From the NCBI GenBank assembly GCA_903878275.1, contig CAIRHC010000007.1, positions 78,482 through 142,481 on the forward strand: a stretch of DNA of 64,000 nt, read 5' to 3'. Below are positions 1 through 64,000 of the stretch, piece by piece. Positions within the stretch are counted from its first letter, which is position 1, and each line of letters begins with the position of its first letter. The DNA comes from Candidatus Vogelbacteria bacterium (GTDB lineage: Bacteria > Patescibacteriota > Minisyncoccia > Phycocordibacterales > XYD1-FULL-46-19). Under the pieces are notes generated by a model, which had not been told where the DNA came from, did no database searches, and saw nothing but the letters and a program-made list of their open reading frames with translations. The translations under genes and the position numbers were made by a program.

Positions 1-65
1 CCAAAGATACTTCTTCAAGTAAGAAATAACTTTTAACTCAAAAATTTCTAAACTAATAAACTAAA

Positions 66-434
66 ATGAAAGCCTTTCTTAAAAATTATCGTGAAGCTCC
101 CCGCAAAGTTCGACTTGTGGCTGGCTTGGTGAAAGGCAAACCTGTCTCTGTCGCTATTTCCGAATTAAGTTTTTTAAGCAAGAAAGCTTCGTTGCCAATT
201 AAGAAATTGATTGATTCCGCTGTTGCCAACGCCAAAAATAATTTCAAAGCCAACACCGAAGATCTTTTTATAAAAAATATCACAATCAACAAAGGTAATG
301 TTTTGAAACGAAGTATGCCAATGTCTCGCGGTCGGGCGTTTCCGATTCACAAGCATATGAGCCACATCGAAGTGACTTTGGAAGAGAAAAAAGGGGCGAG
401 CAAGAAAGTTAAGCAAATTACTAAAAAGTGGTAG
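66..434 (+). CDS. rplV: 50S ribosomal protein L22
   Basis: 122 aa; sequence recognisably L22; first gene of the L22-S3-L16-L29-S17 run. Confidence 0.9.
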   Translation: MKAFLKNYREAPRKVRLVAGLVKGKPVSVAISELSFLSKKASLPIKKLIDSAVANAKNNFKANTEDLFIKNITINKGNVLKRSMPMSRGRAFPIHKHMSHIEVTLEEKKGASKKVKQITKKW

Positions 435-452
435 AAATTTTTAAATAATATT

Positions 453-1118
453 ATGACCCATTGCGTCCATCCATATTCCCATAGATTAGGCATCATCCGA
501 GATTGGAAATCTCGCTGGTTTGGGGTGGGACGCAAATATCAAGAATTTTTAAAGACTGATATTTTGTTGCGAGAATTTTTGACCAAGCGTCTCCGCGGTT
601 TTTATGTGGATTCTCTCGAAATGGAACGCAGTCAAAATGCTTATAAAATTTTAATCAAGACTTCTCGCCCCGGTATGATTATCGGTCGCAACGGTGAAGG
701 TGTGACCAAACTTAAAGCTGATGTTTTGGCACAAATTCGAAAACTAAAAGTAGAATTGCCAAAAGAATTTCATATTGATATTGAAGAGGTGAAGGAGCCA
801 GAAGCTCACGCCGCCATCGTCGCCTATATGATTGCCGAGCAACTTGAAAAGCGTTTACCTTTCCGACGTGTTTTAAAGCAAACGGTTGAAAAAGTTTTGG
901 CGAGCCGAAGCGTCAAAGGAATCAAGATTGTTTTGTCCGGTCGTCTTGGTGGGGCTGATATGAGCCGAACTGAAATGCTTAAAAAAGGTCAAATTCCTTT
1001 GCAGACTTTCCGTGCTGATATTGATTTTGCCAAAGAAAAAGCCAATATGTATTACGGTGCCACTGGTATCAAGGTCTGGATTTACCGCGGAGAAATTTTT
1101 AATGAAAAAGCCAAATAA
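453..1118 (+). CDS. rpsC: 30S ribosomal protein S3
   Basis: 221 aa, KH-domain S3 (VHP..RLGI..DWKSRW); gene order. Confidence 0.92.
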   Translation: MTHCVHPYSHRLGIIRDWKSRWFGVGRKYQEFLKTDILLREFLTKRLRGFYVDSLEMERSQNAYKILIKTSRPGMIIGRNGEGVTKLKADVLAQIRKLKVELPKEFHIDIEEVKEPEAHAAIVAYMIAEQLEKRLPFRRVLKQTVEKVLASRSVKGIKIVLSGRLGGADMSRTEMLKKGQIPLQTFRADIDFAKEKANMYYGATGIKVWIYRGEIFNEKAK

Positions 1119-1124
1119 AATATT

Positions 1125-1541
1125 ATGTTACTCCCGAAAAAAGTAAAATTCAGAAAGTGGCAAACAGATCGTGTCAATCCTAAAAAGAATCGATCAGATA
1201 CTCGAGGTATTACCTTGGCTTTTGGTTCGTATGGTTTGAAAGCGGAAACGGCTGGTCGCGTTCGTTCAAATCAAATTGAAGCCGCTCGTAAGACGATTGC
1301 TCGTCAGATGGGTAAGACTGGCAAACTTTGGATTCGGATTTTTCCGGACCGTCCTTTTACTGCCAAAGCCGCTGAAGTGGGTATGGGTAAAGGTAAGGGT
1401 GATCCACAAGGTTATCAGTTTCAAGTTTTGCCTGGACGGATGATTTTTGAAGTGGATGGTTTGACTGATGCGATTGCCCGTGAAGCGATGCGTAAAGCTG
1501 GTGCGAAATTACCCGTTAAGACTCGTATTGTAAAAAGGTAA
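1125..1541 (+). CDS. rplP: 50S ribosomal protein L16
   Basis: 138 aa, [12 protein letters not shown]-terminus typical of L16. Confidence 0.93.
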
Positions 1542-1654
1542 TGAATAATACTTGTCCCGTTAAAATTTTACATTTAGTTAAATAAATGGTAGAAATGGAT
1601 GGCGGAAATTAGTTAAGAATAACCAAAAATATTAGAAAATAAAATTTTAATGGG

Positions 1655-1840
1655 ATGAAAAAAGTTAATTTTCAAGATAAAACCGAAAAAGAATTAATGA
1701 AATTGCTGAACGACAAGCGAGAGGCTTTTACAAAATTTAAATTTGGTATTTCTGGTAGTCGAACCAAAAATGTAAAAGAAGGTCGGACATTGCGTCGTGA
1801 AATGGCCTCGATTATTACCGCTCTTGGCAAAACCAAATAA
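1655..1840 (+). CDS. rpmC: 50S ribosomal protein L29
   Basis: 61 aa, KELRE..L..LR-like helical protein; position between L16 and S17. Confidence 0.85.
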
Positions 1841-1848
1841 TATATTTT

Positions 1849-2091
1849 ATGGAAAAAGTAACAAAAACAAAAATGTTGAAAGGGACGGTCGTTTCCGACA
1901 AGATGGACAAGACCGTCGTGGTTGCCGTCGAAGATTTTGTAAAACACCCAAAGTACGGTAAGTTTATGGTGCGCACTAAAAAATACAAAGCTCACGACCC
2001 AGAAAACAAGAGCAAGGTTGGAGCCGTTGTATTTATCAAAGAAGTCCGTCCAATTTCCAAAGACAAATGTTTTGAGGTCGTGTACAAATAA
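1849..2091 (+). CDS. rpsQ: 30S ribosomal protein S17
   Basis: 80 aa, [14 protein letters not shown] motif. Confidence 0.9.
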
Positions 2092-2106
2092 TTCAGATAA
2101 AATAAT

Positions 2107-2478
2107 ATGATTCAACCACAATCCATTGTTAAAATCGCAGACAATTCCGGCGCCAAAATCGGACGGGTTTTTAAGATTCCGGGCGGTTCCAAAAAGCGCT
2201 ATGCTCAAATTGGTGAGTTGGTCATTTTGTCAGTGCAAATTGCCGAACCGCGCAAAGCGGTGAAAAAGAAAGAAGTTTTACGAGCGGTGGTTGTTCGTCA
2301 GCGAGCACCATTTCGTCGTGCCGATGGATCATATCTTCGCTTTGATGAAAATGCGGTGGTGGTTTTAGAAAAAGGTAAAATGGAACCAAAAGGTGGACGT
2401 ATTTTTGGACCAATTCCACGAGAAATTGCCGAACGAGGTTATCAGAAAATTGCGTCCTTGGCTCCAGAGGTTGTTTAA
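2107..2478 (+). CDS. rplN: 50S ribosomal protein L14
   Basis: 123 aa, MIQ..S.L.VADNSGAK N-terminus. Confidence 0.93.
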   Translation: MIQPQSIVKIADNSGAKIGRVFKIPGGSKKRYAQIGELVILSVQIAEPRKAVKKKEVLRAVVVRQRAPFRRADGSYLRFDENAVVVLEKGKMEPKGGRIFGPIPREIAERGYQKIASLAPEVV

Positions 2479-2488
2479 TCCTACGAAT

Positions 2489-2794
2489 ATGAAAATCAAA
2501 AAGAACGACAATGTAATAATCATCACCGGCAAAGACAAAGGTCAAAAAGGCAAAGTCTTGAAGGTTTTTCGTGAGACGGAAAAAGTTTTGGTGGAAGGCG
2601 TCAATTTAAAAAAGAAACGACAACGCCCACGAAAACAAGGTGAAAAAGGTCAGACCATCGATATGCCACACCCAGTCAGTTTTTCGAATGTTGCCTTGTA
2701 TTGTTCGAGCTGTGGCAAAGGTGTCCGTGTCGGCTCGTCTTTAAACGGCAAGAAAAAAATTCGGGTTTGCAAAAAATGTGGCAAAGAAATATAA
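2489..2794 (+). CDS. rplX: 50S ribosomal protein L24, Cys4 (zinc-ribbon-like) C-terminal variant
   Basis: KOW motif IIITGKDKGQKGKV; start chosen at internal MKIKK (the ORF-track ORF from 2393 overlaps L14); C-terminus has CSSCGK...CKKCGK. Confidence 0.85.
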   Translation: MKIKKNDNVIIITGKDKGQKGKVLKVFRETEKVLVEGVNLKKKRQRPRKQGEKGQTIDMPHPVSFSNVALYCSSCGKGVRVGSSLNGKKKIRVCKKCGKEI

Positions 2795-2800
2795 AATCAT

Positions 2801-3349
2801 ATGAATACCTTAAAGCAGAAAATCGAAAAAATAATTCCGGAGCTTAAGAAAGAGCTTGGTGTTAAAAATGTTATGGCTGTACCACGAATTATGAAAGTGG
2901 TGGTCAATTCTGGTACCGGTAAGGCTAAAGATAAAAAAAGAAATGAATTGGTGGCGAATCGTCTGGCGAAAATCACTGGTCAAAAAGCTTCACCTCGTGG
3001 TTCTAAGCAATCTATCGCCAGCTTTAAAGTTCGTGAGGGAGATATCATCGGTTACTGTGTGACTTTGCGTGGTCAAAGAATGTACAGTTTTTTGGATATG
3101 CTTTTGAGTATCTCAATTCCTCGTATCCGTGACTTCAAAGGTTATGATGCTAAATGTATTGATGAAGTCGGCAATATGACCATCGGTATCAAAGAAAATG
3201 TTGTGTTTCCACAAACTGCCGACGAAGAACTAAAAGATGTTTTCGGTTTTTCCGTCACGATTGTGACCACCGCTAAAGACAAGAAGCAAGCCCTCGCATT
3301 TTTCAAAGCTATCGGTTTTCCTTTTAAGAAAGAGATTGCAAAGAAATAA
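2801..3349 (+). CDS. rplE: 50S ribosomal protein L5
   Basis: 182 aa; typical L5 N-terminus and position. Confidence 0.92.
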   Translation: MNTLKQKIEKIIPELKKELGVKNVMAVPRIMKVVVNSGTGKAKDKKRNELVANRLAKITGQKASPRGSKQSIASFKVREGDIIGYCVTLRGQRMYSFLDMLLSISIPRIRDFKGYDAKCIDEVGNMTIGIKENVVFPQTADEELKDVFGFSVTIVTTAKDKKQALAFFKAIGFPFKKEIAKK

Positions 3350-3360
3350 AATGAAAGACA

Positions 3361-3390
3361 AATACCGCCCGACTTTCCAGTCGGGCGGTA
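3361..3390 (+). terminator. GC hairpin ataccgcccgac-tttcca-gtcgggcggtat followed by T-rich tract
   Basis: perfect 12-bp stem read directly after the rplE stop. Confidence 0.5.
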
Positions 3391-3408
3391 TTTGGTTATA
3401 ATACTATT

Positions 3409-3945
3409 ATGAAAATCGCTATTATCTCCGACACTCACGATAACGAGCTTCACGTTCAAAAATTTTTGACTTGGGCAAATGCCAATCAAATTGAAGGCAT
3501 TATTCATTGTGGTGATATCGCTCGTTCGGACACGTTGCATCTTTTACTCGACAACTTTAAAGGTTTGATTAAAGTGGTTTTTGGTAATGCCGAGCTGGAC
3601 AAGGTCGAAATGCTTAAACTTCCAGCCAAGCATCTCAATCTCGAGATTCATTCCGAAGAGGGGGAATGGACGGTCGGTAAATGGCGCCTGTATTTCACTC
3701 ATAAACCAGATCAGATAAATTCACTAGCTGAAAGTAAAAAATATGATTTTATCTTCTATGGACATACTCACAAGCCGTGGATTACCGAAAAAGCGGGGGT
3801 CTGGTTGGTAAATCCTGGGACACTGTCTGGTGCTCTGGAGCATACCAGTTTTGCCGTTTGGGACAGCGAGACCGGTAAGGTGGAATTGAAGGTTTTGGAC
3901 CAGGTGGTGCCCACCCAAAATGAAATGAAGCCACCTCTTATTTAG
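3409..3945 (+). CDS. metallophosphoesterase (YfcE/MJ0936-like phosphodiesterase)
   Basis: IAIISDTHDN..GD, GNAE.D, GHTH motifs of the calcineurin-like phosphoesterase fold. Confidence 0.75.
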   Translation: MKIAIISDTHDNELHVQKFLTWANANQIEGIIHCGDIARSDTLHLLLDNFKGLIKVVFGNAELDKVEMLKLPAKHLNLEIHSEEGEWTVGKWRLYFTHKPDQINSLAESKKYDFIFYGHTHKPWITEKAGVWLVNPGTLSGALEHTSFAVWDSETGKVELKVLDQVVPTQNEMKPPLI

Positions 3946-4068
3946 GGGGTTTCGAGGCTGTCGAGCCGAGAATTTCAGGATTTTTTAAGCTTCGAAAAAT
4001 CTGTACCCTAAATAAGAGGGTGGCAAGTGAACATTTTGTGGCTGGGCACTAGATATTGCTAGTTTTCG

Positions 4069-4097
4069 TTGACAGGCAAGGCTCTTCTTGCTAGGAT
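4069..4097 (+). promoter_or_regulatory. sigma70-like promoter candidate (TTGACA-17 nt-TGcTAGGAT) upstream of rpsN
   Basis: hexamers and spacing read from sequence in the 155-bp gap after the inserted gene. Confidence 0.35.
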
Positions 4098-4132
4098 AGA
4101 AAGTGGCTCTTAGGAGCCTTATTAATTTATTT

Positions 4133-4318
4133 ATGGCTAAAAAATCCGTTATTGCCCGGGCTCAAAAGACCCCAAAATTTGCTTCGCGCGTCGTGCGCCG
4201 TTGCTTTAAATGTGGTCGCAAAAGAGCCTATATGCGAGATTTTGGCTTGTGTCGTATTTGTTTCCGAGAGTTAGCCAATGAGGGCAAAATTCCAGGAGTA
4301 AGAAAATCATCATGGTAA
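4133..4318 (+). CDS. rpsN: 30S ribosomal protein S14 type Z (zinc-binding)
   Basis: 61 aa from internal MAKKS start; CFKCGRK...CRIC Cys4. Confidence 0.88.
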
Positions 4319-4704
4319 CAGACCCAATCGCCGATTTTTTGGTTCAATTAAAAAACGCCAGTTCTGCCAAGAAAGAATATGTGGTGGCGCCTTTTTCTAA
4401 TGTTAAGATGGAAATCGCCAAGCTTTTAGAAAGAGAGGGTTATATTCAAAATGTTTCGCAAAAAGGGAAAAAAGTTAAAAAATATTTATACTGTGAATTG
4501 GTCTATGGCGAAAAAAGTCCAAAGATCAATGAATTCAAAAGAGTGTCCAAGACTTCCCGCCGAGTTTATGTCGGAGTTCACGATTTAAAACCAGTTCGAC
4601 AAGGTTTTGGTTTGGCGGTGGTTTCGACCTCAAAAGGTCTGATGACTTCCGGTGAAGCCCGAAGGGAAAAGATTGGTGGAGAATTAATGTTTAATCTTTG
4701 GTAA
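4312..4704 (+). CDS. rpsH: 30S ribosomal protein S8
   Basis: 130 aa, [12 protein letters not shown] typical S8. Confidence 0.92.
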
Positions 4705-4714
4705 AAATAATTTT

Positions 4715-5251
4715 ATGTCACGAATCGCCAAACAACAAATTACCTTGCCGGAAAATACCACTGCGACTATCGCTGATGGTACTTTTGCGGTAAAAGGGAA
4801 GCTTGGCGCATTGAGTCGTTTGTTTCGTCGTGAAGTAAAAATTTCTATCGAGGGTTCGGAAGTCAAAGTTGATCCAGTCGGCAAATCTATTACCGCCAAT
4901 GCGATGTCTGGCACGACGGCTTCTCATATTAAAAATATGATTGAAGGTGTGTCGAAAGGTTTTGAAAAGAAATTGATTATCGAGGGCGTCGGTCTTCGTT
5001 ATAATTTAAATGGTAATAAAATCAAATTAGATATTGGTTTTTCTCATCCGGTTGAAGTGGAGATTCCTGATGGTTTGAAAGTGGTGATTGAAAAAAGCAA
5101 TATGACCATTACCGGTTTTGACAAAGAGTTGGTCGGTAGTTTTGCCGCCAAGCTTCGTTCCCTGAAAAAAGCCGAACCATATAAAGGTAAAGGTATTCGT
5201 TATTCTGACGAGGTCGTTCGACGTAAACAAGGTAAGAAAGCCAGTGCCTAA
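4715..5251 (+). CDS. rplF: 50S ribosomal protein L6
   Basis: 178 aa, MSRIAKQQITLPE.. typical L6. Confidence 0.92.
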   Translation: MSRIAKQQITLPENTTATIADGTFAVKGKLGALSRLFRREVKISIEGSEVKVDPVGKSITANAMSGTTASHIKNMIEGVSKGFEKKLIIEGVGLRYNLNGNKIKLDIGFSHPVEVEIPDGLKVVIEKSNMTITGFDKELVGSFAAKLRSLKKAEPYKGKGIRYSDEVVRRKQGKKASA

Positions 5252-5259
5252 AAACTAAT

Positions 5260-5634
5260 ATGAAAGTCATCCGATTTAAAACTCAAAAAGAAAAAAACAC
5301 TCGTCGACATTTGCGTGTGCGAGCGAAAGTTTCTGGTACCGCGGAAAAGCCTCGCTTGTCGGTTTTTCGTTCCAATAAAAATGTTTTTGTTCAGCTGATC
5401 GATGACGCTTCTGGTAAGACCTTAGTTTCAGCCAGTAATACCGAATTGAAAGCCAAGAAAAGTGCCGATGCTTTTGTCAAAGTTTTTCAAGCCAATGAGG
5501 TTGGAAAATTGATTGCCGAAAAAGCGGTCGCCAAAAGTATTACCAAGGCTGTCTTTGATCGTGGCGGTTATCGTTTTTCCGGTCGGGTAAAAGCGGTGGC
5601 GGAGGGTGCTCGTGACGGCGGATTGACTATTTAA
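5260..5634 (+). CDS. rplR: 50S ribosomal protein L18
   Basis: 124 aa, RLSVFRSNK..VQLIDD motif. Confidence 0.9.
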   Translation: MKVIRFKTQKEKNTRRHLRVRAKVSGTAEKPRLSVFRSNKNVFVQLIDDASGKTLVSASNTELKAKKSADAFVKVFQANEVGKLIAEKAVAKSITKAVFDRGGYRFSGRVKAVAEGARDGGLTI

Positions 5635-5642
5635 AAAAAATT

Positions 5643-6212
5643 ATGGAAACCACTAAACCAACAACAACCAATAGACCACAGACCGGAGGTTTTGCTAGTC
5701 GCAAACCAGAAGGTTTTCGCCCGCGCCGATCTGGCGGTGATCGAAAATTTACCGAACGAGAAAAACCAGAATTTGACCATAAAGTCATCAATGTTCGTCG
5801 GGTGGCGCGTGTTGTCGCCGGCGGTCGTCGTTTTAGTTTCTCGGTCGTTGTTGTGGCTGGTGATCGTAAAGGGCGAGTTGGCGTTGGTATCGGCAAGGCT
5901 GGTGATACTTCGCTTGCCATTGAAAAAGCTCTAAACAAAGCGAAGAAAGAGATGATTCGCGTGCCTTTGACCGACAACAAATCAATTGCTCACGAAGTTG
6001 AAGCCAAATTTAAAGCCGCTCATATCATTATTCGTCCAGCCAAAGGACGAGGTTTGATTGCTGGTAGTTCGGTTCGCGTTTTGCTCAATTTGGCTGGCGT
6101 CAAAGATGTGAATGCAAAAATTTCTTCACGCAGTAAAGATAAATTAAATATTGCTCGGGCGACCATTATTGCTTTGTCTAGTTTGCCGAAGACCAATACA
6201 AAATCTGCCTAA
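5643..6212 (+). CDS. rpsE: 30S ribosomal protein S5 with ~45-aa Arg-rich N-terminal extension
   Basis: S5 dsRBD/core motifs (RVVAGGRRFSF.V..GD..GRVG.G.GKA). Confidence 0.9.
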   Translation: METTKPTTTNRPQTGGFASRKPEGFRPRRSGGDRKFTEREKPEFDHKVINVRRVARVVAGGRRFSFSVVVVAGDRKGRVGVGIGKAGDTSLAIEKALNKAKKEMIRVPLTDNKSIAHEVEAKFKAAHIIIRPAKGRGLIAGSSVRVLLNLAGVKDVNAKISSRSKDKLNIARATIIALSSLPKTNTKSA

Positions 6213-6232
6213 AGAAAAATAATTTTAATACT

Positions 6233-6664
6233 ATGCAACTACACGAATTAAAACGAAAAAATAAAAACAAGACCAAAAAAATAATTGGTCGTGGCGGTAA
6301 GCGTGGCACGACTTCTGGTCGGGGAACCAAGGGTCAGAAAGCTCGGGCTGGACGCAAGCTCCATCCGGAAATTCGTGATATGATTAAGAAGATTCCAAAA
6401 CTTCGAGGTTATCGTTTTGGGACCGTTGAGCCAAAAGCTTTTCCCTTAAATCTTTATATGATTGAGCGGACTTATTCGGCTGGTGAGACCGTTTCGCCTC
6501 AAACTTTGGTGCTCAAAAAAGTGATGACCAAAAGTGGCGGTAAATTCCCAGAAGTCAAAGTTCTCGGCTCTGGTAGTTTGACCAAAAAAATCATTGTGGC
6601 TGGTTGCGAAGTTTCGGCTTCGGCTCGGGAAAAAATCGAAAAAGTGGGCGGGGAAATAAAATAA
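6233..6664 (+). CDS. rplO: 50S ribosomal protein L15
   Basis: 143 aa, GRGGKRGTTSGRGTKGQK Gly/Arg-rich N-terminus. Confidence 0.9.
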   Translation: MQLHELKRKNKNKTKKIIGRGGKRGTTSGRGTKGQKARAGRKLHPEIRDMIKKIPKLRGYRFGTVEPKAFPLNLYMIERTYSAGETVSPQTLVLKKVMTKSGGKFPEVKVLGSGSLTKKIIVAGCEVSASAREKIEKVGGEIK

Positions 6665-6665
6665 T

Positions 6666-7937
6666 ATGTTGACAGCATTTTTTAATAAACTCAATTTAAT
6701 CTTAAGCGACAAAAGTTTAAGAGGCAGAATCCTGTTTATTGTTGGTGCTTTGGCTGTTTTTCGTTTTTGTGCCGCTATTCCAATTCCTGGTGTTAATGTT
6801 TTACAGCTTGAGAAATTTTTAAGCAACAACCAGTTTTTTGGTTTGTTGAATATTTTGTCTGGTGGTGGTTTGTCCAATCTTTCAATTATGATGCTTGGTG
6901 TCGGGCCGTTTATTACGGCGTCGATTATTATGCAACTTTTGACGATGGTTTCGCCGAAATTGAAGCAACTTTACCACGAAGAAGGACAAATGGGGCGACG
7001 TAAAATTGCCCAATACTCTCGTTTGCTGACTGTTCCGCTTGCTTTTTTGCAAGGTCTCGGTTACTTGGTCTTGCTCGAAAAACAAGGTATTTTGATGAAT
7101 CTAACTAGTTTTGAAAAATTAATAAACATTATCGTCATCGTCGCTGGCTCACTTTTGATTATGTGGATTGGTGAATTGATTACCGAATACGGTATTGGCA
7201 ACGGTGTCTCGATGATTATCTTCTCTGGTATCGTGTCTCGTTTGCCGTCGGCGATGTCTGAACTCGCCGTGACTTTTGAACCATCCCAAGCCCCAATGCT
7301 CCTTGGTTTTGGCGTGCTTATTGTGCTGGTCTTGGCGGGCATTGTTTTTATGACCGAAGCCGAGCGACCAATTCCGATTACTTATGCCAAGCGGGTGCGG
7401 GGGATGAAAGTTTATGGTGGCACTTCCACTTATTTACCGATTCGCGTCAATAATGCTGGTGTGATGCCGATTATCTTTGCTTTGTCGATTATTTTGTTCC
7501 CGCAAATGATTGCCAATTTTTTGGGTGCTTATGGTGGTGCCACCAAAACAGTTGCTGATTTTCTCAATGCCTTTTTTGCCAATCAATGGTTTTACGGCGC
7601 CTCTTATTTCTTGTTGGTCTTTGTCTTTACCTATTTTTATTCCGCGATTACTTTCGATCCAGAATCAATGGCGGTCAATTTGCAGAAAAATGGTGCTTTT
7701 ATCCCTGGTGTTCGTCCTGGTAAACCAACCGAAGAATATGTGACTAAGATTTTGACTCGTTTGACTTTGGTCGGCGCACTTTTCTTGGGTACGGTGGCGT
7801 TGTTGCCGATTATCCTCAAAGGTTTGACCGGTATTGCTACTCTGGCGATTGGCGGAACTAGTATTTTGATCGTCGTCTCGGTGGCGATTGAACTAGTGAA
7901 GCAGATCAATGCGCAGATTTCGATGAGAGAATATTAG
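6666..7937 (+). CDS. secY: preprotein translocase subunit SecY
   Basis: 423 aa multi-TM; position after rplO. Confidence 0.92.
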   Translation: MLTAFFNKLNLILSDKSLRGRILFIVGALAVFRFCAAIPIPGVNVLQLEKFLSNNQFFGLLNILSGGGLSNLSIMMLGVGPFITASIIMQLLTMVSPKLKQLYHEEGQMGRRKIAQYSRLLTVPLAFLQGLGYLVLLEKQGILMNLTSFEKLINIIVIVAGSLLIMWIGELITEYGIGNGVSMIIFSGIVSRLPSAMSELAVTFEPSQAPMLLGFGVLIVLVLAGIVFMTEAERPIPITYAKRVRGMKVYGGTSTYLPIRVNNAGVMPIIFALSIILFPQMIANFLGAYGGATKTVADFLNAFFANQWFYGASYFLLVFVFTYFYSAITFDPESMAVNLQKNGAFIPGVRPGKPTEEYVTKILTRLTLVGALFLGTVALLPIILKGLTGIATLAIGGTSILIVVSVAIELVKQINAQISMREY

Positions 7938-7947
7938 AGAGGGTAGG

Positions 7948-8112
7948 CATTTGAGTGTAACTTTTAAAACCACAGAAAAAGCCCCAGCGGGGCTTTTTCC
8001 TTTGCTTCAAGTCGCCATTTCGCCCTCGTTCGCCAAAGGCGAACAAAAACAAAGGGCGAAAACCATGCTGGCGATAATTCCGCAGAGGTTTTTAAAAGTT
8101 ACACTCAAATGC
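7948..8112. repeat. 25-bp inverted repeat (gcatttgagtgtaacttttaaaacc / ggtttttaaaagttacactcaaatgc) enclosing ~115 bp with nested hairpins
   Basis: arms read directly; the overlapping ORF 7951..8244 is probably spurious. Confidence 0.6.
7976..7998 (+). terminator. rho-independent terminator aaaaagccccagcggggcttttt after secY
   Basis: GC stem + T run. Confidence 0.6.
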
Positions 8113-8140
8113 CTTGTGGTGTGGGAAGGTTGGAGGCTAA

Positions 8141-8168
8141 AACCGCCCGAGGCAAGCCTCGGGCGGTT
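8141..8168. repeat. REP-like palindrome family 1 (aaccgcccgaggc-aa-gcctcgggcggtt)
   Basis: the same or near-identical palindrome recurs at 8879, 9763, 12655 and 19758; related ACCGCCC stems at 3361, 28789 and 39371. Confidence 0.6.
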
Positions 8169-8202
8169 TAGTTATCCACCGTTATCTTTCCAAAAATCTA
8201 GC

Positions 8203-8229
8203 GGGGGGGGGGGCTTTATTTGTTATACT
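8203..8229 (+). promoter_or_regulatory. poly-G(11) tract + extended -10 (TGtTATACT) promoter module
   Basis: G11 at 8203-8213; TATACT at 8224-8229; the module is conserved upstream of 9915 and 19947. Confidence 0.5.
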
Positions 8230-8294
8230 AAAATTAATTATTAGTTTTTTAACAATTAATCAGGTTGGTCTTTGAAAAGGCTGACCAAAAAATA

Positions 8295-8849
8295 ATGAAA
8301 AAATATCTTTTTGTCTCATTAGTTGTCGCTTCTTTTGTAATTTTGCCGGTGTTTGCCTCGGCACAAGCAGTTTCGTATCATCCAGCGGATACGAATAATA
8401 ATTATAAAATAGAGAAGGATGAATTGGTCTCATACGTTATCTCGTTTCTTTCGCCGACCGGTACCCTTGTTGGGGTGACTTTGTCTCAACTTGCACGAGT
8501 TGTTACTTTCTACAATGCTGGAGGTTATAAAGTTTATAATGGTACTAGCGATGGTTTTGCTCCTAGCCCAGCTTTTCACCCGGCTGATACCAATAAAAAC
8601 TATAAAATAGAATTATCCGAGCTGAATGCTTATCGAGAACTTTATAATCAAAAAATGATAACTTTAACTCAAGTATCAAGGGCAATTACTTTTTATAATG
8701 CCGGAGCTTATAAAGTTGATCCTAGTTCATCTGATGGGTTTGCTCCTCGACGAGTTGTGGTTAGCGAATCAGCCAATAGTGCTCAATTGGCAAGTATTGT
8801 GACCGCGCTGTCTTCTCTGTTGAATGAAATTAAGCAACTTGCAAAATAA
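8295..8849 (+). CDS. secreted protein with two ~65-aa tandem repeats (dockerin/EF-hand-like D.N.N.KIE..EL loops) and a conserved C-terminal amphipathic motif
   Basis: MKKYL signal peptide; repeats YHPADTNNNYKIEKDEL / FHPADTNKNYKIELSEL. Confidence 0.6.
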   Translation: MKKYLFVSLVVASFVILPVFASAQAVSYHPADTNNNYKIEKDELVSYVISFLSPTGTLVGVTLSQLARVVTFYNAGGYKVYNGTSDGFAPSPAFHPADTNKNYKIELSELNAYRELYNQKMITLTQVSRAITFYNAGAYKVDPSSSDGFAPRRVVVSESANSAQLASIVTALSSLLNEIKQLAK

Positions 8850-8878
8850 AACTAAATAAGATTAAGAAATGGAAAAAT

Positions 8879-8906
8879 AACCGCCCGAGGCAAGCCTCGG
8901 GCGGTT
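8879..8906. repeat. REP-like palindrome family 1 copy (likely terminator)
   Basis: aaccgcccgaggcaagcctcgggcggtt. Confidence 0.6.
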
Positions 8907-8940
8907 TGTGTTGCCAGAGCATTTTTTGTATACTAGAAAT

Positions 8941-9345
8941 ATGGAGATAACTCACCAACATAAGCTTGAAGTTGCTAAAATTGCCAAAAAATTCCAATTA
9001 AATCTAGTTGTTATTTTTGGTTCTTTTGCTAATGGAAAACAGCGAGAAGATAGCGATTTAGATATTGCCGTTTTGGGCGACAAAGAAATTTCTTTTAATG
9101 AGCAAATCGGCTTAATAAATGAATTATCTTTAATTTTTAATAAAAACATTGACTTGTCGGTGCTAAACCGAGCGAATCCACTACTACTTTTTCAAGTTAG
9201 CCAGAATTCGGTTATTATTTATGGCAGTCACGAAGAATTTTTGAAGTTTAAACTTTACGCTTTCAATGTCTACAATGATTATGCTCCCTATTTTGCGATG
9301 GAAAATAATTTGAATAAAAAAATAATCAATACTTATGCCAATTGA
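8941..9345 (+). CDS. minimal nucleotidyltransferase (MNT; MntA-like antitoxin)
   Basis: GSFANGK....DSDLD NTase motif. Confidence 0.75.
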   Translation: MEITHQHKLEVAKIAKKFQLNLVVIFGSFANGKQREDSDLDIAVLGDKEISFNEQIGLINELSLIFNKNIDLSVLNRANPLLLFQVSQNSVIIYGSHEEFLKFKLYAFNVYNDYAPYFAMENNLNKKIINTYAN

Positions 9346-9757
9346 TAAAAAACTTATAAGTCGAAAAATTACTTTGATCAACGGTGATTTAAAGAGTTTA
9401 AAAGGCTTAAACAAACTTTCACTCAAAATTTATTTAAGCAACGCGGAGTACGAAACACTGGCGGAAAGATATTTAGAAAGAATAATCGGGCGAATGATTG
9501 ATATTAATTATCATATTTTGTCAGAAAAAGAAAATGAAATGCCCACTGATTTTTACAGTTCTTTTGTTCTGTTGGGCAGAAAAAAGTATTTACCGATAAA
9601 ACTAGCTGAAACGATGGCTGGTTCGGCTGGGTTGCGGAATCGTTTGGCTCACGAGTATGATGAAATTGATGCTAAAAAAGTTTTCGGGGCGATCGATTCT
9701 TGCTTAAAAGATGTACCGAAATACCTAAAGAATATTGTTGCATCGCTGGGTTTGTAA
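9335..9757 (+). CDS. HEPN domain protein (DUF86/HepT-like toxin)
   Basis: RNRLAHEYDEID = HEPN R-x4-6-H motif; overlaps the MNT gene by 11 nt. Confidence 0.7.
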   Translation: MPIDKKLISRKITLINGDLKSLKGLNKLSLKIYLSNAEYETLAERYLERIIGRMIDINYHILSEKENEMPTDFYSSFVLLGRKKYLPIKLAETMAGSAGLRNRLAHEYDEIDAKKVFGAIDSCLKDVPKYLKNIVASLGL

Positions 9758-9762
9758 AAAAT

Positions 9763-9790
9763 AACCGCCCGAGGCTTGCCTCGGGCGGTT
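9763..9790. repeat. REP-like palindrome family 1 copy
   Basis: aaccgcccgaggcttgcctcgggcggtt. Confidence 0.6.
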
Positions 9791-9824
9791 TAGTTATCCA
9801 CCATTATTTCCCTAAAATCTATCA

Positions 9825-9851
9825 GGGGGGGGGGGCTTTATCTGATATACT
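9825..9851 (+). promoter_or_regulatory. poly-G(11) + TGaTATACT promoter module
   Basis: G11 at 9825-9835, then ctttatctgatatact. Confidence 0.5.
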
Positions 9852-9914
9852 GAATAAAATATTCGGCATTTTTAAGTTTTTAAAATTTATTATTAATAAC
9901 TAATTACAAAAATA

Positions 9915-12629
9915 ATGAAAAAATATCTTTTAGGTTTTTTACTCGTCGCTTCTTTGGTGGTGCTTCCGTCGGTGTCTCAAGCTGCTGAAGATTTAACGGT
10001 TACTTTGTATGGTTCGGGTTTGACGAAGGGTGTGGTCGGTGAGCCAGTGGTCCAAACCAGTTTTTCGGTCATGGTCACGCCAAACAACGGTGATGTTTAT
10101 TTGTATACGGGTGGGATATTAGGCATTCAACTTATTCAAGATGGAGGTCGCCCAATGCCCGATAATTGTACTTATAGCCAGAGCCTTACGGGGACATTGC
10201 CTATAGTTACGCATCCTCTAGGAAGCCAATATTATAAACTTGCCAGAGGCACCACTGCTCGTTTCAATGCATCTGTTTATTGTAAGATCAGTCAAATGCA
10301 TCCTGGTACTTATTATGGAAAACTTAGTCACGTAACATATAGCAAGACTGATCCTACGACAACAAACAGTTGGTATGATCAAAATATAGAAAACATCAGG
10401 ACACCAGCATCTATAAATATGTATGTTCTCGGCGAGACTGGTCCGTGGATTAGTTTGGCTGTGGCTAAGGCTGTTCAAGGTGGTTATGAGATTGTTTTAA
10501 CAGGAGAAAGATTGGGTCAGGTAAGAAGCGTGTTCCTGAACAACAAAACATACACTCCCTCAGCCAAACCTGGTGACTCTGTAAGTTTTTTTGCCAGTAT
10601 TGCTGATTTACCTGCCGGTAATTATCCTAGTTATGCTAATTTCTCTGGTGGTAAAAGTAATAATTTTTATCTGATGGTTGGAGGTAGTTCGATTGGAATT
10701 ATTTCACCCAATGGAGGGGAAAATTTAAATGAAGGTTTCGATTATCCTATAAGATGGACAAATTATAATATCACCTCGCCAACCGTTAACGTGGGAATTG
10801 AAAGATATGATAGTTCTGGGGCGTCTCAAGGTTCAACAAATATTATCACTGTCCCAACTACACAAAACAATTCCTATCTTTGGAGGGTTAATCCAAATTT
10901 AGCTTGGCAGGGAACACCGGTGAATCCTTCTTCTGGCCCTTTTAAGTATAAAATTTATGTTAATACTCCAGTCGGTGTTTCCCCAGTTGTTTCTGATTAT
11001 AGTGATAATTATTTTACTATAGCTGCATTAAATCCGACAGCCAAAGTCGCTGTCACCTCCCCAAAAGGAGGAGAGTCATTAGCTCAAGGCTCTACTTATA
11101 ATATTACGTGGAATGCTGCTAGTACTGTCACTAAAGTTGCCATCAGTCTTCTTAAGGGTGATATCGTTCGCTCTACTTCTATTATCAATCCGGTATCAGC
11201 TTCGGCGGGAACTTATGCTTGGAAAGTTGGAAACACCGCAGCGGGAATGATGGAGCCTGGGACTGATTATCGAATCAAAGTTTATGGTGTGACCGATGCC
11301 GGTGTCCCTATTGCGGATGCTAACAGTACCAGTAATTATTTCAGTATTGTGGTATCAGCACCAGCGACCGCTCCCACCATTAATAGTATTACTCCAAACA
11401 CCGCACCGATCGGAACTGCTTCTCGGGTAATCATCCGAGGCTTAAATTTCAGTATCGGTGATACTGTGTATCGTTTTGACGGAGAAATTCAAAGTCAACC
11501 ATTCTGTACTATCGGCGTTAACGCCAATGGGAACTACGACTGTCTTCCTGCTAAACTACCCGCTGGTGCGTACAAGCTTGCGGTGGTAAACTCTCGTGGG
11601 ACGAGCAATAAAGTGGATTTTACTTTTACTCCAGCTACGGCTATACCCACTCTTTCTGTGTCGCTAGATCCTTCTAACCCAACCAGACAAAACATCGGTG
11701 CGGGATCTATTGATCAAGTTTTTGTTAGAATTAAAGTTACCGCCGGATCGATGGATGTTAATAATCTTCAAGGAATCCAACTTGGTTCAGATTCTGCTAA
11801 TGCCAATGATTTTATAACCAACATAAAAGTTTTTGATGGGGCAAATCAGTTGGGTGGAACCATCTCTGGGTTGGACAATAATGGAAAAATTTTTTATAAA
11901 TGGACTTATCCTACTGGCGTAATGATTCCAGCTGGTACCTCTAAGATTCTGACCATTGTCGCCGAAGTGAAATCGACAGCTTCTAGCAATAGCAATTTTC
12001 GTTTAGGTATAACTGGCTGGAATTTTGTTTTTCCGGGGACTGCTGTGGAGCCGTTCGGGACACCGATATATGGTAATTATATGACGATAACGGCTTTGAC
12101 AGATCAGCCGACAATCACCGCAGTAGCAATGGCTTTACCAAATTGTTCTCTTGGTGCGATCAACTGTACTTGGCAGGCGGGGACAGATGGATATTATCTT
12201 TGGGGTTACCTTAATCCTAATACTCCGACCGGTAATACCGTCTCGGTTAGTCTTTGTGCCCCAGACGGAATAACCTGTACGATAGCAAAAGATGCTTCAC
12301 TTAAGGATCTCAACAAAGTACCGTCAAAAACTGGAACCGGATTAGGTAACCTGAATTCTGATAAGGCACCGCTTGGTCGTGGTGTTTTAACCAACCCAGA
12401 TCTGGTGGGAGGGAAGAATCCTGTTATCGTCAATAATCAGTCAACCTTAAAAATCTGCCCAACCAATGCCGACGGTTCGCCTGTGACTAGTGGTATTTGC
12501 AAGGTTAGTCCGGTTTTTACCATTACTCCGCCAGCTACCGCTAGTAATTCTCTGGTGAGTCGACAGTTGGCAAGTATTATTACAGTTTTGTCGGATTTAT
12601 TGGCGAAGATTCGGGGATTGGCTTGGTAA
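9915..12629 (+). CDS. large secreted multi-domain surface protein (Ig-like SPNGGE..W..ITW domains, IPT/TIG-like module)
   Basis: 904 aa, signal peptide MKKYLLGFLLVASLVVLPSVSQA; shares a ~260-nt module with the 19947 gene. Confidence 0.7.
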   Translation: MKKYLLGFLLVASLVVLPSVSQAAEDLTVTLYGSGLTKGVVGEPVVQTSFSVMVTPNNGDVYLYTGGILGIQLIQDGGRPMPDNCTYSQSLTGTLPIVTHPLGSQYYKLARGTTARFNASVYCKISQMHPGTYYGKLSHVTYSKTDPTTTNSWYDQNIENIRTPASINMYVLGETGPWISLAVAKAVQGGYEIVLTGERLGQVRSVFLNNKTYTPSAKPGDSVSFFASIADLPAGNYPSYANFSGGKSNNFYLMVGGSSIGIISPNGGENLNEGFDYPIRWTNYNITSPTVNVGIERYDSSGASQGSTNIITVPTTQNNSYLWRVNPNLAWQGTPVNPSSGPFKYKIYVNTPVGVSPVVSDYSDNYFTIAALNPTAKVAVTSPKGGESLAQGSTYNITWNAASTVTKVAISLLKGDIVRSTSIINPVSASAGTYAWKVGNTAAGMMEPGTDYRIKVYGVTDAGVPIADANSTSNYFSIVVSAPATAPTINSITPNTAPIGTASRVIIRGLNFSIGDTVYRFDGEIQSQPFCTIGVNANGNYDCLPAKLPAGAYKLAVVNSRGTSNKVDFTFTPATAIPTLSVSLDPSNPTRQNIGAGSIDQVFVRIKVTAGSMDVNNLQGIQLGSDSANANDFITNIKVFDGANQLGGTISGLDNNGKIFYKWTYPTGVMIPAGTSKILTIVAEVKSTASSNSNFRLGITGWNFVFPGTAVEPFGTPIYGNYMTITALTDQPTITAVAMALPNCSLGAINCTWQAGTDGYYLWGYLNPNTPTGNTVSVSLCAPDGITCTIAKDASLKDLNKVPSKTGTGLGNLNSDKAPLGRGVLTNPDLVGGKNPVIVNNQSTLKICPTNADGSPVTSGICKVSPVFTITPPATASNSLVSRQLASIITVLSDLLAKIRGLAW

Positions 12630-12654
12630 GAAAAATATAGATTAAGAAACGGGA

Positions 12655-12686
12655 AAACCCCGCCGAGGCAAGCCTCGGCGGGGTTT
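12655..12686. repeat. REP-like palindrome family 1 variant / terminator
   Basis: aaaaccccgccgaggcaagcctcggcggggtttt. Confidence 0.6.
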
Positions 12687-12720
12687 TGCTTTTTGGTTAT
12701 GTTGGCGTTATGATTAGGAA

Positions 12721-13326
12721 ATGGAAAATCTCAAAACCTTTATTTTTATTGGTCGGTCGGGAAGTGGCAAGGGCACTCAAGCCGAGCTTCTTGTAAATCA
12801 CTTCAAAGAAACCGGTGTGATCAATGACCAAAATCCACTTTTTTACCTAGAGACCGGTCATCAGTTTCGTGAATTTATTACCAGCACTAGTCATACTGGG
12901 CGCTTGGCAAAAGCCGTGATGGATAAGGCAGAGCGCCAGCCGGATTTTTTGGCAGTGTGGTTGTGGTCGCATATGTTTGTGGAAAATATTGTCGGTGATG
13001 AGCATTTGTTTTTGGATGGCACACCACGTTCACTTAATGAAGCGCGAACTCTCGACACAGCGATGACTTTTTATAGCCGAAAAAATATTTGTGTTGTTTA
13101 TTTGGACGTCTCACGTGAAGAATCAAAACGGCGAATGGAAGAGCGTAGTCGGGCTGATGATAAAAAAGTTTCGGATATTGAAACTCGCCTGAATTGGTTT
13201 GATACCGATGTCTTGCCGGCGGTAAAATTCTACGAAGATAATTCCCGTTATCATTTTTTGAAAATAAATGGCGAACAGACACGAGAGAAAATTCACGAAG
13301 ATATCGTTTCGGCGTTGCCAAAATAA
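12721..13326 (+). CDS. adk: adenylate kinase (short type)
   Basis: GRSGSGKGTQA P-loop, LDGTPR motif; the usual gene after secY. Confidence 0.7.
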   Translation: MENLKTFIFIGRSGSGKGTQAELLVNHFKETGVINDQNPLFYLETGHQFREFITSTSHTGRLAKAVMDKAERQPDFLAVWLWSHMFVENIVGDEHLFLDGTPRSLNEARTLDTAMTFYSRKNICVVYLDVSREESKRRMEERSRADDKKVSDIETRLNWFDTDVLPAVKFYEDNSRYHFLKINGEQTREKIHEDIVSALPK

Positions 13327-13331
13327 AATTT

Positions 13332-14096
13332 ATGATTAAATTAAAAACTCCCGAACAGATAGAAATTTTGCGGGCTGGAGGCGAAAGATTGGCTAAGATT
13401 TTGGCGACGGTGGCGCGCGAAGTCAAAGCTGGCGTGGAAACTCGAGCACTTGACGATTTGGCGCAAAAACTTATTTTGGCGGGAGGTGATAAGCCCGCTT
13501 TTTTGAATTACCGACCAGCTGGGTCACGTCTGGCCTATCCAGCCTCTCTTTGTGTTTCGATCAACGAAGAAATTGTTCACGGCATTCCGAGTAATCGGAA
13601 AATTGCCGACAGTGATGTGGTAAGTATCGACCTTGGTCTGATTCACAATGGAATGTACACCGATATGGCAGTGACAGTGGCTGTGGGCGAGGTAGATAAA
13701 ATAAAAAAGAAAATGATTGAAGTGGCGCGCGAGGCTCTGAACGTGGGAATTAAAGAGGCAAAAATTGGGGGACATATCGGTGATATTAGTCAGGCAATCG
13801 AAGATTTTATTATCGGTCAAGGTTTCGATGTTGTCTTAGACTTGGCTGGTCACGGTGTCGGTTTCCAAGCCCACGAAGATCCGTTTATTCCCAATTATGG
13901 TAAAAAAGGTAAAGGGGAAAAAATCGAAGAAGGTTTGGTTTTGGCGATTGAGCCGATGGTGACACTCGGTGATGGAAAAATAAAACTGGAAAAAGATGGT
14001 TTTACTTTTACGACTCGCAACAAAGAATGGTGCGCGCATTTTGAGCATACGATTGCTGTTACCAAAAATGGTCCAAAAATTTTAACAAAATTATAA
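13332..14096 (+). CDS. map: type I methionine aminopeptidase
   Basis: 254 aa; pita-bread fold motifs; position after adk. Confidence 0.88.
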   Translation: MIKLKTPEQIEILRAGGERLAKILATVAREVKAGVETRALDDLAQKLILAGGDKPAFLNYRPAGSRLAYPASLCVSINEEIVHGIPSNRKIADSDVVSIDLGLIHNGMYTDMAVTVAVGEVDKIKKKMIEVAREALNVGIKEAKIGGHIGDISQAIEDFIIGQGFDVVLDLAGHGVGFQAHEDPFIPNYGKKGKGEKIEEGLVLAIEPMVTLGDGKIKLEKDGFTFTTRNKEWCAHFEHTIAVTKNGPKILTKL

Positions 14097-14112
14097 GGAT
14101 TAAACTTGCTTA

Positions 14113-14140
14113 CCGGAATTTTGCCCAGGCAAAATTCCGG
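14113..14140. repeat. REP-like palindrome family 2 (ccggaattttgcc-cag-gcaaaattccgg)
   Basis: same palindrome family as six copies in the pilin locus. Confidence 0.6.
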
Positions 14141-14156
14141 CAGGTTAAATATTATT

Positions 14157-14714
14157 ATGATAAAAGAAGAACAAACACTGATTGTCGTCAAACCCGATGG
14201 CGTCAATCGTGGTCTGGTCGGGGAAATCATTGCTCGTTTTGAAAAAGCTAGGTTCAAAATTATAGCGTTGAAGATGGTCGAAGTCGAAAAAACTTTAGTG
14301 CAAAAACACTACAACCACGACGACGCTTGGATGGAAAAAGTCGGCGAGCGGACGCGGGAATTTTACGAAAAACATGGCGAAGACGAGGGTGAGAAAATTG
14401 GCAAGATGACAAATAAAGAAATTGGTAAGATGATTGAAGATTGGAGTTGCGACTATATGACAGACGGTCGAGTAGTAGCGGTGGTCTTGCAAGGTCACAA
14501 TGCCATTCAAACGGTCCGTAAAATGGTTGGCGCCACTTATCCGAGCGAAGCTTTGCCGGGAACCGTCCGTGGTGATTATTCAAACGAATCACCCCTCTCC
14601 GCCAACATCAACAAACGTTGTGCCCACAATATCATTCACGCCTCCGGCAATCCCGAAGAAGCCAAATTCGAAATTGACCTATGGTTTAAAAATGAAGAAA
14701 TTTGCCAGAAGTAA
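14157..14714 (+). CDS. ndk: nucleoside diphosphate kinase with ~45-aa internal insertion
   Basis: TLIVVKPDGV, NIIHAS motifs; start set after the palindrome. Confidence 0.75.
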   Translation: MIKEEQTLIVVKPDGVNRGLVGEIIARFEKARFKIIALKMVEVEKTLVQKHYNHDDAWMEKVGERTREFYEKHGEDEGEKIGKMTNKEIGKMIEDWSCDYMTDGRVVAVVLQGHNAIQTVRKMVGATYPSEALPGTVRGDYSNESPLSANINKRCAHNIIHASGNPEEAKFEIDLWFKNEEICQK

Positions 14715-14740
14715 AAGGTTTGAATTATAATAAAGGGTAG

Positions 14741-14872
14741 ATCGTTTGATATAGTATTTCTAGCACAAATCATTTTTAACGGGAGTTTAATTATTACGAC
14801 TGGCTTTGGTCATATCGTTTAGAACACCCACTTGGATTTCCTCTAGGAAATACTATTATCAAACGATCTAAC
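14741..14872. repeat. ~28-bp imperfect inverted repeat flanking ~75 bp (gtagatcgtttgatatagtatttctag ... ctaggaaatactattatcaaacgatctaac)
   Basis: read directly; possible structured RNA or miniature element. Confidence 0.55.
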
Positions 14873-14931
14873 AAAAAAGTCACTACGGTGGCTTTTTTGC
14901 TTCTTCGCTGGTTTTTCGTTAGACTTAATGT

Positions 14932-15372
14932 ATGATTTTGAAAGTTTTTATTGGTCTCGAAGCTGTTATTCTTCCGCTACTCGGTATTTTAAACTATCTG
15001 GCGTTTAAGAATTATTGGTATTGGCGCTTTCGCTGGTTTGATCAGCCGATGCATTTTCTTGGCGGGCTAGCCTTGGGGCTTTTTGGAATAATCATCTATT
15101 TGTATTTTTTCAGAAACAAAACCGGAACAAAAAAAATCGATTGGAAAATGTGGCTTGTTGGTTTGTTTCCCGTCGCGCTTGTTGGTATAATATGGGAAGG
15201 TCTGGAATTTAAAGCTGATAAAATTCATTTGGCGAATGTTTATTTTAAAACTTTCGGAATGGTTTATCACGGACTTGCCGAATCGCTAAAAGATCTCTTA
15301 TTTAATTTGATTGGGGCTTTAACGGCGATTCTATTATTTTTAATCATTACTTTATGCAAGAAAAAAAACTAA
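14932..15372 (+). CDS. hypothetical integral membrane protein
   Basis: 146 aa, 4 predicted TM helices. Confidence 0.5.
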   Translation: MILKVFIGLEAVILPLLGILNYLAFKNYWYWRFRWFDQPMHFLGGLALGLFGIIIYLYFFRNKTGTKKIDWKMWLVGLFPVALVGIIWEGLEFKADKIHLANVYFKTFGMVYHGLAESLKDLLFNLIGALTAILLFLIITLCKKKN

Positions 15373-16718
15373 AAATTACTTTTTGTGGTGGTGTCGGAGA
15401 GGTGACCGGCGCCAATTTTTTACTCGAAGCCGAAGGTCTACCCAAGATGCTTGTCGATTGTGGTTTGTTTCAGGCGGGCAAAACTTTTGAAGATAAAAAT
15501 AAAGATGATTTTTCGTATAATCCGTCAGAAGTGGAATATCTTTTTGTTACTCACGCGCACCTGGATCATATCGGGCGTATTCCGTTTTTAGTCCGCAAAG
15601 GCTTCCGCGGTAAAATTTACTCGACGCCACCGACCAGAGAGATCGCCGAATATGCCCTGATGGACAGCTTGCATTTGCTTCAAAAAGAAAACGATGGCGG
15701 GGAACCTTTTTTTGATGAAAAAGATGTAAAGCAGACAATGTCGCAATGGGAGACTGTCGGCTATCACGAGCCGATTAAAATTGGTGATTTGGTGGTTGTG
15801 ATGCGAGATGCCGGGCACATCTTAGGTTCGACAATGTATGAGTTTAATTTAAATGGTAAAAAATTAGTGTTTACTGGTGACCTCGGTAATTCACCTTCAC
15901 CGCTTTTGAAAGATACCGAACAAATTACCGACGCTGATTATCTGGTGATGGAAAGTGTCTATGGTGATCGCAATCACGAAGATCGCGCCCAACGCAAAAA
16001 TATTTTGGAAGATGTGATCGAAGATACTGTCCGTTCCAATGGTACCTTGATGATTCCGGCTTTTTCGATCGAGCGAACTCAAGAAATTTTATATGAAATC
16101 GAGGGGATGATGCAAAGCTCGCGGATTCCATTGGTGCCGGTCTTTCTTGATTCTCCTCTTGGTATCGAAATCACGGCGGTCTACAAAAAATACGCCGATT
16201 ACTTAAATGATGAGGTGCGAAAATTGATAAAAAGTGGTGATGAGATTTTCCAATTTCCGCAATTACACAAGACCTTAAGTACCGCCGAATCCAAAGCGAT
16301 TTTTAATGGCAACCCTAAAAAAATAATTATTGCTGGCTCGGGAATGTCCACTGGTGGGCGGATTTTGCACCACGAACGACATTATTTGGGTGACAAAAAT
16401 AGCACTTTACTTTTGATCGGTTATCAGGCGGTCGGTAGTTTGGGTCGAGTTATTCAAGATGGCGCCCGGACCGTGAAAATTATGGGCGAAGAGATCGCGG
16501 TTAATGCCAAAGTCGCAAACATTCACGGCTACTCGTCTCACAAAGATTCTGATCATTTGCTCGAATTTGTTCGCGACACCGCCGATACTGTGAAAAAAGT
16601 TTTTGTTTTAATGGGCGAACCGAAAGCGTCATTGTTTTTGGTTCAGCGTCTGCGAGATTATCTCGGAGTTGATAGCTTGGTGCCTGCCGAGGGGCAATCG
16701 ATCGAAATAAGTTTCTAA
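15354..16718 (+). CDS. MBL-fold beta-CASP ribonuclease (RNase J/CPSF-like)
   Basis: HAHLDH metallo-beta-lactamase motif; ~450-aa beta-CASP architecture. Confidence 0.75.
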   Translation: MQEKKLKITFCGGVGEVTGANFLLEAEGLPKMLVDCGLFQAGKTFEDKNKDDFSYNPSEVEYLFVTHAHLDHIGRIPFLVRKGFRGKIYSTPPTREIAEYALMDSLHLLQKENDGGEPFFDEKDVKQTMSQWETVGYHEPIKIGDLVVVMRDAGHILGSTMYEFNLNGKKLVFTGDLGNSPSPLLKDTEQITDADYLVMESVYGDRNHEDRAQRKNILEDVIEDTVRSNGTLMIPAFSIERTQEILYEIEGMMQSSRIPLVPVFLDSPLGIEITAVYKKYADYLNDEVRKLIKSGDEIFQFPQLHKTLSTAESKAIFNGNPKKIIIAGSGMSTGGRILHHERHYLGDKNSTLLLIGYQAVGSLGRVIQDGARTVKIMGEEIAVNAKVANIHGYSSHKDSDHLLEFVRDTADTVKKVFVLMGEPKASLFLVQRLRDYLGVDSLVPAEGQSIEISF

Positions 16719-16742
16719 ATAATGCAAAATTGAAAAATCAAA

Positions 16743-17135
16743 ATGGAAAATGACAAGGCAAAATGTCAAAATGATAAAGAAAAATTCAAAAACGAGTTTA
16801 AAAGAAGAATTTATAGTTGGGTATTGAGATTAATAAAGTTCATTGATTGCTTACCTAAGAATCAGAGCGCTAATGTCATAGGCAAACAATTGATAAGAAG
16901 TGGAACAAGTATTTTAGCTAATTACGTTTAGGCAAATTCTGCTAGCTCAAAGAAAGATTTTATAAATTTTTTTACTTACTCATTAAAATCAGCTAACGAA
17001 TCAAAAGTCTGGATATCCCTACTTAAAGATACTGGTCAAGGAGAGATAAATGAGTTAGAGTATTTATTGAAAGAGCTGGTTGAAATATCAAATGTGGTGG
17101 CGAGTAGCATATTAACAATGAAAGGGCGTAAGTAA
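16743..17135 (+). pseudogene. four-helix-bundle protein (23S rRNA IVS-protein family) interrupted by an in-frame TAG at 16929
   Basis: ..IGKQLIRSGTSILANYV-TAG-ANSASSKKDFINF..SANESKVWISLL matches the family across the stop. Confidence 0.6.
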
Positions 17136-17194
17136 TTTTATAATTTTGTAAATGTCATTTTTCATTTTGATTTTTACATTTTAAATTAATAAAT

Positions 17195-17800
17195 ATGAAT
17201 GATCTAAGAAACGAACATTTGAAAATAAAAATCTGTATTTCAGGTGCTGCCGACACAACCTTTTGTGGTGATGGTGCTTTGGAAATTGCCAAAGAGCTCG
17301 GTCGGGAGATTGCTCGGCAAGGGGCGACGATTGTGACCGGTGCCACGACTGGTTGGCCACTGTGGTCAGCAATGGGGGCTAAGGAAGAAGGGGGAATGTC
17401 TATTGGTTTGTCGCCCGCGGCGACCGAAAAAGAACACGTCGAGCAGTGGGGCTTACCGCTTGATTATCAAGATGTCATTATTTATACAGGGCAAGGCTTC
17501 CCCGGGCGAGATATTTTGCTGACTCGCACTTCCGATGCGGTGATTCTGGGTTGTGGTCGGATTGGCACGATTCACGAATTTACGGTGTCGTTTGAAGACG
17601 GCAAGCCGATCGGCATTTTGGAAGGTGCTTGGGAAATGGACGATACGTTAAAAGAAATTATTGCCCACGGTCATCGTCCAAATGATAAAATTATTTTTGA
17701 TAAAGATCCCAAAAAACTAGTGGAAAGAATTATCGAAATGGTTAAAAAAGACAAAGAGGCACTTGATAAAAAACCAGTTCAAACTTCAGCAGAAAAGTAA
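17195..17800 (+). CDS. LOG/TIGR00725-family Rossmann-fold protein
   Basis: ISGAAD..C....A.ELG..IA..G..IVTGATTG pattern. Confidence 0.6.
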   Translation: MNDLRNEHLKIKICISGAADTTFCGDGALEIAKELGREIARQGATIVTGATTGWPLWSAMGAKEEGGMSIGLSPAATEKEHVEQWGLPLDYQDVIIYTGQGFPGRDILLTRTSDAVILGCGRIGTIHEFTVSFEDGKPIGILEGAWEMDDTLKEIIAHGHRPNDKIIFDKDPKKLVERIIEMVKKDKEALDKKPVQTSAEK

Positions 17801-17883
17801 AGCTAACTAAATTTTACCTGTTGGTGGCGGTTGTGATATACTTAAACAAGTTTTTATTATCAATTATTAATTAATTTAAATAA

Positions 17884-19713
17884 ATGAAAAAATATCTCGT
17901 AGTTTTAATACTTGTCGGACTAATCATCTCGACTCCTTTGGCAACCCAAGCTTTTAGTGGAGGGGATCTCTCTTCGCTTATTACTAAAATAGAAAATCTT
18001 ATTGTTCAGTTGAAGCAAGTGCAACTGGCAGCGGTTTTTAGTAGAAACCGGGTAGTCAAAAAAGCCCCGACACCGACACCTACACCAGCCACGGGTACTT
18101 ATTATGTCGATTGTGCCAGTACTGCCAACGATAATAATGCTGGTACTAGTGCAACAAAGCCTTGGCATACCATCGGCCGTGCTTCTTGTATGAGTGATAA
18201 TCCGCAGTGTGGCTCTTTTAAACCTGGCGATACTATTTTGTTTAAACGGGGTTGTACCTGGACTGGCGAGCAATTAACCATCAACACGTCTGGCACTGCT
18301 GGTAAGCCAATTACTATCGCTGACTACGGCACTGGTAATTTGCCGATTATACAGGGCAGTGTCTCTGCTCCAGTTGGTGTTGGTAACGTAAGAGATATGA
18401 TTAATGTAAACGGCAAGAGCTATCTGACATTTCAAAATCTAGAAATAAGATATGCTGAAAATCCGGTGGTTGTAAATAATTCTAGCAATATTGTTTTAAA
18501 TAATCTTAATATTCATGACAATATCGGCTACGGTGCCATTCTTTTAACCGCTGATAGTCAGAGTACAACAAATAATACCGTAAGTAATACTACAATATAC
18601 AATACCAAAGCCAGTACCGAATCAGGACAGATTGGCGAAAATGGCGACCCCAATAGTCGTGGTCATGGAATTTTTATGTTTTCTAATTCAAGTCAGTCAT
18701 TGGTAAATAATAACATTTTTACCGGCAATACTATTTATAATAATGGTGAGTCTGGTATCGACATGATTTTGGGATCAAATAATCGCTTTAGTCAAAATAA
18801 AATTTATAACAATGGCAGTTCCGGCATTAGTTTGGTAAGTGTTAACGGTGAATCTAATGGTAATATTGTTGAGAACAATCTTGCTTACAATAATGGTCAA
18901 ACAACCGACGACGTTGCCGGTATCGATTTGCATCGTATCGGTAGTAATAATATTGTAAGGTATAATGCGGTTTATAATACAGTTGATGCTTTAATAGCGC
19001 CGACAATCCCAGCTCGTCCATGGAATAATGGTACAAAATACGGCAACGTTGGCATTAGATTTGATAGTAATACTGACCAGTCAGTACCGGTGATTGCTGC
19101 CACTGGTAATCAAGTTTATTACAATCTAATCGTTGGCGGCACTTATAATTTTATGAATATTCGCAATACCGGTCTATCATTCTTCAACAATATTCTACAT
19201 AACAGCTCATCGGATAATGTCCGAATTCATAACAGTAAAGATGTTCTTGATTTTGTTTTTAAGAATAATATTCTTACTCGTAATAGTAATAACGAAAACG
19301 TTTATTTTGTTCGCATTCAAGATGCTAAAAATGTTACTGATCCTGCTAAGTTCAACAATAATATGTATTATTCTTCGGTCGCTGGTGGCAAGTTCTGCGC
19401 GCTTACAGATAAAGATGCTTGGTGCTTAAATCCGGTTACGACGCTGGCTGATTGGCAAAGTCAAAGTGGCTTTGATAAAACAAATTCGTTAATAGCTAAT
19501 CCTCAATTTTCAGCAACTGCTCCGACAAGTGTTTCGGCAACTAATATTGAGAGCGCAGTCAGTAGCTTTAAACTAAACGCTACTTCACCAGCCTTGGATA
19601 AGGGTGCCACAGATGTGACTGCTGGGTTATCGTTAGCTCAAGATTATTTTAGTCAAAGCGTGCCGTACGGCAGTAGCTTACCAGATCTTGGCTTTAGCGA
19701 AATTGCTAAATAA
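17884..19713 (+). CDS. secreted right-handed beta-helix (pectate-lyase-fold) protein
   Basis: signal peptide; PTPTPTP linker; repeated NN..IxNN and IYNNG.SGI PbH1-like turns. Confidence 0.7.
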   Translation: MKKYLVVLILVGLIISTPLATQAFSGGDLSSLITKIENLIVQLKQVQLAAVFSRNRVVKKAPTPTPTPATGTYYVDCASTANDNNAGTSATKPWHTIGRASCMSDNPQCGSFKPGDTILFKRGCTWTGEQLTINTSGTAGKPITIADYGTGNLPIIQGSVSAPVGVGNVRDMINVNGKSYLTFQNLEIRYAENPVVVNNSSNIVLNNLNIHDNIGYGAILLTADSQSTTNNTVSNTTIYNTKASTESGQIGENGDPNSRGHGIFMFSNSSQSLVNNNIFTGNTIYNNGESGIDMILGSNNRFSQNKIYNNGSSGISLVSVNGESNGNIVENNLAYNNGQTTDDVAGIDLHRIGSNNIVRYNAVYNTVDALIAPTIPARPWNNGTKYGNVGIRFDSNTDQSVPVIAATGNQVYYNLIVGGTYNFMNIRNTGLSFFNNILHNSSSDNVRIHNSKDVLDFVFKNNILTRNSNNENVYFVRIQDAKNVTDPAKFNNNMYYSSVAGGKFCALTDKDAWCLNPVTTLADWQSQSGFDKTNSLIANPQFSATAPTSVSATNIESAVSSFKLNATSPALDKGATDVTAGLSLAQDYFSQSVPYGSSLPDLGFSEIAK

Positions 19714-19757
19714 TAATATTTAAATTTAGTTAAGATAAATAAAAGATTGTAAGAATA

Positions 19758-19791
19758 AATCCCGCCCGAGGCTAGTCCTCGGGCGGGATTT
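19758..19791. repeat. REP-like palindrome family 1 variant / terminator
   Basis: aaatcccgcccgaggctagtcctcgggcgggattt. Confidence 0.6.
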
Positions 19792-19875
19792 GCGGTGAAG
19801 CTAATTAGAATGGGGATAACCCGTGAGCCGTGCGAACGGAGCAGTCCCCCGAAGTGGGGATAACTAAATTATACT

Positions 19876-19901
19876 GGGGGGGGGGCTTTCTGTGATATAC
19901 T
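19876..19901 (+). promoter_or_regulatory. poly-G(10) + TGaTATACT promoter module
   Basis: G10 at 19876-19885, then ctttctgtgatatact. Confidence 0.5.
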
Positions 19902-19946
19902 TAAACAAGTTTTTATTATCAATTATTAGTTTAATTTATTTTATTT

Positions 19947-21779
19947 ATGAAAAAATATCTCGTAGCCTTGGCACTAGTCGGGCTAATCATCTCGACTCCT
20001 TTGGCAACCCAAGCTTTTAGTGGAGGGGATCTCTCTTCGCTTATTACTAAAATAGAAAACCTTATTACTCAATTAAAACAATTTCAATTGGGTGCGGTCG
20101 GAACTATCACTGGAGAATCAGCGATTTTAAGTGATTTTGTTTTTACTCCATCCTCACCGTTGGCGATCAACACTACTATCACTGGGAAAGTTAAAATTAC
20201 CAACAACGGCACTGTCGCTCTTCCTGGAGCTGGATATGGTTTGAGGGCGACAAATGTGACAGATTCTAAATTTCTATTTTCTGTTTTTGTGCCCACTATT
20301 CAGCCTGGAGCTTCGGTTGTTCTCCAAAATGGTATGACCTTCTCGTTCCCGACAGCTGGCTACAAAGATACTTTGTGGGAATTAATAAAGGTGGGCAGTA
20401 CTGTGCCTTTGACGACGACTCATCAATATCTCGTGGCGGGGGAAAGTGCCGGTCTTCTTTTTGATTCTTTCTCGCTGGCTTCTCCTGTTGCTCCAAATAC
20501 CAATGTCACCGCGAGTATCAAAGTGGTCAGTAATGGTACCGCTTTATCTGGCTATCAGCTCGTCGGAACGAGTGACACTGGTTTAGTTATCCCAACTATT
20601 ACTGATGTTTCTGTCCCCTCGGCTAGCCCGGCTGGTATTCAAATTAAAACTTTTACCACCCCACCATTTAATTCTGGTACATCCGGAAACTCGGTCATTA
20701 CTTGGAAATTAATTAAAGGCACTACGGTTTTGGGAAATGCGGTGACGGGGACTTTGATGGTGGGTCAAGCAACTCCTTCTATTGCTGTAATTTCCCCAAA
20801 TGGAGGAGAAAATTGGAAAGTGGGTGAAACACATAATATTACTTGGAAGACTAAAGACCTTCCGTCGTCAGATATAATTAATATTAATTTGTTACAGAAG
20901 AATAATGCAATGTTGTTTGTGGCCAATGCTATTAATTCCGGTTCTTATTCTTGGACGATCCCTGTTGAAATGCATGGTTTCAATTTAAATGAGGACGATA
21001 ATTATAAAATACAGCTTCTCGATAATAAGGCGCAACCTTCTTATTTTTCTGACTTGAGCGATACTTATTTTAGTATTTTGGAATCACCTACCACTCCCAC
21101 CGTCAATAGTATTACTCCAAACACCGCACCGATCGGAACTACTTCTCGAATAATAATCAGAGGTTTAAATTTCAGCATCGGTAGCACCATCTATACTTTT
21201 AATGGAGAGACGAAGGACAAACTGTTCTGTACTATCAGCGTCAACGCCAATGGGAACTATGATTGTCCTCTTCCTGCTACTTTTTCCGCTGGTGCATACA
21301 AACTTGCGGTGGTAAACTCTCGTGGGACGAGCAATAAGGTAGATTTTACGTTTACTTCTATTCCTGTTATTACTAATTTAACTGTGGCGTCTACCTCAGC
21401 TATTTTAGGTCAAGGTATTGGTAGTCCGGTCGATCGTTATCCTGTCACTTTTTCTTTTACTCTGGTTAATTCAGGCGATATTCCTTTGTATTTGTCGAAT
21501 AATCCTTCAATTGCATTTGCAACAGTGACATCTCCCGTAAATTCTCCATCTAGTGTTTCTTCTTTTCTTGCGTCTCTTTTACCGGGGGATTCACCTGGTG
21601 CATATGTTATACCGGCGAACGGACAGAGAAGATTCGTAGCTTCTGGACTGATTATGAGTTCTCTTCAAGGAGCAGGGTTACAAATTGTGAGTATATTTTA
21701 CGGTACTTCAGCCAGTGATTTGAGAGCCCTGAACATAGATGTTTCTCGTAAAGGTTTGGGTCAAATGGTGCTTAATTAG
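19947..21779 (+). CDS. secreted surface protein (paralogue of the 17884 N-terminus; Ig-like and IPT-like modules)
   Basis: first ~45 aa near-identical to the 17884 gene; IPT module ~85% nt identical to 11383-11640. Confidence 0.7.
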   Translation: MKKYLVALALVGLIISTPLATQAFSGGDLSSLITKIENLITQLKQFQLGAVGTITGESAILSDFVFTPSSPLAINTTITGKVKITNNGTVALPGAGYGLRATNVTDSKFLFSVFVPTIQPGASVVLQNGMTFSFPTAGYKDTLWELIKVGSTVPLTTTHQYLVAGESAGLLFDSFSLASPVAPNTNVTASIKVVSNGTALSGYQLVGTSDTGLVIPTITDVSVPSASPAGIQIKTFTTPPFNSGTSGNSVITWKLIKGTTVLGNAVTGTLMVGQATPSIAVISPNGGENWKVGETHNITWKTKDLPSSDIININLLQKNNAMLFVANAINSGSYSWTIPVEMHGFNLNEDDNYKIQLLDNKAQPSYFSDLSDTYFSILESPTTPTVNSITPNTAPIGTTSRIIIRGLNFSIGSTIYTFNGETKDKLFCTISVNANGNYDCPLPATFSAGAYKLAVVNSRGTSNKVDFTFTSIPVITNLTVASTSAILGQGIGSPVDRYPVTFSFTLVNSGDIPLYLSNNPSIAFATVTSPVNSPSSVSSFLASLLPGDSPGAYVIPANGQRRFVASGLIMSSLQGAGLQIVSIFYGTSASDLRALNIDVSRKGLGQMVLN

Positions 21780-21841
21780 GAGTGAGGTCGAACCTCACCT
21801 AGGGGATGTCGTTTGTGTTGTAATGTTTTATCTAAAAAATT

Positions 21842-22063
21842 ATGACTACTATCTCGGTACCGTTAAATGCTAAATTAGAAAAAGCTATTAACCATTTGAT
21901 TGAGTCTGGTTATGGCTCTAATAAAATCGAAGTTATTCATCGAGCTGTTATTAGCGCCTCAGAAGAAGAGGCTATCGGAATAGTTCTAAGAGCTAAAAAA
22001 GAGATATCTCTGGGGAGGGGCATAAAAGGTGGTTTAAAAGAATTGGTTAAAAAGTTTAAATAA
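21842..22063 (+). CDS. ribbon-helix-helix (CopG/ParD-like) small protein
   Basis: TISVPL beta-strand followed by two helices. Confidence 0.45.
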   Translation: MTTISVPLNAKLEKAINHLIESGYGSNKIEVIHRAVISASEEEAIGIVLRAKKEISLGRGIKGGLKELVKKFK

Positions 22064-22097
22064 CATTCTAACTCACCGAGAGGTGAATGATAAAACA

Positions 22098-22131
22098 AAA
22101 AAACGGAGAAGTTAAACTTCTCCGTTTTTTT
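22098..22131. terminator. bidirectional terminator aaaaaacggagaagttaaacttctccgttttttt
   Basis: hairpin between convergent genes. Confidence 0.65.
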
Positions 22132-22142
22132 TGTTTTTAAAT

Positions 22143-22490
22143 TTAAGCTTTAGCTTGGCTGACGACTTGGGCGTAAACTTCGGGGTTGTTTTCAGCTAAT
22201 TCAGCAAGCATTTTGCGGTTTAGTCCGATATTTTTCTTCTTTAACATTCCAATAAATTTGCTGTAAGAAAGCTCGAATTCGGCAAGGCTGGCGCCGATCT
22301 TGATATTCCACAAACGACGAAAATCATTTTTCTTATCTCGGCGGTGGGCAAAAGCGTTGACACCAGCTTTTCGGATAGCAACTTTAGCTTCTTTTTCTTT
22401 GGTGCTTCGTCCGAAGCGATAACCCTTGGCGTCTTTCAAGACGTTGCGGCGGTGCTTCATTGAAATTGTTCCTCGTTTTACTCGGGTCAT
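22143..22490 (-). CDS. rplT: 50S ribosomal protein L20
   Basis: 115 aa; sequence recognisably L20; infC-rpmI-rplT order. Confidence 0.92.
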   Translation of the reverse strand: MTRVKRGTISMKHRRNVLKDAKGYRFGRSTKEKEAKVAIRKAGVNAFAHRRDKKNDFRRLWNIKIGASLAEFELSYSKFIGMLKKKNIGLNRKMLAELAENNPEVYAQVVSQAKA

Positions 22491-22516
22491 AATATTTTAT
22501 TAAAAATTATAAATTT

Positions 22517-22711
22517 CTATCGATTTACGGCAAGTGGTAAATAACGACTAACATCCTTGTTTTTTAAAGTGATAACTCTCATTTTCTTGCCTTTCATTTG
22601 AGTGTTTCGGGATTCTTTGGCATTGAAGTGGTTTTTGCCCGCTTTGCGCGCTAAAATCTTCCCAGTTTTGGTGATCTTGAATCTTTTAGATAGTGATTTT
22701 TTGGTTTTCAT
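22517..22711 (-). CDS. rpmI: 50S ribosomal protein L35
   Basis: MKTKKSLSKRFKITKTGK; start set at the internal M of the longer ORF. Confidence 0.85.
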   Translation of the reverse strand: MKTKKSLSKRFKITKTGKILARKAGKNHFNAKESRNTQMKGKKMRVITLKNKDVSRYLPLAVNR

Positions 22712-22790
22712 AGTATTTTTGCCGTCTAACAAACAAAAGAACAGAACCCTGTTCTTACCAAATAAGTGTACTACAAACAGCTTTTTTTGT

Positions 22791-23369
22791 CTATTGTTTA
22801 GGCTCCAATGGCTCTTCTTGGGGTTTGGTCGCTGTTTTTGGTGCCTCTTTGGCTGGGCTCGATTCTTTGGCTCGCTCAATAGTGACCGACAGACCTTTGG
22901 GGCTTTTCTTTGGCTCCTCGGAAATTTTATGATTTTCGGTAATTAAATTCAAGATGCGATTTAGGCGTTCTTTCAAGAAATTGAAGTCGAAATACTTGGT
23001 TCGTCCGGGCAAAAATAGGTTGATTTTGACGCGGTGACCATCTTTAAGAAAAGCCGAGGCTTGCTTGGCTTTAAGCTCTAGATCGTGCTCGCCAGTGCCA
23101 ATTTTGATCTGTAGGGCTTTGGTTTCGGTCGAATGAGTCTTGGCAAGTTTTTGCTTTTTTTGCTCTAAATACTGAAATTTGCCGTACTCCATAATTTTGG
23201 CAACTGGGGGCATCGCTTGAGGTGAAACCTCAATTAAATCAAGCTCGCGCTCGCGGGCAACAGCCAAAGCTTCTTCGGTTTTGAGAACACCCAAATTATT
23301 GCCTTCTTCGTCGATAACTCGCAATTCGGCCGCGCGTATTTGGTTGTTTATTCTAATGAAAGACTTCAA
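22791..23369 (-). CDS. infC: translation initiation factor IF-3
   Basis: IF3 N and C domains; start uncertain (TTG at 23369 or the atypical ATT four codons downstream). Confidence 0.85.
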   Translation of the reverse strand: MKSFIRINNQIRAAELRVIDEEGNNLGVLKTEEALAVARERELDLIEVSPQAMPPVAKIMEYGKFQYLEQKKQKLAKTHSTETKALQIKIGTGEHDLELKAKQASAFLKDGHRVKINLFLPGRTKYFDFNFLKERLNRILNLITENHKISEEPKKSPKGLSVTIERAKESSPAKEAPKTATKPQEEPLEPKQ

Positions 23370-23438
23370 AATAGTGTTTATTTATACCAAAAGTCTAACC
23401 TTTTTAGCCTTTTTAGTCAAATATGGTAAGATTACAAG

Positions 23439-23894
23439 ATGGCGAATTTAGTCGAAAACAAAAAAATATTCCTTAATTATGAAGTGCTCGACGAATATGA
23501 AGCGGGCATTGAGCTTTTGGGGGCGGAGGTCAAAATGATCAAAAGTCATCACGGCTCACTTGAAGGTGCTCGAGTTTTGATTCGTGGAGCCGAAGCTTTT
23601 TTGGTCGGTTTTAATTTGCCAATTTATCAACCAAACAATCCCAGCTCGGCTTATGAATCCGAACGAACGCGAAAATTAATGTTGAAGAAAAAAGAAATCG
23701 CGGAGCTTGTCGGCAGAGGGGAACAGAAAGGATTGACAATCGTGCCAATTTCAATGTATAATAAAGGGAGGTTAATTAAGGTAAAAATCGCCGTGGTACG
23801 CGGGAAGAAAAAATTTGATAAACGCGAGAGCTTAAAGAAAAAAGAAGCCAAGCGTGACGTCGCTCGTGAGATGAAGGGCTCTTTGAAAAATTAA
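23439..23894 (+). CDS. smpB: SsrA-binding protein
   Basis: 151 aa; sequence recognisably SmpB. Confidence 0.9.
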   Translation: MANLVENKKIFLNYEVLDEYEAGIELLGAEVKMIKSHHGSLEGARVLIRGAEAFLVGFNLPIYQPNNPSSAYESERTRKLMLKKKEIAELVGRGEQKGLTIVPISMYNKGRLIKVKIAVVRGKKKFDKRESLKKKEAKRDVAREMKGSLKN

Positions 23895-23899
23895 TAAGG

Positions 23900-24166
23900 A
23901 TGAAACATACCGTTTATATTTTATTTAGCCATAAAGATAAAAAACTTTATGTTGGTTGTGCTAAAGATGTAATGGAAAGGCTGAAGAGACACAATGCAGG
24001 GTCGGTGCTTGCGACTAAAAATCGTAGACCTTTTTCTTTAATTTATACTGAAACTTTTACCGATAAAGCCGAAGCTTTTAATCGGGAAAGATTTTTGAAA
24101 AGTTTATGGGGCGCTAGATTAAAGAAAAAGGTCTTGGACGATTTTTTAAAGGCCAAGGCTAAATAA
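23900..24166 (+). CDS. GIY-YIG nuclease-superfamily small protein
   Basis: VYIL.S..DKKLYVG....ERL..HN. Confidence 0.7.
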   Translation: MKHTVYILFSHKDKKLYVGCAKDVMERLKRHNAGSVLATKNRRPFSLIYTETFTDKAEAFNRERFLKSLWGARLKKKVLDDFLKAKAK

Positions 24167-24248
24167 ATTTTGAAGTATGTTTTATGGCTAAAACATTTTT
24201 GCAAGCAAAAATGTTCGCCCGAACAAATTTCTTTGAAATTTGTTTTAG

Positions 24249-24652
24249 GGGGATGATCGGCTTCGACAGGTAGCCTTTCTCTAGTGTGTATGTGGAGACT
24301 CCGAATCCTCCTTAAACATCGGAAAAACAGTCAAATGCCAACGCATCTGACAAGGGACTTGTGGCTTCGCCATATTTCTCTCCAGCCTTGGCTTTAGCCT
24401 AACGCTGGTGCTGGCTTAAATCGCAGTCTGGATGATTTAAGTTGGTATAATAAATTCTGGACTAGCAATTAAACATTTCTCGGTTTAAAAGCGAAACAAA
24501 GAGAATCGACTAATTAAGGTTTTGTTTGTTTAACACTTAGTTAGTTTAAATCCGCTCGGCGATTAGCCGAGCGGGACATAAACAATCTACACATATAGAT
24601 TCACTAAAGTAACCTATTTGCACGGGGGTTCGATTCCCCCCATCTCCACCCA
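24249..24652 (+). ncRNA. ssrA: tmRNA (ssrA)
   Basis: 5' GGGGATGATCGGCTTCGACAGG; 3' tRNA-like GGGGGTTCGATTCCCCC T-arm + CATCTCCACC with a G3:U wobble; internal tag ORF ending ..PALALA-TAA at 24337-24402. Confidence 0.8.
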
Positions 24653-24761
24653 AAGTTGACAATTTGTGTCAAAAGCATAATATATTGGTATAACTATGGA
24701 AGAGACCCTTATGTAGATACGTCTGCATCGGGGGCTTTTTCTTTTTGATTGGGCTTAAAGT

Positions 24762-25247
24762 TTAAGATGATTTTTTAGAAAACTTGTGATAATGTTCGTT
24801 AAGAAAAGTAATTTCGGTATTTTTATTTCTTAACAAAATTGAGCACTTGTTTTCGTCAGGAGAAATAACTCGATCTAAAACAGAATTATTATCCAAAAAT
24901 TCCACCAAGCAACCAAAATCGCCATCACCAGAAACGAGAATACATTTATCAAACGCTTTGTTATAAAAGTCAGAGACAGTTTTTAAAACCAGTTCGGCAT
25001 CGCAATTACCCTTAATTACTCCTCCAACCGAAACGGTTTGTTTGAAAACTAAAATAAAACCACATTCTTGCAGATGCTCGTAAAATTTGGTTCTCGTTGG
25101 AACGAGACCGATAAAAAGGTAGATATTTGAAGTGTCATATTTTTGCCGAAGCCAACCATAAAATTTTTTGTAATCAATTCCAAAACCAAGTTCTTTGGCT
25201 CCGCGATATAAATTATTGCCGTCAATATAAATGTTGGTTCTAATCAC
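24762..25247 (-). CDS. NYN-domain (LabA/DUF88-like) protein
   Basis: IYIDG.N...LVSGDGDF pattern. Confidence 0.65.
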   Translation of the reverse strand: MIRTNIYIDGNNLYRGAKELGFGIDYKKFYGWLRQKYDTSNIYLFIGLVPTRTKFYEHLQECGFILVFKQTVSVGGVIKGNCDAELVLKTVSDFYNKAFDKCILVSGDGDFGCLVEFLDNNSVLDRVISPDENKCSILLRNKNTEITFLNEHYHKFSKKSS

Positions 25248-25788
25248 GAAATTATTTTAGTATAGTTTCATCAAAAGACTGCTAAATATCCATATTCCTC
25301 AATCAGTAAGCATTAAAGGGTTGCGCTTATTTAAATTTTATATTTTTTATAAAAATAGGATAAATTTTGTTTTAATTTATTAATTGCTACTATTCGGAAA
25401 CAAATGTTTAACGGCGACCAAAAGCATTGTTGTGACTTGGGTTATGGTGGCAAAGATAACAAGGTTAAAACTCCATTCTTCTAAGTGAAATTGCAGAAAT
25501 TTGAAACCTTGGAAAAAGGCGATGATAAAAATAATGACAGTCTCGGCGGTCAAAAGGTCAAAAAGTAAAGATAAGGTTGTGCCTTTTAAATTTATATTTT
25601 GTTCGAACGCTTGATTTTCTAGTTGCCCCTTTTTAATTTTTATTTGTTCGTCGATGCTTCGCGGAGTAATAATTGGGTAACGATTAATTTTCTGCGGTTC
25701 AACTGGTCTTTTGACTAAAATTTATCGGATCCGCTGTTTTTGGTCAGTGATAGTCTCAAGATTTTTTTCTTCGGGCGTCTGCATAGTG

Positions 25789-26325
25789 CTATTCTTTGAT
25801 TAGCTCTAGTTTTGTAAGTCTGATCGTCATAGCCAAAACTGAAACGTTGAATATTTTTGCACACTCTTCTATATTTTTTAATTCTTTCCAAGCTTTTGCG
25901 ACTTGGTTTTCTGGCATAATTAAGGCGGCGGCAAAATTGTTGGCTTCAATCTCGATGGAGGTAGCGACTTGGTCGTCCAGCCTAAACAATGTCCGCCCTT
26001 CAAGAGTGGCGTCGTCATCGACAATTGGTTCTTCTTCGGTGATGAGATTTTGGTGGAGAAAATAATGTCCTAGCTCGTGGGCAATCGTAAAATGTTGTCG
26101 GGTTTGCGGTTTGTTTATATTGATAATGATCGTGAACTCGGCATCGTTTTTGTTGTAGGTAATTGCGCCAGAGATATTGTTGTCTTCTTGATCCATTTCT
26201 ATCAAAACAATTTTCAGATTTTTTTTATCTGCTTCAATATTTTCGTACGGAAAAGGGGAAAGTCCGTCGGGGTTATAATCAGTGATAATTTTTTCCGCTA
26301 ATTCTCGGCATTTTTGCACGTTCAT
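25789..26325 (-). CDS. ImmA/IrrE-family zinc metallopeptidase (DUF955)
   Basis: HELGHYFLH HEXXH motif. Confidence 0.7.
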   Translation of the reverse strand: MNVQKCRELAEKIITDYNPDGLSPFPYENIEADKKNLKIVLIEMDQEDNNISGAITYNKNDAEFTIIININKPQTRQHFTIAHELGHYFLHQNLITEEEPIVDDDATLEGRTLFRLDDQVATSIEIEANNFAAALIMPENQVAKAWKELKNIEECAKIFNVSVLAMTIRLTKLELIKE

Positions 26326-26442
26326 TGGTAATATTATTATACTATGTTTGATATAAAATCAATATTTTGTTTAAAAATAATGCCCGTTTTTTCTTGCGAG
26401 AAAAAACGGGCAGGTTTTTGGCTACTATTTTATTTTACCGAA

Positions 26443-27624
26443 TTACTCAACCGCGGATACAAATTTCGGGTTGATGCCGTTGAAAACTTTGCGGTCTTGA
26501 TAAAGGACGCGACCAACACCGGCGAGATCGACTTCGTTGAGCTGGGCACCAGCTGCTAATTTTGCCCAAACGTGGGGAATCGCAAATCTGGTGGCGTGGC
26601 CGCCGAGTTTGATTTCGGTCAGCATATCGCCGTCGCTTTGAGGAACGAAAACATCGCAGATATTGTCTGTCCCGATTTGGATGGGCACTTTTTGTTTGAT
26701 CAGCTCCAAAACTCGAGCGATACTGTTGTGCGTCGGCGAAAGATTTGGTCGGAGTTGACGCATTGAGATTGCCGCCGTCGGGCAAATGATGACCCCGATG
26801 TGATATTCCAAGAGGGAATTGATCAATCGAGCAAAACGCTCTTCGTTGTAGCACGACGGCGAGATCATATGGATTACCCAAATGGTCGGTCCGGGGTGAT
26901 TGGGAATTTTGGGCTGGTCAAACCAACGCAAACCCTCAATCAATTTTTCCGTGCCATTTTCCCTTGGATCGTTGGCTTGATCTAAGTGAATATGAACCTC
27001 TTTTTTTAGGTCGCAACCAAGCTCAATGACTTTACGTAAATGTCGACAGAAACCGATTTTGCCGTGACGCAGACTAGTATCAGTGTAGTCATCTTTTTCT
27101 GGTAACACTGAAAGAAAGTCGGCGTGTTTAGCGGCTTCGGCAAATATTTCCCAACGCCCACTGTCTTCTTTGAAACCAAATATCGGATTGGGAGCAATTT
27201 GGATCGTGATATCTTCGGCAAATTGGGCTTTAATTTCCATTGCGACACGCAAGGCGAGTAGTCCGTTTTCGCCAATATCTCCGGTCGTGTCGATGCAGGT
27301 GGCGAGCCGGGTGGTGCCGTAGCCAATCATTCTTTCTACTACACTGGTCATTCGTGTGCGCAAGTCGGCTTCAGAGTAAGCCAAACCGCGATGCAAATCG
27401 CCAGTTAAGCTTTGTTTGACCGACAAGGGCAAACTGCTGGCTTCTAGTGGGGTAGTGTTTATGTGACGCAGGTATTCGTCTGCCAATGTGTCCGCTCGAT
27501 CCAAATGAGCGTGGGCATTGTTGAATCCACCGTGAGCGCGCACGGCTTCCAAGAGTATTTTGTCGTACGGCGACAATGATCTCGGAACGAGCAATTCCTT
27601 TTTTAAAGGTGCTTTATTAAACAT
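26443..27624 (-). CDS. amidohydrolase-superfamily protein (cytosine-deaminase-like)
   Basis: HAHLD metal-binding motif; start set at the internal ATG preceded by AAGGAG; locally GC-richer. Confidence 0.6.
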   Translation of the reverse strand: MFNKAPLKKELLVPRSLSPYDKILLEAVRAHGGFNNAHAHLDRADTLADEYLRHINTTPLEASSLPLSVKQSLTGDLHRGLAYSEADLRTRMTSVVERMIGYGTTRLATCIDTTGDIGENGLLALRVAMEIKAQFAEDITIQIAPNPIFGFKEDSGRWEIFAEAAKHADFLSVLPEKDDYTDTSLRHGKIGFCRHLRKVIELGCDLKKEVHIHLDQANDPRENGTEKLIEGLRWFDQPKIPNHPGPTIWVIHMISPSCYNEERFARLINSLLEYHIGVIICPTAAISMRQLRPNLSPTHNSIARVLELIKQKVPIQIGTDNICDVFVPQSDGDMLTEIKLGGHATRFAIPHVWAKLAAGAQLNEVDLAGVGRVLYQDRKVFNGINPKFVSAVE

Positions 27625-27848
27625 CAGAAATCTCCTTTTCTGTTTATGGTTAAGGTTCCACGGTAATTGTGGCACCGTACAAAAGAGGTGTCAATTAATT
27701 TTTTAAACCCGCCATTTTCTGGAAAACCTGTGGAAAACTTGTTGGTAACTCGGGATAAGTTTTGTCTGGTTTTTTATTTCGTCCGGTTTATAATGGTCAC
27801 ATTACTAGATAATTAAAAATAATCGATTATTAATTAACTTAAATAAAT

Positions 27849-28766
27849 ATGAATAAAATAAAAATATTATTGCTGGTCTTTGTTTTGCTTGGGGTTAGTC
27901 AGGTGGCTTTGGCTGAAGATACTTCGGTTGTGCCGCCAGCAATGCCTGAAGTGGTGGTGCCACAAGTGGCAAATGAAATCGTGCCAGCTGGTTTGGATAA
28001 AGAAAATCGTTTGGAAAAAATTAAAATTGTTGGTGCTCGTTTGATTGCTGATCGCGTCAATGAGTTGAATAAGTTGGCAAATAAAATTAAAAAAGATAAG
28101 AGCGCTGTGGCAGCAAGTTCGACTTTGGTTGCTCGAATTGAAACCCAAAAAACTAGCTTGGTCGCTTTGGGTGATCAAATTAAGGCGGGGACCGAAGCTA
28201 GCTCGACCAAAGCTTTGGTCAAAACTATTTTAACTGATTATCGAATCTTTGCTGTGTTTATTCCGCAAGTTCATTATTTGAGAGCGATTGATACTCTGAC
28301 GAATCACATAAACAATTTGACTGGAAAATTTGTTAAAGTTCAAACGAATATTGATGCCGCGAAGGCTAAGGGTCAAGATGTCACTGCTCGACAAGCCTCT
28401 TTAGACAAAGCCAAGACAGCTTTGGTGGAAGTTAATGCTAGTTTGGTGGCTTTACGAGCAAAAGCTGATGGTCTTAAACCAGCTGATTATCCGGTGACAA
28501 GCAAAGCGGTTTTTGTGGAATTAAAAGCGGGGATTAAAGATGTGCAGGTTAAAATAAAGACTGTTCGGCAGTCTATCTGGCCAAGTCTTATCGCTAAAGT
28601 AAAAGCGGAAATTAAATTAGAAAACAAGGTAGAAAAGAAAGAGGCAAAAAAGATTGAAAGAGAAAACGCTAGTACGACCGGGACGACGACCGGATTGTCG
28701 AGCCCCTTAAAACAAAAAGAAGAGAAGAAAAATGGTAGTCCTTTGATGCGTCTGTTTGGACGATAG
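27849..28766 (+). CDS. secreted alpha-helical/coiled-coil protein of unknown function
   Basis: signal peptide; Lys/Ala-rich. Confidence 0.5.
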   Translation: MNKIKILLLVFVLLGVSQVALAEDTSVVPPAMPEVVVPQVANEIVPAGLDKENRLEKIKIVGARLIADRVNELNKLANKIKKDKSAVAASSTLVARIETQKTSLVALGDQIKAGTEASSTKALVKTILTDYRIFAVFIPQVHYLRAIDTLTNHINNLTGKFVKVQTNIDAAKAKGQDVTARQASLDKAKTALVEVNASLVALRAKADGLKPADYPVTSKAVFVELKAGIKDVQVKIKTVRQSIWPSLIAKVKAEIKLENKVEKKEAKKIERENASTTGTTTGLSSPLKQKEEKKNGSPLMRLFGR

Positions 28767-28785
28767 AAGATAATTGATAGGATAA

Positions 28786-28815
28786 AAAATACCGCCCCGC
28801 TTGTAGCGGGGCGGT
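28786..28815. terminator. bidirectional terminator taccgccccgc-ttgt-agcggggcggta
   Basis: ACCGCCC-type stem between convergent genes. Confidence 0.65.
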
Positions 28816-28833
28816 ATTTTATTTCTAAATTTT

Positions 28834-30540
28834 TTAATCAAAAACGCAATTTTTGTCGGTCAGTTTTTTGCCCAGCAGTTCATAAGTTTTTTGGCACAGA
28901 CTAATTAAGCTTGTTTTCTTGTGAAAGACGTGATCTTCGCCTGGATATTTAATTAGTTGGATATCTTGATCTTTACCTTTTGTTCGTAGCTCTTTAAATA
29001 AATAGTCCGCTTGGCTTGGTGAAACCGTCTTGTCTGCCTCGGCTTGGGCGATCATTATTTTTTGAGTCGTTAAGTTTTTGATTCGTTCATCGATAGCTGC
29101 TTGATAAAAGAGGTCGCTGTTTTCTTCTTGTACTGTTCCGCCAAATTGGACATTAAAAATAGAATTTTCCAGTTTGTTTAAAAGAACGTCCCAAGCGGTG
29201 ACACCGTTTATCGACAAAGCTCCACCAAAAGATTTCGGTTCTTCGACAATGGTTCGCAGGGCGAGATAACCACCATAACTATTACCCGATAAATAAGTTT
29301 GGCTGATTGAGTACTTTGATTTCAAAGTTTTTTGAGCTTCTAGCACGTCAGCGACATCACCTTTGCCGACATTTTTTGTAATTGATTCGGCGAAAGCTCG
29401 TCCGAAACCATAACTGCCACGATAATCAAGTTTGAGCACCGTCACGCCACTTTTGACCAAATCGTTAAGCATCCAATCATAAACCGCATAACTCAAATAC
29501 GAATGATAAAGCCAGCTGGCTTGGCGGTATGGTCCGCCGTGAAGCCAAATCAAAAGCGGTTGTTTGGCGGTTTTGGCAAATTTACTGGAACGCAAAACTA
29601 CGCCGTGTAAATTGCCCGTAGTAAATAAAGTGCTGGTCACCTCTGAATCTTTTGATGGATTGGCGACAATGTCTTTGAAATATTTTAATTTACCAGATGG
29701 CATGTTATAGATGACTGGGACAACCGAGTTGTTAATTATTTTAAGGTAAATTAAGTTGCCACTTTCTTTTTTTACTCTTTGATTGTAAGACAGATCGTCG
29801 TCAATCTTGGTTAATTTTTTTGTCACAAGATTAAATTTGTATAATGAAAAACGGTAAGGGTTGTCACGATTTGCGACAAAGACGATATTGTCATCATCTA
29901 AAAATTGAAAATCAGCCACCGAATAATTTTTGGCAAATAATTTTGTCCCGGGTAATGGTTTTTTGCTAAGCGGATCTAAATTGACTAGGTACAAAGTCGG
30001 GTAATTATCTTTGTCGTCCAAATAAAGTAAACGTTTTTCGTTTGGTGAAAAATCAAATAAACGTAATTCTTCGGTCAACAAATCCCAGTAGGCGGTTTTG
30101 GCGCTCAAACTGTATTTTTTTGGTGGGTCGGTTTTTAAATCAAGAAGAACGTGAGTTCTGGTCGTGGTTTTTCCGATGGTCGCTGGTTCGTAATAGGCGA
30201 GAAATTTTTTATGCAGAGACAGTGTCAATCTGGTGGCATTGCTTCGGTCGAAGTTTATGTCGCTAATTTTTTCGGTTAACGGTATATCTTTGTCGTTGAA
30301 AAAACTGGAAATTTCTTTTGGCGTCGCCACACCGAGGTTTTGGCAACTTAAACTAAAAGTATCACACAGGTAATTTGAAGAAATTTCTAGCCCACCATAT
30401 TGAACCAAGACCGAGCGGTTTCGGACTTCTAAAATTTTGGCGTATTTTAGCTCGGCGCCAAAAACATTTTGGTGAGGAATTAAAAATAATATTAATAAAA
30501 AAAACGACAAATAAAAAAAGCGAGATTTAAATTTAAACAT
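28834..30540 (-). CDS. S9-family serine peptidase (prolyl oligopeptidase/DPP-like) with N-terminal signal peptide
   Basis: GNSYGGY nucleophile elbow; alpha/beta-hydrolase C-domain. Confidence 0.75.
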   Translation of the reverse strand: MFKFKSRFFYLSFFLLILFLIPHQNVFGAELKYAKILEVRNRSVLVQYGGLEISSNYLCDTFSLSCQNLGVATPKEISSFFNDKDIPLTEKISDINFDRSNATRLTLSLHKKFLAYYEPATIGKTTTRTHVLLDLKTDPPKKYSLSAKTAYWDLLTEELRLFDFSPNEKRLLYLDDKDNYPTLYLVNLDPLSKKPLPGTKLFAKNYSVADFQFLDDDNIVFVANRDNPYRFSLYKFNLVTKKLTKIDDDLSYNQRVKKESGNLIYLKIINNSVVPVIYNMPSGKLKYFKDIVANPSKDSEVTSTLFTTGNLHGVVLRSSKFAKTAKQPLLIWLHGGPYRQASWLYHSYLSYAVYDWMLNDLVKSGVTVLKLDYRGSYGFGRAFAESITKNVGKGDVADVLEAQKTLKSKYSISQTYLSGNSYGGYLALRTIVEEPKSFGGALSINGVTAWDVLLNKLENSIFNVQFGGTVQEENSDLFYQAAIDERIKNLTTQKIMIAQAEADKTVSPSQADYLFKELRTKGKDQDIQLIKYPGEDHVFHKKTSLISLCQKTYELLGKKLTDKNCVFD

Positions 30541-30761
30541 AATTAGATTTTAACACTTTTAAGTGGCGAGAAAAACTATTTATCCTTGGGCGAACTTTTT
30601 TGTTGAAGGCAAAAAAGTTTTAGTCCTTTTTCTTGATGTATTCTTTGTAGTACCAGTAAGGGAAAGTAATGATGAAGATAAACTTATGCCAGTCCATATT
30701 TTTAAGTATAGCAAATTTATCAGAGCTTTCAAAAGTAAATAGTAAGTGGTAAATTTAAGTA

Positions 30762-31244
30762 ATGACAAAGATCGTAAAAATTGAGCCCTGTCTTTTTGAT
30801 ACCTATTTGCAGGTGATAAAAAATAGTGTGGGCTCGAAAATGTTTCGAAATTTTTATGCCAAAGTAAATGGTAAGAAAAAAGATGTTTTGAATGATGGCG
30901 ATTTAGCCTGTGCTTTTTACGTCTCATCGATTTTGGTGCAGTTTGGTTTGATAAAAAAAGTTCACTGCACGGTCGGTGGTACTGTTTTTGATTTAGAACA
31001 AAGCGGTTGGCGGAAAATAACTAAACCAAAAGTCGGAGCGGTGTTGGTCTGGGCGGAAAAATTTGGCACAGACGGTGAAGTGCACAAGCACATCGGTTTT
31101 TATTTGGGCAACAGTGAAGCGGTGAGTAACGATTCAAAAAAACGTCAGATTGCCAAGCATCATTTTACTTATGGCGAGCCGGGGAGTCGGCAGTTTCGAC
31201 TGATTTTAGAAATTTGGGAAAATCCGAATTTTGTGTTAAAATAA
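30762..31244 (+). CDS. hypothetical protein, possible NlpC/P60-like papain-fold hydrolase
   Basis: Cys (DLACAFY) followed by His (HIGFYLGN) in NlpC/P60-like spacing; weak. Confidence 0.4.
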   Translation: MTKIVKIEPCLFDTYLQVIKNSVGSKMFRNFYAKVNGKKKDVLNDGDLACAFYVSSILVQFGLIKKVHCTVGGTVFDLEQSGWRKITKPKVGAVLVWAEKFGTDGEVHKHIGFYLGNSEAVSNDSKKRQIAKHHFTYGEPGSRQFRLILEIWENPNFVLK

Positions 31245-31277
31245 CTCTCGTTAAGTTGGTTACTTTTTCTCAATAAT

Positions 31278-33236
31278 ATGGCGAAAAATAAAGATAAAAA
31301 AGAGCCGAAATTACCTTTCGGTCAAAATAAGATTGTTCGACAATTTGGCAGCCAGATTTTGCTGGCGGTTTTGATTTTGATGATTTTTGTTGGACTTTAT
31401 TCTTTGGCGACGGAAAAGAAAGACAACACGCCAATCGTGCCTTTGTCGCAAGTGGCGAGCGAGGTGATAAGTGGTCAGGTGGCGAAAATCAGTGTTCAAG
31501 GTGAAGATTTGACCGTTACGTTGAAAGATAAAAAAATACAAAACGCGAAAAAGGAAGTCGAAAATTCTTTGTCGCAATCTTTGGTCAACTATGGCGTGAC
31601 ACCAGAAAAATTGAGTGCGGTGTCGATTGAAATTTCCAATTCTTATGGTGCGAGTTTTTGGCTATTAAATATTTTGCCGATTCTCTTGCCGATTATTTTC
31701 GTCTTATTTTTATTTTGGTATATTTCGCGTCAGGTCAAAGGGGCGAGCGTGCAAGCTTTTACTTTTGGACAATCTCGAGCCCGTTTGATTGATCCGAACG
31801 ATACGAAGCAACGAGTGACCTTTAAAGATGTCGCCGGTGTCAAAGAAGCCAAAGAAGAATTGACCGAGATTGTAGATTTCTTAAAAAATCCCAAAAAGTT
31901 TTTAGATATCGGTGCGCGAATTCCCAAAGGTGTGCTGCTGATGGGAGCGCCGGGTACTGGCAAGACCTTGTTGGCTCGGGCGGTGGCTGGTGAAGCGCAA
32001 GTGCCGTTTATGTATTTGTCGGGTTCAGAATTTGTTGAAATGTTTGTCGGTGTCGGTGCTTCTCGGGTGCGTGATTTATTTAATATGGCAAAAAAATCGG
32101 CACCATCAATTATTTTTATTGATGAGATCGACGCAATCGGTCGCCATCGTGGTTCGGGTATGGGTGGTGGCAACGACGAGCGCGAACAAACTCTCAATCA
32201 GATTTTAGTGGAAATGGATGGTTTTGAACCGTCAGAAAAAGTGATTATTATGGCGGCGACCAATCGACCGGACGTGCTTGATCCGGCGCTTCTTCGACCC
32301 GGCCGTTTTGATCGTCGCGTGATGCTTGATCAGCCCGACAAAAAAGATCGCGAAGAAATTTTAAATATTCATTCTGGTAAAAAACCACTTGGTCCGGATG
32401 TAAATATGACCGTCATTGCCGAACGCACTCCCGGTTTTTCTGGTGCTGATTTGGCAAATTTAATGAACGAAGCGGCGATTCTGGCGGCGCGCGAAAATCG
32501 TACCGAGCTGACACAATACGATTTGTTGCGTTCGGTGGAAAAAGTAATGCTCGGACCAGAACGAAAAAGTCACATTCTTTCGACTCGCGAGAAAAAAATT
32601 ACCGCTTATCACGAAATGGGTCACGCCCTCGTGTCGTCACTGCTTGAATTTGCCGATCCGGTACATAAAGTTTCTATTATTGCTCGTGGTAACGCTGCTG
32701 GTTATACTTTGAAACTGCCCTTTGAAGATCGTCGTTTGCAGTCGCGTCGAGAATTTTTGGCAGATCTGGCGATGTCACTCGGTGGTTATGTCGCCGAAAA
32801 AATGATTTTCAATGATGTGACGACTGGTGCCTCAAATGATATCCAAGTGTCCACGGCTCTGGCACGTGATATGGTGACAAAATATGGAATGAGTGAAGAA
32901 ATTGGTCCGGTGGCACTCGATGGCACGTCGCGCGTCAATATTATGACTGGTGTGATGAGCGAACACGGCATTTCCGAAAAAACCTCATCGATTGTCGACG
33001 AAGAAGTGGCGAAACTTTTGACCGGCGCCTTAAATCAAGCTGAAGAATTATTGAAAGCTCATAAACCGGCACTTGATAAAATGACCGAAGAATTGGTAAA
33101 AGTGGAAACGCTCGAACGTGAAGATTTCGAAAAACTTTTGATTTTAAATGGCATCAAGCCAAAAGTAAAACCGGAGTTGGTTGGAAAAGAAGGTGGTATT
33201 TTTGCCCCGGGTTTAGATGGGGTGGAGGTGGTTTAA
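31278..33236 (+). CDS. ftsH: ATP-dependent zinc metalloprotease FtsH
   Basis: GAPGTGKT Walker A, HEMGHA zinc motif. Confidence 0.92.
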
Positions 33237-33302
33237 AACACAAATTATTTATTTTAACTTTGTGGGCAGGTTGTTTTTCAGATATTTACAACAACACTCC
33301 AT

Positions 33303-33343
33303 AATAATACTGCCGGCTTTTTAGACAAAAAAGCCGGCAGTAT
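33303..33343. terminator. bidirectional terminator aatactgccggcttttt..aaaaagccggcagtatt
   Basis: hairpin between convergent genes. Confidence 0.65.
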
Positions 33344-33360
33344 TATTGCTAATGAAACTT

Positions 33361-34689
33361 CTAGATATTTGGATTGTAACAAAACGGTGCACCATTTGGG
33401 CTATTTTTACAAATATCAGTTCCCCGGCAACAAAAATTATCCCCAGTATATTCTCCGGTGCCTGAACAAAAAACTGGTGCATCAACTGGACAAAACTCTT
33501 TTTTGGGTGGTGAACAGTAAATGGCTTCTGTTTTCGCTTTCTTATCTATCTTACAGCCATCTTTCGTCGGACAACAAACCGCTGTGCCATTATTTTTTCC
33601 GCAAATAACGTTATTTGGTGGTGCGCATGGTGGCGAGCAAACACCCATCGTGTATGGGAAAAGAACGGGCCAAACCCCAACCTCAAACGTTTTTATCGAA
33701 CAGATGTCACCCTTGTGACAACAAATCGCTCGGTCAGTATCCTTACCACACAGTTCTTCGTCCGGTAAACATTGTTTGTTGTTACACCGAAAGGTGCACG
33801 CCCCAAAGTTCTTTACCTCTTGATAAGGTTTCGGTCGACAGCAAAAACCATTTTTTTTAGGATCAGTTTCAGATTCAACATAATTACCAGGGCAACGTCC
33901 TGATTTGTTGGCATTATTTATGCCACGCCAAGCAGTATTGAGTACCCCTGAAGGATAGCCACCTATTTTGTCTGATGAGGCAACTTGAAGTGACGAACCA
34001 TTATTTGAATTGACAGTACAAACTGGAAAGACACAGGAACGTCTTCCCGTAGAAGCGTTTGGTAGACATTTGCCTCCAACACTTCTGATTACTCCACCAG
34101 CAGAGAGTGGCCCGGTATATTGACACTCTTTGTTGGTCACACATTCAGAACAACCACCATCGACACAGTATGGACTAGAACCTCCACAAGTCTTCACTGT
34201 TCCTGCGGGCAAAACACTGTCGTAAGCTGTGTAGTTGGCAAATGTTTTTTTCACTATTTTTCCTCTTGGATCCGTTGCGGTTATGGTGGTATTCCTACAC
34301 TGTAAGTAGATACCTGTACCACCACCGGAGTCACCGTTCATTGTCTCCCAGCAAGACGTCTTATCTCCACCGGGATAGGGAGACGGACCTTGCACTTCGG
34401 AAACCAATCGATAAAAATCTCCGTTTGGGGAACCCGTAAAGACCGAATATTCTAGTGTTTCGGGTTGATTCAGTGTGGGGTCTGGCCAGGCTTCTCTATC
34501 TACCAAACAAGGACAACCAACTAGGTTTTTTTGATAACTTGGGTCTTTGTATTCAAAACTGTTACGAGGACAGGATCTTAACGGCGGTGATATTGTAGAA
34601 GCATTTACTGATGATAGATTTGGAAGCCAGAAAGAGAGAAATAGAAAACTTAGCAAAAAATACAAGTGAAAAGTTTTTTTATTAGCCAT
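33361..34689 (-). CDS. secreted cysteine-rich protein
   Basis: signal peptide; C-terminal half with >40 Cys in CC/CxxC patterns. Confidence 0.6.
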   Translation of the reverse strand: MANKKTFHLYFLLSFLFLSFWLPNLSSVNASTISPPLRSCPRNSFEYKDPSYQKNLVGCPCLVDREAWPDPTLNQPETLEYSVFTGSPNGDFYRLVSEVQGPSPYPGGDKTSCWETMNGDSGGGTGIYLQCRNTTITATDPRGKIVKKTFANYTAYDSVLPAGTVKTCGGSSPYCVDGGCSECVTNKECQYTGPLSAGGVIRSVGGKCLPNASTGRRSCVFPVCTVNSNNGSSLQVASSDKIGGYPSGVLNTAWRGINNANKSGRCPGNYVESETDPKKNGFCCRPKPYQEVKNFGACTFRCNNKQCLPDEELCGKDTDRAICCHKGDICSIKTFEVGVWPVLFPYTMGVCSPPCAPPNNVICGKNNGTAVCCPTKDGCKIDKKAKTEAIYCSPPKKEFCPVDAPVFCSGTGEYTGDNFCCRGTDICKNSPNGAPFCYNPNI

Positions 34690-34697
34690 AATTAACA

Positions 34698-36653
34698 TTA
34701 TTTTTTAACTGATGGTACAATCGAGCAAACCGGTGTGCCATGATTTTTTTCGACGACGATCTTACTATTAACACCTTGGATACTTGGCAAAATGAAATTT
34801 TCTGGTGGCGTGGTAAAAACATTTTGCTGGTTGTATTGCTCAATTGACGAAAATAGTAATCGATTGCTGTTATCGTAAACTGAAATGTAATAATAATCTT
34901 CCCCGATCGTAGGTAGGGGGGAATTTTTCTGATCAATGAAAATTGGTAGCTCCGTCTCTGTCGTTGCCGGCTGAATCAAGGCCGAATCACAAGTTATTTT
35001 CGGGTTGCCATCTGTATCGTAAGTATAGGTTGTTTGAAAATATACTTTATTAGTGCGAGAAATTCCCGACGAGTCCTCGTATAAATTAACTGTCATCGGG
35101 TTTGAAGCGCAAATGTTTTGATCGCTGGCCAAGCAGATTTTTAATTGGTATTGTCCGGCGGGGATTGCTTTGTCGGTGATTTGTTCCCCGTAATTCTCTT
35201 TATTTCTGATAAAAACATTAATTGCCGTATTGTTAGAAGTTAAGGCGTCAACGTTTTTTATTGTGGTAGCCATTATGTTTTTGGCAATTACGTAGTCTTG
35301 GTTACCGTTATTTAAAATCAGTTTATAATGATTGAAAGAATCTAATCCGGTAGTTTCCCATTCAAGACTAAATGGTTGCCAGCGCTCAAAAGAATTGGCG
35401 CCACTGATGGCTGTCAACTTGGTAATTTTAATTTTAGGGACGATACTCCATCTGTCGTAAGTGCCCGAGAAGTCATTAAGGTTTCGATAGCTAATGTTGT
35501 TGTGATAAGGAGCATTGCCGACTACAAAATTATTTCTTTTACTAGTCCAAAACCCGCCGTTGCGACTATCTAAGAAAGAATAAGCTTGCCATGGGTGAAA
35601 GAAGCCACTAATTTCGCTAGTGTTTATGGTGGTATTTTCTGGAATCAAATTATCATTTCTTGTCCATGGAGACGAAACGCCTTTTACTGTGCTTTGGACA
35701 AAGACGGTGGCAGCTGGGGAATTTGGGAAATAACCCCAAAGATAAGATTTATAATTGGGAAATTCATTTGCTGGTTGGTTGATGTTTGGGTAGATAATGT
35801 TTTGTCCGGCGGTCGGGACAAAATTTGGGGGGACTTGATTGTTAGCAACGAGATTGCTGGTGCGGTTGATCCACGTCGGTGGAGTAGTGACAGGGTTGTA
35901 GATAAATACTGTTAAATTATTATTTCTGGTGTCAGTTCCCCAGAGGTGGATGCGATAATTTTTTAGGTCGTTGCTTAGCAGGACATAGTAGCCCGTGATT
36001 GGACGAAACCATTCTGGAATGCCAGGACCATCATAATTACCAAGAGTATTGCCGTAGTCGACGGTAGTTTGTGTCTGATTAACCCATTTGTTTAAGCCGG
36101 AATTAAAATTGAACAAACGCAAATTGTTTCCAACATCATATCCCCACAATTGGACAATGTATTTACTAATGTCTGTATCGCTAAATGCCGGCCAATAATA
36201 AGCGGTGAGTGGTTTAATATTTGCCGGGAGTAATCCGCTGGTGTTTGGCTGATCGGCACTTATGGCTGGGCCGAGCGAAGAGGTCTCATTACACCATTGT
36301 TTACTTTTTGTTGAATAAGTGAAGAAACTTAATACCGACGAACTATTGGCGTAACCCCAATACCAGAGTTTATAATGGTGATCGTTTATCTCACTACTAC
36401 TGTCTGGGCCATCAGGGATTAGGACGCTCGCTTTTATTTCAAAAACGCTGGGCAATTCGGATGAACACGTGGGTGCTTTTAGCGGAGCTTTTGCGACGAC
36501 GACAATTCCGACTGCCGCGAGTTGTTGTGTTGCCCAATTTGTAACCGAAGGTAAAGCAAGAGAAATCGACAAAGAAAAAAATACAACGACAAAACAAGCT
36601 AAAAGAATAAAGTAAGATTTACTAAAACGTTCCCAGCTTAAATTTTGTTTCAT
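34698..36653 (-). CDS. secreted protein with four Y(K/R)x.LWGY..N repeats
   Basis: 651 aa, N-terminal TM/signal; co-directional with the downstream Cys-rich gene. Confidence 0.6.
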   Translation of the reverse strand: MKQNLSWERFSKSYFILLACFVVVFFSLSISLALPSVTNWATQQLAAVGIVVVAKAPLKAPTCSSELPSVFEIKASVLIPDGPDSSSEINDHHYKLWYWGYANSSSVLSFFTYSTKSKQWCNETSSLGPAISADQPNTSGLLPANIKPLTAYYWPAFSDTDISKYIVQLWGYDVGNNLRLFNFNSGLNKWVNQTQTTVDYGNTLGNYDGPGIPEWFRPITGYYVLLSNDLKNYRIHLWGTDTRNNNLTVFIYNPVTTPPTWINRTSNLVANNQVPPNFVPTAGQNIIYPNINQPANEFPNYKSYLWGYFPNSPAATVFVQSTVKGVSSPWTRNDNLIPENTTINTSEISGFFHPWQAYSFLDSRNGGFWTSKRNNFVVGNAPYHNNISYRNLNDFSGTYDRWSIVPKIKITKLTAISGANSFERWQPFSLEWETTGLDSFNHYKLILNNGNQDYVIAKNIMATTIKNVDALTSNNTAINVFIRNKENYGEQITDKAIPAGQYQLKICLASDQNICASNPMTVNLYEDSSGISRTNKVYFQTTYTYDTDGNPKITCDSALIQPATTETELPIFIDQKNSPLPTIGEDYYYISVYDNSNRLLFSSIEQYNQQNVFTTPPENFILPSIQGVNSKIVVEKNHGTPVCSIVPSVKK

Positions 36654-36799
36654 AAATAATATTTGTTGAGGTTTTAGCTTGATCTAATTTTATACCTGAT
36701 CGTGACTAAAAGCAAAAATATTTTTTGACAATGATCGGTGTATAAGTTAAAAATAAAGTGGAATTTGAGATATTTGGTTTAAACGGAAAGGAGAGCGGA

Positions 36800-36904
36800 A
36801 ATGTTGTCGTATTTTGTGGTTGCCGTTTCGTGTTTTGTCGGCGGTTTTATTCTTGGCATTTTAGCTACGCTGTTGGTTATTGCGGCCGAAAGTGATAGCT
36901 AAAA
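36800..36904 (+). CDS. small hydrophobic peptide (~34 aa)
   Basis: AAAGGAGAG RBS 7 nt upstream; single TM; followed by terminator hairpin agtttgggcga..tcgcccaaactgctttttt. Confidence 0.4.
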
Positions 36905-37009
36905 TAATTGTGTTTAGCAGTTTGGGCGAAGTGTCGCCCAAACTGCTTTTTTGCAAAAAATTTAAATTGAAAAACTTAGTTTTTTAGGTTATATTTAATT
37001 ACGGTCGTT

Positions 37010-37082
37010 GCGCCTGTAGCTCAGTTGGTAGAGCGACGAGCTTATACCTCGTTGGTCCTAGGTTCGAGTCCTAGCAGGCGCA
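37010..37082 (+). tRNA. tRNA-Ile with anticodon UAU
   Basis: cloverleaf parsed by hand: acceptor gcgcctg/caggcgc, T-arm ctagg-ttcgagt-cctag, anticodon stem acgag/ctcgt, loop cttatac. Confidence 0.75.
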
Positions 37083-37090
37083 CACAAAGT

Positions 37091-39346
37091 TTATTCCCAA
37101 TGCGTCTCCTGTTTTTTGCTCGCCAACTTTTCGTTGAATTGCGGATAAGTTTTTAATTCGGGATCTTGGTCGATTATTTTTTCGGCTTCGGTTCTTGCCG
37201 CTTCAACCATTTTTAAATTTTTGATGGCTTCCATCCCGATGTCGGAAATGCCCCATTGTTTTTCTCCGGAGATGGTGCCGGAACCACGAAGAGCGAGATC
37301 GTGCTCGGCGAGCTCGAAACCGTTTTTGGCACTGACCAGAGCTTTTAATCGGCTCATCGATTTTTCATTTTTGGTTTCCGAAAAAATATAACAATAAGCT
37401 TGGTGATTGGAGCGAATGACGCGACCACGGAGCTGGTGAAGTTGTGCCAAGCCAAAACGTTCGGCACCTTCGATAATTATGATGGTGGCATTTGGTACAT
37501 TGACGCCGACTTCAATGACCGAGGTGGAGACGAGAATATTTATCTCGCCATCGGTAAATTGTTGCATCGTGTCCTCCTTGTCTTTTGGTTTTAATTTGCT
37601 GTGCATTACTTCAACCACGAATTCGGGAAAAACTTTATCTTGCAGGCGAATCGTCTCGGCTTTGGCGGATTTGGCTTGAACTGCCATTTCTTTTTCGGGG
37701 TCTGGTTCGTCAATGCGAGGGCAAATGACATAAGCTTGGCGACCAGCTTTTAATTCGGTGCGAATGTGCTCATAAGCTTCGTCGCGTTTGTCTGGCGGTA
37801 TAATTTTAGTAATGACGGGTTTTCGTCCGGCGGGCATTTGATCAAGTAAGGTCAAATCAAGGTCGCCAAAAACGGTGAGGGCGAGAGTGCGCGGAATTGG
37901 AGTGGCGGTCATCGAAAGTAGGTGAGGGAGTGGCTCCGGTTTGTTTTTGCCTGCACGAACGCCACTGGCGGGCGGGTCGCTGGTTCGACGGACAAGTTTG
38001 GCTCTCTGCATTACACCGAATCTGTGCTGTTCGTCGATAATTGCCAGACCGAGTTTTTTGAATTTAACCTTTTTTTGAATGAGCGCGTGGGTGCCGACGA
38101 GAATAGGGATTTCACCATTGGCGACCCATTTTAATAATGTGGTGCGAGAAATGTGGGTGGAATCGTGCGGGTCGATTTTTGAAGGAAATTTTTTACATTC
38201 TTTGCCGGTGATTAGCCCGATTTGAATATTCATATGCTCGAAATATTTTATAAATGATTCAAAATGTTGACGGGCGAGAATTTCGGTCGGTGCCATATAT
38301 GAGACTTCCAGACCGGCTTTGACCATCGCAAAAGTGGTGGCGGCGGCGACCATCGTCTTGCCCGAGCCGACATCGCCTTCGAGGAGGCGAACCATTGGTT
38401 TGTCGTCGGCAAAATCGGCTAAAATAATATCAATGGCTTTGGTTTGGGCGTCGGTCGGTTTAAAGGGAAAGCGATCAAGAAATTCTTTTAAATCTTTGCG
38501 ACCTAGTTTGGTTTTGAAGCTTGGGTTGCTTTGATAAATTTTCTTGTCCCGCAAACGAGCGAGTTGGATAAAAAAAACTTCTTCAAAAGCGAAACGTTTG
38601 CGAGCGGAAATAGAATCTTCTACTTTTTTTGGCAAATGAATCCAAACCAGCGCGGTTTTTAGCGACGGCAAATTATATTTTTTTAAAATTTCAGGTGGAA
38701 TCGGGTCAGTTATTTTGTCGTGCAGGTTGTTGCTAATTAATTTTTTGATGTGATAGTAAAACCAACCAGAAGAAATGCCTCGGGTTTCGGGATAGACTGG
38801 GATTAAAAAATTGTCGAGGTTGTTGCCGGAATCGCCTTCATAAAAAAGTGATTCTTTTTGGGCTTGCCAGCCAAGCGTGTCGCGGACTTCGGGGTTGGTG
38901 ATGTAGAGCTCGCCAGTTGGTGAAGACTTGGATGGCTCGCTGGTGCCCGCCGGCGACTTGTCGCCGGCGGGATGGTTCTTTCTTTTTTGCGACACTTTTC
39001 CGCGAAACTCGGCAAATTGTCCCTCGGCAATTTTTTTGGCGAGATATGGTTGATGAAACCAAACGATTTTTATTCGTCCGGTTTCATCTTCGACCACGGC
39101 TTCACCCATTGGAATTTTACTGCGGAAGCCTTTTTTGGTTTGAGCAGAAATAACTTTGCCGTAAATTACCACTTCATCGCCAGCTTTTAGGTCGGCAATT
39201 TTTTGGCGGTTGCCACTTTGTTCGTAACGGCTCGGCAAACACAAAAGCAAATCAGCCAAAGTTTCAACCTTTAGTTTTTTTAAGGCAACTTTTTGCAGGG
39301 GATTAAGTCGGAAGACTCGATCGATGTTGTCTTGAAGTTCCATCAA
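37091..39346 (-). CDS. recG: ATP-dependent DNA helicase RecG
   Basis: GDVGSGKT, DEQHRFG helicase motifs; N-terminal wedge domain. Confidence 0.88.
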   Translation of the reverse strand: MMELQDNIDRVFRLNPLQKVALKKLKVETLADLLLCLPSRYEQSGNRQKIADLKAGDEVVIYGKVISAQTKKGFRSKIPMGEAVVEDETGRIKIVWFHQPYLAKKIAEGQFAEFRGKVSQKRKNHPAGDKSPAGTSEPSKSSPTGELYITNPEVRDTLGWQAQKESLFYEGDSGNNLDNFLIPVYPETRGISSGWFYYHIKKLISNNLHDKITDPIPPEILKKYNLPSLKTALVWIHLPKKVEDSISARKRFAFEEVFFIQLARLRDKKIYQSNPSFKTKLGRKDLKEFLDRFPFKPTDAQTKAIDIILADFADDKPMVRLLEGDVGSGKTMVAAATTFAMVKAGLEVSYMAPTEILARQHFESFIKYFEHMNIQIGLITGKECKKFPSKIDPHDSTHISRTTLLKWVANGEIPILVGTHALIQKKVKFKKLGLAIIDEQHRFGVMQRAKLVRRTSDPPASGVRAGKNKPEPLPHLLSMTATPIPRTLALTVFGDLDLTLLDQMPAGRKPVITKIIPPDKRDEAYEHIRTELKAGRQAYVICPRIDEPDPEKEMAVQAKSAKAETIRLQDKVFPEFVVEVMHSKLKPKDKEDTMQQFTDGEINILVSTSVIEVGVNVPNATIIIIEGAERFGLAQLHQLRGRVIRSNHQAYCYIFSETKNEKSMSRLKALVSAKNGFELAEHDLALRGSGTISGEKQWGISDIGMEAIKNLKMVEAARTEAEKIIDQDPELKTYPQFNEKLASKKQETHWE

Positions 39347-39365
39347 AACATTATAGCAAAACAGA

Positions 39366-39400
39366 AAAAAACCGCCCCGTCCTTTGGCGGGGCGGTTTTT
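39366..39400. terminator. bidirectional terminator aaaaccgccccgtc-cttt-ggcggggcggttttt
   Basis: ACCGCCC-type stem. Confidence 0.65.
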
Positions 39401-39406
39401 AAAGTT

Positions 39407-39598
39407 TTAGCCTCCAACCTCGTTACTTATTGACGTGCCAGCGGGAATGTTTGGTTCACCCGTCGGGACAACCGTGGTTGTGGTAGGAATGATCGCTGGA
39501 GCTTCTGGAGCTTGAGCCGTATTTTTACTTGCAAAAAACCAAACTCCACTTGCGATAATAATGATAACGATAATTCCAATGATGTAGTTCTTATTCAT
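39407..39598 (-). CDS. small membrane-anchored protein (63 aa)
   Basis: N-terminal TM then Pro/Thr-rich tail; a second ~47-aa TM peptide is readable on the - strand at ~39630-39773. Confidence 0.4.
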   Translation of the reverse strand: MNKNYIIGIIVIIIIASGVWFFASKNTAQAPEAPAIIPTTTTVVPTGEPNIPAGTSISNEVGG

Positions 39599-39799
39599 AA
39601 TGTTTTATTTTAATAATATTTTTTTTAAATTTATTGTGGCTGACCAGGTCTTTCATTACATGGCCATAGCCCATTACAATCCTGTGCTCTTTTTGTTTTG
39701 ACAAAAAATAATACTGCGAAGGTCGATACTAGTAAAATAATAACAATTGCAATAATTAAATAAATTCTTTTCATATCTTCTAAATTTGTTTTGTTGTCG

Positions 39800-40003
39800 T
39801 TGTTGGGCAGGGATTTACCCTAAAGGGTATGAACTTCTCATCTCCGGCCTTCCGAGCAGAAGCCCAAAATTTGATAAAGAATTATCAAATTTTAAATTTT
39901 GCGGAGAGGCAGGGATTTACCCTAAAGGGTATAAACTTCTCATCTCCAGCCTTCCGTGCAGAAATTTAAAATCCGATACAAAAGTATCAAATTTTAAATT
40001 TTG
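39800..40003. repeat. two ~100-bp tandem direct repeats, each beginning with a copy of the tRNA-Ser 3' end (ttttgcggagaggcagggatt)
   Basis: read directly; the overlapping ORF 39786..40049 is a translation artefact. Confidence 0.6.
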
Positions 40004-40092
40004 CGGAGAGGCAGGGATTCGAACCCTGGAACCGATTTTACTCGGTTAACACATTAGCAGTGTGCCCCTTTCGGCCACTCAGGCACCTCTCC
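40004..40092 (-). tRNA. tRNA-Ser (anticodon GCU), class II long variable arm
   Basis: acceptor ggagagg/cctctcc, T-arm cagggttcgaatccctg, anticodon loop ctgctaa. Confidence 0.7.
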
Positions 40093-40179
40093 GTGATTAT
40101 TTAATTCTAGTCTAACCTTTAGACTTTATCACAATTTTGTATCTATGCCAAATGAGATTTTGGTGGTATATTTTAAACA

Positions 40180-40713
40180 ATGAATCAGAAAAATATTATT
40201 TTTAGCTTTATTATTTTGTCGCTTATTTTGATGGTAAGCTTTTTGGCCCTTAAATTTATTTCCCCTGCTTCACCTGTTGGTTTACCAAATCCCGCTTCGG
40301 TCAATTGTGAAGAAGTCGGTGGGACATTGGAAATTCGCACCGATTCAAATGGCGGGCAAACCGGCTATTGCACTTTGCCCGATAAAACTGTTTGTGAAGA
40401 ATGGGCGCTTTTGCGGAATGAATGTCGTCCTGCAAAGTGTGTTGATTGTGGCGTAGGTGGTTGGCAAAAAATGAGCGAAGTCTGTGTCCAACCTGTCCCT
40501 ACTAAAAACGACGCCAGAGGTTGTTTTATTAATTTTAGTTGGTCATCCGTTACCTCAACCACAAACATTGATGAAATAAAAGACGGATATATTGAAATAG
40601 GTGGCTTGGAAGTTCTTAAAAATCCAACCATCAAATCAATAAAAGTTTTTATTTATCATCAATGGGCGATTGACGAAGAAGGGAACCTGTATCTGTTGGG
40701 ACAGTTGGGATAG
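40180..40713 (+). CDS. DUF333 (putative-hemolysin-like) domain protein, membrane-anchored
   Basis: GLPNPASVNCEE.GG ... CEEWA..R.EC signature. Confidence 0.65.
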   Translation: MNQKNIIFSFIILSLILMVSFLALKFISPASPVGLPNPASVNCEEVGGTLEIRTDSNGGQTGYCTLPDKTVCEEWALLRNECRPAKCVDCGVGGWQKMSEVCVQPVPTKNDARGCFINFSWSSVTSTTNIDEIKDGYIEIGGLEVLKNPTIKSIKVFIYHQWAIDEEGNLYLLGQLG

Positions 40714-40847
40714 AAGATAAAAATTTGAAATCAAATTGGGTATAATTAATCAATGCGAAATTAAAAGAAAGAGGATCGCCCTTGTATTCAGCTGATTATT
40801 AAAAAATTAGGTTTGGTTTCGATATCTTATTTGTTATTATTTAGTGG

Positions 40848-42194
40848 ATGGATAAAAACAATAAAATGGTCGCTTGGTTTTTGTTGCTTGGTGTCAACAG
40901 CTTGCCTTTGTTGATCTGGCTTTTTATGGCACCTTGGTCAGAGCGGTTTGGTGGCTTCTGGCAAATTTTGACGAGCCTAGGGCAAATCTCGGCTTTGCTT
41001 GGTTTTTCTTTGATGGCGACGACGATAATTTTGACGGCACGTTTTCGCTGGCTGGAAAAAAATCTGCGTGGTTTGAATCGGGTTTTTATCAATCATCATT
41101 TGCTTGGCTCACTGTCTTTTATTTTGTTACTGTTTCATCCGCTGGTTTTGGCGATTCGTTATTTGTCGCTATCTATTAATAGTGCCGCGATTTTCCTTTT
41201 GCCAAGTTTAATTTTTTGGCAACGGACTCTCGGTACAATATCGCTTGCCATAATGATACTTCTGCTCATTATTACTTTTTATCTTGGCTGGCGTTATCAC
41301 CTTTGGAAATTTTCGCATCGTTTTTTGGTCTTGGCTTTTTTGATTGGCTTTTTACATACGGCTTTTATCGAAAGTGATGTTTCGCGAAATTTATTTTTGC
41401 GGTTTTATCTATTATCGCTTGGCGGTATTACTTTGATTGCCTATGCTTGGCGTTTGGCGGTGGAATTTGGCGGAATTGGCAAGAAAAAATATGTCATTTC
41501 AAATTTGCAGGAGGTTATCACGAATGTTTGGGAAGTGAGTTTGCGACCAAAAGGTGAAATTCTAAACTATCAAGCTGGTCAATTTGCTTTTTTATCGTTC
41601 ATTCAAGCGGGAATAAAAAGCGAAGAACATCCTTTTTCTTTCACTTCGGCGCCGGGTGAGTCGGAATTAAAATTTGTTATTAAAAATTTGGGGGATTTTA
41701 CTAGTCGATTAGGTGAATTAAAAGTGGGCGCCGAAGTTTTGGTGGAGGGTCCTTATGGTGTTTTTGGGCAGAGATTGGAAGATGCCGGCAGAATTTCTGC
41801 CGAAGCAGAAATTCTGCCGGCGGGTCAAACCTCCGAAATCTGGATCGCTGGCGGAGTTGGCATCACACCATTTATCAGTCTGGCGAAAGATTTAAAAAAC
41901 AATAATCGCCAGGTAGATTTGTATGTTGTTGCGAGATCAGAGAAAGAGGCGATTGGCATTGTCGAACTTAAACAAATTGCTCAAATGGCACCAAATCTCA
42001 AACTAATTCCGTATTATGATGATAGCGGTCAAGGTTTTTTGTCGGCTGATAAGGTTGAACAATTAAGTGGTTCGCCGCTTGGTCGCCAAATTTATATTTG
42101 TGGTCCGGCGCCAATGATGCGCTCACTTAAAACCCAATTTATTAATAAAGGTGTTGATACTAAAAATATTCATACCGAAGAATTTAGCTTGTAA
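40848..42194 (+). CDS. NOX/ferric-reductase-like flavocytochrome (TM heme domain + FAD/NAD-binding domain)
   Basis: 6 TM helices with His pairs; HPFSFTS FAD motif; GGVGITP NAD motif. Confidence 0.7.
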   Translation: MDKNNKMVAWFLLLGVNSLPLLIWLFMAPWSERFGGFWQILTSLGQISALLGFSLMATTIILTARFRWLEKNLRGLNRVFINHHLLGSLSFILLLFHPLVLAIRYLSLSINSAAIFLLPSLIFWQRTLGTISLAIMILLLIITFYLGWRYHLWKFSHRFLVLAFLIGFLHTAFIESDVSRNLFLRFYLLSLGGITLIAYAWRLAVEFGGIGKKKYVISNLQEVITNVWEVSLRPKGEILNYQAGQFAFLSFIQAGIKSEEHPFSFTSAPGESELKFVIKNLGDFTSRLGELKVGAEVLVEGPYGVFGQRLEDAGRISAEAEILPAGQTSEIWIAGGVGITPFISLAKDLKNNNRQVDLYVVARSEKEAIGIVELKQIAQMAPNLKLIPYYDDSGQGFLSADKVEQLSGSPLGRQIYICGPAPMMRSLKTQFINKGVDTKNIHTEEFSL

Positions 42195-42199
42195 CCAAT

Positions 42200-42739
42200 A
42201 TGAAAAAATATATTTCTATTTCTTTATTTGTATTTTTTTTAATTATTACCGTAATTTTGGTTTGTGGATTAGTTTTTAACGGACAAACTGGTCAAAATGT
42301 TCAATATACAGCGACAAGTTCGGTTTCGGTGGCTACCCCTTCAGCTGTGTCTGGCGGCACACCAGCCAATCCGACAATCAAACCGACAACAAAAGTTTTA
42401 GATATGAACGAAGTGGCGAAACACAATCAGGCTTCAGATTGTTGGCAGGTGATTGGTGGTAATGTCTATGATTTCTCGCCTTACTTAGCACAACATCCGG
42501 GCGGTGAGCGAGCGATGGTTCCATATTGTGGTCAAGAGGCGACACAAGCTTATGATTCAAAGGGCGGGCGAGGGCAAGGTCATTCGTCTCGAGCCAAAAG
42601 TGAATTGTCCAGCTTTCTTGTTGGTCCGCTTGGTCAAACGGTTTCCGTTTCGCAAAATCCAGTTGCCCCGGTGGTTTCACCGCAAGTCCAAAACTCAAAT
42701 ACCAGCAGTAGATTTTTCGGAAATAGGGAAGACGACTAG
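42200..42739 (+). CDS. membrane-anchored cytochrome b5-like heme-binding domain protein
   Basis: H.....D.W....G.VYD.S.Y...HPGG motif. Confidence 0.7.
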   Translation: MKKYISISLFVFFLIITVILVCGLVFNGQTGQNVQYTATSSVSVATPSAVSGGTPANPTIKPTTKVLDMNEVAKHNQASDCWQVIGGNVYDFSPYLAQHPGGERAMVPYCGQEATQAYDSKGGRGQGHSSRAKSELSSFLVGPLGQTVSVSQNPVAPVVSPQVQNSNTSSRFFGNREDD

Positions 42740-42740
42740 A

Positions 42741-43445
42741 TTAGCCATGCGCCCAAGTGAGACCAAAAACTTGCTTCGCGCCGGATTTTTTCAATACTTT
42801 GCGAATTTCTTCGATGGTCGCACCAGTGGTGCAAATGTCGTCGATAACAATTATGGTTTTGTTTTTAAGGCGCTTTTTGTGCTGGGCACAAAAAGCGCCT
42901 TTTAAATTATCTAAACGCTCGCGACGGTTTCGCATTGACACTTGTGGCGGTGTCTCTTTTGTTTTTACCACCAAATTTGTTTCTAAACTAAAATTTTTTG
43001 GATCAAAATCTGTAAAATGCCTAGCAATTTCTTCGGCCTGATTAAAACCGCGTTGGTGTAAACGTTTTTTCGCTAGCGGTGCTGGTATCACCAAGATTTT
43101 TTCTTTATTTTGATTAAACAAAACTTCGTCGGCAAGCTCATTTAGCGCCAATTCGTACATCGGACGTGCCATTATTTGTGCCAGATCTTTAATGCCACGA
43201 TATTTTAACAACCAAACCACTTGTTTGGTTGTCGGATTTTTGTAATTAAATACCGAAAAAATTTCGTCAGAAATTTTTTCGGTATTAATTGGTAAACTTG
43301 CCAAACAATTATCACACAAAAAAGTTTCAGCTTGTTTACAACCAGCACAATGAGGTAAAAAAATCAGCGTAATTAGTTTGCGAAAGAAAACAAAAATAAA
43401 AAAATTTTGCCAGAAATCTTTTTGTGGATAAGTCGTCTTTTTCAT
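42741..43445 (-). CDS. comFC: ComF-family competence protein (phosphoribosyltransferase domain)
   Basis: N-terminal Cys4 + C-terminal VIDDICTTGAT PRTase motif. Confidence 0.75.
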   Translation of the reverse strand: MKKTTYPQKDFWQNFFIFVFFRKLITLIFLPHCAGCKQAETFLCDNCLASLPINTEKISDEIFSVFNYKNPTTKQVVWLLKYRGIKDLAQIMARPMYELALNELADEVLFNQNKEKILVIPAPLAKKRLHQRGFNQAEEIARHFTDFDPKNFSLETNLVVKTKETPPQVSMRNRRERLDNLKGAFCAQHKKRLKNKTIIVIDDICTTGATIEEIRKVLKKSGAKQVFGLTWAHG

Positions 43446-43515
43446 TTGCTATTTTTTAATCTACATATGATATAATAAAAGTTGAATTAAATTAAGTTTT
43501 CAAACTTAAATATTT

Positions 43516-44673
43516 ATGAGTATTCTCGATAGCGTATCAAAAATAGTCAAAGACAATTTTGGCAAAAAAGAAAAAAGCGTTGTCGCCATTGACTTCGGTA
43601 TTTCTTCGGTGAAAGTTATTCAACTTCGAAATGAAAAAGGTTTAGCGGTTTTGGAGACTTACGGCGAGTTGGCTTGTGGTCCATATGGCGATTTGGCTGT
43701 CGGGCAATCTTCAAATTTACCACCAGAAAAAATATTTGAGCTGGTCAGTGATTTATTTCGCGAGGCAAATATTACCGCCAAGGTTGGAGCGATTGCGGTG
43801 CCTTCGCGTACGAGCCTGATTGTCTCAATTGGAATTCCGGAAATGGAAGAAAGCAAATTGGCAGAAGTTGTCCCGATTGAAGCCCGAAAATATATTCCGG
43901 TACCAATTTCGGAAGTGATTCTTGATTGGTGGGTTGTTCCGAAAAATGCTCAAGAAAACGAAGCCGAAAAAAATCGAAAAGTTGAAGCTGGCGGTCAAGA
44001 CGGCACTAGTGCCGACCAAAAATATGGCAAAAAAGTTGAGGTCTTGATCGCGTCGATTCACAAAGATGTTATCCGCGCTTATCAAGATTTGAGTACTAAG
44101 CTCGGTTTGGAAGTTGATTCGTTTGAAATTGAGACCTTCAGTGCCATCCGGGCGGTCATGCCAAATGATCTTTCTGCGACCGTGATCTTTGATATTGGTG
44201 CTGGTACTTCAAAAATTTCTATCGTCGACTATGGTATTGTTCGACTTTCTCACACGATCAACAAAGGCTCACAAGATATTACGGTTTCTATTTCAAAATC
44301 CCTAAATATTCCGTTTGGCAAAGCCGAAGAAATAAAACGTCGTTACGGCTTAGTGGGAGATATTGAAAAAGGCGATCTGGTAGAGTCGATCAGTCCGACC
44401 GTAGAGTATATTTTTGCAGAAGCAAACAAAGTGATGCTGACTTACCAGAGAGAGCGAAGCCGAGCCGTGGACAAAATGATTCTGATCGGTGGCGGAGCGT
44501 TGCTCAAGGGTATTTTAGAAACAGCGAAAAGTATCGTGTCAGTGCCGGTCGTGGTCGGATTACCTTTTGATAAGGTAGAAACCCCGGCGTTTCTTAATAG
44601 TGTATTAAAAGAATCTGGGCCAGAATTTGCAGTGGCAATTGGTCTGGCTTTGCGAAAATTAGAAGACTTATAG
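43516..44673 (+). CDS. pilM: type IV pilus assembly protein PilM
   Basis: actin-like ATPase fold; AIDFG.SS.KV.QL N-terminus. Confidence 0.8.
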   Translation: MSILDSVSKIVKDNFGKKEKSVVAIDFGISSVKVIQLRNEKGLAVLETYGELACGPYGDLAVGQSSNLPPEKIFELVSDLFREANITAKVGAIAVPSRTSLIVSIGIPEMEESKLAEVVPIEARKYIPVPISEVILDWWVVPKNAQENEAEKNRKVEAGGQDGTSADQKYGKKVEVLIASIHKDVIRAYQDLSTKLGLEVDSFEIETFSAIRAVMPNDLSATVIFDIGAGTSKISIVDYGIVRLSHTINKGSQDITVSISKSLNIPFGKAEEIKRRYGLVGDIEKGDLVESISPTVEYIFAEANKVMLTYQRERSRAVDKMILIGGGALLKGILETAKSIVSVPVVVGLPFDKVETPAFLNSVLKESGPEFAVAIGLALRKLEDL

Positions 44674-44697
44674 GTCGAAAATATAAGAAAATTTTTT

Positions 44698-45315
44698 ATG
44701 GAAAATAACTCATTTAAATCATTTATACCAAAACAAGCAATCGGCGATTCTCTAAAAAAGAAAAAACCGCCCATTGATTTGATCACTTACTCGGTCGTTA
44801 TTGTGTTTGTTTTATCGTTTGCGTATTTTGCGGGAATGTATGCCTATCGTTTTTATCTTTATGACAATATTAATCGTTCTTGTCCTGACAATAGTGCCTC
44901 CGTCGCTTCTTGTGGTTTGCTCGCGACACTAGAAAAAGAAAAACAGAATTTCAATTACGATGAAATGGCACACTTGAAGCGGATGGATACAAAATTAAAA
45001 GGCGGGGTCAGTATTCTAAATAACCACCAGACTTTGTTGCCATTTTTCTCGGCACTCGGAAAAATGACTTTAGCTAGCGTTCAGTACACCAGTTTTACTT
45101 TTGACAAAAATGGCATTACGCTCGAGGGTATCGCTCCAAATTATGAAGCTATTGCCAACCAGCAAAAAGTTTTTTCCGAGCAACAAAGTCAATACAAATT
45201 TGCCAGCTTTGTTTTCTCTGATTTCAAAATAAATCAAAACAATAAAGTCGCGTTTAAACTGGCTTTATCGGTCGACAAATCGTTATTATCATATACAAAT
45301 AACCAAGCCCAATAA
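44698..45315 (+). CDS. pilN: PilN-like membrane protein
   Basis: short cytoplasmic N-terminus, single TM, position after pilM. Confidence 0.55.
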   Translation: MENNSFKSFIPKQAIGDSLKKKKPPIDLITYSVVIVFVLSFAYFAGMYAYRFYLYDNINRSCPDNSASVASCGLLATLEKEKQNFNYDEMAHLKRMDTKLKGGVSILNNHQTLLPFFSALGKMTLASVQYTSFTFDKNGITLEGIAPNYEAIANQQKVFSEQQSQYKFASFVFSDFKINQNNKVAFKLALSVDKSLLSYTNNQAQ

Positions 45316-45316
45316 T

Positions 45317-45919
45317 ATGACAAGATTATTCGTATCAATATTTCTCCTTATTACTTCTTTATCTCTCGTCTTTTATTTTGGAGCGATAATTAAAAATGGT
45401 AGTACCGATGCTTGGGCGCAGGGTTATCTTCTAAACAATTCCGACAAAGGCATCACTGGTTTGAAAGCCCAAGAGTTAGGCTTAAACGAAGCTTTAGGCA
45501 ATGCTCGAACCTTAAAAACAAAAATAAACGAATTGTCCAAGATCGAGCAAGCTATTCCCCAGCTTGATCGAGACAGGTTAGACAAGTTCATCCCTGACAG
45601 TATCGAAAACATCAATTTAATTATTGATATCAATACCATTGCGGTAAAGAATGGAATGATCATAAAAGATGTCCAATTCAAATCGACCGGCAATGAAAAA
45701 GCCGTCAGTGATGCGGCCGCCAAAGCGACAAATAGCGTCAAAATCGCCGAAACCGCCATTTCTTTTTCCGTGACTGGTGGCTATAAATCTTTTGCCGAAT
45801 TTCTAAAAGGTCTGTCTGATAGTATCCGCGTCACTGATGTTTCATCTTTGTCATTTAAGGTCGATGACAAAGGGCTAAATCAATACAATTTCGAGGTTAA
45901 AACTTACTGGGTAAAATAA
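45317..45919 (+). CDS. pilO: PilO-like membrane protein
   Basis: N-terminal TM + coiled-coil; position. Confidence 0.5.
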   Translation: MTRLFVSIFLLITSLSLVFYFGAIIKNGSTDAWAQGYLLNNSDKGITGLKAQELGLNEALGNARTLKTKINELSKIEQAIPQLDRDRLDKFIPDSIENINLIIDINTIAVKNGMIIKDVQFKSTGNEKAVSDAAAKATNSVKIAETAISFSVTGGYKSFAEFLKGLSDSIRVTDVSSLSFKVDDKGLNQYNFEVKTYWVK

Positions 45920-45924
45920 AAAAT

Positions 45925-46362
45925 ATGGATTCAAAAAATATAAAAATAGGAGTGGTAGCAATTCTTCTTTTGGTCGTAGCTTATTTTGCTTATGGTTATA
46001 TTACTGGCGATTCGATTCCACCACCAGCTGGCGGGGTGACGGTTACTAGTGGCGAGGGGGCAAGTGTGGCTCAAGCTTCTGGTATTGATGATCCATTTTT
46101 TGATTTACTGTTGGGCTTAAACACTGTCACTTTGTCAGAAAAATCTCTTTTGTCTGATCCGATTTTCAAAGATAAAATGCAAGATTTTAGCCAACCTTTG
46201 CCAACACCGGAAATTGGTCGAGCCAATCCATTTTTACCGGTTGGTTCAACTACCTCGGCAACTGATGGCTATGGTTTCAATAATAACACCGCCACCACCA
46301 CTATCTCCACAATAAATACTAGTAGTACGACCAGTAGCACGACAAAACCATCGGGAATTTAG
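45925..46362 (+). CDS. hypothetical TM protein with Ser/Thr-rich C-terminus (PilP-position)
   Basis: position in the pilMNO cluster. Confidence 0.4.
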   Translation: MDSKNIKIGVVAILLLVVAYFAYGYITGDSIPPPAGGVTVTSGEGASVAQASGIDDPFFDLLLGLNTVTLSEKSLLSDPIFKDKMQDFSQPLPTPEIGRANPFLPVGSTTSATDGYGFNNNTATTTISTINTSSTTSSTTKPSGI

Positions 46363-46403
46363 TTGAAAAAGTTTAAAAGTTTTTAGCGGACAAATTATTT
46401 CTT

Positions 46404-47975
46404 ATGGATGATTATGGTGATGTTCCTATAAAAAAACTAGACGACCAAAAGATCGCTTTTGAGGTTCTAAAATATATTCCTTCCGAATCCGCGATTTATT
46501 ATCAGCTGGTGCCTTTTGCTGTCCAAGATGGTGTGTTGGAGGTCGGAATGGTCAACCCAGATGACGCCGAAGCTCGCGATGCTTTGCAATTCATTGCATC
46601 TAAGACTGGTGCACCGTTCAAAATTTATCTCATATCAAAAAAAGATTTCGATGTTGCCATAAAAAGTTATGAAGGTTTGGCTGGTGCCAATATGGGTACG
46701 ACCGGCAACATCCAAACTGAAATTCAAGCGGCGGAATCCGCCGTGTCCAAATTTACTGGTGGTCGCGGTGAAAAAACTCCGACCGCGACGATCGTCGAAG
46801 ATGCCCCGGTGACAAAAGTTGTCTCGGTTATTATTCAAAACGCTTTGTCTGGCAATGCTTCTGATATTCACATTGAGCCGACCGCCGAAAATTTACAAGT
46901 TCGTTTTCGTGTTGACGGTATTTTGCACACCAGCTTGACGCCACCAATGACAGTCCACGAAGCGATTGTCGCGCGCATAAAAATTTTATGCAATTTAAAA
47001 CTAGACGAAAAACGTAAACCACAAGATGGTCGTTTTTCTTACGAGTTTGAAATGCGTAAGGTTGATTTTCGTGTCTCGACTTTTCCGACCGTTTGGGGGG
47101 AAAAGGTGGTGATGCGTATTCTTGATCCAACGAAAAAAGATGTCAATTTGAAATCGATTGGTCTGTCCGAAGAACAGCAACAAATCATCAAGGAAGCCCT
47201 AAACAAGCCCTATGGCCTAATCTTGCTCACTGGTCCGACTGGTTCTGGTAAGACGACGACTCTTTACGCAATGTTAAACGAGCTCGATAAAATAAAATAC
47301 AATATTGTCAGTCTTGAAGATCCGGTCGAGTACGATATTCCTGGTATTAGTCAGTCGCAAGTGCGACCAGAAATTGATTATACTTTTGCCAACGGTCTTC
47401 GCAGTATTTTGCGTCAGGATCCGGATATCATTATGGTTGGAGAAATGCGTGACGCCGAGACCGCCAAGCTCGCGATCCAGGCGTCACTCACTGGTCACTT
47501 AGTTTTGTCCACGCTACACACCAACAATTGCATCGGTGTTGTCCCTCGTCTGATCGATATGGGTATCGAGCCATATCTTATTCCGCCGACCTTGATTTTA
47601 TCGATTGGACAAAGACTTGCTCCGATTATTTGCGATGACGCCAAACGCTCCGAACCAATTGAAGAAAGTTTGAAAGTGATGATGGATCAAGAGTTTGCTG
47701 ATTTGCCCGAAGAGTTTCGTGCTAAGCTTCCTTCGTTTGACAATGTCTATCACGCGGAAAGTACGACCACTTGCCCGAGTGGCACCAAAGGGCGAATTGG
47801 CGTCTTTGAATTTTTGAGCATGGATACCGATCTTGAGCGGTTGATTTTAGATCGTCCGGGTGAAAATGAAATTTATAAGTATGCTCGGTCAAAAGGTTTT
47901 ATCTCAATGAAAGAAGATGCGATCTTGAAATCTTTCCAAGGTGTTATTTCTTTTGAAGAGGTAAACAAACTATGA
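46404..47975 (+). CDS. pilB: type IV pilus assembly ATPase PilB (GspE family)
   Basis: GPTGSGKTTT Walker A; Asp/His boxes; N-terminal GSPII_E_N-like domain. Confidence 0.88.
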   Translation: MDDYGDVPIKKLDDQKIAFEVLKYIPSESAIYYQLVPFAVQDGVLEVGMVNPDDAEARDALQFIASKTGAPFKIYLISKKDFDVAIKSYEGLAGANMGTTGNIQTEIQAAESAVSKFTGGRGEKTPTATIVEDAPVTKVVSVIIQNALSGNASDIHIEPTAENLQVRFRVDGILHTSLTPPMTVHEAIVARIKILCNLKLDEKRKPQDGRFSYEFEMRKVDFRVSTFPTVWGEKVVMRILDPTKKDVNLKSIGLSEEQQQIIKEALNKPYGLILLTGPTGSGKTTTLYAMLNELDKIKYNIVSLEDPVEYDIPGISQSQVRPEIDYTFANGLRSILRQDPDIIMVGEMRDAETAKLAIQASLTGHLVLSTLHTNNCIGVVPRLIDMGIEPYLIPPTLILSIGQRLAPIICDDAKRSEPIEESLKVMMDQEFADLPEEFRAKLPSFDNVYHAESTTTCPSGTKGRIGVFEFLSMDTDLERLILDRPGENEIYKYARSKGFISMKEDAILKSFQGVISFEEVNKL

Positions 47976-48136
47976 TATAATTTTGTTATAATATTTACAT
48001 ACTTGTCCGGTTGGATAATTTCAGATTGGGATGTTTTTTATAAAATAGTTTATAATAAAAAGGTCATAATAAATTTTAATTAAAAATTTTAGAATCACGA
48101 TAGCAATAAAAAACGATCTGAAATTTTTACAACGGG

Positions 48137-48532
48137 ATGGAAAATAACAACAATAAAAAAACTATTTTGATTATCGATGATGATAAGTTTTTGCTCGATA
48201 TGTATTCGATTAAGTTTAATGAAAGTGGTTTTAGTGTGGAGATGGCTTCCGGTGGTCCCGATGCCTTACGAAAATTAGAAGAAGGGCTTGATCCAGATAT
48301 TTTTTTAGTGGACATCGTGATGCCGGCAATGGACGGCTTCGAGCTAATGCAAGATCTTGCCGAAAAATTTAAAACCAAAAATAAAGTATTGATTTTCTTA
48401 TCAAATCTTGGTCAGAAAGAAGATGTCGAGCGAGGATTGGGGATTGGAGCTGACGGTTATATTGTCAAAGCCAGCACGACGCCGACCGAAGTGGTCAATA
48501 AAGTTTTAGAAATTGCGGGAAATAAAAGATAA
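48137..48532 (+). CDS. stand-alone response-regulator receiver domain (CheY/PilH-like)
   Basis: ILIIDDD...LVDIVMP..DG REC motifs. Confidence 0.75.
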   Translation: MENNNNKKTILIIDDDKFLLDMYSIKFNESGFSVEMASGGPDALRKLEEGLDPDIFLVDIVMPAMDGFELMQDLAEKFKTKNKVLIFLSNLGQKEDVERGLGIGADGYIVKASTTPTEVVNKVLEIAGNKR

Positions 48533-48544
48533 ATTTTAAAAAAG

Positions 48545-49609
48545 ATGAAAGATTATCGTAAAGAAATTGAAGAGTTGGTTTTGATTGTCGCCAAAGAAGG
48601 CGCTTCGGATTTGCATTTGTCGGCTGGTCGTCACCCGACGATTCGGGTTTCTGGCGATTTGGTGCCGATTGTTAAGAAGCCAGTTTTGACACCAGAAGAT
48701 ACTTTAGGTATTGCAATGGAGATTTTAAACGATGAAAACAAAAAAATCTTTCTCGAACAAAGAGAAGTTGATTTTTCTTATACCCCGACCGCCAATGTCC
48801 GTTTTCGTGGCAATGCTTTTTTCCAACGTGGCTTAGTCGGTATTGCTTTGCGTTTAATTCCGATGAATGTGCGGACATTGAAAGAATTAAATTTACCAGA
48901 TCGCCTGCTCGATTTCACCTTGAAAAAACAAGGCTTCTTTTTAGTTGTCGGACCGGTCGGTCAAGGTAAATCGACCACGCTCGCGGCAATGGTCCAAGTG
49001 ATCAACCAGCAACGTGCCGAGCATATTATCACGATCGAAGATCCGGTTGAGTATCTTTTTACCAGCGAACGTTCGATTATTGATCAACGAGAAGTGCGTT
49101 TTGATACTAAAAACTTTTTCACTGCTCTTCGCTCGATGTTTCGTGAAGATGTCAATGTGGCAATGATTGGAGAAATGCGTAATCCAGAGACAATCAGTAT
49201 GGCAGTCACCGCCGCGGAAACGGGGCACCTCATTTTATCGACTTTGCATACCAATAGCGCCGCTCAAACTATCGACCGTATTATTGACTCATTCCCTGGG
49301 GCTCAACAACACCAGATTATGACCCAGCTTGCCGGTTCGTTGCTCGGTATATTTTCCCAACGTCTGATTCCGCGTGTTTCTGGCGGTTTGATTCCAGCTT
49401 ACGAATTACTGGTCAATAATTCAGCTGTATCCAATCTTATCCGCGAAGGTCGCACCGCGGAAATCGACGTGATGATCGAAACCGGTAGTTCCGAAGGAAT
49501 GGTTGATCTAAATCGCGTGCTGGCCGAGCTCGTTCGGAGTGGTGAGATTTCCGCCGACAACGCTTTTCGTTATGCCATCAATCCAGAAAGTTTAACCAAA
49601 CTTATTTAA
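48545..49609 (+). CDS. pilT: twitching-motility ATPase PilT
   Basis: GPVGQGKSTT Walker A; 354 aa. Confidence 0.88.
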   Translation: MKDYRKEIEELVLIVAKEGASDLHLSAGRHPTIRVSGDLVPIVKKPVLTPEDTLGIAMEILNDENKKIFLEQREVDFSYTPTANVRFRGNAFFQRGLVGIALRLIPMNVRTLKELNLPDRLLDFTLKKQGFFLVVGPVGQGKSTTLAAMVQVINQQRAEHIITIEDPVEYLFTSERSIIDQREVRFDTKNFFTALRSMFREDVNVAMIGEMRNPETISMAVTAAETGHLILSTLHTNSAAQTIDRIIDSFPGAQQHQIMTQLAGSLLGIFSQRLIPRVSGGLIPAYELLVNNSAVSNLIREGRTAEIDVMIETGSSEGMVDLNRVLAELVRSGEISADNAFRYAINPESLTKLI

Positions 49610-49632
49610 ATTAGAAATAACCAAATAATACT

Positions 49633-50841
49633 ATGCTCTTTATTTACAAAACATTAGACAAGGCGGGGACAGAACAATCTGGCAGTATCGAAGCGCCCAA
49701 TATTGACTTGGCGATTAGTTCTCTTCAGCGACGAGGTTTGGTGATCGTCTCGGTCAAGCCAGAAGAAGTGGCTGGGCAGAATTTTTTGAGTCGCTTCAGT
49801 ATCTTTCAGCGTATTTCAAATAAAGACGTCGTGATGCTTTCCCGGCAAATTGCGACAATGTTCGAAGCCAAAGTTTCCGTGATGGCATCTTTTCGTTTGC
49901 TGGCAAATGAGAGTGAAAATCCGATTTTGCGAATGGCTTTGACCGATATCACCGATGACATCAAAGGCGGTATTCCAGTCTCGGCCGCCCTTGCCAAGCA
50001 TCCCAATATTTTCTCTGATTTTTATGTCAATATGGTCCGGGCCGGTGAAGAAACCGGAAAAATGTCTGAAGCGTTTTCTTATTTAGCCGATCACCTTGAT
50101 CGATCCTACGCTTTGTCGTCGCGAGCAAAAAATGCTCTGATTTATCCGGCGTTCGTGGTCGCCTCGTTCGTGGTGGTGATGGTTGTAATGATTATCTTTA
50201 TTATCCCACGCCTATCGGCGGTTTTGATGGAAACGGGTCAAGATTTGCCGATTTATACCAAAGTCGTCATCGGAATTAGTAATTTTGCTTCAAGCTACTG
50301 GCTTCTTTTCTTGGTAGCGTTTGGGGCGATTGGTTTTTATCTTTATCAATATACTTCTACCATAAAAGGCAAAGAAGCCCTGGCACGATTAAAAATCTCT
50401 ATCCCATATGTTGGTAGTTTGTATCGCAAGCTTTATTTAGCCCGTATTGCCGACAACATCAACACGATGCTTTCTAGTGGTATTTCAATGGTGCGGGCTT
50501 TGGAAATTACCGGTGCGGTGGTGGGTAATGAAGTGTACAAAAATATTTTACTCGAATCAGCCGAATCAATTAAGTCGGGAAGTACCGTTTCCGATATTTT
50601 TTCGCGTTATCCAGAAATTCCGGGGGTGATGGTGCAGATGATTAAAGTCGGAGAGGAGACTGGTAAGGTTGGTTTTACTTTGGAGAAATTATCGGTTTTT
50701 TATGAAAGAGAAGTAAATAATGAGGTGGATACTTTGGTGGGCTTGATTGAGCCGGTGATGATCGTGGTCTTGGGCGTCGGCGTGGGTTTACTTTTGACCT
50801 CGGTACTCGTGCCAATTTACAACTTGGCTTCAGCGATGTAG
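49633..50841 (+). CDS. pilC: type IV pilus platform protein PilC (GspF family)
   Basis: 402 aa, two GspF repeats, 3 TM. Confidence 0.85.
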   Translation: MLFIYKTLDKAGTEQSGSIEAPNIDLAISSLQRRGLVIVSVKPEEVAGQNFLSRFSIFQRISNKDVVMLSRQIATMFEAKVSVMASFRLLANESENPILRMALTDITDDIKGGIPVSAALAKHPNIFSDFYVNMVRAGEETGKMSEAFSYLADHLDRSYALSSRAKNALIYPAFVVASFVVVMVVMIIFIIPRLSAVLMETGQDLPIYTKVVIGISNFASSYWLLFLVAFGAIGFYLYQYTSTIKGKEALARLKISIPYVGSLYRKLYLARIADNINTMLSSGISMVRALEITGAVVGNEVYKNILLESAESIKSGSTVSDIFSRYPEIPGVMVQMIKVGEETGKVGFTLEKLSVFYEREVNNEVDTLVGLIEPVMIVVLGVGVGLLLTSVLVPIYNLASAM

Positions 50842-50848
50842 GTGAGAA

Positions 50849-50884
50849 CCCCCAGAATTTGCCAAGGCAAATTCTGGGGGTTCT
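50849..50884 (+). terminator. terminator cccccagaatttgcc-aa-ggcaaattctggggg + T-run
   Basis: perfect 15-bp stem. Confidence 0.7.
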
Positions 50885-50994
50885 GGTTTCCGAGGTCGAA
50901 CCTTAAATCCCCAAAAAGTTTACCCTGTAGTGAAAAATTCTCGTTTTTCTACTACCGGGGGTTCGACTTCAAATTTAAAAAACAAAAAATAATT

Positions 50995-51369
50995 ATGGTC
51001 AAAAAAGAAATAAAATCAAAAGTTACTCTAGAAAGTCTGAATCAGACGGTTGAAAATTTGGCGACCATCACCAATCGTCGTTTTGATGATACTCATAAAT
51101 TGATAGAAAATTTGGCTACCACTATGGCCAAGGGTTTTTCGAATACCAATGAACTGATAGAAAATCTCGCAATTAGCACCAAGGCTGGTTTTGATAAGGT
51201 AGATGAAAGATTAGATAAAGTTGAATCAGATATTACCGTCATAAAATCAGACATTACCGGCATCAAACAACGCCTGACCAGCCTAGACAACCGCCTAGAT
51301 ACGTTTGTCGATCACGAAAAGCGTTTGACCAAAGTGGAGTCCACCTTGAAAATCAGGGTCAAACATTAA
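50995..51369 (+). CDS. coiled-coil protein, paralogue 1 of 3
   Basis: MVKKEIKSKVTLESLNQTVENLA...; C-terminal 30 aa identical to the 55833 copy. Confidence 0.55.
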   Translation: MVKKEIKSKVTLESLNQTVENLATITNRRFDDTHKLIENLATTMAKGFSNTNELIENLAISTKAGFDKVDERLDKVESDITVIKSDITGIKQRLTSLDNRLDTFVDHEKRLTKVESTLKIRVKH

Positions 51370-51621
51370 AATAGCGGGGAATTATCCACCGTTTACTCTT
51401 AAACCTCCTAGGCATTGCAATCTCTCGGTGCTATAATTAAAAAATTAAAAACAACATTATTATTTAATAATCAATTATTTCCGGAAAATTTTGCCAAGCA
51501 AAATTTTCCGGTCAACAAATAAGCTTCCCCGAGGTCGAGTCGTTTCTCGGAGGTCGAACCTTAAATCCCCAAAAAGGTTTGACCTCGGATAATTCGACCT
51601 CGGGGAAACAAAAACATTTCT

Positions 51622-52131
51622 ATGAAAAAATATTTAAATAAATCTAGTGGTTTTACTCTTATTGAACTCCTGGTCGTCATCGCCATCATCGGTATCCTGG
51701 CGGGGATTGTGCTTACTTCGCTATCGAGCGCTAGAAATAAAGCCAATGATGCTAAAATTATTTCACAACTTGGTCAGATCCGTTCAGCTGCCGAATTAAA
51801 TTTTAACCCCAATGATGGTCAAGGCGGCTGGGGCCAGGCAAGCTCTACCCAGACCTGTGGCAATGCGGCCGCACCTACAACACCCCCCACCGTAGCCCCA
51901 CTTTTTAAAAAGCCAGAGTTAGTCAAATTAATTTCTAGTACCGCAGCCCTCTCTAGTGGTGGGACATATTGTAACGTGATCCCTGCCTCGGGTACCGCCC
52001 GAGCTTCTTGGTTATTCGGAGCAACACTTGTTTCAGATACTAGTAAGACCTGGTGCGTTGATTCTTCGGGCAATTCAAAACTAATTACGCCAGGAACAAT
52101 CTTCAACACTGCAATGACTGTTTGCCCATAA
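51622..52131 (+). CDS. type IV pilin (prepilin, class III signal)
   Basis: MKKYLNKSSG|FTLIELLVVIAIIGILAGIV. Confidence 0.88.
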   Translation: MKKYLNKSSGFTLIELLVVIAIIGILAGIVLTSLSSARNKANDAKIISQLGQIRSAAELNFNPNDGQGGWGQASSTQTCGNAAAPTTPPTVAPLFKKPELVKLISSTAALSSGGTYCNVIPASGTARASWLFGATLVSDTSKTWCVDSSGNSKLITPGTIFNTAMTVCP

Positions 52132-52170
52132 ATATAATTTAAAATTATTAACTAACATAATTCAAAATTC

Positions 52171-52671
52171 ATGATTCATAATTCATCTAAAAAAGGTTTC
52201 ACCTTGATCGAGCTTCTTGTTGTCATCGCCATTATCGGTATTTTAGCCGGCATTGTGCTGACTTCACTTAGCACAGCTAGGACCAAGGCTCAAGATGCGC
52301 AGGTTATTTCACAATTAGGTCAAATGCGTTCAGCTGCCGAAATTTATTATTCAGGTACTGGTGGAGGTACGTATGGCGTAGTCGCAAACACTTGCTCGAC
52401 AGGCAGTTCTTTGTTTCTTGATGATACTACTGGTATGGGTAAATTAATTACTTCTACTCTTGCGATTGCTATCGCTGCTAATGTCGATTGTGGTGTTCTT
52501 GCTGGAGGTTCTGCGTGGTCTGTCGCCGCAAAATTGCCCGGCGGTTTATGGTATTGTGTTGACAGTACTGGTGTCTCAAGAGGGAGCACTGCTGCTGGGG
52601 CTGCTTACACTGCTTTGACTGGTGCTGCTAGTGCTGCACATATTTCTGCTGGCGGTTCTGCTTGTAATTAA
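52171..52671 (+). CDS. type IV pilin
   Basis: KKG|FTLIELLVVIAIIGILAGIV; C-terminal Cys pair. Confidence 0.88.
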   Translation: MIHNSSKKGFTLIELLVVIAIIGILAGIVLTSLSTARTKAQDAQVISQLGQMRSAAEIYYSGTGGGTYGVVANTCSTGSSLFLDDTTGMGKLITSTLAIAIAANVDCGVLAGGSAWSVAAKLPGGLWYCVDSTGVSRGSTAAGAAYTALTGAASAAHISAGGSACN

Positions 52672-53547
52672 AGCTGGAGGAGGCTTCGCCTCCTCTCAAA
52701 AACAAGGTGAAACAAGGTGAGGCAAAAACAAGGGGAGGTTGAAACAAGGGGAGGTTGAAACAAGGGGAGGTTGAGCCTCCCCTTTGGCGTTGGTTGTGTT
52801 ATAATATAATCAATGTCTCGTAATATTGAATTAGCGATTGATGAATATTATCACATCTTTAATCATGGCAACGGTGACCGACTAATTTTTATTGACGAAA
52901 AAGATAAAGAGCGATTTGTTAAACTACTCTTTTTAGCTAATGGTTGTAACTCTTTTGATTTTGAAGATCTTTCTTCTGGTCAAGAATTCTCTTTTGATCG
53001 TGGTGAGACACTCGTCGCCATTGGCACGTGGTGTTTAATGGATAATCATTATCATCTATTAATTAAAGAAACCACCGATGGTGGAATTAGTCAGTTTATG
53101 CATCGTCTAGCAACTAGCTATACAATGTATTTCAATCGTCGTCATAGAAAAAGGGGAAGTTTGTTTGAGGGACGGTTTCGAGCAAAACACTTAGGTCAGG
53201 ATGAATATTTAAGACATATCTTTGCTTACACCCATCTCAATCCCGTGAAAATGATTGAGCCAAAATGGAAAGAGGTTGGGTTGAAGAATTTGCCGACAGT
53301 CACTAAATTTTTAAAAGAGTATAGATTTTCTAGCTATCTTGATTATCTCGGCGTTGAGCGAAAAGAAAATAAAATTCTTGATAGAGGAGCTTTTCCGCAA
53401 TACTTTTCAAACCCGGAAGAGATCGAGGTTGAAATGATGGACTGGCTAGATTTCGGTAATTTTTATTAGGGTTAATTTTGGGGTGGGGGTCATCAATATT
53501 ATAACACAAATGATACCCCTAGGGGAGGCTCAACCTCCCGACGGGCA
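52672..53547 (+). mobile_element. IS200/RAYT-like element: HUH Y1 transposase gene flanked by inverted hairpin termini (ggggaggttgagcctcccc ... ttgtgttataatat)
   Basis: left end 52765-52806 and right end 53489-53541 are reverse complements of each other; stuttered partial repeats (aacaaggggaggttga x3) at the left end. Confidence 0.65.
52813..53469 (+). CDS. HUH-superfamily Y1 transposase (IS200-like / REP-associated tyrosine transposase-like)
   Basis: NHYHLL (HxH) and YTHLNPVK (Tyr + NPVK) motifs. Confidence 0.7.
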   Translation: MSRNIELAIDEYYHIFNHGNGDRLIFIDEKDKERFVKLLFLANGCNSFDFEDLSSGQEFSFDRGETLVAIGTWCLMDNHYHLLIKETTDGGISQFMHRLATSYTMYFNRRHRKRGSLFEGRFRAKHLGQDEYLRHIFAYTHLNPVKMIEPKWKEVGLKNLPTVTKFLKEYRFSSYLDYLGVERKENKILDRGAFPQYFSNPEEIEVEMMDWLDFGNFY

Positions 53548-53833
53548 TCAGCGGTAGGGAAGTAGCAAAAAAGCAAAAAGGGGATAACTACTTTTTCTCG
53601 GTTTATTTTTTTGTGGTATCATGCTTAAAGTAATATCAAATTTATTAAAATTATTAGCTTTTAAGAGATGTCCAGAAAATTTTGCTTGGCAAAATTTTCC
53701 GGAAAAGGCTAAAACATCAAAAGACGTTCGCCTAAACAAAAAAAATATGAAAAAAATTAAAGAACTAACCGGAAAAATTTTTTCAGGAAAAAATTTTTCC
53801 GGTCAAGTCCAAAATAATAAAGCCTGCCCCGTA

Positions 53834-54298
53834 GTGAAAAATTCTCGTTTTTCTACTACTGGGGGCTTCACTTTAATCGAATTATTAGTCGTCATTGCCA
53901 TTATCGGTATTTTAGCCGGCATTATTTTGGTTTCCCTAAGTAGCGCCAGGACCAAAGCCAAGACCACTGCCACCTTTGCTTCACTGAATGGTTTAAGACC
54001 AGCGATCGCGATGTGTTGCGGGAATGGGAGTGACTTGGTTGGGGCTGGAACACCACCAGAAACACAAATACCAGCTGTCGGCGGAACAGACATCTGTGAT
54101 GCGGCTAATCCTGTCGGTGTCAATTTACCGACCGCTGCCCAACTTGGGGTTAATATTGTAGAATATACTGCGACGAAAGGTTGTTCTGATCCCGAACCAT
54201 ATTTTTCTGTTCAAACCTCTGGTTCTTCTAATCCTCTTTGTGATAGTGCCGGCACATACACCATCGGTGTCTCAACTTCGTCGTCTCCGTGCAACTAA
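53834..54298 (+). CDS. type IV pilin; GTG start at 53834 preferred, alternative ATG at 53747 would give a 40-aa leader
   Basis: ..KNSRFSTTGG|FTLIELLVVIAIIGILAGII; the sequence between 53747 and 53834 contains a REP-like palindrome. Confidence 0.7.
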   Translation: MKNSRFSTTGGFTLIELLVVIAIIGILAGIILVSLSSARTKAKTTATFASLNGLRPAIAMCCGNGSDLVGAGTPPETQIPAVGGTDICDAANPVGVNLPTAAQLGVNIVEYTATKGCSDPEPYFSVQTSGSSNPLCDSAGTYTIGVSTSSSPCN

Positions 54299-54584
54299 CA
54301 TTAATTAGTAGCGAAGAATTTTATTTTTACCTCAAATTCTTAAGGTTGTGAAAAAGAATAAAGAACTAACCGGAAAAATTTTTTCAGGAAAAAATTTTTC
54401 CGGCCAACCTCATCACCAAAAAGCCTACCCTGATTTCTCGGAGGTCGAACCTTAAATCCCCAAAAAGTTTACCCCGTAGTGAAAAATTCTTATTTTTCTA
54501 CTACTGGGGTTCGACCTCGGAGAATACAACCTCGGGAAAACAGGCTAAAACATCAAAGATGTTCGCCTAAACAAAAACATTTTT

Positions 54585-55163
54585 ATGAAAAAATATTTAC
54601 AACCCACAACCCAGAAACTACAACTTAGCCGTGGCTTCACCTTAATAGAGCTTCTGGTTGTCATCGCCATTATCGGTATTTTGGCGGGCATTGTCCTGAC
54701 TTCGCTTTCTAGCGCTCGAGCAAAAGCCAAAGATTCCGCCCTTATCTCTGGCTTGTCTGGTTTAAGATCGCAGATTGAGACGGTGGCTAGTGATAATTAT
54801 GGACCAATAGTTGGAGCTTGGGGAGTTAAATCGGACGGCACAGGGACAACTGGTTCTAAGGGTGTAACGGATTCGTCTGTTTGTTCTACTTATGCTAGTA
54901 CTGATGGTGGCGTAGTTTATAAAATGATGAAAGATCTAGCCAAACAATCTGGTAATAACGTCGTTTGTGCGGTGGGAGTTGGTGGAAGAACCTGGGTAAT
55001 TTTTGGAGTTTTGCCTAGTACCGCTAATCCTAATGACCCTACTACTGCTGATTATTATTGTTATGATAGTTCTGGTGGTTCTAAAAAACAGGTCGGTTTC
55101 CCGGTGAATGTAGTTGGTGCTGGAGTGGAAAATGTCAATCTTGATGTAAAATGTCAGTCATAG
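54585..55163 (+). CDS. type IV pilin
   Basis: ..LQLSRG|FTLIELLVVIAIIGILAGIV. Confidence 0.88.
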   Translation: MKKYLQPTTQKLQLSRGFTLIELLVVIAIIGILAGIVLTSLSSARAKAKDSALISGLSGLRSQIETVASDNYGPIVGAWGVKSDGTGTTGSKGVTDSSVCSTYASTDGGVVYKMMKDLAKQSGNNVVCAVGVGGRTWVIFGVLPSTANPNDPTTADYYCYDSSGGSKKQVGFPVNVVGAGVENVNLDVKCQS

Positions 55164-55412
55164 ACATTATTTAAATTTAAAAAAATTATCCCCGGAATTT
55201 TTGCTAGCAAAAATTCCGGGGATAATTCTCAAAACTAAATTTCCTGAAAATTTTAAAAATCGGCTGGCGCAACCGCTCGGATTTGCCAGGGCAAATCCGA
55301 GCGGTTGCCACTTTTCCTCTCTGCGAACCTCCAAACCAGTGGATAACTCCGTATGTAATCTTTTTTTTATATGTTATTATTTAGACAATGGTGAAAAAGA
55401 GAAATCATAATT

Positions 55413-55754
55413 ATGATTAAAAAAGAAATAAAACCAAAAGTTACTCTAGAAAGTATTAATAATACGATTGAGCACTTGGCTATAAGTGTGGCAAATGGTT
55501 TTGCTGCCGTCGATGAAAGATTTAATAAGGTAGATGAAAGATTTGAGCAGGTAGATAAAAGATTCGATAAGGTTGAAAACGATATTGTCGTGATAAAAAA
55601 AGACTTAAATATCGTCAAGACCGATGTCGCTGTCCTAAAGACCGACTTGCGAAAATTAGACCACAAGATTGGTCTGGTAGATAAAAGAAATCGCGAAGAT
55701 ATCGACGCTCTCGCTTCCGATATGGTGTTGGTCAAGAAAAAAGTGTCTTTATGA
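55413..55754 (+). CDS. coiled-coil protein, paralogue 2
   Basis: MIKKEIKPKVTLE..; FNKVDERFEQVDKRFDKVE heptads. Confidence 0.55.
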   Translation: MIKKEIKPKVTLESINNTIEHLAISVANGFAAVDERFNKVDERFEQVDKRFDKVENDIVVIKKDLNIVKTDVAVLKTDLRKLDHKIGLVDKRNREDIDALASDMVLVKKKVSL

Positions 55755-55832
55755 GTTTGAACCTTACCGGAAATTTTGACTAGTCAAAATTTCCGGTAAG
55801 GTTCCCCAAACATTTTTAAAATAAACATAATT

Positions 55833-56174
55833 ATGATTAAAAAAGAAATAAAACCAAAAGTTACCTTGGAAGGTCTGAACCAGACGGTTGAGAAATTGGC
55901 TACTAGTATGATCAAGGGTTTTGCTCATACTCACGAGCTGATCGAAAATCTGGCGATCAGCACCAAGGCTGGTTTTGATAAAGTAGACGAAAGATTTGAT
56001 AAAGTGGATGAAAGATTAGATAAAGTGGAGGGGAGATTAGGTAAGGTTGAAAACGACATCACTGGCATCAAACAACGCCTGACCAGCCTAGACAACCGTC
56101 TAGACACTTTTGTCGATCACGAAAAGCGTTTGACCAAAGTCGAATCAGCCTTGAAAATTAGAGTCAAACATTAA
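55833..56174 (+). CDS. coiled-coil protein, paralogue 3
   Basis: MIKKEIKPKVTLE..; C-terminus identical to paralogue 1. Confidence 0.55.
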   Translation: MIKKEIKPKVTLEGLNQTVEKLATSMIKGFAHTHELIENLAISTKAGFDKVDERFDKVDERLDKVEGRLGKVENDITGIKQRLTSLDNRLDTFVDHEKRLTKVESALKIRVKH

Positions 56175-56340
56175 CAAAATTCCCCGAGGTCGAACCTTTT
56201 TGGGGATTTAAGGTTCGACCTCGGCAAGATCCCCCAATATTTTTAATAAAAAATAACCATTTTAAAAATTAATTTCAAGGCTAAAACATTTCAACCCAAA
56301 ACGATTCTCGTTTGACTACGAAATGTTCGCCTAAATCAAG

Positions 56341-58110
56341 ATGAAAAAACAAATCATAATCATCGCCTCCATTTTTATCGCCATTTTTGCTCTAGCCTCC
56401 GCCTACCTCCCCGGCGTGCTAAGTAGTTCGTCAAAAAAAGCCGAAGCCGATACCGCCTCGACAGTTGACAGCCGTCTCTTGGGGTACATCTGGAGTTCAA
56501 ATATTGGTTGGGTCAAGTTAGATCCCAGCACTCCAGCTCCAAAATTTGAAGACGAAAAAAATAATGTCCGGATTATGTCCGATGGCACTGTCGTGGGCTA
56601 TGCGTGGAGCTCAAACATTGGCTGGATTAGATTTGATCCGGTTGTTGATCTTGCTATCCCCACCGCAACTCCCCCGTCTTATTCACCGATAGATGTTTAC
56701 AGTAGTAATACTTCAGTTCGGTACGACAAAGCTGCGAATAAATTTTCTGGTTGGGCAAGAGTTTGTTCGGTTTTTGTCGGTGATACTTGTGCCGGGGCAT
56801 TAAAAGACGACGTAGTCAGAGGTGGCTGGGACGGCTGGGTCCAAATGCGAAATGTAAGTATCGACTTGTCTGGGACAGAGACTGGCCAAGTAGGTTCTCT
56901 GGTTGGCTGGGCGTGGGGCGATCTAAATATCGGTTGGCTTAAATTTGACTGGAAACATATTCCTCCTGGCGGATGTACTCCAGATCCCGCCAATTGCGGT
57001 TGTTGCCCTGGTATTTCCTGTTCTTGTCCTCCACCTATTCCGACTCCGCCCAACGCCCTCTGTGTCGCCGAAGGAGGCATAAATGTGCTCGATGCGAGCG
57101 GTAATGTTGTCGGTGTTAATTTCCCTTTGAATACTCCACCAACCCCTATTGACCTTAAAGTTGGTTCTTTGTCTGGAGGAAACGGTAGTTTTGCTTATGA
57201 ATGGACACAAGACGTTGGAAATTTATCTCCCCTGATCGGAAGTTTTGATTCCGCTGTTCCCACTACGACTTTCCAGGTCTTTTATGGTACTGTCGGTGTT
57301 TACAATCCAAAAATCAAGATCACCAGCGGTGGGGCTTCAAATGAAATTGAGTGTTCTGCAAGCGGAATCACTGTTGATAATTTTTATACCTTTAATTGCG
57401 AAAACGGAATGATCACCGCCAACAGTACAACTTATTGTAATCACGAAACAGCGACGACAACACTGGCTAGTGTATTCCAAGGAGCTTCGGACTTTGCCTT
57501 TACGGCTGTTCCAGATACTGGGTATAAACTTGATGCTTGGGGAGGTTCTCTTTGTAATGGATCAGCTGCCGGCTCTAATTGTACGGACAATAACCACAAC
57601 GGTTCTTCTCAAACCATCACTGCTAGTTTTGTACCGGACACTGCAGATAGTTGTGGATTTAGTTTTAGTGATCCCAATGCCCTTGATATAAGTCTCTCTT
57701 TTGGCAACAGTCCGACGATTGGTTATTTTTATCCAAGTTCTCCTAGCAATTCTGCCACTATCATTTTCACCCCGGGTGACCCGAACTGTACAGGAGGAGT
57801 TAATTTGACAAGTAGTAATTACCCCGCTAATCCTAGCCTCGATGAACCTTTTTACGAATCACAAATGGTCTGTGCCAAGAAGGTGGGTTCCGGTTATTCA
57901 TCTTTTACGGTGGCTAATTGTACCGGTCTAAACGATGGTGGTAAGGTTGGGGTTTCAGCCAGAAGCACGGCTGATCTACAAGCTGATCTCGGTACCGCTT
58001 CGCCAATGATTAATTGTAAAATGGTAAAGATAAAAAATAAAGCGGCTGCTCCAGTTGCTGTAACCGAACAGGAAGTAAAGGTTTGTATTAACGATATAGT
58101 AATTAACTAA
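56341..58110 (+). CDS. large secreted/membrane-anchored protein with three (L/V)xG(Y/W)xWSSNIGW(V/I)(K/R)(L/F)D repeats and a Cys-rich segment
   Basis: 589 aa; N-terminal TM; lies between the pilins and pilD. Confidence 0.6.
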   Translation: MKKQIIIIASIFIAIFALASAYLPGVLSSSSKKAEADTASTVDSRLLGYIWSSNIGWVKLDPSTPAPKFEDEKNNVRIMSDGTVVGYAWSSNIGWIRFDPVVDLAIPTATPPSYSPIDVYSSNTSVRYDKAANKFSGWARVCSVFVGDTCAGALKDDVVRGGWDGWVQMRNVSIDLSGTETGQVGSLVGWAWGDLNIGWLKFDWKHIPPGGCTPDPANCGCCPGISCSCPPPIPTPPNALCVAEGGINVLDASGNVVGVNFPLNTPPTPIDLKVGSLSGGNGSFAYEWTQDVGNLSPLIGSFDSAVPTTTFQVFYGTVGVYNPKIKITSGGASNEIECSASGITVDNFYTFNCENGMITANSTTYCNHETATTTLASVFQGASDFAFTAVPDTGYKLDAWGGSLCNGSAAGSNCTDNNHNGSSQTITASFVPDTADSCGFSFSDPNALDISLSFGNSPTIGYFYPSSPSNSATIIFTPGDPNCTGGVNLTSSNYPANPSLDEPFYESQMVCAKKVGSGYSSFTVANCTGLNDGGKVGVSARSTADLQADLGTASPMINCKMVKIKNKAAAPVAVTEQEVKVCINDIVIN

Positions 58111-58115
58111 TTAAG

Positions 58116-58871
58116 ATGCTCGAGACAACCGTTCTTCTCGTTCTTGGTCTACTTATCGGCAGTTTCCTAAATGTCGTGATTCTAAGATACAACACGGGTC
58201 GCTCGCTTGGCGGGCGATCGGGTTGTCTCTCTTGCAATAAGCGTCTTCACTGGTACGAGCTTTTGCCGGTCTTTAGTTACTTGGCACAAAAAGGGAAGTG
58301 TCGTGGTTGTGCTAGTAAAATATCTATTCAATATCCGCTAGTGGAAGTTTCTACCGCAATCCTGTTTGCCTTGGTGGCGTGGCGTTTTGCCGACGATCTG
58401 GTCAATCTGATTTTCTTTTTGCTCGTGATACCAGTACTCGTGGTCTTGGTCGCTTACGACACCAAGCACAAAATCATTCCCAATTTTTTTGTTTATTTTT
58501 TTATTTTTCTGGCTTTAGTGAAAGTCTTATTGATTAGCCCGGGCTGGGATGGCTGGCTCGGGGGCTTGGTCTTGGCTGGTTTTCTTGGTTTTCTTTGGCT
58601 TGTGTCGAGCGGTCGCTGGCTCGGTTTTGGTGACGTAAAATTGGTTCTTGGTATCGGTCTGATTCTGGGCTGGCGAGGTGGCTTGTCGGCGTTGTGTCTT
58701 TCTGTCTGGATTGGTGCCGCAGTCGGTCTTATTTTAATTTTTATTGGTCGGGCGAAGTTGTTTCGTTTTCAAAAATATATTACAATGAAGAGTGAATTAC
58801 CATTTGCTCCATTTTTAGTGTTAGGATTTTTATTAAATCTTTTGTTCTCAATCAATGTTTTGCCTTTTTAA
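58116..58871 (+). CDS. pilD: prepilin peptidase (A24 family)
   Basis: N-terminal CxxC..CxxC zinc knuckle, polytopic; LGLLIGSFLNVVI. Confidence 0.85.
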   Translation: MLETTVLLVLGLLIGSFLNVVILRYNTGRSLGGRSGCLSCNKRLHWYELLPVFSYLAQKGKCRGCASKISIQYPLVEVSTAILFALVAWRFADDLVNLIFFLLVIPVLVVLVAYDTKHKIIPNFFVYFFIFLALVKVLLISPGWDGWLGGLVLAGFLGFLWLVSSGRWLGFGDVKLVLGIGLILGWRGGLSALCLSVWIGAAVGLILIFIGRAKLFRFQKYITMKSELPFAPFLVLGFLLNLLFSINVLPF

Positions 58872-58938
58872 CAAAAAAATAAAGTTGAACTTTGCAAAAA
58901 AACTTGCTTCCTATGAAGGTTCGGCGGTTTACCGGGTA

Positions 58939-59553
58939 GTGAAAAATTCTCATTTTTCTACTGCCCGGCGGGGATTCACGGTCATCGAATTGGTCGTGGT
59001 CATCGCTATTTTTATTATTATCACCGGTATTGTCGTGGCTGATATTCCATCTTTTCAAAATAAAAGTTCGTTGGATCTGACGGTCAGTGAAGTCGCCACT
59101 TATATCCGTGGAGCGCAGGTTTATGGAGCTGTGCAAAAGGATACACCATCAGGAGTAGGAAAATCTGTTTATGGAATTAGCTTAACGCAAGGAGCTTCTG
59201 AATTTTATTTATTTCAGAATGATAAAGCACCTCTTCCGCACAAGGAAAACTACGTCATCAAAGGTTTTGATATAGCTAAGATTTGCCAGAAATCTACTGG
59301 TGGGACTGTTGATTCTTCTGCTTCTAGTTTAGACATAGTCTATACTCCAAGTAATTACGAAGTGAACATCGGGACAGCCGTCGGGGCAATTTTTTATTCT
59401 AATTTTGACGCCGATAACCCTGACGACAATAAAATGTCCGGTATCGAATATGTCGATATAAAAATTAGCAACAAAAGAAATCCCACCCTACCGGGTTGTG
59501 TGCGAGTTTATTCCAACGGGCAGGTGGCTATTACTAATTGTGATGGTTGCTAA
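58939..59553 (+). CDS. minor pilin/pseudopilin (GTG start)
   Basis: (M)KNSHFSTARRG|FTVIELVVVIAIF. Confidence 0.6.
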   Translation: MKNSHFSTARRGFTVIELVVVIAIFIIITGIVVADIPSFQNKSSLDLTVSEVATYIRGAQVYGAVQKDTPSGVGKSVYGISLTQGASEFYLFQNDKAPLPHKENYVIKGFDIAKICQKSTGGTVDSSASSLDIVYTPSNYEVNIGTAVGAIFYSNFDADNPDDNKMSGIEYVDIKISNKRNPTLPGCVRVYSNGQVAITNCDGC

Positions 59554-59569
59554 AAAAAGATTTTTAAAA

Positions 59570-60175
59570 ATGTTTAATAAAATAAAAATTAACAAAGCTG
59601 ATCGGGGAGCGGAAAAATCGGGTCTTTCTGCCGTCCGCGGTTTTACGCTTGTCGAAATGATGGTTTCGGTATCTATTTTTGTCATCGTCGCTTTTATTGT
59701 GGTCTCTACTCTTCTTACGATGTCCGCCGCTTATCGTAAAGCCCAAGCAATGCGCCTGCTTCTGGATAATTTCAACTTCGTTATTCAGTCGATGTCACTT
59801 GGTATCCGAGAGGGGGTTAATTATCGTCAGGGTAGTTTGTGTTCCACGGCAGATAGTTGCATTCAGTTTTTACCGATTGATGCTTGGATGGCAAGTCCTA
59901 TGGGGGATCCTGTCTGCTATGATTATATTTCTCCTACAATATACAAATGTACAGCTTGTCCTTGCTCTGATGTGAACACCAGAACCCAAATCGTTTCTGG
60001 CGATATCATCGTTGATAAATTACAATTTGATATTTTTAACCTTGGAGTTCCCAATAAAAAGAAATTGGTTAAGATTCGGATTGGTGGAAAAACCGGGAAG
60101 ACGTCAAAAGATCTAAGCAGCTTTTTTATCCAAAACTCTGTTTCGCAAAGAAACAAGGATGTTGCGATTCCCTAA
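59570..60175 (+). CDS. minor pilin
   Basis: ..SAVRG|FTLVEMMVSVSIFVIV. Confidence 0.65.
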   Translation: MFNKIKINKADRGAEKSGLSAVRGFTLVEMMVSVSIFVIVAFIVVSTLLTMSAAYRKAQAMRLLLDNFNFVIQSMSLGIREGVNYRQGSLCSTADSCIQFLPIDAWMASPMGDPVCYDYISPTIYKCTACPCSDVNTRTQIVSGDIIVDKLQFDIFNLGVPNKKKLVKIRIGGKTGKTSKDLSSFFIQNSVSQRNKDVAIP

Positions 60176-60177
60176 AA

Positions 60178-60699
60178 ATGGCAAAAAATTATAAAAACAA
60201 AAAAAGAGGATTTACGTTGATCGAGACTTTTGTGGCGATTACGATTTTAATGATCGCCGTTCTTGGTCCGTTATCCTTACTATCTAGTGCTCTTAAAAAT
60301 GCTAGTTATGTGCAAAATGAGATTATTGCTACTTATTTGGCTCAAGAAGGTCTCGAGCTGGTGCTCGACTTAAGAAACAACGGACCGCTTTCGTATGATG
60401 GTGCCTCCGGTTATTTGAATGGGGTATTAATTAGTTTCACTACTCAAAAAGTCACCGACTATACGGGCAATATTTGTCTTAATTCCATTAGTGGTTACTA
60501 TACAGTAGCCGATGCTAATCTCTGTAATAGTGGTGACAAATCAACGATTTTTAAAAGGACAGTTACTATCCATCAGACGGTTTATGATGGCTCTCCATCA
60601 GACGGTCAATTTTGGATTTCTTCATATGTAGATATCGGTAGCCCAGCTCGAAGAGTCCAAACAAGTAATCGAATTTTTATAAATCCACCAACATCTTAA
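60178..60699 (+). CDS. minor pilin (PilV-like)
   Basis: KKRG|FTLIETFVAITILMIAV. Confidence 0.65.
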   Translation: MAKNYKNKKRGFTLIETFVAITILMIAVLGPLSLLSSALKNASYVQNEIIATYLAQEGLELVLDLRNNGPLSYDGASGYLNGVLISFTTQKVTDYTGNICLNSISGYYTVADANLCNSGDKSTIFKRTVTIHQTVYDGSPSDGQFWISSYVDIGSPARRVQTSNRIFINPPTS

Positions 60700-61298
60700 T
60701 GAAACATAATTATTTTAAAAAACAAGGATTTGCCTTACTCTATGCTATTTTGATCAGCGGTGTTATTGCTATTGTGGGTATTATTTTGGTAAACATAACT
60801 ACCAAGCAAATAGTTTTTTCTTCTCTTTCTCGTAATTCTGAAATTTCTTATTATTATTTAGCTAATTCGGCACGAGAATGTTTAGAGCACTATGTTGCGC
60901 TTAACCCAGGTTATATGTTTTATAATAAGGACTGGATTGATCCTTCGAATCACCCACTTGGAACGAGAGTCATTTTTACCGACACCACATCGGCACCCTT
61001 AAAATTAAGTTGTTTTGGAACAAAATATGATGTTGAGTTATTTCTGAATAGCGCCGACCCGAACTATCCAATTTATCGCACCAATGGTAATGTCACGATC
61101 AATGATGTAGCAGGCTCTCGACAAGTAAATTTATCGGTTCAGTTTAATAGTGATTGCGTCTTAAACTTGGGTCATTGTCCAAATTCAACAGGCACCTCTT
61201 TAATTACAAAAAATAGAGCGGTCATAACAACCTATGGCCAAAACCCATCGACTGGTTCCCAAGTGACAAGGAGAACGGCCGTGGCCGCTTTTAATTAG
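60699..61298 (+). CDS. minor pilin (PilX-like)
   Basis: KKQG|FALLYAILISGVIAIVG. Confidence 0.55.
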   Translation: MKHNYFKKQGFALLYAILISGVIAIVGIILVNITTKQIVFSSLSRNSEISYYYLANSARECLEHYVALNPGYMFYNKDWIDPSNHPLGTRVIFTDTTSAPLKLSCFGTKYDVELFLNSADPNYPIYRTNGNVTINDVAGSRQVNLSVQFNSDCVLNLGHCPNSTGTSLITKNRAVITTYGQNPSTGSQVTRRTAVAAFN

Positions 61299-61306
61299 AG
61301 GCAAAT

Positions 61307-61530
61307 AAGAAAAAGGCAAGGTTCAAAAAGGCAAGGTTCAACCTTACCTCTGGGTACCATTTGTGTTGTAATATTTTTAAGCTTAACGGGTATAAAAAAA
61401 GGCAAGGTTCAACCTTACCTCTGGGTACCATTTGTGTTGTAATATTTAAAACTGTTTCGAAGGTAGGAAAAAGGCAAGGTTCAACCTTACCTCTGGGTAC
61501 CATTTGTGTTGTAATATTTTTAAGCTTAAC
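61307..61530. repeat. tandem array of three ~52-bp units (aaaaaggcaaggttcaaccttacctctgggtaccatttgtgttgtaatattt), period ~77 bp
   Basis: three identical copies read directly; each is a hairpin plus a TTGTGTTGTAAT tail like the RAYT element termini. Confidence 0.7.
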
Positions 61531-61768
61531 GGGTATAAAAAATCTTTTTCAATTTGTCATCGCTAAAACATCTCTCCAGTGAACGTAAAATAGATTTTAG
61601 CGTTCCTCGATCAAGCTCTTCGTGCAGGGGAATAGTTATGAAATAAGCCACTTTACCGACTTTCATTACTAATCTGGCGTGGCTACCTTTTTGTCTAATT
61701 TTCAAAAAACCTTCGGCGAGAAGAATTTGCAATAGGTTTTTACCAGAAATTCTGCGAAGTTTAGGCAT
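61526..61768 (-). CDS. hicA: HicA-family mRNA interferase toxin
   Basis: MPKLRRISGK.L..IL...GF...RQKGSHARL. Confidence 0.8.
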   Translation of the reverse strand: MPKLRRISGKNLLQILLAEGFLKIRQKGSHARLVMKVGKVAYFITIPLHEELDRGTLKSILRSLERCFSDDKLKKIFYTR

Positions 61769-61988
61769 GAGCGATTTCCGAAAAATCCATATTCATCATC
61801 ACTGGTGGAAAAGCATTTTTGATGTTTTTACCAGAAAAATCGTCAAGGCTGATTTCGATTGCCTCACGAATATTATTAAGAAGATCTTCAAAAGTTTTCC
61901 CTTGCGTAATTATTGCCAGACTATCTGCCGATGCAACGTAAAAACCATCTTCTCCTTTTGAAATTTGAAAGGTAACAATCTTGTTCAT
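61761..61988 (-). CDS. hicB: HicB-family antitoxin
   Basis: small protein overlapping hicA by 8 nt; the upstream gene of the hicBA pair. Confidence 0.65.
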   Translation of the reverse strand: MNKIVTFQISKGEDGFYVASADSLAIITQGKTFEDLLNNIREAIEISLDDFSGKNIKNAFPPVMMNMDFSEIAHA

Positions 61989-62086
61989 AAGATGTATATT
62001 ATCACACAAAAGTAAGGTAAATCAAGCTAGCTTAACTACGTATTTGCAAATTTCCTATTTTTTCTTGTTTTCTCTATAATTAGCAG

Positions 62087-64000
62087 ATGGTAGGAGATGT
62101 TTATAAAAAAGCTAAAGCACGGGCGGAAAAGCTCCGGGAGATTTTAAACCATCACCGGCATCTTTATCACGTGGAGGATAAGCCGGAAATTTCTGATCAA
62201 GCTTATGATTCAATGGAGGAGGAGCTCCGGCTTTTGGAAGAGCGGTTTCCGGATTTGGTGACGCCGGATTCACCGACCCAACGCGTGTCTGGCAAACCAC
62301 TAGATAAATTTGAAAAAATTACGCACACTGTGGCGCAATGGTCTTTTAATGATGCTTTTACGCCGGATGATTTGCGCGATTTTGACAAACGGGTGAAGAG
62401 GATGCTGGGGACGCCGGCATTTTTGCCGGGGGCAAAAATGCCGGCCGAACCGACTTATGTTTGCGAATTAAAAATTGACGGTTTGCACACCGTTCTAACT
62501 TACAAAAATGGTTTGCTGGAAACGGCGGCGACTCGCGGTGATGGCGTGGTGGGAGAAAATGTGACCGCCAACGTCCGGACTATCGAAAGTGTCCCGCTTC
62601 GTTTGAAAGAACCGGTCTCGATTGTTGCCGAAGGTGAGATTTGGCTAGGCTTGGATCAAATGCAAAAAATAAATGCCGAGCGGAAAAAAAATGGCGAACC
62701 AGAATTTGCTAATCCACGTAATGCCGCCGCCGGCACAATCCGTCAACTTGATTCGCGGGTTGTCGCGGGGCGCAAACTCGATACTTTTATTTATGATCTG
62801 TCGGCTGGTGAAAATCCCGACACGCAAGTCGCCGAGCTGAAGCGTCTTGAAAAGTTGGGTTTTAAGGTGAACAAAGAATTTGCCGAATGCAAAAATATTG
62901 AAGAGGCAATTAAGTTTTGGCAAAAATGGCAAAAGAAAAAAGATACGCAAGATTTTTTGATTGACGGTATTGTGGTCAAGGTCAACGAAAGATATTTTCA
63001 GGAAAAATTGGGTTATACCGGCAAAGCGCCGAGATTTGCCATTGCTTTTAAATTTCCTGCCGAACAGGCGACGACCGTGGTGGAAAGTATTGTGTTGCAA
63101 GTCGGTCGGCAGGGAAATATCACACCAGTCGCCAATCTTCGCCCAGTTTTACTTGCTGGCTCGACGGTCTCGCGGGCGACCTTGCATAATGAAGATGAAA
63201 TAAAACGACTTGATGTCCGTGTCGGCGATACGGTGATTTTGCAAAAAGCGGGCGATGTAATTCCCGACATTGTGCAAGTCTTGCCAGAGCTTCGTACCGG
63301 TAAAGAAAAAGTTTTTAAATGGCCAGATCAGCTTGAAGCTTGCTTGCCCGTCGGAGTTTCGACGAATAGGGGCGGTGGGGCGATCGAAAGAATTACCGGA
63401 CAGTCGGCGTGGCGTTGTGTTAATAAAAATTCTTTTGCGCAACAAAAACGAAAGTTTTATCATTTTGCTTCGAAGGGTGCGTTTAATATTGAAAAGCTCG
63501 GTCCGAAAATTATTGATGTGTTACTGGAAAATAAATTGCTATCTAGTTATGAAGATATTTTTAGTTTAAAAAAAGGGGATTTGCTGGCTTTGCCAAGATT
63601 TGCGGAAAAATCGGTGGAAAATTTGCTCGGGGCGATAGAAGAACGACGAGAAATTACTTTGCCGAGATTTATTGTGGCGATGTCAATTCCCAATGTTGGC
63701 GAAGAAACCGCCGAAGATTTAGCGGAGCATTTTGAGACACTAGAAAAAATTGCCGAAGCGAAACTTGAAGAATTGCAAGCGATCGAAGGTATCGGTGGTG
63801 TTGTTGCCCAGTCGGTTTTTGATTGGTTTCGTCAAAAAGAAAATAAAAAACTAGTGTCTAATTTACTAAACAAAATAAAGCTCATTTTCCCCGAAACTAA
63901 GTTTCGGGGAAAGGGGAAACTGGCTGGACAGACTTTTGTTCTGACTGGCACATTACCAACTTTATCTCGTGATGAAGCAAAAGAATTAATCAGGAAAAAT
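62087..64000 (+). CDS. ligA: NAD-dependent DNA ligase LigA (5' partial, runs off the window)
   Basis: open frame from ATG 62087 to the window end; CELKIDGL adenylation-site lysine motif. Confidence 0.85.
   Translation, partial: MVGDVYKKAKARAEKLREILNHHRHLYHVEDKPEISDQAYDSMEEELRLLEERFPDLVTPDSPTQRVSGKPLDKFEKITHTVAQWSFNDAFTPDDLRDFDKRVKRMLGTPAFLPGAKMPAEPTYVCELKIDGLHTVLTYKNGLLETAATRGDGVVGENVTANVRTIESVPLRLKEPVSIVAEGEIWLGLDQMQKINAERKKNGEPEFANPRNAAAGTIRQLDSRVVAGRKLDTFIYDLSAGENPDTQVAELKRLEKLGFKVNKEFAECKNIEEAIKFWQKWQKKKDTQDFLIDGIVVKVNERYFQEKLGYTGKAPRFAIAFKFPAEQATTVVESIVLQVGRQGNITPVANLRPVLLAGSTVSRATLHNEDEIKRLDVRVGDTVILQKAGDVIPDIVQVLPELRTGKEKVFKWPDQLEACLPVGVSTNRGGGAIERITGQSAWRCVNKNSFAQQKRKFYHFASKGAFNIEKLGPKIIDVLLENKLLSSYEDIFSLKKGDLLALPRFAEKSVENLLGAIEERREITLPRFIVAMSIPNVGEETAEDLAEHFETLEKIAEAKLEELQAIEGIGGVVAQSVFDWFRQKENKKLVSNLLNKIKLIFPETKFRGKGKLAGQTFVLTGTLPTLSRDEAKELIRKN

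Follow-up and report, generated by a model that had tools for sequence, protein, structure and literature searches.

The interval between secY and adk is, as a whole, best explained as a lineage-specific, fast-turnover slot for cell-surface genes in a tiny-celled, Vogelbacteria-like member of the Paceibacteria (CPR), and this explanation is considered likely. In the window, which is the whole 64-kb stretch of DNA analyzed here, secY (6666-7937, plus strand; Pfam SecY, 349 bits) closes a ribosomal-protein cluster (L22...L15-SecY), with the ORFs 5' of it encoding L22, S3, L16, L14, L5, S8, L6, L18, S5 and L15. It is separated from adk (12721-13326) by 4,783 nt; across 97 related Paceibacteria loci, the median distance is 124 nt. 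The insertion of about 4.7 kb proposed in a preliminary description of this DNA is therefore real. Its surface-protein genes and HEPN/MNT pair are likewise borne out: ORFs 8295-8849 and 9915-12629 begin with typical Sec signal peptides (MKKYLFVSLVVASFVILPVFASA and MKKYLLGFLLVASLVVLPSVSQA), and both members of the pair pass their NCBIfam models and carry the expected motifs (see below).

Layout and variability of the secY-adk slot

The interval contains three separate transcription units, namely SurfA, the MntA-HepT pair and SurfB. The slot would be bracketed by a three-helix element upstream (7945-8114) and by an ancestral terminator and the adk promoter downstream (12654-12714). Hairpin H4 (12654-12687, unstranded like H1-H3 below), which has a good T-tract, is probably this ancestral terminator preceding the adk promoter (12686-12714, plus strand). 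The promoter was read from the sequence as TTGCTT, a 17-nt spacer and TATGAT, and the adk ATG lies 6 nt past the -10, so that the mRNA is nearly leaderless. A matching layout, with the terminator running into TTGCTT, is found in the relative L002, and equivalent promoters lie upstream of adk in L001 and L002. The following genes adk, map (13332-14096) and ndk (14106-14714), identified with Pfam, form a plus-strand block (12721-14714) whose order is conserved in relatives.

Synteny supports the interruption, as the secY-adk junction is broken here relative to most relatives and the content of the slot differs between the nearest genomes. The nearest relatives compared have SecY proteins 72-74% identical to that of the window. 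The secY-adk gap is only 45 nt in L082 and 103 nt in L002, while the slot holds genes for a 272-aa secreted SurfA-like protein in L083, a 368-aa secreted PG_binding protein in L087, a 1224-aa secreted beta-helix protein in L085 and a DUF1189 membrane protein in L001, another gene with a signal-peptide start in L084, and an MNT-HepT pair together with a gene for an 865-aa secreted Peptidase_C1 protein in L161. In outgroups (SecY 54-66% identical), secY mostly adjoins adk or a housekeeping kinase gene intervenes.

The slot would act like a small "replacement" flexible island. Replacement flexible genomic islands are strain-variable, occupy conserved positions and carry the genes for exposed structures of the cell surface (López-Pérez et al. 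2014, PMC4033161). Like them, the slot has a fixed chromosomal position between conserved core genes, a content that varies per relative with a constant functional class (secreted/surface proteins), and no classical mobility genes; homologous recombination could act on its conserved flanks and on the ends that its cassettes share. The slot differs from these islands in its far smaller size (0-4.8 kb, 1-4 genes), its position inside the ribosomal-protein/secY-adk cluster and its cargo of protein cassettes rather than glycosyltransferase clusters; moreover, species or genera are compared here, not strains.

Surface proteins and their cassette family

SurfA (8295-8849, plus strand) is a 184-aa secreted protein with two dockerin/EF-hand-like tandem repeats and a C-terminal amphipathic helix. 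Its signal peptide was read from the sequence, and the 184-aa gene call was confirmed. Among representative proteins, 436 carry the SurfA-type repeat, frequently at their C-terminus and in company with cohesin, beta-helix or PKD domains. SurfB (9915-12629, plus strand) is a 904-aa secreted protein with Ig-like domains (Kre9_KNH, TIG; Pfam) and a C-terminal helix as in SurfA, the 3' ends of the two genes being homologous. No full-length homologue was found besides SurfB itself, but its residues 375-583 share 49% identity with the product of 19947-21779.

This latter gene belongs to one of two paralogous plus-strand cassettes located further downstream. Cassette 3 (17813-19713) comprises an interrupted G-rich tract (TGTTGGTGGCGG), TGATATACT and the gene for a 609-aa secreted beta-helix protein. 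Cassette 4 (19757-21779) comprises a hairpin variant (19757-19791), a G10 tract (19876-19885), TGATATACT (19893-19901) and the gene for a 610-aa secreted Kre9_KNH/TIG protein. SurfA and SurfB have promoter and signal peptide in common with these genes at 17.9-21.8 kb, and promoter, 5'UTR and signal peptide are common to all four MKKYL genes. Judged from sequence, SurfA and SurfB are home-grown paralogues; their relationship to genes located 8-10 kb further downstream, together with their composition (see below), means that they are not obviously foreign. They would belong to an "MKKYL" secreted-protein cassette family native to the genome. In such a cassette, the terminator hairpin would be followed by the TTATCCACC box and the poly-G tract, then by the extended -10 (TGnTATACT), the 5'UTR, the signal peptide and a variable body; in SurfA and SurfB, a C-terminal helix and a hairpin common to both come last. 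The slot may have been filled via duplication and recombination through these shared ends, although no recombinase or mobility gene was found that would explain cassette movement.

Hairpins attached to the cassettes

Promoter cassette 1 has at its 5' end the terminator-like hairpin H1 (8141-8168; AACCGCCCGAGGCAAGCCTCGGGCGGTT), an identical copy of which, H2 (8879-8906), lies just 3' of SurfA. Promoter cassette 2 likewise has H3 (9763-9790) at its 5' end, with the same stem and the loop flipped (CTTG for CAAG). The copies at 8141, 8879 and 9763 are near-identical, H4 at 12654 is a 77%-identical variant, and one more variant lies outside the block at 19757; the family was found neither elsewhere in the 64 kb nor in any of the 160 related loci searched. 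Five REP-like palindromes had previously been described in the block. Four of them form this one family, whereas the fifth (7975-7999), a terminator-like hairpin within the inverted-repeat element, is unrelated to them. The H hairpins resemble REP/BIME palindromes and intrinsic terminators in being GC-rich, perfect 28-nt hairpins that recur 3' of genes with the same sequence at three sites. They differ in that there are just 4-5 copies, all attached to surface-gene and TA cassettes, and no RAYT transposase was seen. Same-strand units that each end in a hairpin and are inserted at one site also recall integron gene-cassette arrays (attC), but here there is no integrase, each unit has its own promoter, and the perfect GC-rich stems lack R''-L''/L'-R' architecture and extrahelical bases. 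The H hairpins behave as terminator modules copied along with the cassettes.

Poly-G tracts in the promoters of surface-protein genes

Promoter cassette 1 (8169-8232, plus strand) contains a TTATCCACC box (8172-8180), a G11 tract (8203-8213) and an extended -10 TGTTATACT (8221-8229). It is duplicated as promoter cassette 2 (9791-9854, plus strand), with a TTATCCACC box (9794-9802), a G11 tract (9825-9835) and an extended -10 TGATATACT (9843-9851). The sequence TGNTATACTNAA occurs five times in the window against 0.11 expected. Uninterrupted tracts (G11, G11 and G10) lie just 5' of the extended -10 in three of the four paralogous promoters and are the longest homopolymers in the 64 kb, where the G runs measure 6, 6, 6, 10, 11 and 11 nt and runs of other bases reach at most 8 nt. 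G runs of at least 8 nt thus occur at only three sites in the window, all at the same promoter position, and they are uninterrupted despite flanks that have diverged to 50-78% identity. When the window and 2.4 Mb of related loci were searched for a G run of at least 7 nt followed by a -10, five of six matches lay upstream of MKK(Y)L secreted proteins, including the promoters in L083 (G8; TTGTTA-16 nt-TGATATAAT) and L008 (G10 within a 19-nt spacer, TTGCTA to TATACT).

The G10-11 tracts may be a candidate phase-variation device for three of the four cassettes, in which slipped-strand mispairing would alter promoter geometry and render expression phase-variable. To our knowledge, G/C homopolymers of at least 8 nt are hypermutable in every bacterium examined, and association with surface proteins is typical of classical contingency loci. 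Phase variation through homopolymeric tracts in promoters occurs at porA and opc of Neisseria meningitidis, fim of Bordetella pertussis and vlp of Mycoplasma hyorhinis. As in these systems, an overview of which is available (PMC1797815), surface-protein genes have an uninterrupted 8-11-nt G tract in their core promoter region, several paralogues each have their own tract, and one paralogue is interrupted ("locked"). L008 and L083 match porA and fim exactly in having the tract between the -35 and the -10. The three promoters of the window differ in having an extended -10 and no convincing -35 at any spacing, which would call for another mechanism, such as phasing of the upstream box; switching here is only a candidate. 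Among the papers searched for phase variation or homopolymeric-tract promoters in CPR/Patescibacteria, no report of promoter homopolymer-tract switching was found.

It is also possible, though less probable, that the tracts are static cis-elements whose length is fixed within populations, serving as part of a regulator or sigma-factor site or as a fixed-geometry spacer. A static role would fit the exact G11 in both of two paralogous promoters, the conserved TTATCC(A/C)C box that both the window and L008 have beside the tract, and the fact that no length polymorphism, the property that defines phase variation, is on record; the window tracts are known from one contig of 149,994 bp, and all eight window proteins looked up are singletons, with no strain-level relatives in the collections. 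The lengths, however, differ among paralogues and orthologous-type promoters (8, 10, 10, 11 and 11 nt, plus one interrupted copy), and both the hypermutability of such runs and their company with surface proteins, as at classical contingency loci, count against a fixed length.

The MntA-HepT toxin-antitoxin pair

The gene mntA (8941-9345, plus strand) encodes the nucleotidyltransferase antitoxin of a type VII TA system (NCBIfam MntA_antitoxin, 85.9 bits; Pfam Polbeta, 74 bits) and overlaps by 11 nt with hepT (9335-9757, plus strand), which encodes the HEPN RNase toxin (NCBIfam HepT_toxin, 93.1 bits); the cut-off of each equivalog model is 60 bits. MntA has GSX10DXD at residues 27-41, HepT has the RX4H motif as RNRLAH at residue 101, and the pair carries its own -10. 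HepT/MntA is a type VII toxin-antitoxin system (Yao et al. 2020, PMC7641770), and the pair matches it in placing the antitoxin gene first, in the gene overlap, in both motifs and in passing both models. No difference was detected at the sequence level, the level at which the pair is known here, although the present subfamily is unusually conserved across CPR classes, with more than 100 HepT homologues 75-86% identical.

Staskawiczbacteria, Moranbacteria and Paceibacterota have HepT proteins with 84-86% identity; SecY identity reaches at most 74% in full-length relatives and 87% on one cut contig. The MNT-HepT pair also lies in unrelated contexts in L165, L168 and L171. These data clearly show that the TA pair circulates horizontally among CPR lineages. 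Within the block, a foreign look appears limited to this pair, given its low GC (MNT 0.309, z = -3.1; HepT z = -1.9) and the high cross-class HepT identity. The pair might contribute to island stabilization or abortive-infection defence.

Origin of the slot content

The preliminary description held that a conserved operon had been broken and colonized by accessory DNA, both at secY-adk and after map. The interruption at secY-adk and the mobility of the TA pair stand, but a single horizontally acquired island is an unlikely source of the whole. Such an island would be consistent with the deviant GC of the TA pair, the GC3 of SurfA (z = -2.0), the absence of the block content from L082 and L002, and the horizontal movement of HepT. 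Composition is mixed, however: MNT deviates, whereas SurfB, which makes up 57% of the block and has a paralogue 8 kb away, is ordinary (GC z = 0.4), and both SurfA and SurfB are ordinary relative to the surface-protein genes of the same genome. Also against a single island, the promoters are shared with native genes, no integrase, tRNA or flanking direct repeat was found, and relatives with other inserts have the inverted repeat of the left edge at the orthologous position.

The post-map part of the single-island view is largely refuted. The infA-rpmJ-rpsM-rpsK-rpoA-rplQ genes had been described as replaced after map, and tblastn with E. coli InfA, L36, S13 and S11 indeed gave no match in the 64-kb window, while the same queries match after map in Berkelbacteria and Actinobacteria loci. 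No Paceibacteria locus examined has infA/S13/S11 within 10 kb of secY, however, and in one relative infA-rpsM lie at a different site, after ftsA. Paceibacteria loci share the conserved order map-ndk-(TM protein)-beta-CASP RNase (RNase J-like)-SLOG protein; the map-ndk order is ancestral and clade-wide rather than the product of a local replacement. Judged by the comparison with related genomes that the preliminary description itself proposed, the claimed replacement after map is refuted and the interruption between secY and adk is not.

It is similarly improbable that the block was ancestral to the Vogelbacteria-like clade and that the short-gap relatives lost it by deletion. Ancestry would agree with a secY 3' element common to several lineages and with the MNT-HepT pair that occupies this slot in L161 (SecY identity only 73%), and part of the slot content may predate the genome because L161 has the TA pair there. 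Against ancestry, the outgroups mostly lack any such block, the secreted-protein genes of the slot are non-homologous between genomes, and the HepT of L161 is 86% identical, far above the flanking Adk (54%) and Map (57%), which points to later transfer rather than vertical descent. For the slot content, insertion and differential loss are not fully separable.

A conserved three-helix element downstream of secY

A repeat scan, folding and covariation define a three-helix element (7945-8114, given on the plus strand) at the secY 3' end. It comprises P1 (7945-7969/8090-8114), a perfect 25-bp stem whose 25-nt arms are 100% complementary and 120 nt apart, P2 (7975-7999), a terminator-like hairpin, and P3 (8000-8087), a long hairpin with an A-rich internal loop. 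The fold z-score of the region is -10.2, and no chance matches are expected. Homologues lie directly 3' of secY in L001, L087, L086 (cut) and L161, of which L001, L087 and L161 have the element although their inserts differ, and L097, which has no insertion, gives a weak match (25.4 bits). Compensatory changes affect 32 of 50 pairs, a level reached in none of 500 shuffles, and an Rfam search matched no family. The large inverted repeat said to open the inserted DNA therefore exists, but it is a conserved, covarying secY 3' element and not an insertion boundary.

With its perfect terminal inverted repeats of 25 bp, the structure on the left side of the block might suggest a MITE or transposon scar at the insertion point, which is very improbable given that the repeat is single-copy in the window, lacks a target-site duplication, keeps its position directly 3' of secY in at least four other lineages, matches weakly in insertion-free L097, and has arms that differ in sequence while compensatory change keeps their pairing, the opposite of transposase-bound terminal repeats. 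As a conserved secY 3' element, it would act in termination, processing or stabilization of the secY transcript; a DNA-level role may also be possible because G-U pairs are nearly absent from the element and neither strand is preferred.

Gene content of the secY-adk interval

The window, which derives from a CPR bacterium of Paceibacteria, begins with the ribosomal-protein cluster L22, S3, L16, L14, L5, S8, L6, L18, S5 and L15, whose last gene is secY (6666-7937, + strand). The genes adk (12721-13326, +), map (13332-14096, +) and ndk (14106-14714, +) lie downstream, and secY is separated from adk by 4,783 nt; over 97 Paceibacteria loci, the median of this distance is 124 nt. The accessory insertion proposed here in the preliminary description is thus borne out, and the interval content is lineage-specific accessory DNA. 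Its surface-protein genes and HEPN/MNT pair, named in the same description, are likewise confirmed by signal peptides and NCBIfam models.

All real genes of the interval are on the + strand: SurfA (8295-8849, 184 aa), MntA (the MNT protein; 8941-9345, 134 aa), HepT (the HEPN protein; 9335-9757, 140 aa) and SurfB (9915-12629, 904 aa). SurfA and SurfB each carry a classical Sec signal peptide, and SurfB contains Kre9_KNH and TIG Ig-like domains. SurfA is composed of two copies of a ~66-aa unit with an EF-hand/dockerin-like loop (YHPADTNxNYKIExxEL). An exhaustive HMMER search returned 436 representative proteins with the unit, which frequently sits at the very C-terminal end of large proteins that have beta-helix, PKD or cohesin domains. 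The single-sequence AlphaFold model of SurfA (pLDDT 39) was unusable. An ORF of 97 aa (7951-8244) shares sequence with both the structured element at the secY 3' end and hairpin H1 (8141-8168) and was rejected as spurious. The block is a flexible islet; its type VII toxin-antitoxin system and its possible contingency promoters are, like the islet, of known kinds.

A recurrent slot for secreted and surface-protein genes

The best matches of SecY were from Candidatus Vogelbacteria MAGs (72-74% identity; 87% for one cut contig). All eight window proteins looked up in protein clusters were singletons, and exact-protein look-ups of SecY and SurfB returned no match on record.

When synteny was compared, the content of the secY-adk slot differed among the nearest genomes. 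Two loci have no gene there (L082, 45 nt; L002, 103 nt), while others contain a 272-aa secreted protein with the SurfA repeat (L083), a 368-aa MKKYL secreted PG_binding protein (L087), a 1224-aa secreted beta-helix/PG_binding protein (L085), a DUF1189 membrane protein with a small reverse ORF (L001), or another signal-peptide gene starting 65 nt after secY (L084). In L161-L163, the slot spans 4.2 kb and holds a small reverse ORF, an MNT-HepT pair (76% and 86% identical to the window's MNT and HepT, respectively) and a secreted Peptidase_C1 protein of 865 or 774 aa that also has the SurfA-type repeat. These different occupants show that the secY-adk site is a recurrent slot for secreted/surface-protein genes, with occupants that differ in almost every genome. 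The gaps of 600-950 nt in other Paceibacteria were rejected as accessory DNA; they are occupied by a second, housekeeping P-loop kinase gene of gmk-like or cmk-like type.

CPR bacteria, which have many orphan surface proteins, are thought to be host-attached, and some of these proteins would mediate the contact. Slot turnover in nearly every related genome suggests that the proteins encoded here are under diversifying pressure from hosts or phages. It also means that repeated insertions are tolerated in this clade by the ribosomal-protein/secY-adk cluster, which is commonly regarded as a rigid marker block for phylogeny. The same behaviour has been described for 'replacement' flexible genomic islands (PMC4033161), which the slot resembles, but in miniature and inside the secY-adk cluster.

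Three contigs of the nearest relatives stop at secY's 3' end or shortly beyond it (L081 at SecY residue 418, L086 inside the structured element, and L084), which is consistent with strain heterogeneity or repeats disrupting assembly at the slot, although short contigs can end anywhere. Elsewhere in the ribosomal-protein cluster, a Metallophos_2 calcineurin-like metallophosphoesterase gene (3409-3945; 100 bits) is inserted at the rplE / rpsN-rpsH junction. This insertion is present in 5 of 5 Vogelbacteria-like relatives with data and in 0 of 99 other Paceibacteria loci, and additional inserted DNA was found at the junction of L5 and the metallophosphoesterase gene in L002 and L085.

A type VII toxin-antitoxin module

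The MNT protein passed the MntA_antitoxin model NF047752 (an NCBIfam equivalog) with 85.9 bits and the HEPN protein passed the HepT_toxin model NF047751 with 93.1 bits, the NCBIfam cut-off being 60 bits for both. The GSX10DXD motif of MNT is present as GSFANGKQREDSDLD (residues 27-41) and the RX4H motif of HepT, which conforms to RX4-6H, as RNRLAH (residue 101). The two genes are adjacent and co-oriented, with the antitoxin first and an 11-nt overlap. Because both equivalog models are passed and the catalytic motifs are present, the middle gene pair of the block is predicted to be a HepT/MntA toxin-antitoxin system of type VII, in which MntA AMPylates HepT and neutralises its RNase toxicity (PMC7641770).

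More than 100 HepT homologues are 75-86% identical to the window's, from sources named Paceibacterota, Moranbacteria, Staskawiczbacteria, Buchananbacteria, Falkowbacteria and 'Parcubacteria group', compared with at most 74% identity between SecY and its nearest full-length relatives; Adk and Map of L161 are 54% and 57% identical to those of the window. The pair follows ksgA in L165 (a Staskawiczbacteria genome), macB-type genes in L168 and L170, and tyrS in L171, and DNA similarity to the copies elsewhere is limited to the promoter and the two genes. These unrelated contexts and the confined similarity indicate that the pair is a horizontally circulating module of ~0.85 kb and that one HepT/MntA subfamily passes between CPR classes.

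In three of five independent contexts, this MNT-HepT subfamily lies immediately 5' of a large (865-958 aa) secreted protein (L161 4001-7045; L168 and L170 5001-8330; window 9335-12629), each time of a different domain family (Peptidase_C1, Beta_helix, Kre9/TIG). This neighbourhood with variable surface genes could be coincidence or real linkage.

SurfA and SurfB belong to a native cassette family

A plot of GC across the block had also been proposed as a check, and composition proved atypical only in part of it. Of 64 genes, MNT is the lowest in GC (0.309, z = -3.1), and HepT (GC z = -1.9) and the GC3 of SurfA (z = -2.0) also deviate; SurfB, which accounts for 57% of the block length, does not stand out (GC z = 0.4, GC3 z = -0.8), like other MKKYL genes, the secreted-protein cassette genes of the window. 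By per-gene GC and GC3, atypical composition does not extend across the whole block, the only deviants being MNT, HepT and SurfA GC3.

An integron cassette array is not supported, as no intI integrase lies in or beside the block and the hairpins are perfect palindromes and not attC sites. Nor does the block have the features of a horizontally acquired genomic island: inspection of ORFs revealed neither an integrase nor a transposase in the block or its surroundings, the nearest tRNAs are at 37 and 40 kb, and in a repeat scan the only direct repeats flanking the block were the terminator hairpins.

A 28-nt palindrome, AACCGCCCGAGGCAAGCCTCGGGCGGTT, occurs at 8141, 8879 and 9763, with variants at 12654 (H4, 12654-12687; 77% identical) and 19757; no other copy was found in the 64 kb and none in 160 related loci. 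The preliminary description had counted five REP-like palindromes in the block. Palindromes do recur there, with small corrections: three copies are near-identical, the one at 12654 is a variant and another lies at 19757. REP elements have many dispersed copies genome-wide, and this family has 4-5 copies in 64 kb, all at cassettes. Hairpin H3 (9763-9790) has a CTTG tetraloop compared with CAAG in the hairpins at 8141-8168 and 8879-8906; the stems are identical and the repeat is otherwise direct. An inverted tetraloop of this kind is what intrastrand template switching at a palindrome would be expected to leave.

A duplicated cassette of ~100 nt opens with the hairpin at 8141 and again with that at 9763. 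It comprises, after the hairpin, a TTATCCACC box, a G11 tract with no interruption and 10 nt, the last of which form an extended -10 (TGnTATACT); then come an AT-rich leader and ATGAAAAAATATCT, with which the signal peptide starts. Promoter, leader and signal peptide are also common to the secreted-protein genes at 17884 (beta-helix), where the G tract is interrupted (TGTTGGTGGCGG), and 19947 (Kre9_KNH/TIG), where it is G10. SurfA and SurfB have a common 3' end comprising a C-terminal helix (QLASI..LL..I..LA), a post-stop spacer and a hairpin, and the product of the 19947 gene has 49% identity with residues 375-583 of SurfB. The shared promoter, leader and signal peptide, the shared 3' ends and this paralogy argue that SurfA and SurfB are members of a native cassette family and not obviously foreign DNA. 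The block is therefore not a one-off island. It is a recurrent slot for surface proteins, built from cassettes and including a promiscuous toxin-antitoxin module.

A 20-nt sequence like the adk -10/start (TATGATTAGGAAATGGAAAA; 80-90% identity) lies just after the SurfA and SurfB stops, ahead of the hairpins, its copies being at 8857-8876, 12637-12656 and 12709-12728, and the inserted DUF1189 gene of L001 also carries a duplicate of the adk promoter. The adk 5' region may have been duplicated by insertions, or the 20-nt copies may be similar by chance.

Poly-G promoters of secreted-protein genes

The G runs of at least 6 nt in the window measure 6, 6, 6, 10, 11 and 11 nt and include the longest homopolymers in the 64 kb; C runs reach 6 nt and A/T runs 8 nt at most, in a genome of 59% A+T. 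In three signal-peptide genes, the G11, G11 and G10 tracts precede the conserved -10 by 10 nt, at the identical position in paralogous promoters whose flanks have diverged to 50-78% identity; the tract of the fourth paralogue is interrupted. By inspection of the sequence, no -35 was recognisable in these promoters.

A G run of at least 7 nt followed by a -10 within 13 nt occurs six times in the window and 2.4 Mb of related loci, five of the six being upstream of MKK(Y)L secreted proteins. Two poly-G promoters are from other genera: that of L083, after a SurfA-like gene with the same C-terminal helix, has G8 in a 16-nt spacer (TTGTTA...TGATATAAT, -10 TATAAT), and that of L008 has G10 in a 19-nt spacer from TTGCTA to TATACT with a TTATCCCCACC box upstream. 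Tract lengths across paralogues and other genera are 8, 10, 10, 11 and 11 nt, and the combination of a TTATCC(A/C)C box, poly-G and an extended -10 recurs in at least three genera. Assembly artefacts are an unlikely source of the tracts, since they are internal and uniquely flanked and recur at homologous positions in independent assemblies.

Contingency promoters are defined by a repeat whose length varies within a population or among close strains, and they carry this repeat, long and uninterrupted, in the promoter of a surface product; long uninterrupted tracts in such promoters are present here. Known promoter-located contingency loci include meningococcal porA and opc, Bordetella fim and Mycoplasma vlp, and the anatomy of the poly-G promoters is like theirs. 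Judged from promoter sequence, phase variation by these tracts is a tentative proposal, to which we give somewhat less than even weight: slipped-strand changes in the G8-G11 tracts would switch a secreted/surface-protein family on and off stochastically. In the papers searched on phase variation and homopolymeric-tract promoters in CPR/Patescibacteria, we found no report of promoter homopolymer-tract switching, the nearest case among them being an intragenic hypervariable repeat in a Gracilibacterium (PMC6851277). If true, this would be the first described promoter-level phase variation in CPR and would mark proteins facing the host or phage. A promoter family with hypermutable G tracts likewise suggests diversifying pressure from hosts or phages.

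The TTATCCACC box is a recurrent upstream motif of surface and pilin promoters. It is similar to the DnaA box, but this reading was dropped for lack of enrichment, as the window contains 23 one-mismatch matches compared with 16.8 expected, a number reached by 9 of 100 shuffles. Two type IV pilin-like genes (MKKYL...GFTLIELLVV; 51360-51640 and 54340-54600) have the palindrome-flanked 5'UTR motif TCTCGGAGGTCGAACCTTAAATCCCCAAAAAG in common, and the first has a TTATCCACCGTT box ~50 nt upstream of its TGCTATAAT -10. The poly-G promoters have this box at equal spacing, so that surface genes may have a regulator in common.

A conserved structured element at the secY 3' end

The element at 7945-8114 is closed by perfect 25-bp arms (7945-7969 / 8090-8114) and folds into a three-way structure (z = -10.2), in which P2 (7975-7999) is a terminator-like hairpin and P3 (8000-8087) a long hairpin with an A-rich internal loop. 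Elements of the same architecture lie directly 3' of secY in L001 and L087 and at the cut contig end in L086. A covariance model trained on three copies recovers L161, outside the training set (41 bits, E = 3e-8), and weakly matches L097 (25.4 bits, E = 0.008), where adk directly follows. Over four sequences, in an alignment fitted to the model, compensatory double changes occur in 32 of 50 pairs with 90% of cells paired, values reached by 0 of 500 shuffles, and slid controls give 5-11 pairs; an independent RNAalifold/MAFFT analysis of three sequences gives 22/50. More distant loci (L005, L003, L091, L004 and L134) have long near-perfect hairpins of unrelated sequence right 3' of secY. Weak model matches at L087:1515, L002:5887, L032/L089:12877 and L149 correspond to the terminator hairpin only and are not members.

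The inverted repeat had been read as a sign of colonisation, and this does not hold: its recurrence directly after secY in relatives argues for a conserved feature, not an insertion scar. A MITE is not supported, given the single copy in the window, arms that differ among orthologues while pairing is kept, and the lack of a target-site duplication. The Vogelbacteria-like insertions are all downstream of the element and upstream of the terminator and adk promoter; L085 is the exception, its insert standing in place of P3 and the 3' arm.

No Rfam family matches 7945-8114 at the gathering or a permissive threshold; the best sub-threshold match, Phe_leader (27 bits compared with 55), stems from the terminator hairpin. 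The element has few G-U pairs and similar minimum free energies on the plus and minus strands, so that an RNA or a DNA function, on either strand, would fit. Our best guess is that the element would act in termination, processing or stabilisation of the secY transcript. A perfect helix of 20-25 bp is a typical RNase III substrate. With its covariation, the element is a candidate new cis-acting RNA or DNA structure, and together with the poly-G promoter family it is one of two leads singled out. That both hold, the poly-G cassettes being genuine contingency loci in Paceibacteria and the element a new conserved structured-RNA class at the end of the ribosomal-protein/secY transcript, is possible but speculative.

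Gene order after map and other window features

The genes infA, rpmJ, rpsM and rpsK are absent from the 64-kb window, in agreement with the preliminary description, which had explained the replacement after map by local colonisation. This explanation fails, as the order map-ndk-(small TM protein)-beta-CASP RNase-SLOG protein is kept throughout the Paceibacteria loci. In these loci, no infA/S13/S11 was found within 10 kb of secY, and these genes are present near secY in Berkelbacteria, L034 and Actinobacteria loci. The break after map is thus an old clade-wide rearrangement, separate from the accessory block. In L171, of Paceibacteria, infA and rpsM (9851-10423) follow ftsA and a 645-aa ORF, far from secY, which shows where the 'missing' operon half can reside in the class.

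A tmRNA gene (24249-24651, 138 bits) and two tRNA genes (37010-37082 and 40004-40092) are ordinary and unrelated to the block. The lowest GC of the first 22 kb (0.284) is at 16743-17190, at the junction of the beta-CASP RNase and SLOG genes, where a 62-aa ORF (…IRSGTSILANY) without a Pfam match, which we take to recall the four-helix-bundle '23S rRNA IVS' proteins, may be a gene fragment.

Follow-up and report, generated by a model that had tools for sequence, protein, structure and literature searches.

We analyzed a 64-kb stretch of DNA (hereafter "the window," meaning the whole stretch) in which a ribosomal-protein cluster ending in secY is followed by a large inverted repeat (the first element, W1; 7945–8114), a gene for a secreted hypothetical protein, an MNT/HepT toxin-antitoxin pair, and a gene for a 904-aa Ig-like surface protein. 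Beyond these lie adk, map, ndk, a second stem-loop (W2; 14738–14870), a small membrane-protein gene, and an RNase J-type beta-CASP gene. The SecY protein is affiliated with the Paceibacteria of the Candidate Phyla Radiation (CPR), its nearest named relatives being Candidatus Vogelbacteria at 72% to 74% identity. L161 (87% SecY identity) is the nearest relative for which sequence past secY is available; there, adk stands approximately 200 nt past the W1 homologue, and the 4.6-kb accessory block of the window is therefore an insertion downstream of W1; different cargo is found downstream of secY in L083–L087, L162, and L167. An 11-G run (8203–8213) lies immediately 5′ of the extended −10 box of the secreted-protein gene, and in many other Paceibacteria the adk promoter is bracketed by unrelated, stop-codon-rich inverted repeats.

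Scans of nearly all open reading frames (ORFs) of at least 130 aa in the window against Pfam and NCBIfam found no integrase or invertase, and no reverse transcriptase emerged from the ORF scans of the window. The only transposase-like gene found encodes a RAYT-like Y1 transposase (52813–53469), 45 kb from W1, which matches NCBIfam REP_Tyr_transpos at E = 4.5e-11, below the curated cut-off, and lies between two GGGAGGTTGAGCCTCCCCT hairpins in inverted arrangement that bear no resemblance to the W1 arms. Other repeats of the window include those of a type IV pilin locus rich in such sequences (50.8–56.3 kb) and, at 1555–1655, a copy of a MITE-like TCCCGTTAGAAAT family, which has TCCCGTTA(G/A)AAAT terminal repeats and, with an ATGAA duplication, a site that is filled in L132 and empty in L125.

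Anatomy of the first element

The preliminary description reported a long inverted repeat directly downstream of secY, and such a repeat is indeed present, far beyond chance expectation, with its left arm beginning 8 nt past the secY stop codon (secY end 7937). Its perfect 25-bp arms were described correctly; its coordinates were approximately 3 nt off, the element spanning 7945–8114, and the interior measures 120 nt rather than about 115. The inverted-repeat search placed the arms at 7945–7969 and 8090–8114 (25 nt, 100% complementary), which makes W1 the longest spaced inverted repeat of the whole window; no other copy of the arm occurs in the 64 kb with up to 3 mismatches allowed (chance expectation 0). 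The features of the element and its surroundings are as follows.

6666..7937, plus strand: secY, last gene of the ribosomal-protein (spc-like) cluster (Pfam SecY, E = 2.7e-104; ORF list)
7945..7969, plus strand: 5′ arm of P1 (left arm), a 25-nt perfect inverted repeat (repeat search)
7975..7999, unstranded: P2 hairpin GAAAAAGCCCC-AGC-GGGGCTTTTTC, with an A-tract and a U-tract (terminator score on both strands)
7999..8088, plus strand: P3 domain (fold, alignment, and compensatory pairs)
8090..8114, plus strand: 3′ arm of P1 (right arm) (repeat search; compensatory change in L161)
8115..8137, plus strand: G/U-rich 3′ flank TGTGGTGTGGGAAGGTTGGAG, kept in L161 (pairwise alignment), the end of the conserved block
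8140..8169, unstranded: second terminator-like hairpin past W1, with a 14-bp perfect stem (repeat search; L161 alignment)

Folding of both stem-loops, as had been proposed, gave z = −10.3 for W1 (−89 kcal/mol, against −45.9 ± 4.2 for shuffled sequences; −91 kcal/mol and z = −11.0 for the complementary strand) and z = −8.3 for W2. The interior of W1 is a three-way junction with P2 (7975–7999) and P3 (7999–8088) as its branches, and the terminator hairpin and further nested stem noticed there earlier were recovered in the terminator scan and in the fold, the latter as a set of nested stems (8011–8075). The outer stem of P3 (7999–8005/8082–8088) encloses three nested stems (8011–8017/8069–8075, 8018–8026/8053–8061, and 8028–8034/8038–8044), in which TCGCC/GGCGA words are reused, and a conserved, A/C-rich, asymmetric internal loop, AAAACCAUGC (8059–8068), lies on its 3′ side. 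P2 is predicted to be an intrinsic terminator on both strands, with a G+C-rich stem-loop and a U-tract 3′ of the stop codon.

No credible sigma-70 promoter was found on either strand inside W1, the 7970–8089 interior included, or beside it, and no consistent promoter was found on either strand in the flanks of W1 in the window and its relatives. At gathering thresholds, Rfam 15 returned only a tmRNA and 2 tRNAs from the whole window; at E ≤ 10, the matches around W1 were at chance level, the best being Phe and Thr leaders (27 and 24 bits vs. a threshold of 55), which match weakly because a hairpin plus a terminator is present. A leader peptide or toxin encoded by a 19-codon minus-strand ORF, MVFALCFCSPLANEGEMAT, was considered and rejected, its stop codon being lost in L161 and no ATG being present in L001 or L087; no small ORF is conserved within the W1 relatives. 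No target-site duplication surrounds W1 (flanks ...AGAGGGT on the left and TGTGGTG on the right), and GTAG stands before the left arm only.

Distribution, constraint, and origin of W1

A covariance model (R1) constructed from the window, L001, and L087 was searched against approximately 1.5 Mb of Paceibacteria loci. Full-length matches on the secY strand were obtained only directly 3′ of secY, in the window, L161, L001, and L087, together with copies cut by contig ends (L086 and L170/L171) and a partial version consisting of the left spacer and P2 only (L085 and L162–L164); R1 found no copy at any other locus in these ~1.5 Mb. With the filters off, R1 also matched L097 on the secY strand (41 bits vs. 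15 on the other strand) and, on the opposite strand, L005 (42 bits vs. 11) and L003 (32 bits); L173 has the same arrangement as L003, with the interior inverted. The genomes L097, L003, L005, L173, L172, and L175 form one clade with SecY proteins 83% to 94% identical. In L172, the interior is reduced to a plain 19-bp hairpin, and in L175/L176 to the terminator alone. Overall, the three-part module stands directly after secY in about ten related genomes, and about 7 sequences are full-length members of the family. P2 is kept in L161, L001, L086, L087, L170, and L085/L162, and the ACC-N-GC loop of P3 also occurs in L001, L087, L170, and L097.

L161 was found through a protein search followed by contig look-up, and it carries a decayed partial second copy of the 3′ half of P3 approximately 90 nt downstream. 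Scans of genome collections and metagenomes yielded no downstream sequence closer than 74% SecY identity, the 87% identical L081 stopping at the end of secY. L177/L178, examined for a complete copy of the L170 type, are without the element, a scan of viral contigs for the W1 arm and core gave 0 matches, and literature searches for such elements in CPR bacteria returned nothing. W1 is a conserved single-copy structured element, organized around the terminator of secY and present in a few lineages of uncultured Paceibacteria.

From the stop codon to position 8137 (~200 nt), the window and L161 are 94% to 95% identical, with a sharp onset at W1; divergence between the two starts at the 8140..8169 hairpin. 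Over secY, the same pair is 81% identical in DNA, 53% at four-fold sites, and 55% to 65% at third positions of the last 200 nt; adk is 61% identical, and other spacers are unalignable. Similarly, L001 and L086 are 91% identical over the available 78 nt, with 44% identity at four-fold sites. The conservation of W1 is far above neutral, and its level in the aligned sequences suggests additional, sequence-specific partners.

The arm pair A7954-T8105 of the window is replaced by G-C in L161, a compensatory change, and all three single-sided stem changes between the two (C8034T, T8075C, and C8113T) interconvert G-C and G·U on the secY-sense strand. Arm sequences are unrelated between clades, yet complementary: pairing across the members amounts to 25/25, 26 with one G·U, 21/21, 19/19, 19/19, 21 with one mismatch, and 26 with two G·U, and the arms are perfectly Watson–Crick paired in the window, L087, L097, L005, and L172. 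In an alignment of six sequences, from which one contaminating reverse-strand row had been removed, 91% of cells are paired vs. 40% to 53% with slid partners, and two-sided changes occur in 53 of 60 pairs; these figures lean toward structure because the alignment was fitted to the model. By this comparison, W1 qualifies as a putative conserved structured RNA, and both RNA pairing and DNA-level repeat homogenization would fit the pattern.

The evidence on the strand is mixed. Wobble-compatible substitutions between the window and L161, two G·U pairs in the L173 arms, and the lack of any other evident promoter favor the secY-sense strand. In 8 of 8 members, the strand that reads P3 before P2 has the more stable fold, by 0.5 to 15 kcal/mol, which would suit a small RNA (sRNA) ending at P2; the asymmetry may be an effect of composition, because the A-rich loops of one strand become U-rich loops on the other, where they pair promiscuously. 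Wobble pairs counted in each strand's own fold number 12 vs. 12 with an alternative helix of the window included and, without it, 11 vs. 5, with the secY-sense strand ahead. Taken together, folding energy, wobble-pair counts, and A·C counts assign the strand with conflicting outcomes.

In relatives without P3 and the right arm (L085, L162, and L168), a homologue of the left arm separates the secY stop codon from P2. This identifies the left arm as ancestral spacer and the right arm as a later inverted copy that arose in place. Since L085, L162, L168, and L175 have the left spacer and P2 only, P2 is the ancestral secY terminator. The interiors of L003 and L173 are ~70% to 90% alike, and their arm pairs are entirely different. 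We infer a template-switch (quasi-palindrome) mutation as the generator, which this wholesale replacement of the arms and the nested reuse of the TCGCC/GGCGA words would fit; it would account for the birth of W1, not for its 95% conservation.

The interior is inverted relative to secY in L003, L005, and L173 and not in L097 of the same clade (SecY 83% to 88% identical), and within the window's own clade a single orientation is shared by all six members. The inversion is not an artifact, given that it is seen in 3 independent, mutually diverged assemblies and that the arms are shorter than the assembly k-mers; it may be a single ancient event, because the genomes that it separates are saturated at synonymous sites. 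The helices are strand-symmetric and P2 is bidirectional, and inversion of the interior would therefore be tolerated without loss of function.

The second stem-loop, upstream of the RNase J gene

A second inverted repeat had been reported with arms of approximately 28 bp around approximately 75 bp. The repeat is real (z = −8.3), with arms of 23 and 24 nt (14738–14760 and 14847–14870) that contain a one-base bulge and are separated by 86 nt. Its features are as follows.

14702..14731, plus strand: promoter-like site TTGCCA-18-TATAAT (11/12; motif scan), with TATAAT/TATACT conserved in orthologues
14738..14870, plus strand: W2 structured RNA, whose long closing stem leads through a large internal loop to an apical stem containing invariant GGG/CCC
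14872..14899, plus strand: terminator hairpin and U-tract adjoining the 3′ end of W2; the next start codon (14932) follows 33 nt later

A model (R2) built from W2 of the window and three orthologues found one plus-strand copy per locus in 33 Paceibacteria loci, with ndk upstream and the RNase J gene downstream where the neighbors were identifiable; the match often stops 25 to 60 nt short of the RNase J start or of a small DUF2238-like gene located ahead of it. Pairing involves 92.7% of cells vs. 68% in shuffled alignments, two-sided changes occur in 44 of 50 pairs, and the covariation score is 0.559 vs. 0.188 for shuffles and ~0.1 for slid controls, with 0 of 500 shuffles reaching any of these measures; in the terminator helix (helix 6), all 13 of 13 pairs have changes on both sides. 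With compensatory changes above those of the controls, W2 is a conserved structured RNA, and it belongs to the plus strand on account of its many G·U pairs and much better folding there. Rfam searches at E ≤ 10 of W2 and three orthologous loci returned no family, including 6S and rne5. The covariance-model searches suggested in the preliminary description recovered W1 after secY and W2 in the 33 loci, and the structured RNA that it offered as one option is supported at both loci by conservation and compensatory change.

W2 is probably an rnj leader or a small RNA. By analogy, the simplest reading is that W2 forms the structured 5′ leader of the RNase J operon and ends in a terminator. Leaders through which ribonuclease genes are autoregulated include the rne 5′ UTR, the rnc and pnp leaders, and that of rny, and W2 resembles them in being a conserved structured RNA immediately 5′ of a ribonuclease gene with a terminator-like end, as in an attenuating or cleavable leader. 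RNase Y is reported to be autoregulated (PMC10303841). The outline of W2, with its closing stem, large two-sided loop, and apical stem, would by analogy also allow a 6S-like sRNA. 6S RNA, which has a closing stem, a large central bubble, and a terminal stem, binds the RNA polymerase holoenzyme and templates product RNA. W2 recalls this outline, its consensus having an unpaired 5′ strand of ~20 nt opposite a strand of 12 to 18 nt between two conserved helices; at ~133 nt, however, it is shorter than typical 6S RNAs, it has no RF00013 match, and wherever the neighbors were identifiable it adjoins the RNase J gene.

The notion that the two stem-loops share one architecture and represent a family did not hold. 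Because R1 does not match W2 and R2, which defines a separate family, does not match W1, the two are not one family, and their interiors are built differently: that of W1 is a three-way junction containing a terminator, whereas W2 is a rod that a large internal loop interrupts, with its terminator lying outside and 3′ of it. A GGTAG-N(2-6)-TTTGR motif precedes or starts the left arms of both; it occurs at 6 sites vs. 1.2 expected, the other four not being repeat elements.

Candidate roles of W1

Our leading reading, held tentatively, is that W1 is an RNA-level module in the secY 3′ UTR, in which a terminator and a long duplex would end or process transcripts between the ribosomal-protein operon and the downstream genes. 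Its core would be the intrinsic terminator P2 of secY, to which P3 and an inverted copy of the spacer would have been added in some Paceibacteria lineages, so that the terminator and P3 became enclosed by a duplex of 19 to 26 bp (P1). P2 would stop most secY transcripts; those that read through would include P3 and the right arm and would then fold P1, a long near-perfect double-stranded RNA of the type that RNase III and other double-strand-specific RNases cleave. Such cleavage would set the position at which the ribosomal-operon mRNA ends and keep this mRNA insulated from the sequence downstream, namely adk in the relatives and the 4.6-kb accessory block here. Recombination between the arms may invert the interior with function kept, which would match the clade of L003, L005, and L173. 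RNase III substrates are near-perfect double-stranded RNAs of roughly 20 bp or more; for P1, the fold predicts a duplex of 25 bp. Read-through from secY is the only evident transcription of W1, because no credible sigma-70 promoter lies inside or beside it; transcription through W1, the formation of P1 as RNA, and its cleavage by an RNase are what we infer from these features.

The resemblance to known bidirectional intrinsic terminators is closest in P2, which has a G+C stem with an A-tract and a U-tract directly after the stop codon and is the only part present in L085, L162, and L175. Unlike such terminators, P2 branches from a three-way junction that a 25-bp duplex closes, beside a second conserved hairpin, and the whole block is conserved, not the hairpin alone. 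Several considerations weigh against the 3′ UTR module. It assumes transcription past P2, and with efficient termination at P2, P1 would rarely form as RNA; perfect Watson–Crick arms suit DNA-level homogenization as well as selection on RNA; structure alone leaves unaccounted for the ~95% sequence conservation that loops and arms show in the window–L161 pair; the strand tests conflict; and the family is small, with about 7 full-length sequences.

A rival to this module is an independent sRNA gene sharing the bidirectional P2 with secY, in the order arm-P3-P2 and ending at the P2 U-tract, or else an sRNA derived from the 3′ UTR of the secY transcript, readings that we regard as doubtful but worth serious attention. 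As an independent gene, it would lie antisense to secY in the window and converge on it, and in L003, L005, and L173 it would run in the same direction as secY. The conservation between the window and L161 is at the level of a housekeeping noncoding RNA, loops included; the strand with P3 before P2 is the more stable in all 8 members, by up to 15 kcal/mol, although composition may be the source of this asymmetry; and a terminator at the 3′ end is the usual layout of sRNAs. W2 shows that stand-alone structured RNAs with long closing stems exist in this genome, and L005 has a TATACT on the secY-antisense strand, 9 nt beyond the arm, but no conserved promoter adjoins W1 on either strand, and in the window a strong minus-strand terminator (8140–8169) lies just upstream of the required antisense start. 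Moreover, an RNA ending at P2 would have one arm only, leaving the conserved complementarity of the arms unexplained, and W1 matches no Rfam family.

W1 could instead act as DNA, with the arms as recombination sites and the interior as an invertible cassette (an inverton carrying a terminator in place of a promoter), or be a recombination or insertion hotspot marking the secY-adk junction; we consider this unlikely. Invertons are invertible promoter segments between inverted repeats, exemplified by fimS and the Bacteroides invertons, and W1 resembles them in having inverted repeats around a short noncoding segment next to variable surface-protein genes and in the occurrence of both orientations among related genomes. 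The perfect Watson–Crick arms, the inversion of the interior inside one clade (L003, L005, and L173, not L097), and the variability of the junction, with a 4.6-kb accessory block here that is absent from L161 and other cargo elsewhere, all speak for a DNA-level role. Unlike invertons, W1 has no interior promoter (7970–8089) and no nearby invertase, its terminator is symmetric, and one orientation prevails in all six members of the window's clade; by the usual criteria, which include a site-specific recombinase encoded nearby, W1 is not an inverton. Nearly all window ORFs of at least 130 aa were scanned with no integrase or invertase found, and the RAYT-like gene is 45 kb off with unrelated repeats. 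Inversion would change little, as there is no interior promoter and P2 terminates both ways, and it may in any case have been one ancient event at saturated synonymous divergence; the arms also differ between genomes, unlike the site of a recombinase.

We see a slimmer chance that W1 is a new switch or a new RNA. It could be a cassette of terminator and hairpin bounded by inverted repeats, in which inversion or the long duplex would gate read-through of the ribosomal-protein operon into a hypervariable slot for surface-protein and toxin-antitoxin genes, or it could be a lineage-specific housekeeping noncoding RNA of CPR bacteria with sequence-specific partners; the latter version would explain the 95% conservation of loops and arms.

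It is improbable that W1 is a functionless by-product of template switching (a quasi-palindrome) around a terminator, in which an inverted duplication of the spacer made the arms and keeps homogenizing them. The right arm does resemble a derived inverted copy of the ancestral spacer, the nested stems of P3 share TCGCC/GGCGA words, the arms were swapped wholesale between L003 and L173 with interiors ~70% to 90% alike, and unrelated long inverted repeats occur in the same spacer of many other Paceibacteria. However, such a by-product leaves unexplained why the entire block, with its loops and its 3′ flank, is 94% to 95% identical and has sharp edges at saturated neutral divergence, and template switching is probably the origin of W1 rather than the reason for its persistence.

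Palindromic intergenic units co-transcribed with flanking genes are known from several bacteria, including the Correia elements of Neisseria, the enterobacterial ERIC/IRU, REP/BIME, and REPINs. Like W1, units of the Correia/ERIC/REP kind measure 100 to 170 bp, have ~25-nt terminal inverted repeats that fold into a long mRNA hairpin, and stand at operon ends in either orientation, and roles in termination, mRNA stability, and RNase III processing have been proposed for them. They are, however, mobile units present in multiple copies that share a consensus and come with either target duplications or a cognate RAYT, whereas W1 is single-copy at one fixed locus, without a duplication, and its arms differ in each genome. 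REP and REPIN sequences are multi-copy short palindromic units, often with a 5′ GTAG, that form inverted doublets, with matching repeats flanking the cognate RAYT; W1 was rejected as one of these, being single-copy, with arms unrelated to the RAYT-flanking GGGAGGTTGAGCCTCCCCT repeats. Retrons and integron attC sites were likewise rejected, there being no extra copies, duplication, reverse transcriptase, or integrase, and core-site motifs that do not fit.

A MITE, the other option of the preliminary description, or a REPIN-, ERIC-, or Correia-like unit inserted after secY is highly improbable: W1 has the 25-nt terminal inverted repeats and the size (~170 bp) of such an element, MITE-like TCCCGTTAGAAAT elements and a RAYT-like gene do occur in these genomes and in the window, respectively, and L161 has its decayed partial P3 copy ~90 nt downstream, but W1 is not a MITE, because it is single-copy (one copy in 64 kb and none at other loci in ~1.5 Mb of relatives), has no target-site duplication (flanks GGGT and TGTGG), and has no recombinase nearby, and against any such insertion stand a constant location, orthologous across clades, arms that are different in every genome, a left arm homologous to the host spacer in relatives without the right arm, so that the arms were made in place, and the lack of matches among the viral contigs. 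True MITE-like elements exist in these genomes, and the contrast with W1 is therefore clear.

The CPR bacteria, or Patescibacteria, are uncultured, and their noncoding RNA repertoire is almost uncharted; the locus described here provides two candidate RNA families absent from Rfam. The tentatively preferred 3′ UTR module, W1, is lineage-restricted: a plain terminator that appears to have grown into a conserved three-helix module, whose inverted-repeat arms would let it flip without loss, and which marks a hotspot of accessory-gene insertion behind the ribosomal-protein operon. W2, widespread in Paceibacteria, is a candidate autoregulatory ribonuclease leader or 6S-like RNA in a group where neither is known.

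Repeats and cargo at the secY-adk junction

Independent assemblies of one relative (L170, L171, and additional samples in which this contig occurs) all end at an identical base inside the first element, the inverted repeat directly 3' of secY. This shared end lies 104 nt past secY, which suggests that the site is either structurally polymorphic or an obstacle to assembly. In L161, the closest relative with sequence downstream of secY (87% SecY identity), the 3' half of P3, the nested hairpin domain of the element, recurs as a decayed second copy ~90 nt downstream of the element (L161:5560-5600; CTGGCGACAATTCCGCAAG), which suggests a local duplication.

The secY-adk junction is an accessory-gene hotspot (window 8265-12629 versus L161:5494-5697). 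Its cargo in the window comprises a secreted hypothetical protein, an MNT/HepT toxin-antitoxin pair, and a 904-aa Ig-like protein, and different cargo is present in the relatives L083-L087, L162 (1242-aa beta-helix protein), and L167 (DUF1189). An 11-G run (8203-8213) directly precedes, on the 5' side, the extended -10 box (TGTTATACT, 8221-8229) of a signal-peptide protein gene (ATG at 8297); the run could be a site of phase variation by strand slippage or an artefact of sequencing or assembly. In many other Paceibacteria (L004, L037, L091, L013/L021/L118-L122, L134, L135/L018, and L032/L089), the secY-adk spacer contains unrelated, low-complexity, stop-codon-rich inverted repeats built of words such as tagttagtaa, aagtaaaaagta, and ctagcttctag, with the adk -10 box often located in the loop, bracketed by the arms.

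MITE-like elements and other repeats

MITE-like elements with terminal inverted repeats TCCCGTTA(G/A)AAAT are represented by one copy in the window (1555-1655) and by copies in L121, L126, L010, L094, and L132, in the last case just 3' of secY (compared with L125/L127). The filled site in L132 reads gATGAA/TCCCGTTAGAAAT...ATTTCTAACGGG/ATGAAacggg, and the empty site in L125 reads gATGAAACGGG. Because the insertion point is exactly a start codon, the hairpin would place the displaced start codon close to the stop codon upstream.

The type IV pilin/pilus locus contains dense intergenic repeat modules in both orientations, along with duplicated pilin genes and a duplicated coiled-coil gene. Its features in the window are as follows:

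50800-56300: pilus locus, with modules such as GAGGTCGAACCTTAAATCCCCAAAAAG and CCGTAGTGAAAAATTCTCGTTTTTCTACTAC
52813-53469: RAYT-like (REP-associated tyrosine transposase) gene, with HUH motif HYH and tyrosine motif YTHLNP
52765-52783 and 53521-53539: perfectly inverted pair of GGGAGGTTGAGCCTCCCCT hairpins flanking the RAYT-like gene
upstream of the RAYT-like gene: GAAACAAGGGGAGGTT tandem repeat, 3 copies
50845, 51477, 53668, 53768, 54369, 55184, 55269, and 55759: perfect 38-46 bp palindromes of the CCGGAAAATTTTG type

A separate inverted repeat (24026-24045/24115-24134; 20-nt arms, 95% complementary, 69-nt interior) is located just 3' of smpB, and the tmRNA gene (24249-24651) begins ~115 nt beyond it.

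The W2 RNA family upstream of the RNase J gene

The second stem-loop, W2, belongs to a single-copy RNA family that is widespread among Paceibacteria, displays very strong covariation, and is flanked by ndk and the RNase J gene at every locus where the neighbouring genes could be identified. Sequence-based prediction assigns W2 a promoter and terminator of its own, and Rfam contains no corresponding family. Representative members are:

window 14702-14905: W2 RNA with promoter and terminator
L165:6588-6769, L167:8259-8439, L169:7420-7601, and L002:13936-14112: orthologues in relatives

AGGGTAG precedes the left arms of both the first element (7942-7954) and W2 (14736-14749), and the 2 arms have in common the pattern GGTAG-N(2-6)-TTTGR, which occurs 6 times in the window (also at 25118, 28734, 50313, and 54416) versus 1.2 expected, a count reached in 0 of 100 shuffles. 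A similar start (TAGGTTGTTTGG) is found in L005 and in the W2 orthologues. The pattern may reflect sequence context around a transcription start site or a processing site, and W2 itself is a candidate rnj leader or 6S-like sRNA.

Follow-up and report, generated by a model that had tools for sequence, protein, structure and literature searches.

Do G homopolymers in front of secreted-protein genes act as expression switches in a CPR bacterium? The question is raised by a 64 kb window, which is the whole stretch of DNA analysed here. CPR bacteria are mostly uncultured, have tiny genomes and are presumed to live attached to other cells. Hence, their means of surface variation are largely unknown. 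Diversity-generating retroelements are the main mechanism discussed. The DNA had been attributed to a CPR organism, with a candidate phase-variation switch, from its letters alone (hereafter, the sequence-only reading). This attribution was upheld; the source is a Paceibacterota (Minisyncoccota, CPR) MAG.

Runs of at least 9 G occur at three loci only in the 64 kb window. All are on the forward strand, and they comprise two tracts of 11 G and one of 10 G (Table 1). Overlapping matches to G9 numbered 8, against 0.26 expected, and none of 100 shuffles reached 8. Beyond the three tracts, the longest run of G or C is 6. The tracts are therefore far above chance, and their lengths and positions agree with the sequence-only reading. 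At 10-11 G, all three exceed background and fall in the hypermutable range (about 8 or more uninterrupted G or C).

The position of the tracts is also shared. On the coding strand, each ends exactly 10 nt 5' of the TATACT hexamer within a TGnTATACT element. The intervening sequence is CTTT(A/C)T(T/C/G)TG(T/A) in every copy. Hence, the tract covers approximately -33 to -23. For the three window promoters, numbering from the start site rests on a consensus prediction, with starts expected some 7 nt past TATACT, near 8236, 9858 and 19908. With the promoter so predicted, the tract lies in all three copies within the core promoter, or between it and an upstream element. Between TATACT and the ATG lie 65, 63 and 45 nt in copies 1, 2 and 3, respectively. 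Each tract is 61-81 nt from a downstream MKKY signal-peptide gene.

Table 1. Features of the tract-bearing promoters and their genes in the 64 kb window.
Feature	Position	Strand	Remarks
Terminator-like GC hairpin	8141..8168	+	12-bp stem, loop CAAG; closes secY 3' region; one of five post-stop copies
Upstream box, promoter 1	8169..8202	+	TAGTTATCCACCGTTATCTTTCCAAAAATCTAGC; 87% identical to copy 2 box
G11 homopolymer, promoter 1	8203..8213	+	about -33 to -23
Extended -10 box, promoter 1	8221..8229	+	TGTTATACT; predicted
Gene, 184-aa secreted protein	8295..8849	+	MKKYL signal peptide, two EF-hand-like repeats, C-terminal QLASIVTALSSLL helix
Terminator-like hairpin	9763..9790	+	loop CTTG (reverse complement of CAAG); follows HepT toxin gene
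Upstream box, promoter 2	9791..9824	+	TAGTTATCCACCATTATTTCCCTAAAATCTATCA
G11 homopolymer, promoter 2	9825..9835	+	
Extended -10 box, promoter 2	9843..9851	+	TGATATACT; predicted
Gene, 904-aa secreted protein	9915..12629	+	signal peptide, Kre9_KNH and TIG Ig-like domains
Interrupted tract, promoter 4	17823..17830	+	GGTGGCGG; TTTACC 18 bp from -10; alignment with L028 G8
Extended -10 box, promoter 4	17834..17842	+	TGATATACT; predicted; 5' of the 609-aa protein gene
Gene, 609-aa beta-helix secreted protein	17884-19713	+	behind interrupted tract
Terminator-like hairpin	19760..19788	+	variant stem; after gene 17884-19713
G10 homopolymer, promoter 3	19876..19885	+	
Extended -10 box, promoter 3	19893..19901	+	TGATATACT; predicted
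Gene, 610-aa secreted protein	19947..21779	+	

The downstream genes are predicted to encode secreted or surface proteins, with MKKY signal peptides carrying A-x-A sites, Ig-like domains and EF-hand-like repeats. The 610-aa protein combines an N-terminus that has 90% identity with the 609-aa paralogue and an Ig-like part that has 49% identity with the 904-aa protein. Among 5.8 billion proteins, the 184-aa protein matched only itself. It is related to proteins of 250 and 272 aa encoded at L028, a locus described below. When the 610-aa and 184-aa proteins were searched for homologues, only the queries themselves and distant Ig-domain matches came back. Hence, this route offered no orthologous promoters for comparison. 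A PDB sequence search with the regulated proteins was uninformative. MutS and MutL were not found among the scanned window proteins. Both gene clusters represent insertions, specific to this lineage, in a conserved ribosomal-protein/secY-adk backbone.

The sequence-only reading had described a single module, present in three copies, that began with a GC palindrome and an upstream box. The tract and core promoter are indeed common to all three copies, but the remainder is not. The palindrome, AACCGCCCGAGG-n4-CCTCGGGCGGTT, has five copies in the window (8141, 8879, 9763, 12654 and 19760), each just past a stop codon. That at 8879 precedes a toxin-antitoxin operon with no tract. The palindrome belongs to the upstream gene as a terminator-like hairpin and is not part of the promoter. 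The box, which begins tttagttatccacc, is found only in copies 1 and 2, with 87% identity between the two over about 95 nt. In copy 3, hairpin and tract are separated by a different stretch of 87 nt, within which TTATCCCCA occurs twice in inverted orientation. Only the tract and core promoter are common to copy 3 and the other two. Flanks have thus diverged (75-87% identity, with a different upstream part in copy 3), yet uninterrupted tracts of 10-11 G persist. The arrangement is in fact a terminator belonging to an upstream gene, with a mosaic promoter behind it.

Promoter 1 has an upstream box with a direct repeat, GTTATC-n4-GTTATC, together with a TTATCCACC motif and an A-tract at approximately -44 to -40. 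The TTATCCACC box is shared by copies 1 and 2 and by a relative, L030, where it is 19 nt upstream of a G9 tract; copy 3 has only the inverted TTATCCCCA copies. A regulon search with the 16-nt box found only two matches with 3 mismatches, which is chance level, and none in the fetched loci of relatives. We rejected TTATCCACC as a DnaA box; 23 matches with one mismatch were counted against 16.8 expected, a non-significant difference. Scans for Rfam families, tandem repeats and tRNAs gave nothing bearing on the tract and its promoter. Small ORFs crossing the tracts (7951-8244 and 9700-9903) were judged spurious, as they share sequence with the hairpins and the 3' end of HepT and have no counterpart in copy 3. 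An antisense sigma-70-like site over the C10 tract of copy 3 (ATCACA-17-TATAAT) is confined to that copy. Hence, it was rejected as a general explanation.

The tracts had been placed in the spacer between -35 and -10 elements. Their location directly 5' of TGnTATACT supports part of this description, but window promoters 1-3 lack a -35 element. In copies 1-3, no -35-like hexamer was found at 15-19 bp from the -10, where the best scores were 2/6, and the best upstream hexamers sit 21-27 bp away. A -35 hexamer giving a spacer of 16-18 bp is present at L028, L030 and L011, and in the degenerate copy 4, but is absent from copies 1-3. We conclude that these three promoters are -35-less, with the tract covering -33 to -23 rather than a -35/-10 spacer. 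Hence, the switching mechanism is less clear-cut than first implied. At an extended -10 promoter that is independent of a -35, a 1-bp change in the tract might have little effect. Conversely, if a -35 adjoining the tract were required, each of the three genes would need 3-4 steps to reach ON.

The sequence 5' of the tracts also bears on where transcription begins. Hexamers resembling a -10 lie 1-6 nt upstream of the tract in copy 2 (TAAAAT) and copy 3 (TATACT). A start from such a box would place a G run at the RNA 5' end, allowing reiterative transcription, for which B. subtilis pyrG is a precedent at G runs, or forming an RNA element. We consider this very improbable. Copy 1 offers only AAAAAT, and none of the upstream boxes has a TG extension. 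The downstream TGnTATACT, by comparison, comes close to consensus and is kept in all four promoters. Furthermore, the L028 and L030 tracts lie between a -35-like and a -10 box.

The fourth promoter precedes the paralogue at 17884. As noticed originally, it has the same -10 region with a degenerate tract, GGTGGCGG standing in place of a homopolymer before TGATATACT. Relative L028 has a G8 tract at the same syntenic site, and this sequence aligns with it base for base. Hence, copy 4 is an interrupted tract. It appears as expected for a tract that has decayed or become locked.

Relatives were found through SecY-anchored synteny; reads for those with G9 (L031) are in SRR21025700, and reads for the one with G8 (L028) are in SRR5468431. 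These represent two other species of the clade. At 72-73% SecY identity, they have the same layout, with G8 and G9 tracts before related MKKY genes. The L028 promoter has G8 in TTGTTA-16 bp-TGATATAAT (-10 hexamer TATAAT) and the L030 promoter has G9 in TTGTTT-16 bp-TGTTATTAT (TATTAT). Here, the tract is a true component of the -35/-10 spacer, at most 1 bp from the optimum, as the sequence-only reading had supposed for the window. In relatives, about 130 kb of non-redundant sequence around this backbone has just two G or C runs of at least 8. Each is a promoter tract in front of a related MKKY gene. Across about 195 kb of clade sequence, all five such runs occupy one and the same promoter position, in front of secreted-protein genes, and none occurs elsewhere. 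Tract length varies between loci and species (8, 9, 10, 11 and 11), as does the distance from tract to -10 (3, 6 or 10 nt). Other MKKY genes of the relatives have the same hairpin and a TGnTATAAT promoter with no tract. Hence, the tract is an optional add-on and not a required promoter element. In a lineage at 70% SecY identity, ten strains had neither the insertion nor a G or C run of at least 8.

Two further metagenome loci, L011/L014 (G8) and L013 (G10), have a G tract, CTTT and an extended -10 before exported proteins. The L011 and L014 copies are 100% identical from the G tract through the 5'UTR to the first bases of the CDS, and their coding sequences have diverged. A scan of representative genomes for G6+CTTTNTNTGNTATACT gave 9 chance matches with 6-7 G, mostly promoter-adjacent terminator halves in unrelated phyla, and was set aside. 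The window's proteins were also looked up in the contig index by exact match, seeking other assemblies of the strain; none is on record, and a cluster look-up yielded no accession.

A sequencing or assembly artefact was also weighed. Poly-G is a recognised artefact of dark cycles in two-colour Illumina sequencing, a chimeric join is another potential source, and the L014 contig breaks inside its tract. Yet the sequence on both sides of the tract is conserved from copy 1 to copy 2, and partly in copy 3, and the tracts lie inside a contig of 150 kb. A length of 10-11 nt is far below assembly k-mers, and the same layout recurs in independent assemblies from JGI, Logan and ENA. A sequencing or assembly error is therefore extremely improbable.

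Copying of promoter cassettes between diverged genes, as at L011/L014, would fit a neutral origin. Briefly, a G-rich spacer could have grown by slippage in weakly constrained cassettes that were recently duplicated or converted, with no regulatory use. The genes concerned are fast-evolving accessory genes, in lineage-specific insertions with mosaic, recombining 5' regions, in line with such an origin. However, uninterrupted tracts of 10-11 G decay fast when selection is lacking, and neutral growth does not predict one shared promoter position for all five long runs. We think this origin improbable.

The G run could instead be a constrained promoter element, either a rigid GC spacer or a regulator site, with a length that changes only over evolutionary time. 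The lengths in the window (11, 11 and 10) are very similar, as a fixed structural element would also give, and this counts against a switch. The tract, CTTT and extended -10 are kept together in paralogues and recur in relatives, with G always on the coding strand. Since the window copies have no -35, a logic based on spacing is not obvious. Strain pairs of the relatives also have equal tract lengths, but these assemblies are 100% identical and are thus uninformative on length variation. Against constraint, length (8-11) and distance to the -10 differ across loci and species, most related genes have no tract and one copy is interrupted. Established knowledge also holds that 10-11 G are physically prone to slippage, whatever other role they have. 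A fixed element is unlikely in our view, while deserving of some weight.

We consider slippage-driven phase or volume variation the best explanation for the three tracts and, on balance, just probable. The hypermutable length, excess over background, shared position and secreted products all favour the switch first proposed; the weaker part of that proposal is the mechanism. Each of the three genes would have its own extended -10 promoter, with 10-11 G at the site that a -35 hexamer and the 5' half of the spacer would normally occupy. From established knowledge, a G run this long should be an intrinsic hotspot for replication slippage. Gain or loss of a G would shift and rotate everything upstream relative to the -10 box. 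The parts moved would be a weak -35-like hexamer, an A-rich UP-like stretch and the conserved TTATCCACC/GTTATC box, to which a putative activator could bind. The outcome would be a heritable and reversible change of promoter strength, set separately for each secreted protein, and so a contingency (phase or "volume") switch. What we infer is slippage at a useful frequency, where transcription starts, how tract length affects expression and which lengths correspond to ON.

Known systems offer parallels. In Bordetella, the fim homopolymer reportedly covers the -35 region. A "fim box + C-stretch" precedes the paralogous fimbrial genes fim2, fim3, fimX and fimN; tracts range from 7 to 22 across paralogues and species, some are interrupted (C6TC3, C9TC8) and length alters transcription (PMC1891110). 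The window similarly has several paralogous surface-protein genes, each with its own promoter and a long G/C homopolymer between an upstream box and the -10. Differences of length among paralogues and species, interrupted tracts and a homopolymer over the -35 region are also shared. Unlike fim, the upstream box occurs in only two of three window copies, an equivalent of BvgA is putative, and the genes are non-fimbrial and belong to CPR/Minisyncoccota, where the switch is a prediction. The opc gene of Neisseria meningitidis is said to have a homopolymer of 11-14 nt directly 5' of the -10, in a promoter with no recognisable -35. The window promoters share both traits. In culture, the opc poly-C changed from 11C to 12C or 14C in 5/17 clones, and its length tunes transcription stepwise (PMC6389960). 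Whereas opc is a single gene of a proteobacterial pathogen with switching proven by experiment, the window has three genes and a predicted switch. The L028 (G8) and L030 (G9) promoters are closer to N. meningitidis porA, in which 9-11 G in the spacer reportedly set the distance from -35 to -10. Unlike porA, the three window promoters have no -35 hexamer flanking the tract at a workable distance.

Tentatively, and with slightly more doubt than confidence, we extend this view to the Paceibacterota clade. Poly-G contingency switches may there control a mosaic family of MKKY-signal-peptide surface proteins, at recurrent insertion sites in the ribosomal-protein/secY-adk backbone. No earlier report of such promoter homopolymer switches in this phylum was found in the literature. 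If the tracts are fixed, they would still be an unusual conserved element of -35-less promoters, needing an explanation of their own. A slippage switch costs no genes and would suit reduced genomes. If true, it would be the first system of bet-hedging by simple sequence repeats in ultra-small bacteria that are probably attached to hosts. Single lineages could then vary their surface, for host attachment or for evasion of phage or host, with no need of recombinases or retroelements. Confirmation would identify the MKKY protein family as the part of the cell surface that varies, and would provide a simple sequence signature with which to find such genes in other CPR genomes.

The SecY protein encoded in the window has its best named matches in the CPR phylum Candidatus Paceibacterota, which is now called Minisyncoccota. 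This agrees with the assignment made by the sequence-only reading. The gene backbone is a ribosomal-protein operon.

Features of the window and layout of tract promoters here and in relatives or metagenomes (L-numbered loci)
Feature	Position	Extended -10	-35-like hexamer upstream of tract	Spacer
Copy 1, G11 (gene 8295)	8203-8213	8221	none usable	best upstream hexamers at 21-27 bp
Copy 2, G11 (gene 9915)	9825-9835	9843	none usable	best upstream hexamers at 21-27 bp
Copy 3, G10 (gene 19947)	19876-19885	19893	none usable	best upstream hexamers at 21-27 bp
Copy 4, GGTGGCGG (gene 17884)	17823-17830	TGATATACT at 17834	TTTACC	18 bp
L028, G8			TTGTTA	16 bp
L030, G9			TTGTTT	16 bp
L011, G8	899-975 (shared cassette)		TTTGCA	18 bp
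GC palindromes	8141, 8879, 9763, 12654, 19760
secY	6666-7937
adk	12721
map	13332
beta-CASP gene
LDcluster4	17195
rplT/infC	opposite strand
Inserted clusters	7938-12720, 17801-22140
MNT-like/HepT pair	8941-9757
170-nt element	7945-8114 (L010: 5322-5493)
Sigma-70-like site	19868-19896, minus strand
ATTATCCACCGTTTAC match	51381-51437	TGCTATAAT at 51429
Tandem repeat, 102 nt x 2.1	39806-40019
Tandem repeat, 16 nt x 4.2	52708-52774
Tandem repeat, 71 nt x 3.1	61325-61542

Runs of more than six G or C occur only three times in the whole 64 kb window (40.7% G+C). These are the G tracts of copies 1-3, and they lie where the sequence-only reading had placed them. In 100 dinucleotide-preserving shuffles the number of G9 matches never reached the observed count. 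Directly after each tract come CTTT(A/C)T(T/C/G)TG(T/A) and then TATACT. The extended -10 element claimed earlier (TGnTATACT, predicted by consensus) is present in all three, with exactly 10 nt between tract end and TATACT. Hence, with the hexamer placed at -12 to -7, the tract would span about -33 to -23. Start codons follow the hexamer by 65, 63 and 45 nt in copies 1, 2 and 3, respectively. The fourth paralogue, described as sharing the -10 region but having a degenerate tract, was also recovered: gene 17884 carries the same TGATATACT, with GGTGGCGG at the tract position. Compared with copy 4, copy 3 has 2 nt more between the common AAATT(A/T)TAC and TGATATACT. A sequencing or assembly artefact is excluded in practice, because flanks are conserved on both sides of the tracts, the tracts lie inside a 150-kb contig and assemblies made independently (JGI, Logan and ENA) show the same arrangement.

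The genes downstream of the tracts encode secreted or surface products with classical signal peptides (MKKYL...AQA, SQA or TQA). The 904-aa and 610-aa proteins contain Kre9_KNH and TIG Ig-like domains, the 184-aa protein has two EF-hand-like repeats and the 609-aa product of the interrupted-tract gene is a right-handed beta-helix. No close homologues of the tract-linked proteins were found among 5.8 billion sequences. In L010, the closest relative found (SecY 87%), secY and adk are separated by 382 bp with no insertion, and a lineage whose SecY is 70% identical likewise has none in any of ten assemblies. In other relatives the same slots (rplB|rpsS, rplE|metallophosphoesterase, secY|adk and LDcluster4|rplT) hold different secreted proteins. 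Hence, both gene clusters in the window are lineage-specific insertions at recurrent sites. This slot filling follows a clade pattern across the window and relatives L028, L030, L033 and L037. The inserted genes encode MKKY signal peptides and Ig-like, beta-helix or PG_binding domains, and their products share an amphipathic 'QLASxIxxLxxLLxxI' helix, either after the signal peptide or C-terminal. Between the two G11 promoters lies a nucleotidyltransferase (MNT-like)/HepT toxin-antitoxin pair, and the hairpin that brackets the surface-protein genes brackets it too; the CTTG loop at 9763 is the reverse complement of the CAAG loops at 8141 and 8879.

The sequence-only reading had joined palindrome, upstream box, tract and -10 into one promoter module in three copies. 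The palindrome does not belong to it. All five copies, within 8-20 kb, directly follow a stop codon, and that at 8879 precedes the tract-less toxin-antitoxin operon. The most plausible reading of the palindrome is a terminator hairpin belonging to the gene before it; in this genome, as in its relatives, intergenic regions usually have a hairpin and then an extended -10 box. Copies 1 and 2 are indeed alike (87% identity from hairpin through -10) and share a TTATCCACC(G/A)TTAT box upstream of the tract, but copy 3 has only the tract and core promoter in common with them. Its upstream region is a different 87-nt stretch, where TTATCC motifs occur in inverted orientation only. Copies 3 and 4 share a 5'UTR (93% over 46 nt). 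Hence, the promoters are mosaics. So are the proteins: the first 51 residues of the 609-aa and 610-aa proteins are 90% identical, and the 610-aa and 904-aa proteins share an Ig-like block (49% identical). Elsewhere, ATTATCCACCGTTTAC matches the upstream box of promoters 1-2 with three mismatches, alone at chance level; it lies 48 nt ahead of the extended -10 TGCTATAAT, with a similar 50 nt in promoter 1.

Pattern scans of representative genomes gave chance matches only. A metagenome scan yielded three relevant loci (L011, L014 and L013), and SecY-anchored synteny supplied the informative cases. L028 and L029 (SecY 72%) carry cctTTGTTAtt-G8-tgtTGaTATAAT; a 266-aa MKKY gene follows 60 nt further on, and the slot, LDcluster4|rplT, is also that of window copies 3 and 4. 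L030 and L031 (SecY 73%) carry TTATCCACC-19 nt-G9-TGTTATTAT in the rplB|rpsS slot, ahead of a 392-aa MKKY Kre9_KNH-like gene. Both tract-linked proteins have relatives among those encoded in the window. These two tracts are the only G/C runs of at least 8 in about 130 kb of non-redundant sequence from relatives, where other MKKY genes have a hairpin and a TGnTATAAT promoter with no tract. Uninterrupted tracts are kept within diverged flanks and recur before related genes in other species, at lengths of 8-11. Right-anchored on the -10, copy 4 (tt-GGTGGCGG-ttgTGa-TATACT) aligns base for base with L028 (tt-GGGGGGGG-tgtTGa-TATAAT). Hence, copy 4, the one interrupted copy, is a broken version of an L028-like tract. 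Equal tract lengths within L028/L029, L030/L031/L032 and L033/L034 are uninformative, because these assemblies are 99.995-100% identical and probably represent the same populations or data. Over 21 kb, L028 and L029 differ only in rplD, where about 195 nt into the locus T4 stands against T3. In the JGI assembly this difference breaks the L4 gene call in two; it is a genuine homopolymer variant or else an error of assembly.

L013 has G10-CTTTCTTTGTTATACT ahead of a 682-aa signal-peptide protein. L011 and L014 have G8-CTTTATTTGGTATAGT ahead of diverged solute-binding proteins and are 100% identical from the tract up to and including nucleotide 14 of the CDS; the L014 contig stops in the tract. 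Both derive from metagenome Ga0172371 (L014 on the reverse strand, at a contig end). The identical cassette of G8 tract, extended -10, 5'UTR and CDS start, joined to strongly diverged coding sequences, looks like promoter-cassette copying or gene conversion. Neutral expansion of tracts within such recombining cassettes is an improbable account of the tracts.

The G tract had been assigned to the -35/-10 spacer. This holds for L028, L030, L011 and copy 4, where the tract lies within a normal spacer, at most 1 bp off the 17-bp optimum, but not for copies 1-3, where the best hexamer at 15-19 bp matches two of six positions. There, the promoter appears to be of an extended -10 type that lacks a -35, with the tract standing in for the -35 region. 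We take porA, with its tract inside the -35/-10 spacer, to be the layout match for the L028, L030, L011 and copy 4 promoters. Copies 1-3 have A-rich sequence upstream of the tract (about -44 to -40 in copy 1). Rather than a switch, the tract could be a fixed structural or regulator-binding element, a reading we consider possible though rather unlikely. An RNA-level or reiterative-transcription role, suggested by a -10-like box upstream of the tract, is very improbable. On the minus strand at copy 3 only, a sigma-70-like site (ATCACA-17-TATAAT, 10/12 positions) has the C10 complement of the tract as its spacer and might be the source of an antisense or divergent transcript that depends on the tract.

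Slippage-driven length change that tunes or switches the promoters is the best-supported reading. Replication slippage would alter tract length, and so the distance and helical phase between the -10 box and upstream contacts, which may be made by a weak -35, by an UP-like A-tract or through a putative activator. Each promoter would be tuned or switched separately. We infer slippage frequency, transcription start, length-dependent expression and ON/OFF assignment. Because copies 1-3 have no -35, a graded 'volume' effect, or even none, is as plausible as a clean on/off switch.

Immediately 3' of the secY stop codon is a 170-nt element that contains hairpins and whose 25-nt terminal inverted repeat is perfect; its predicted fold has -89 kcal/mol (z = -10.3 versus shuffles). 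It has no Rfam match. The element is kept in the relative with 87% SecY identity, with apparently compensatory arm changes (GAGTG/CACTC to GGGTG/CACCC), and could be a structured RNA, 3'UTR element or MITE. Of the tandem repeats, the 102-nt repeat overlaps a tRNA-Ser region, the 16-nt repeat (TGAAACAAGGGGAGGT) lies upstream of an extended -10 box and every 71-nt unit contains a hairpin and promoter-like TGTTGTAATAT.

The proposed mechanism is of a textbook kind and not mechanistically new. The closest described systems, with a tract-for--35 layout like that of copies 1-3, are the Bordetella fim promoters, several paralogues with a fim box and C-stretch of 7-22 that is interrupted in B. parapertussis (PMC1891110), and the poly-C promoter of meningococcal opc (PMC6389960). 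The sequence-only reading regarded such variation as rarely described in CPR bacteria; full-text literature searches for homopolymer or SSR phase switches in CPR, Patescibacteria, Parcubacteria and Saccharibacteria found no report. The nearest is a gene with a hypervariable in-frame 9-mer repeat in a Gracilibacterium (PMC6851277). MutS and MutL are reported to be absent from Saccharibacteria and present in other CPR groups (PMC8406219). How this group varies its surface is poorly understood, and the G-tract promoters are a well-founded candidate switch that is directly checkable in public reads.

Follow-up and report, generated by a model that had tools for sequence, protein, structure and literature searches.

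Terminal coiled-coil helices are found in the stalk of Deinococcus SlpA, next to its SLH domain, and in fibrous adhesins and phage fibres, as terminal segments for trimerisation. In E. coli, PBP5 and PBP6 (DacA and DacC) are exported with a cleaved signal peptide and carry a C-terminal amphipathic helix that serves as a membrane anchor. CPR/Patescibacteria are tiny, mostly episymbiotic, bounded by a single membrane and dependent on surface proteins for their biology. The C-terminal sorting domains, including LPXTG, PEP-CTERM, GlyGly-CTERM and MYXO-CTERM (bioRxiv 10.1101/2023.06.07.544157), are short, lineage-restricted, placed at the extreme C-terminus of Sec-exported surface proteins and attached to varied passengers. 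Dockerins, which bind cohesins in the non-covalent docking of secreted proteins, have a Ca-binding duplicated EF-hand-like fold.

The C-terminal helix tag considered here can be compared with each of these systems. Like terminal coiled-coil and leucine-zipper helices, it has aliphatic a and d positions over three heptads at a free extracellular terminus, and the second helix of its canonical carriers adjoins a peptidoglycan-binding domain, as in terminal coiled coils next to a wall-binding domain; it differs in its length of only about 20 residues, its invariant LASI(SDA) with polar residues and the lack of a PDB relative. With PBP5/PBP6 it shares an amphipathic C-terminal helix of about 20 residues, without transmembrane segment and with a comparable moment, but aromatic and basic residues abound in the PBP5 tail, whereas the tag is aliphatic, Ala-rich and nearly neutral, with conserved polar positions. 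The tag shares the four features of sorting domains listed above, but it has no transmembrane helix, basic cluster or NCBIfam match, and its carriers are few in any one genome region. Its proposed function would be non-covalent docking of secreted proteins, as in the dockerin-cohesin system, but the tag is a single helix and not the dockerin fold.

The window, by which the whole analysed stretch of 64,000 nucleotides is meant, has a G+C content of 40.7% and is CPR/Parcubacteria-like; type IV pilus genes are present at 43-61 kb. The examined region is a ribosomal-protein operon, in which the gap between secY (6666-7937) and adk (12721) contains three extra transcription units. The first is a gene at 8295-8849 with a 184-aa product, the second is an MNT/HepT toxin-antitoxin pair (8908-9757, Pfam) located between both tag-carrying genes, and the third is a gene at 9915-12629 with a 904-aa product. 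All three units are flanked by copies of one terminator hairpin, AACCGCCCGAGGCAAGCCTCGGGCGGTT, which lie at 8141, 8879, 9763 (loop inverted) and 12654. The toxin-antitoxin pair consists of an MNT-like nucleotidyltransferase (PF18765/PF01909) and a HepT-like RNase (PF01934). The 3'UTR segment GATTAAGAAAYGGRAAAA that follows both tag genes resembles the ribosome-binding site and start of adk (12712) with 2 mismatches. Together with the hairpins of the secY-adk junction (7938-12720), this suggests serial duplication or insertion at one site, but the resemblance could be due to chance. The four secreted-protein genes of interest, referred to by their first coordinate, are as follows.

8295-8849, forward strand: secreted-protein gene (184 aa) with a signal peptide, two ~65-aa dockerin/EF-hand-like modules, an S/N-rich linker and the C-terminal helix tag
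9915-12629, forward strand: secreted-protein gene (904 aa); the product has several domains of Ig-like type (Kre9_KNH, TIG) and ends in the helix tag
17884-19713, forward strand: gene of a 609-aa right-handed beta-helix protein with an N-terminal helix after the signal peptide
19947-21779, forward strand: gene of a 610-aa Ig-domain protein (Kre9_KNH and TIG Ig-like domains) with an N-terminal helix after the signal peptide

In gene 8295, positions 8376-8750 encode the module twice, following the pattern HPADTNxNYKIE..EL....T..Q..R...FYNAGxYKV....DGFAP, with an EF-hand/dockerin-like loop; the match of the modules to Pfam EF-hand_6 is sub-threshold (E=0.002). The sole other occurrence found of this ~65-aa module is at the C-terminus of a papain-like protease from Staskawiczbacteria (P0002), and the module may be an undescribed docking module. 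The TIG regions of genes 9915 (11362-11663) and 19947 (21085-21389) are about 80% identical in DNA, which indicates that domains have been exchanged among surface-protein genes.

The protein encoded by gene 8295 ends in ..SAQLASIVTALSSLLNEIKQLAK, with ANSAQLASIVTALSSLLNEIKQLAK encoded at 8772-8846 just before the stop codon, and the protein encoded by gene 9915 ends in ..SRQLASIITVLSDLLAKIRGLAW, with VSRQLASIITVLSDLLAKIRGLAW encoded at 12555-12626 just before the stop codon. The shared pattern that the preliminary description had reported at the ends of these two genes was confirmed, with 16 of 27 residues identical (BLASTP E=1e-4). The elements of the two tails are listed below.

8787-8846, forward strand: C-terminal helix tag LASIVTALSSLLNEIKQLAK of gene 8295, which reaches the stop codon and comprises three heptads with a/d = L,I,L,L,I,L
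From 8778, forward strand: S/N-rich lead-in SAQ of the 8295 tag
12567-12626, forward strand: C-terminal helix tag LASIITVLSDLLAKIRGLAW of gene 9915, paralogous to the 8295 tag

Aligned as LASIVTALSSLLNEIKQL (8295) and LASIITVLSDLLAKIRGL (9915), both tails have the a/d series L,I,L,L,I,L, so that they agree at all a/d positions of the heptads. After LASI, the canonical S-D-A becomes VTA in 8295 and ITV in 9915. The tags are preceded by the linkers SESANSAQ (8295) and ASNSLVSRQ (9915). BLASTP similarity between the two proteins is limited to the last 27 residues and the signal peptide (13/23 identical); the signal peptides, MKKYL..ASAQA and ..SVSQAA, were judged by eye. The two genes have 57% DNA identity over the helix-coding part, and synonymous codon differences occur at 7 of the 14 conserved tail residues; therefore, the tail has been kept at the protein level. 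Within the window, the C-terminal helix is present in only 2 of about 10 proteins with signal-peptide-like N-termini, and the N-terminal helix in only 2, so the idea of a general tag of the window's secreted proteins has to be given up.

The similarity of the two genes extends to their non-coding ends, and genes 8295, 9915, 17884 and 19947 share a 5' module made up of a promoter and the MKKYL leader. The following elements were recognized.

8141-8294, forward strand: 5' module with a terminator hairpin, G11 (8203-8213), CTTTATTTGTTATACT and the MKKYL start
9763-9914, forward strand: related copy of the 5' module upstream of gene 9915, with G11 at 9825-9835
Upstream of gene 19947, forward strand: related copy of the 5' module, with G10 at 19876-19885
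Upstream of gene 17884, forward strand: related copy of the 5' module, degenerate
8850-8906, forward strand: 3'UTR GATTAAGAAATGGAAAAA and terminator hairpin AACCGCCCGAGGCAAGCCTCGGGCGGTT, common to the 9915 gene
12630-12687, forward strand: homologous 3'UTR and terminator hairpin after gene 9915

The genes thus resemble variable passengers set between gene ends that are conserved. The 3'UTR and terminator are better conserved between 8295 and 9915 than the helix itself. It could be argued that the helix has no separate function, being either packed on the preceding domain or a relic of duplicated gene ends, as the shared promoter, signal peptide, 3'UTR and terminator would let a duplication of gene ends explain both tails. 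This explanation appears quite improbable, since the amino acids of the tail were retained although its DNA has diverged by 43%. Structure prediction by AF2 gave a helix at residues 162-183 of the 184-aa protein P0001 (single sequence, overall pLDDT 39) and a tail helix at residues 739-762 of P0023 (shallow alignment, overall pLDDT 52). The models provide secondary structure only and no usable fold, and the pLDDT of both tail helices is below 50. These values are consistent with helices that are not packed on the monomer, and the absence of a confident packing in the models likewise speaks against the first form of this explanation.

G tracts of at least 7 occur only three times in the window (8203-8213, 9825-9835 and 19876-19885; 10-11 G). 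All three lie immediately upstream of CTTTaTnTGwTATACT and about 70-90 nt before the starts of genes 8295, 9915 and 19947. In the promoters of tag-carrying genes in other genomes, G8, G6 and G5 tracts are present at the equivalent place, one G tract lying at L004 2680-2687. The G-tract promoters are candidates for slippage-prone, phase-variable promoters.

Beyond the window, no orthologues of the 8295 and 9915 proteins were found among 5.8 billion proteins. The 184-aa protein matched, besides itself, solely the papain-like protein of Staskawiczbacteria mentioned above, through the 65-aa module, and all database matches of the 904-aa protein run through its Kre9_KNH domain only. When contigs were scanned with the complete 904-aa sequence, 21 pattern matches resulted, and not one of them was confirmed. 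Three of the domain-level relatives share the tail type at the same distance from the C-terminus.

Relative 1, C-terminus: ..QSSLASISDAITKIVQEIQAMLNK
Relative 2, C-terminus: ..QSSLASISDAVSKLAEQIKSLLSR
Relative 3, C-terminus: ..QNQIASIYQALLNILAQLNATPQ

The preliminary description had looked to orthologues for conservation of the motif; such orthologues are missing from the databases, but the tail is conserved in these domain-level relatives. The two window tails and these three were combined into a 33-column profile, and a HMMER search of 1.84 billion representative proteins with it gave 18 matches (E<=1e-3), 13 of which were new. Ten of the 13 were single-stretch matches, and all ten end 0-3 residues from the C-terminus. 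The proteins P0033, P0034 and P0045 were rejected as false positives, being proteins with internal multi-copy repeats that score through summed stretches. The single-stretch carriers are large Parcubacteria (Staskawiczbacteria-type) surface proteins ending in ..SQSSLASISDAIAKIxAQIKAMLNK. Scans with a degenerate pattern covered 185,579 species representatives, of which a single genome was confirmed, Candidatus Staskawiczbacteria RIFOXYB1_FULL_38_37; in metagenomes, 12 loci were confirmed. The loci confirmed by tblastn in the metagenomes and in this genome all end 0-2 residues before the stop codon. The preliminary description had named absence from other secreted proteins and lack of conservation in orthologues as grounds for refutation; as far as homologues go, this refutation fails, since the motif recurs at the C-terminus of relatives' surface proteins.

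The relationship of the two window tails to this family was examined with an HMM of 17 canonical tails from which the window was left out. The 8295 tail was the top of 1130 six-frame segments (E=0.0055, 12.9 bits), in register and one residue from the end. This result and the terminal position of all ten single-stretch database matches show that the resemblance exceeds chance. The 9915 tail was not detected by this canonical-only HMM among the window segments, and it is joined to the family only via 8295 (16/27 identical) and the homologous 3'UTR. The best explanation, as judged by sequence comparison, is that the last 20-21 residues of the 8295 and 9915 proteins represent a diverged version of a lineage-restricted tag at the C-terminus of Parcubacteria surface proteins. 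The IF3, L20 and SmpB proteins of the carrier organisms are 40-47% identical to those of the window, and recurrence of the tail at this distance, after different domains, is another point against a relic of duplicated gene ends. In the loci L004, L009 and L010 the canonical carriers sit upstream of rplT, with infC and smpB beyond in L004 and L010. About 20 distinct carriers make up the family, all from uncultured groundwater Parcubacteria of a few lineages; given this small size and the single genome among 185,579, a generic display system is unsupported.

The canonical tag can be written as ..[SN]Q[SN]S-LASISDA-[ILV]xK-I-xxQ-I-[KQ]x-[ML]L-xK-COOH. L-A-S-I is the same in all of 19 distinct canonical copies, S-D-A follows it with little variation, and the a/d positions of the three heptads are always I, L, V or M in every copy. 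The e positions are also apolar, which leaves a narrow polar face and a wide apolar one formed by a, d, e and Ala. The copies have a net charge of 0 to +1 and hardly any aromatic residues, and they usually end in Lys or Arg. The hydrophobic moment is 0.34-0.55 and the mean Eisenberg hydrophobicity 0.05-0.42. The window tails contain E, K, D, N and Q, nothing follows them, and neither a transmembrane stretch nor a basic tail was found after the tag. A short S/T/N/Q-rich linker precedes the tag, and the passenger domains before it include Kre9_KNH Ig repeats, Dockerin_1, a region with an HExxH motif and a cysteine-rich CxxWxxC..NNCG module. In several carriers a dockerin-type module stands immediately before the tag (P0037: Pfam Dockerin_1, E=9e-14), and in 8295 it is preceded by the two EF-hand/dockerin-like modules. 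These features support the view that the tag is a real, conserved and terminus-specific module of predicted secreted proteins whose passenger domains differ. Neither Pfam nor NCBIfam has a model that matches the tag at E<=0.1 (window proteins) or E<=1 (canonical carriers), a PDB profile search with the tag gave noise only and no sequence relative, and no published description of the motif was found in the literature.

A fixed distance from the C-terminus, an invariant LASI core, a low-complexity linker before it and attachment to varied passenger domains are also properties of signals that are read, and perhaps removed, by a protease, transpeptidase or export factor, as in the LPXTG, PEP-CTERM and GlyGly-CTERM systems. 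That the tag is such a processing or sorting signal is nevertheless very unlikely: the tripartite architecture is missing, charged residues lie inside the motif, and no sorting-domain model of NCBIfam or Pfam matches even at E<=1. Moreover, the genes within the 10-kb flanks of the carriers show housekeeping synteny only and contain no conserved partner or enzyme family, and there is usually one carrier per locus, in contrast to the many substrates per genome that are typical of sorting systems.

The helix following the signal peptide of genes 17884 and 19947 was described at first as similar to the C-terminal one. Both genes start with MKKYLV..LATQAFSGGDLSSLITKIENLI[VT]QLKQ, and the helices are located as follows.

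17968-18027, forward strand: helix LSSLITKIENLIVQLKQVQL of gene 17884, immediately following the site TQA|F at which the signal peptide is predicted to be cleaved
20031-20090, forward strand: near-identical helix LSSLITKIENLITQLKQFQL of gene 19947

Between -52 and codon 47 the two genes have about 97% DNA identity and beyond this point they diverge abruptly, which points to a recent gene conversion or 5'-end duplication. Segments 17832-18025 and 19891-20088, with promoter, signal peptide and N-helix, are near-identical and are followed by unrelated passenger domains. Because the two N-helices go back to a single recent duplication at the DNA level, they count as one instance, and this duplication is in keeping with the notion that helices of the window are relics of gene-end duplication. 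In an ungapped BLOSUM62 scan of 60 window proteins (17,022 residues), the N-helix was the best non-self match to the C-tails (score 65, against 43 for the match ranking second). Searching with an HMM of the two window C-tails gave no significant match to the window N-helices (E about 7-14), and these were not detected by the canonical N-helix HMM either (E>10). A helix is thus present after the signal peptide in both genes, but it is not demonstrably the same motif; as the similarity is not significant by HMM, the N- and C-helices are not treated as one.

In the canonical proteins, the N-helix comprises about 25 residues directly after the signal peptide, e.g., LIAQLQAQIASLLAQIQ or LIAQLQAQIAxLxAQIQ, and adjoins a PG_binding_1-like domain. 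All 11 canonical carriers whose N-terminus could be read have both the N-helix and the C-tag, and proteins with the N-helix alone exist among the relatives. The window sequence LSSLITKIENLI.QLKQ is identical to the N-helix of the syntenic Staskawiczbacteria locus L004 at 9 of 14 aligned positions, as counted by eye. Gene 19947 lies upstream of rplT-infC-smpB, the same place as canonical tag-carrying genes (L004 2788-6096); unlike the syntenic carriers of both helices it has no C-tag, which in the window is on two other genes. From position and synteny we conclude that the helix of 17884 and 19947 probably belongs, in diverged form, to a separate N-helix class, and that it does not represent another C-tag. 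The likeness of the two classes is suggestive, though short of proof.

As to function, we tentatively propose, with nearly even confidence, that the tag is a helix for protein-protein docking or oligomerisation on the cell surface. Sec export and cleavage of the signal peptide would expose the amphipathic C-terminal helix, which would then pack into a short helical bundle with other tag copies, with the N-helix of other envelope proteins, or with another envelope protein. Through such bundling, proteins that themselves lack a wall-binding domain, e.g., 8295 and 9915, could be oligomerised or tethered. The N-helix of 17884 and 19947 would be the window version of the second helix class, which in the canonical proteins lies next to the PG_binding_1-like domain. 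This docking function is suggested by the coiled-coil periodicity, with apolar a/d positions over three heptads, and by the frequent position of the tag right after dockerin-type docking modules, the 8295 protein consisting of two such modules plus the tag. It is also suggested by the fusion pattern, in which the N- and C-helices are united in one protein in the relatives and split here, with 8295 and 9915 carrying the C-helix only and 17884 and 19947 the N-helix only. The rank of the window N-helix as best non-self match to the C-tails agrees with this reading. Of the possibilities raised in the preliminary description, namely a novel sorting, anchoring or oligomerisation signal, oligomerisation or docking is plausible in view of the heptad pattern, and the architecture of known sorting signals is lacking; nothing was found to connect the tag with pili or with an S-layer.

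The wide apolar face (a, d, e and Ala) also fits a helix lying on a membrane surface or buried in a groove. In the membrane case, the helix would lie flat on the outer leaflet of the single membrane as an in-plane anchor, as in E. coli PBP5/PBP6, or, in a variant, it would insert into the host membrane during episymbiosis. The strictly C-terminal position, the length of about 20 residues and the amphipathic character agree with such an anchor, as does the moment of 0.34-0.55, compared with 0.43 computed for the PBP5 tail; the usual terminal Lys or Arg is suited to this role as well, and 8295 and 9915 have no other recognisable anchor. We regard the in-plane anchor as unlikely, since the helix has a net charge of just 0 to +1 and almost no interfacial aromatic residues, and since canonical carriers already possess the PG_binding_1-like wall-binding domain at the opposite end. 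Furthermore, S, S, D and A are nearly invariant, which lipid-binding helices seldom need; the nearly invariant A, S, S, D and A of the first heptad can be argued to favour specific protein packing over lipid contact.

Docking between the tag and a protein partner might be extended to a cognate pairing of the two helix classes. The N-helix and the LASI helix would then bind each other, carriers of both, with a peptidoglycan-binding domain beside the N-helix, would form a head-to-tail wall scaffold, and proteins with a single helix (8295, 9915, 17884 and 19947) would plug into it. As the similarity of the N- and C-helices is not significant by HMM in either direction, N-C pairing is speculative, and the scaffold is regarded as rather doubtful. 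If it were true, it would represent a non-covalent helix-zipper system for surface display specific to some CPR bacteria, in which poly-G promoters and conserved gene ends would let the displayed repertoire switch and swap. A tag outside Pfam and NCBIfam on large surface proteins could provide a 20-residue handle for studying envelope assembly, for finding partners and for annotation. Its reach is limited to a small family in a few lineages of groundwater Parcubacteria and to a function deduced from sequence.

Several other elements were observed in the window. A tmRNA gene is present at 24249-24651 (Rfam RF00023, 138 bits), adjoining smpB (23439-23894). Just after the pseudopilin gene cluster, at 61325-61542, a unit of 71-72 nt occurs three times in tandem (two identical, one 83%) and matches no Rfam family. 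Families of direct repeats and palindromes of 35-150 nt are located at 50885-56174, in intergenic regions and at the 5' ends of type IV pilin-like genes, and include a conserved segment coding for the pilin N-terminus in four copies. In the same pilin-gene region, blocks of 100-120 nt are duplicated at 51.1-51.4 kb and 55.9-56.2 kb.
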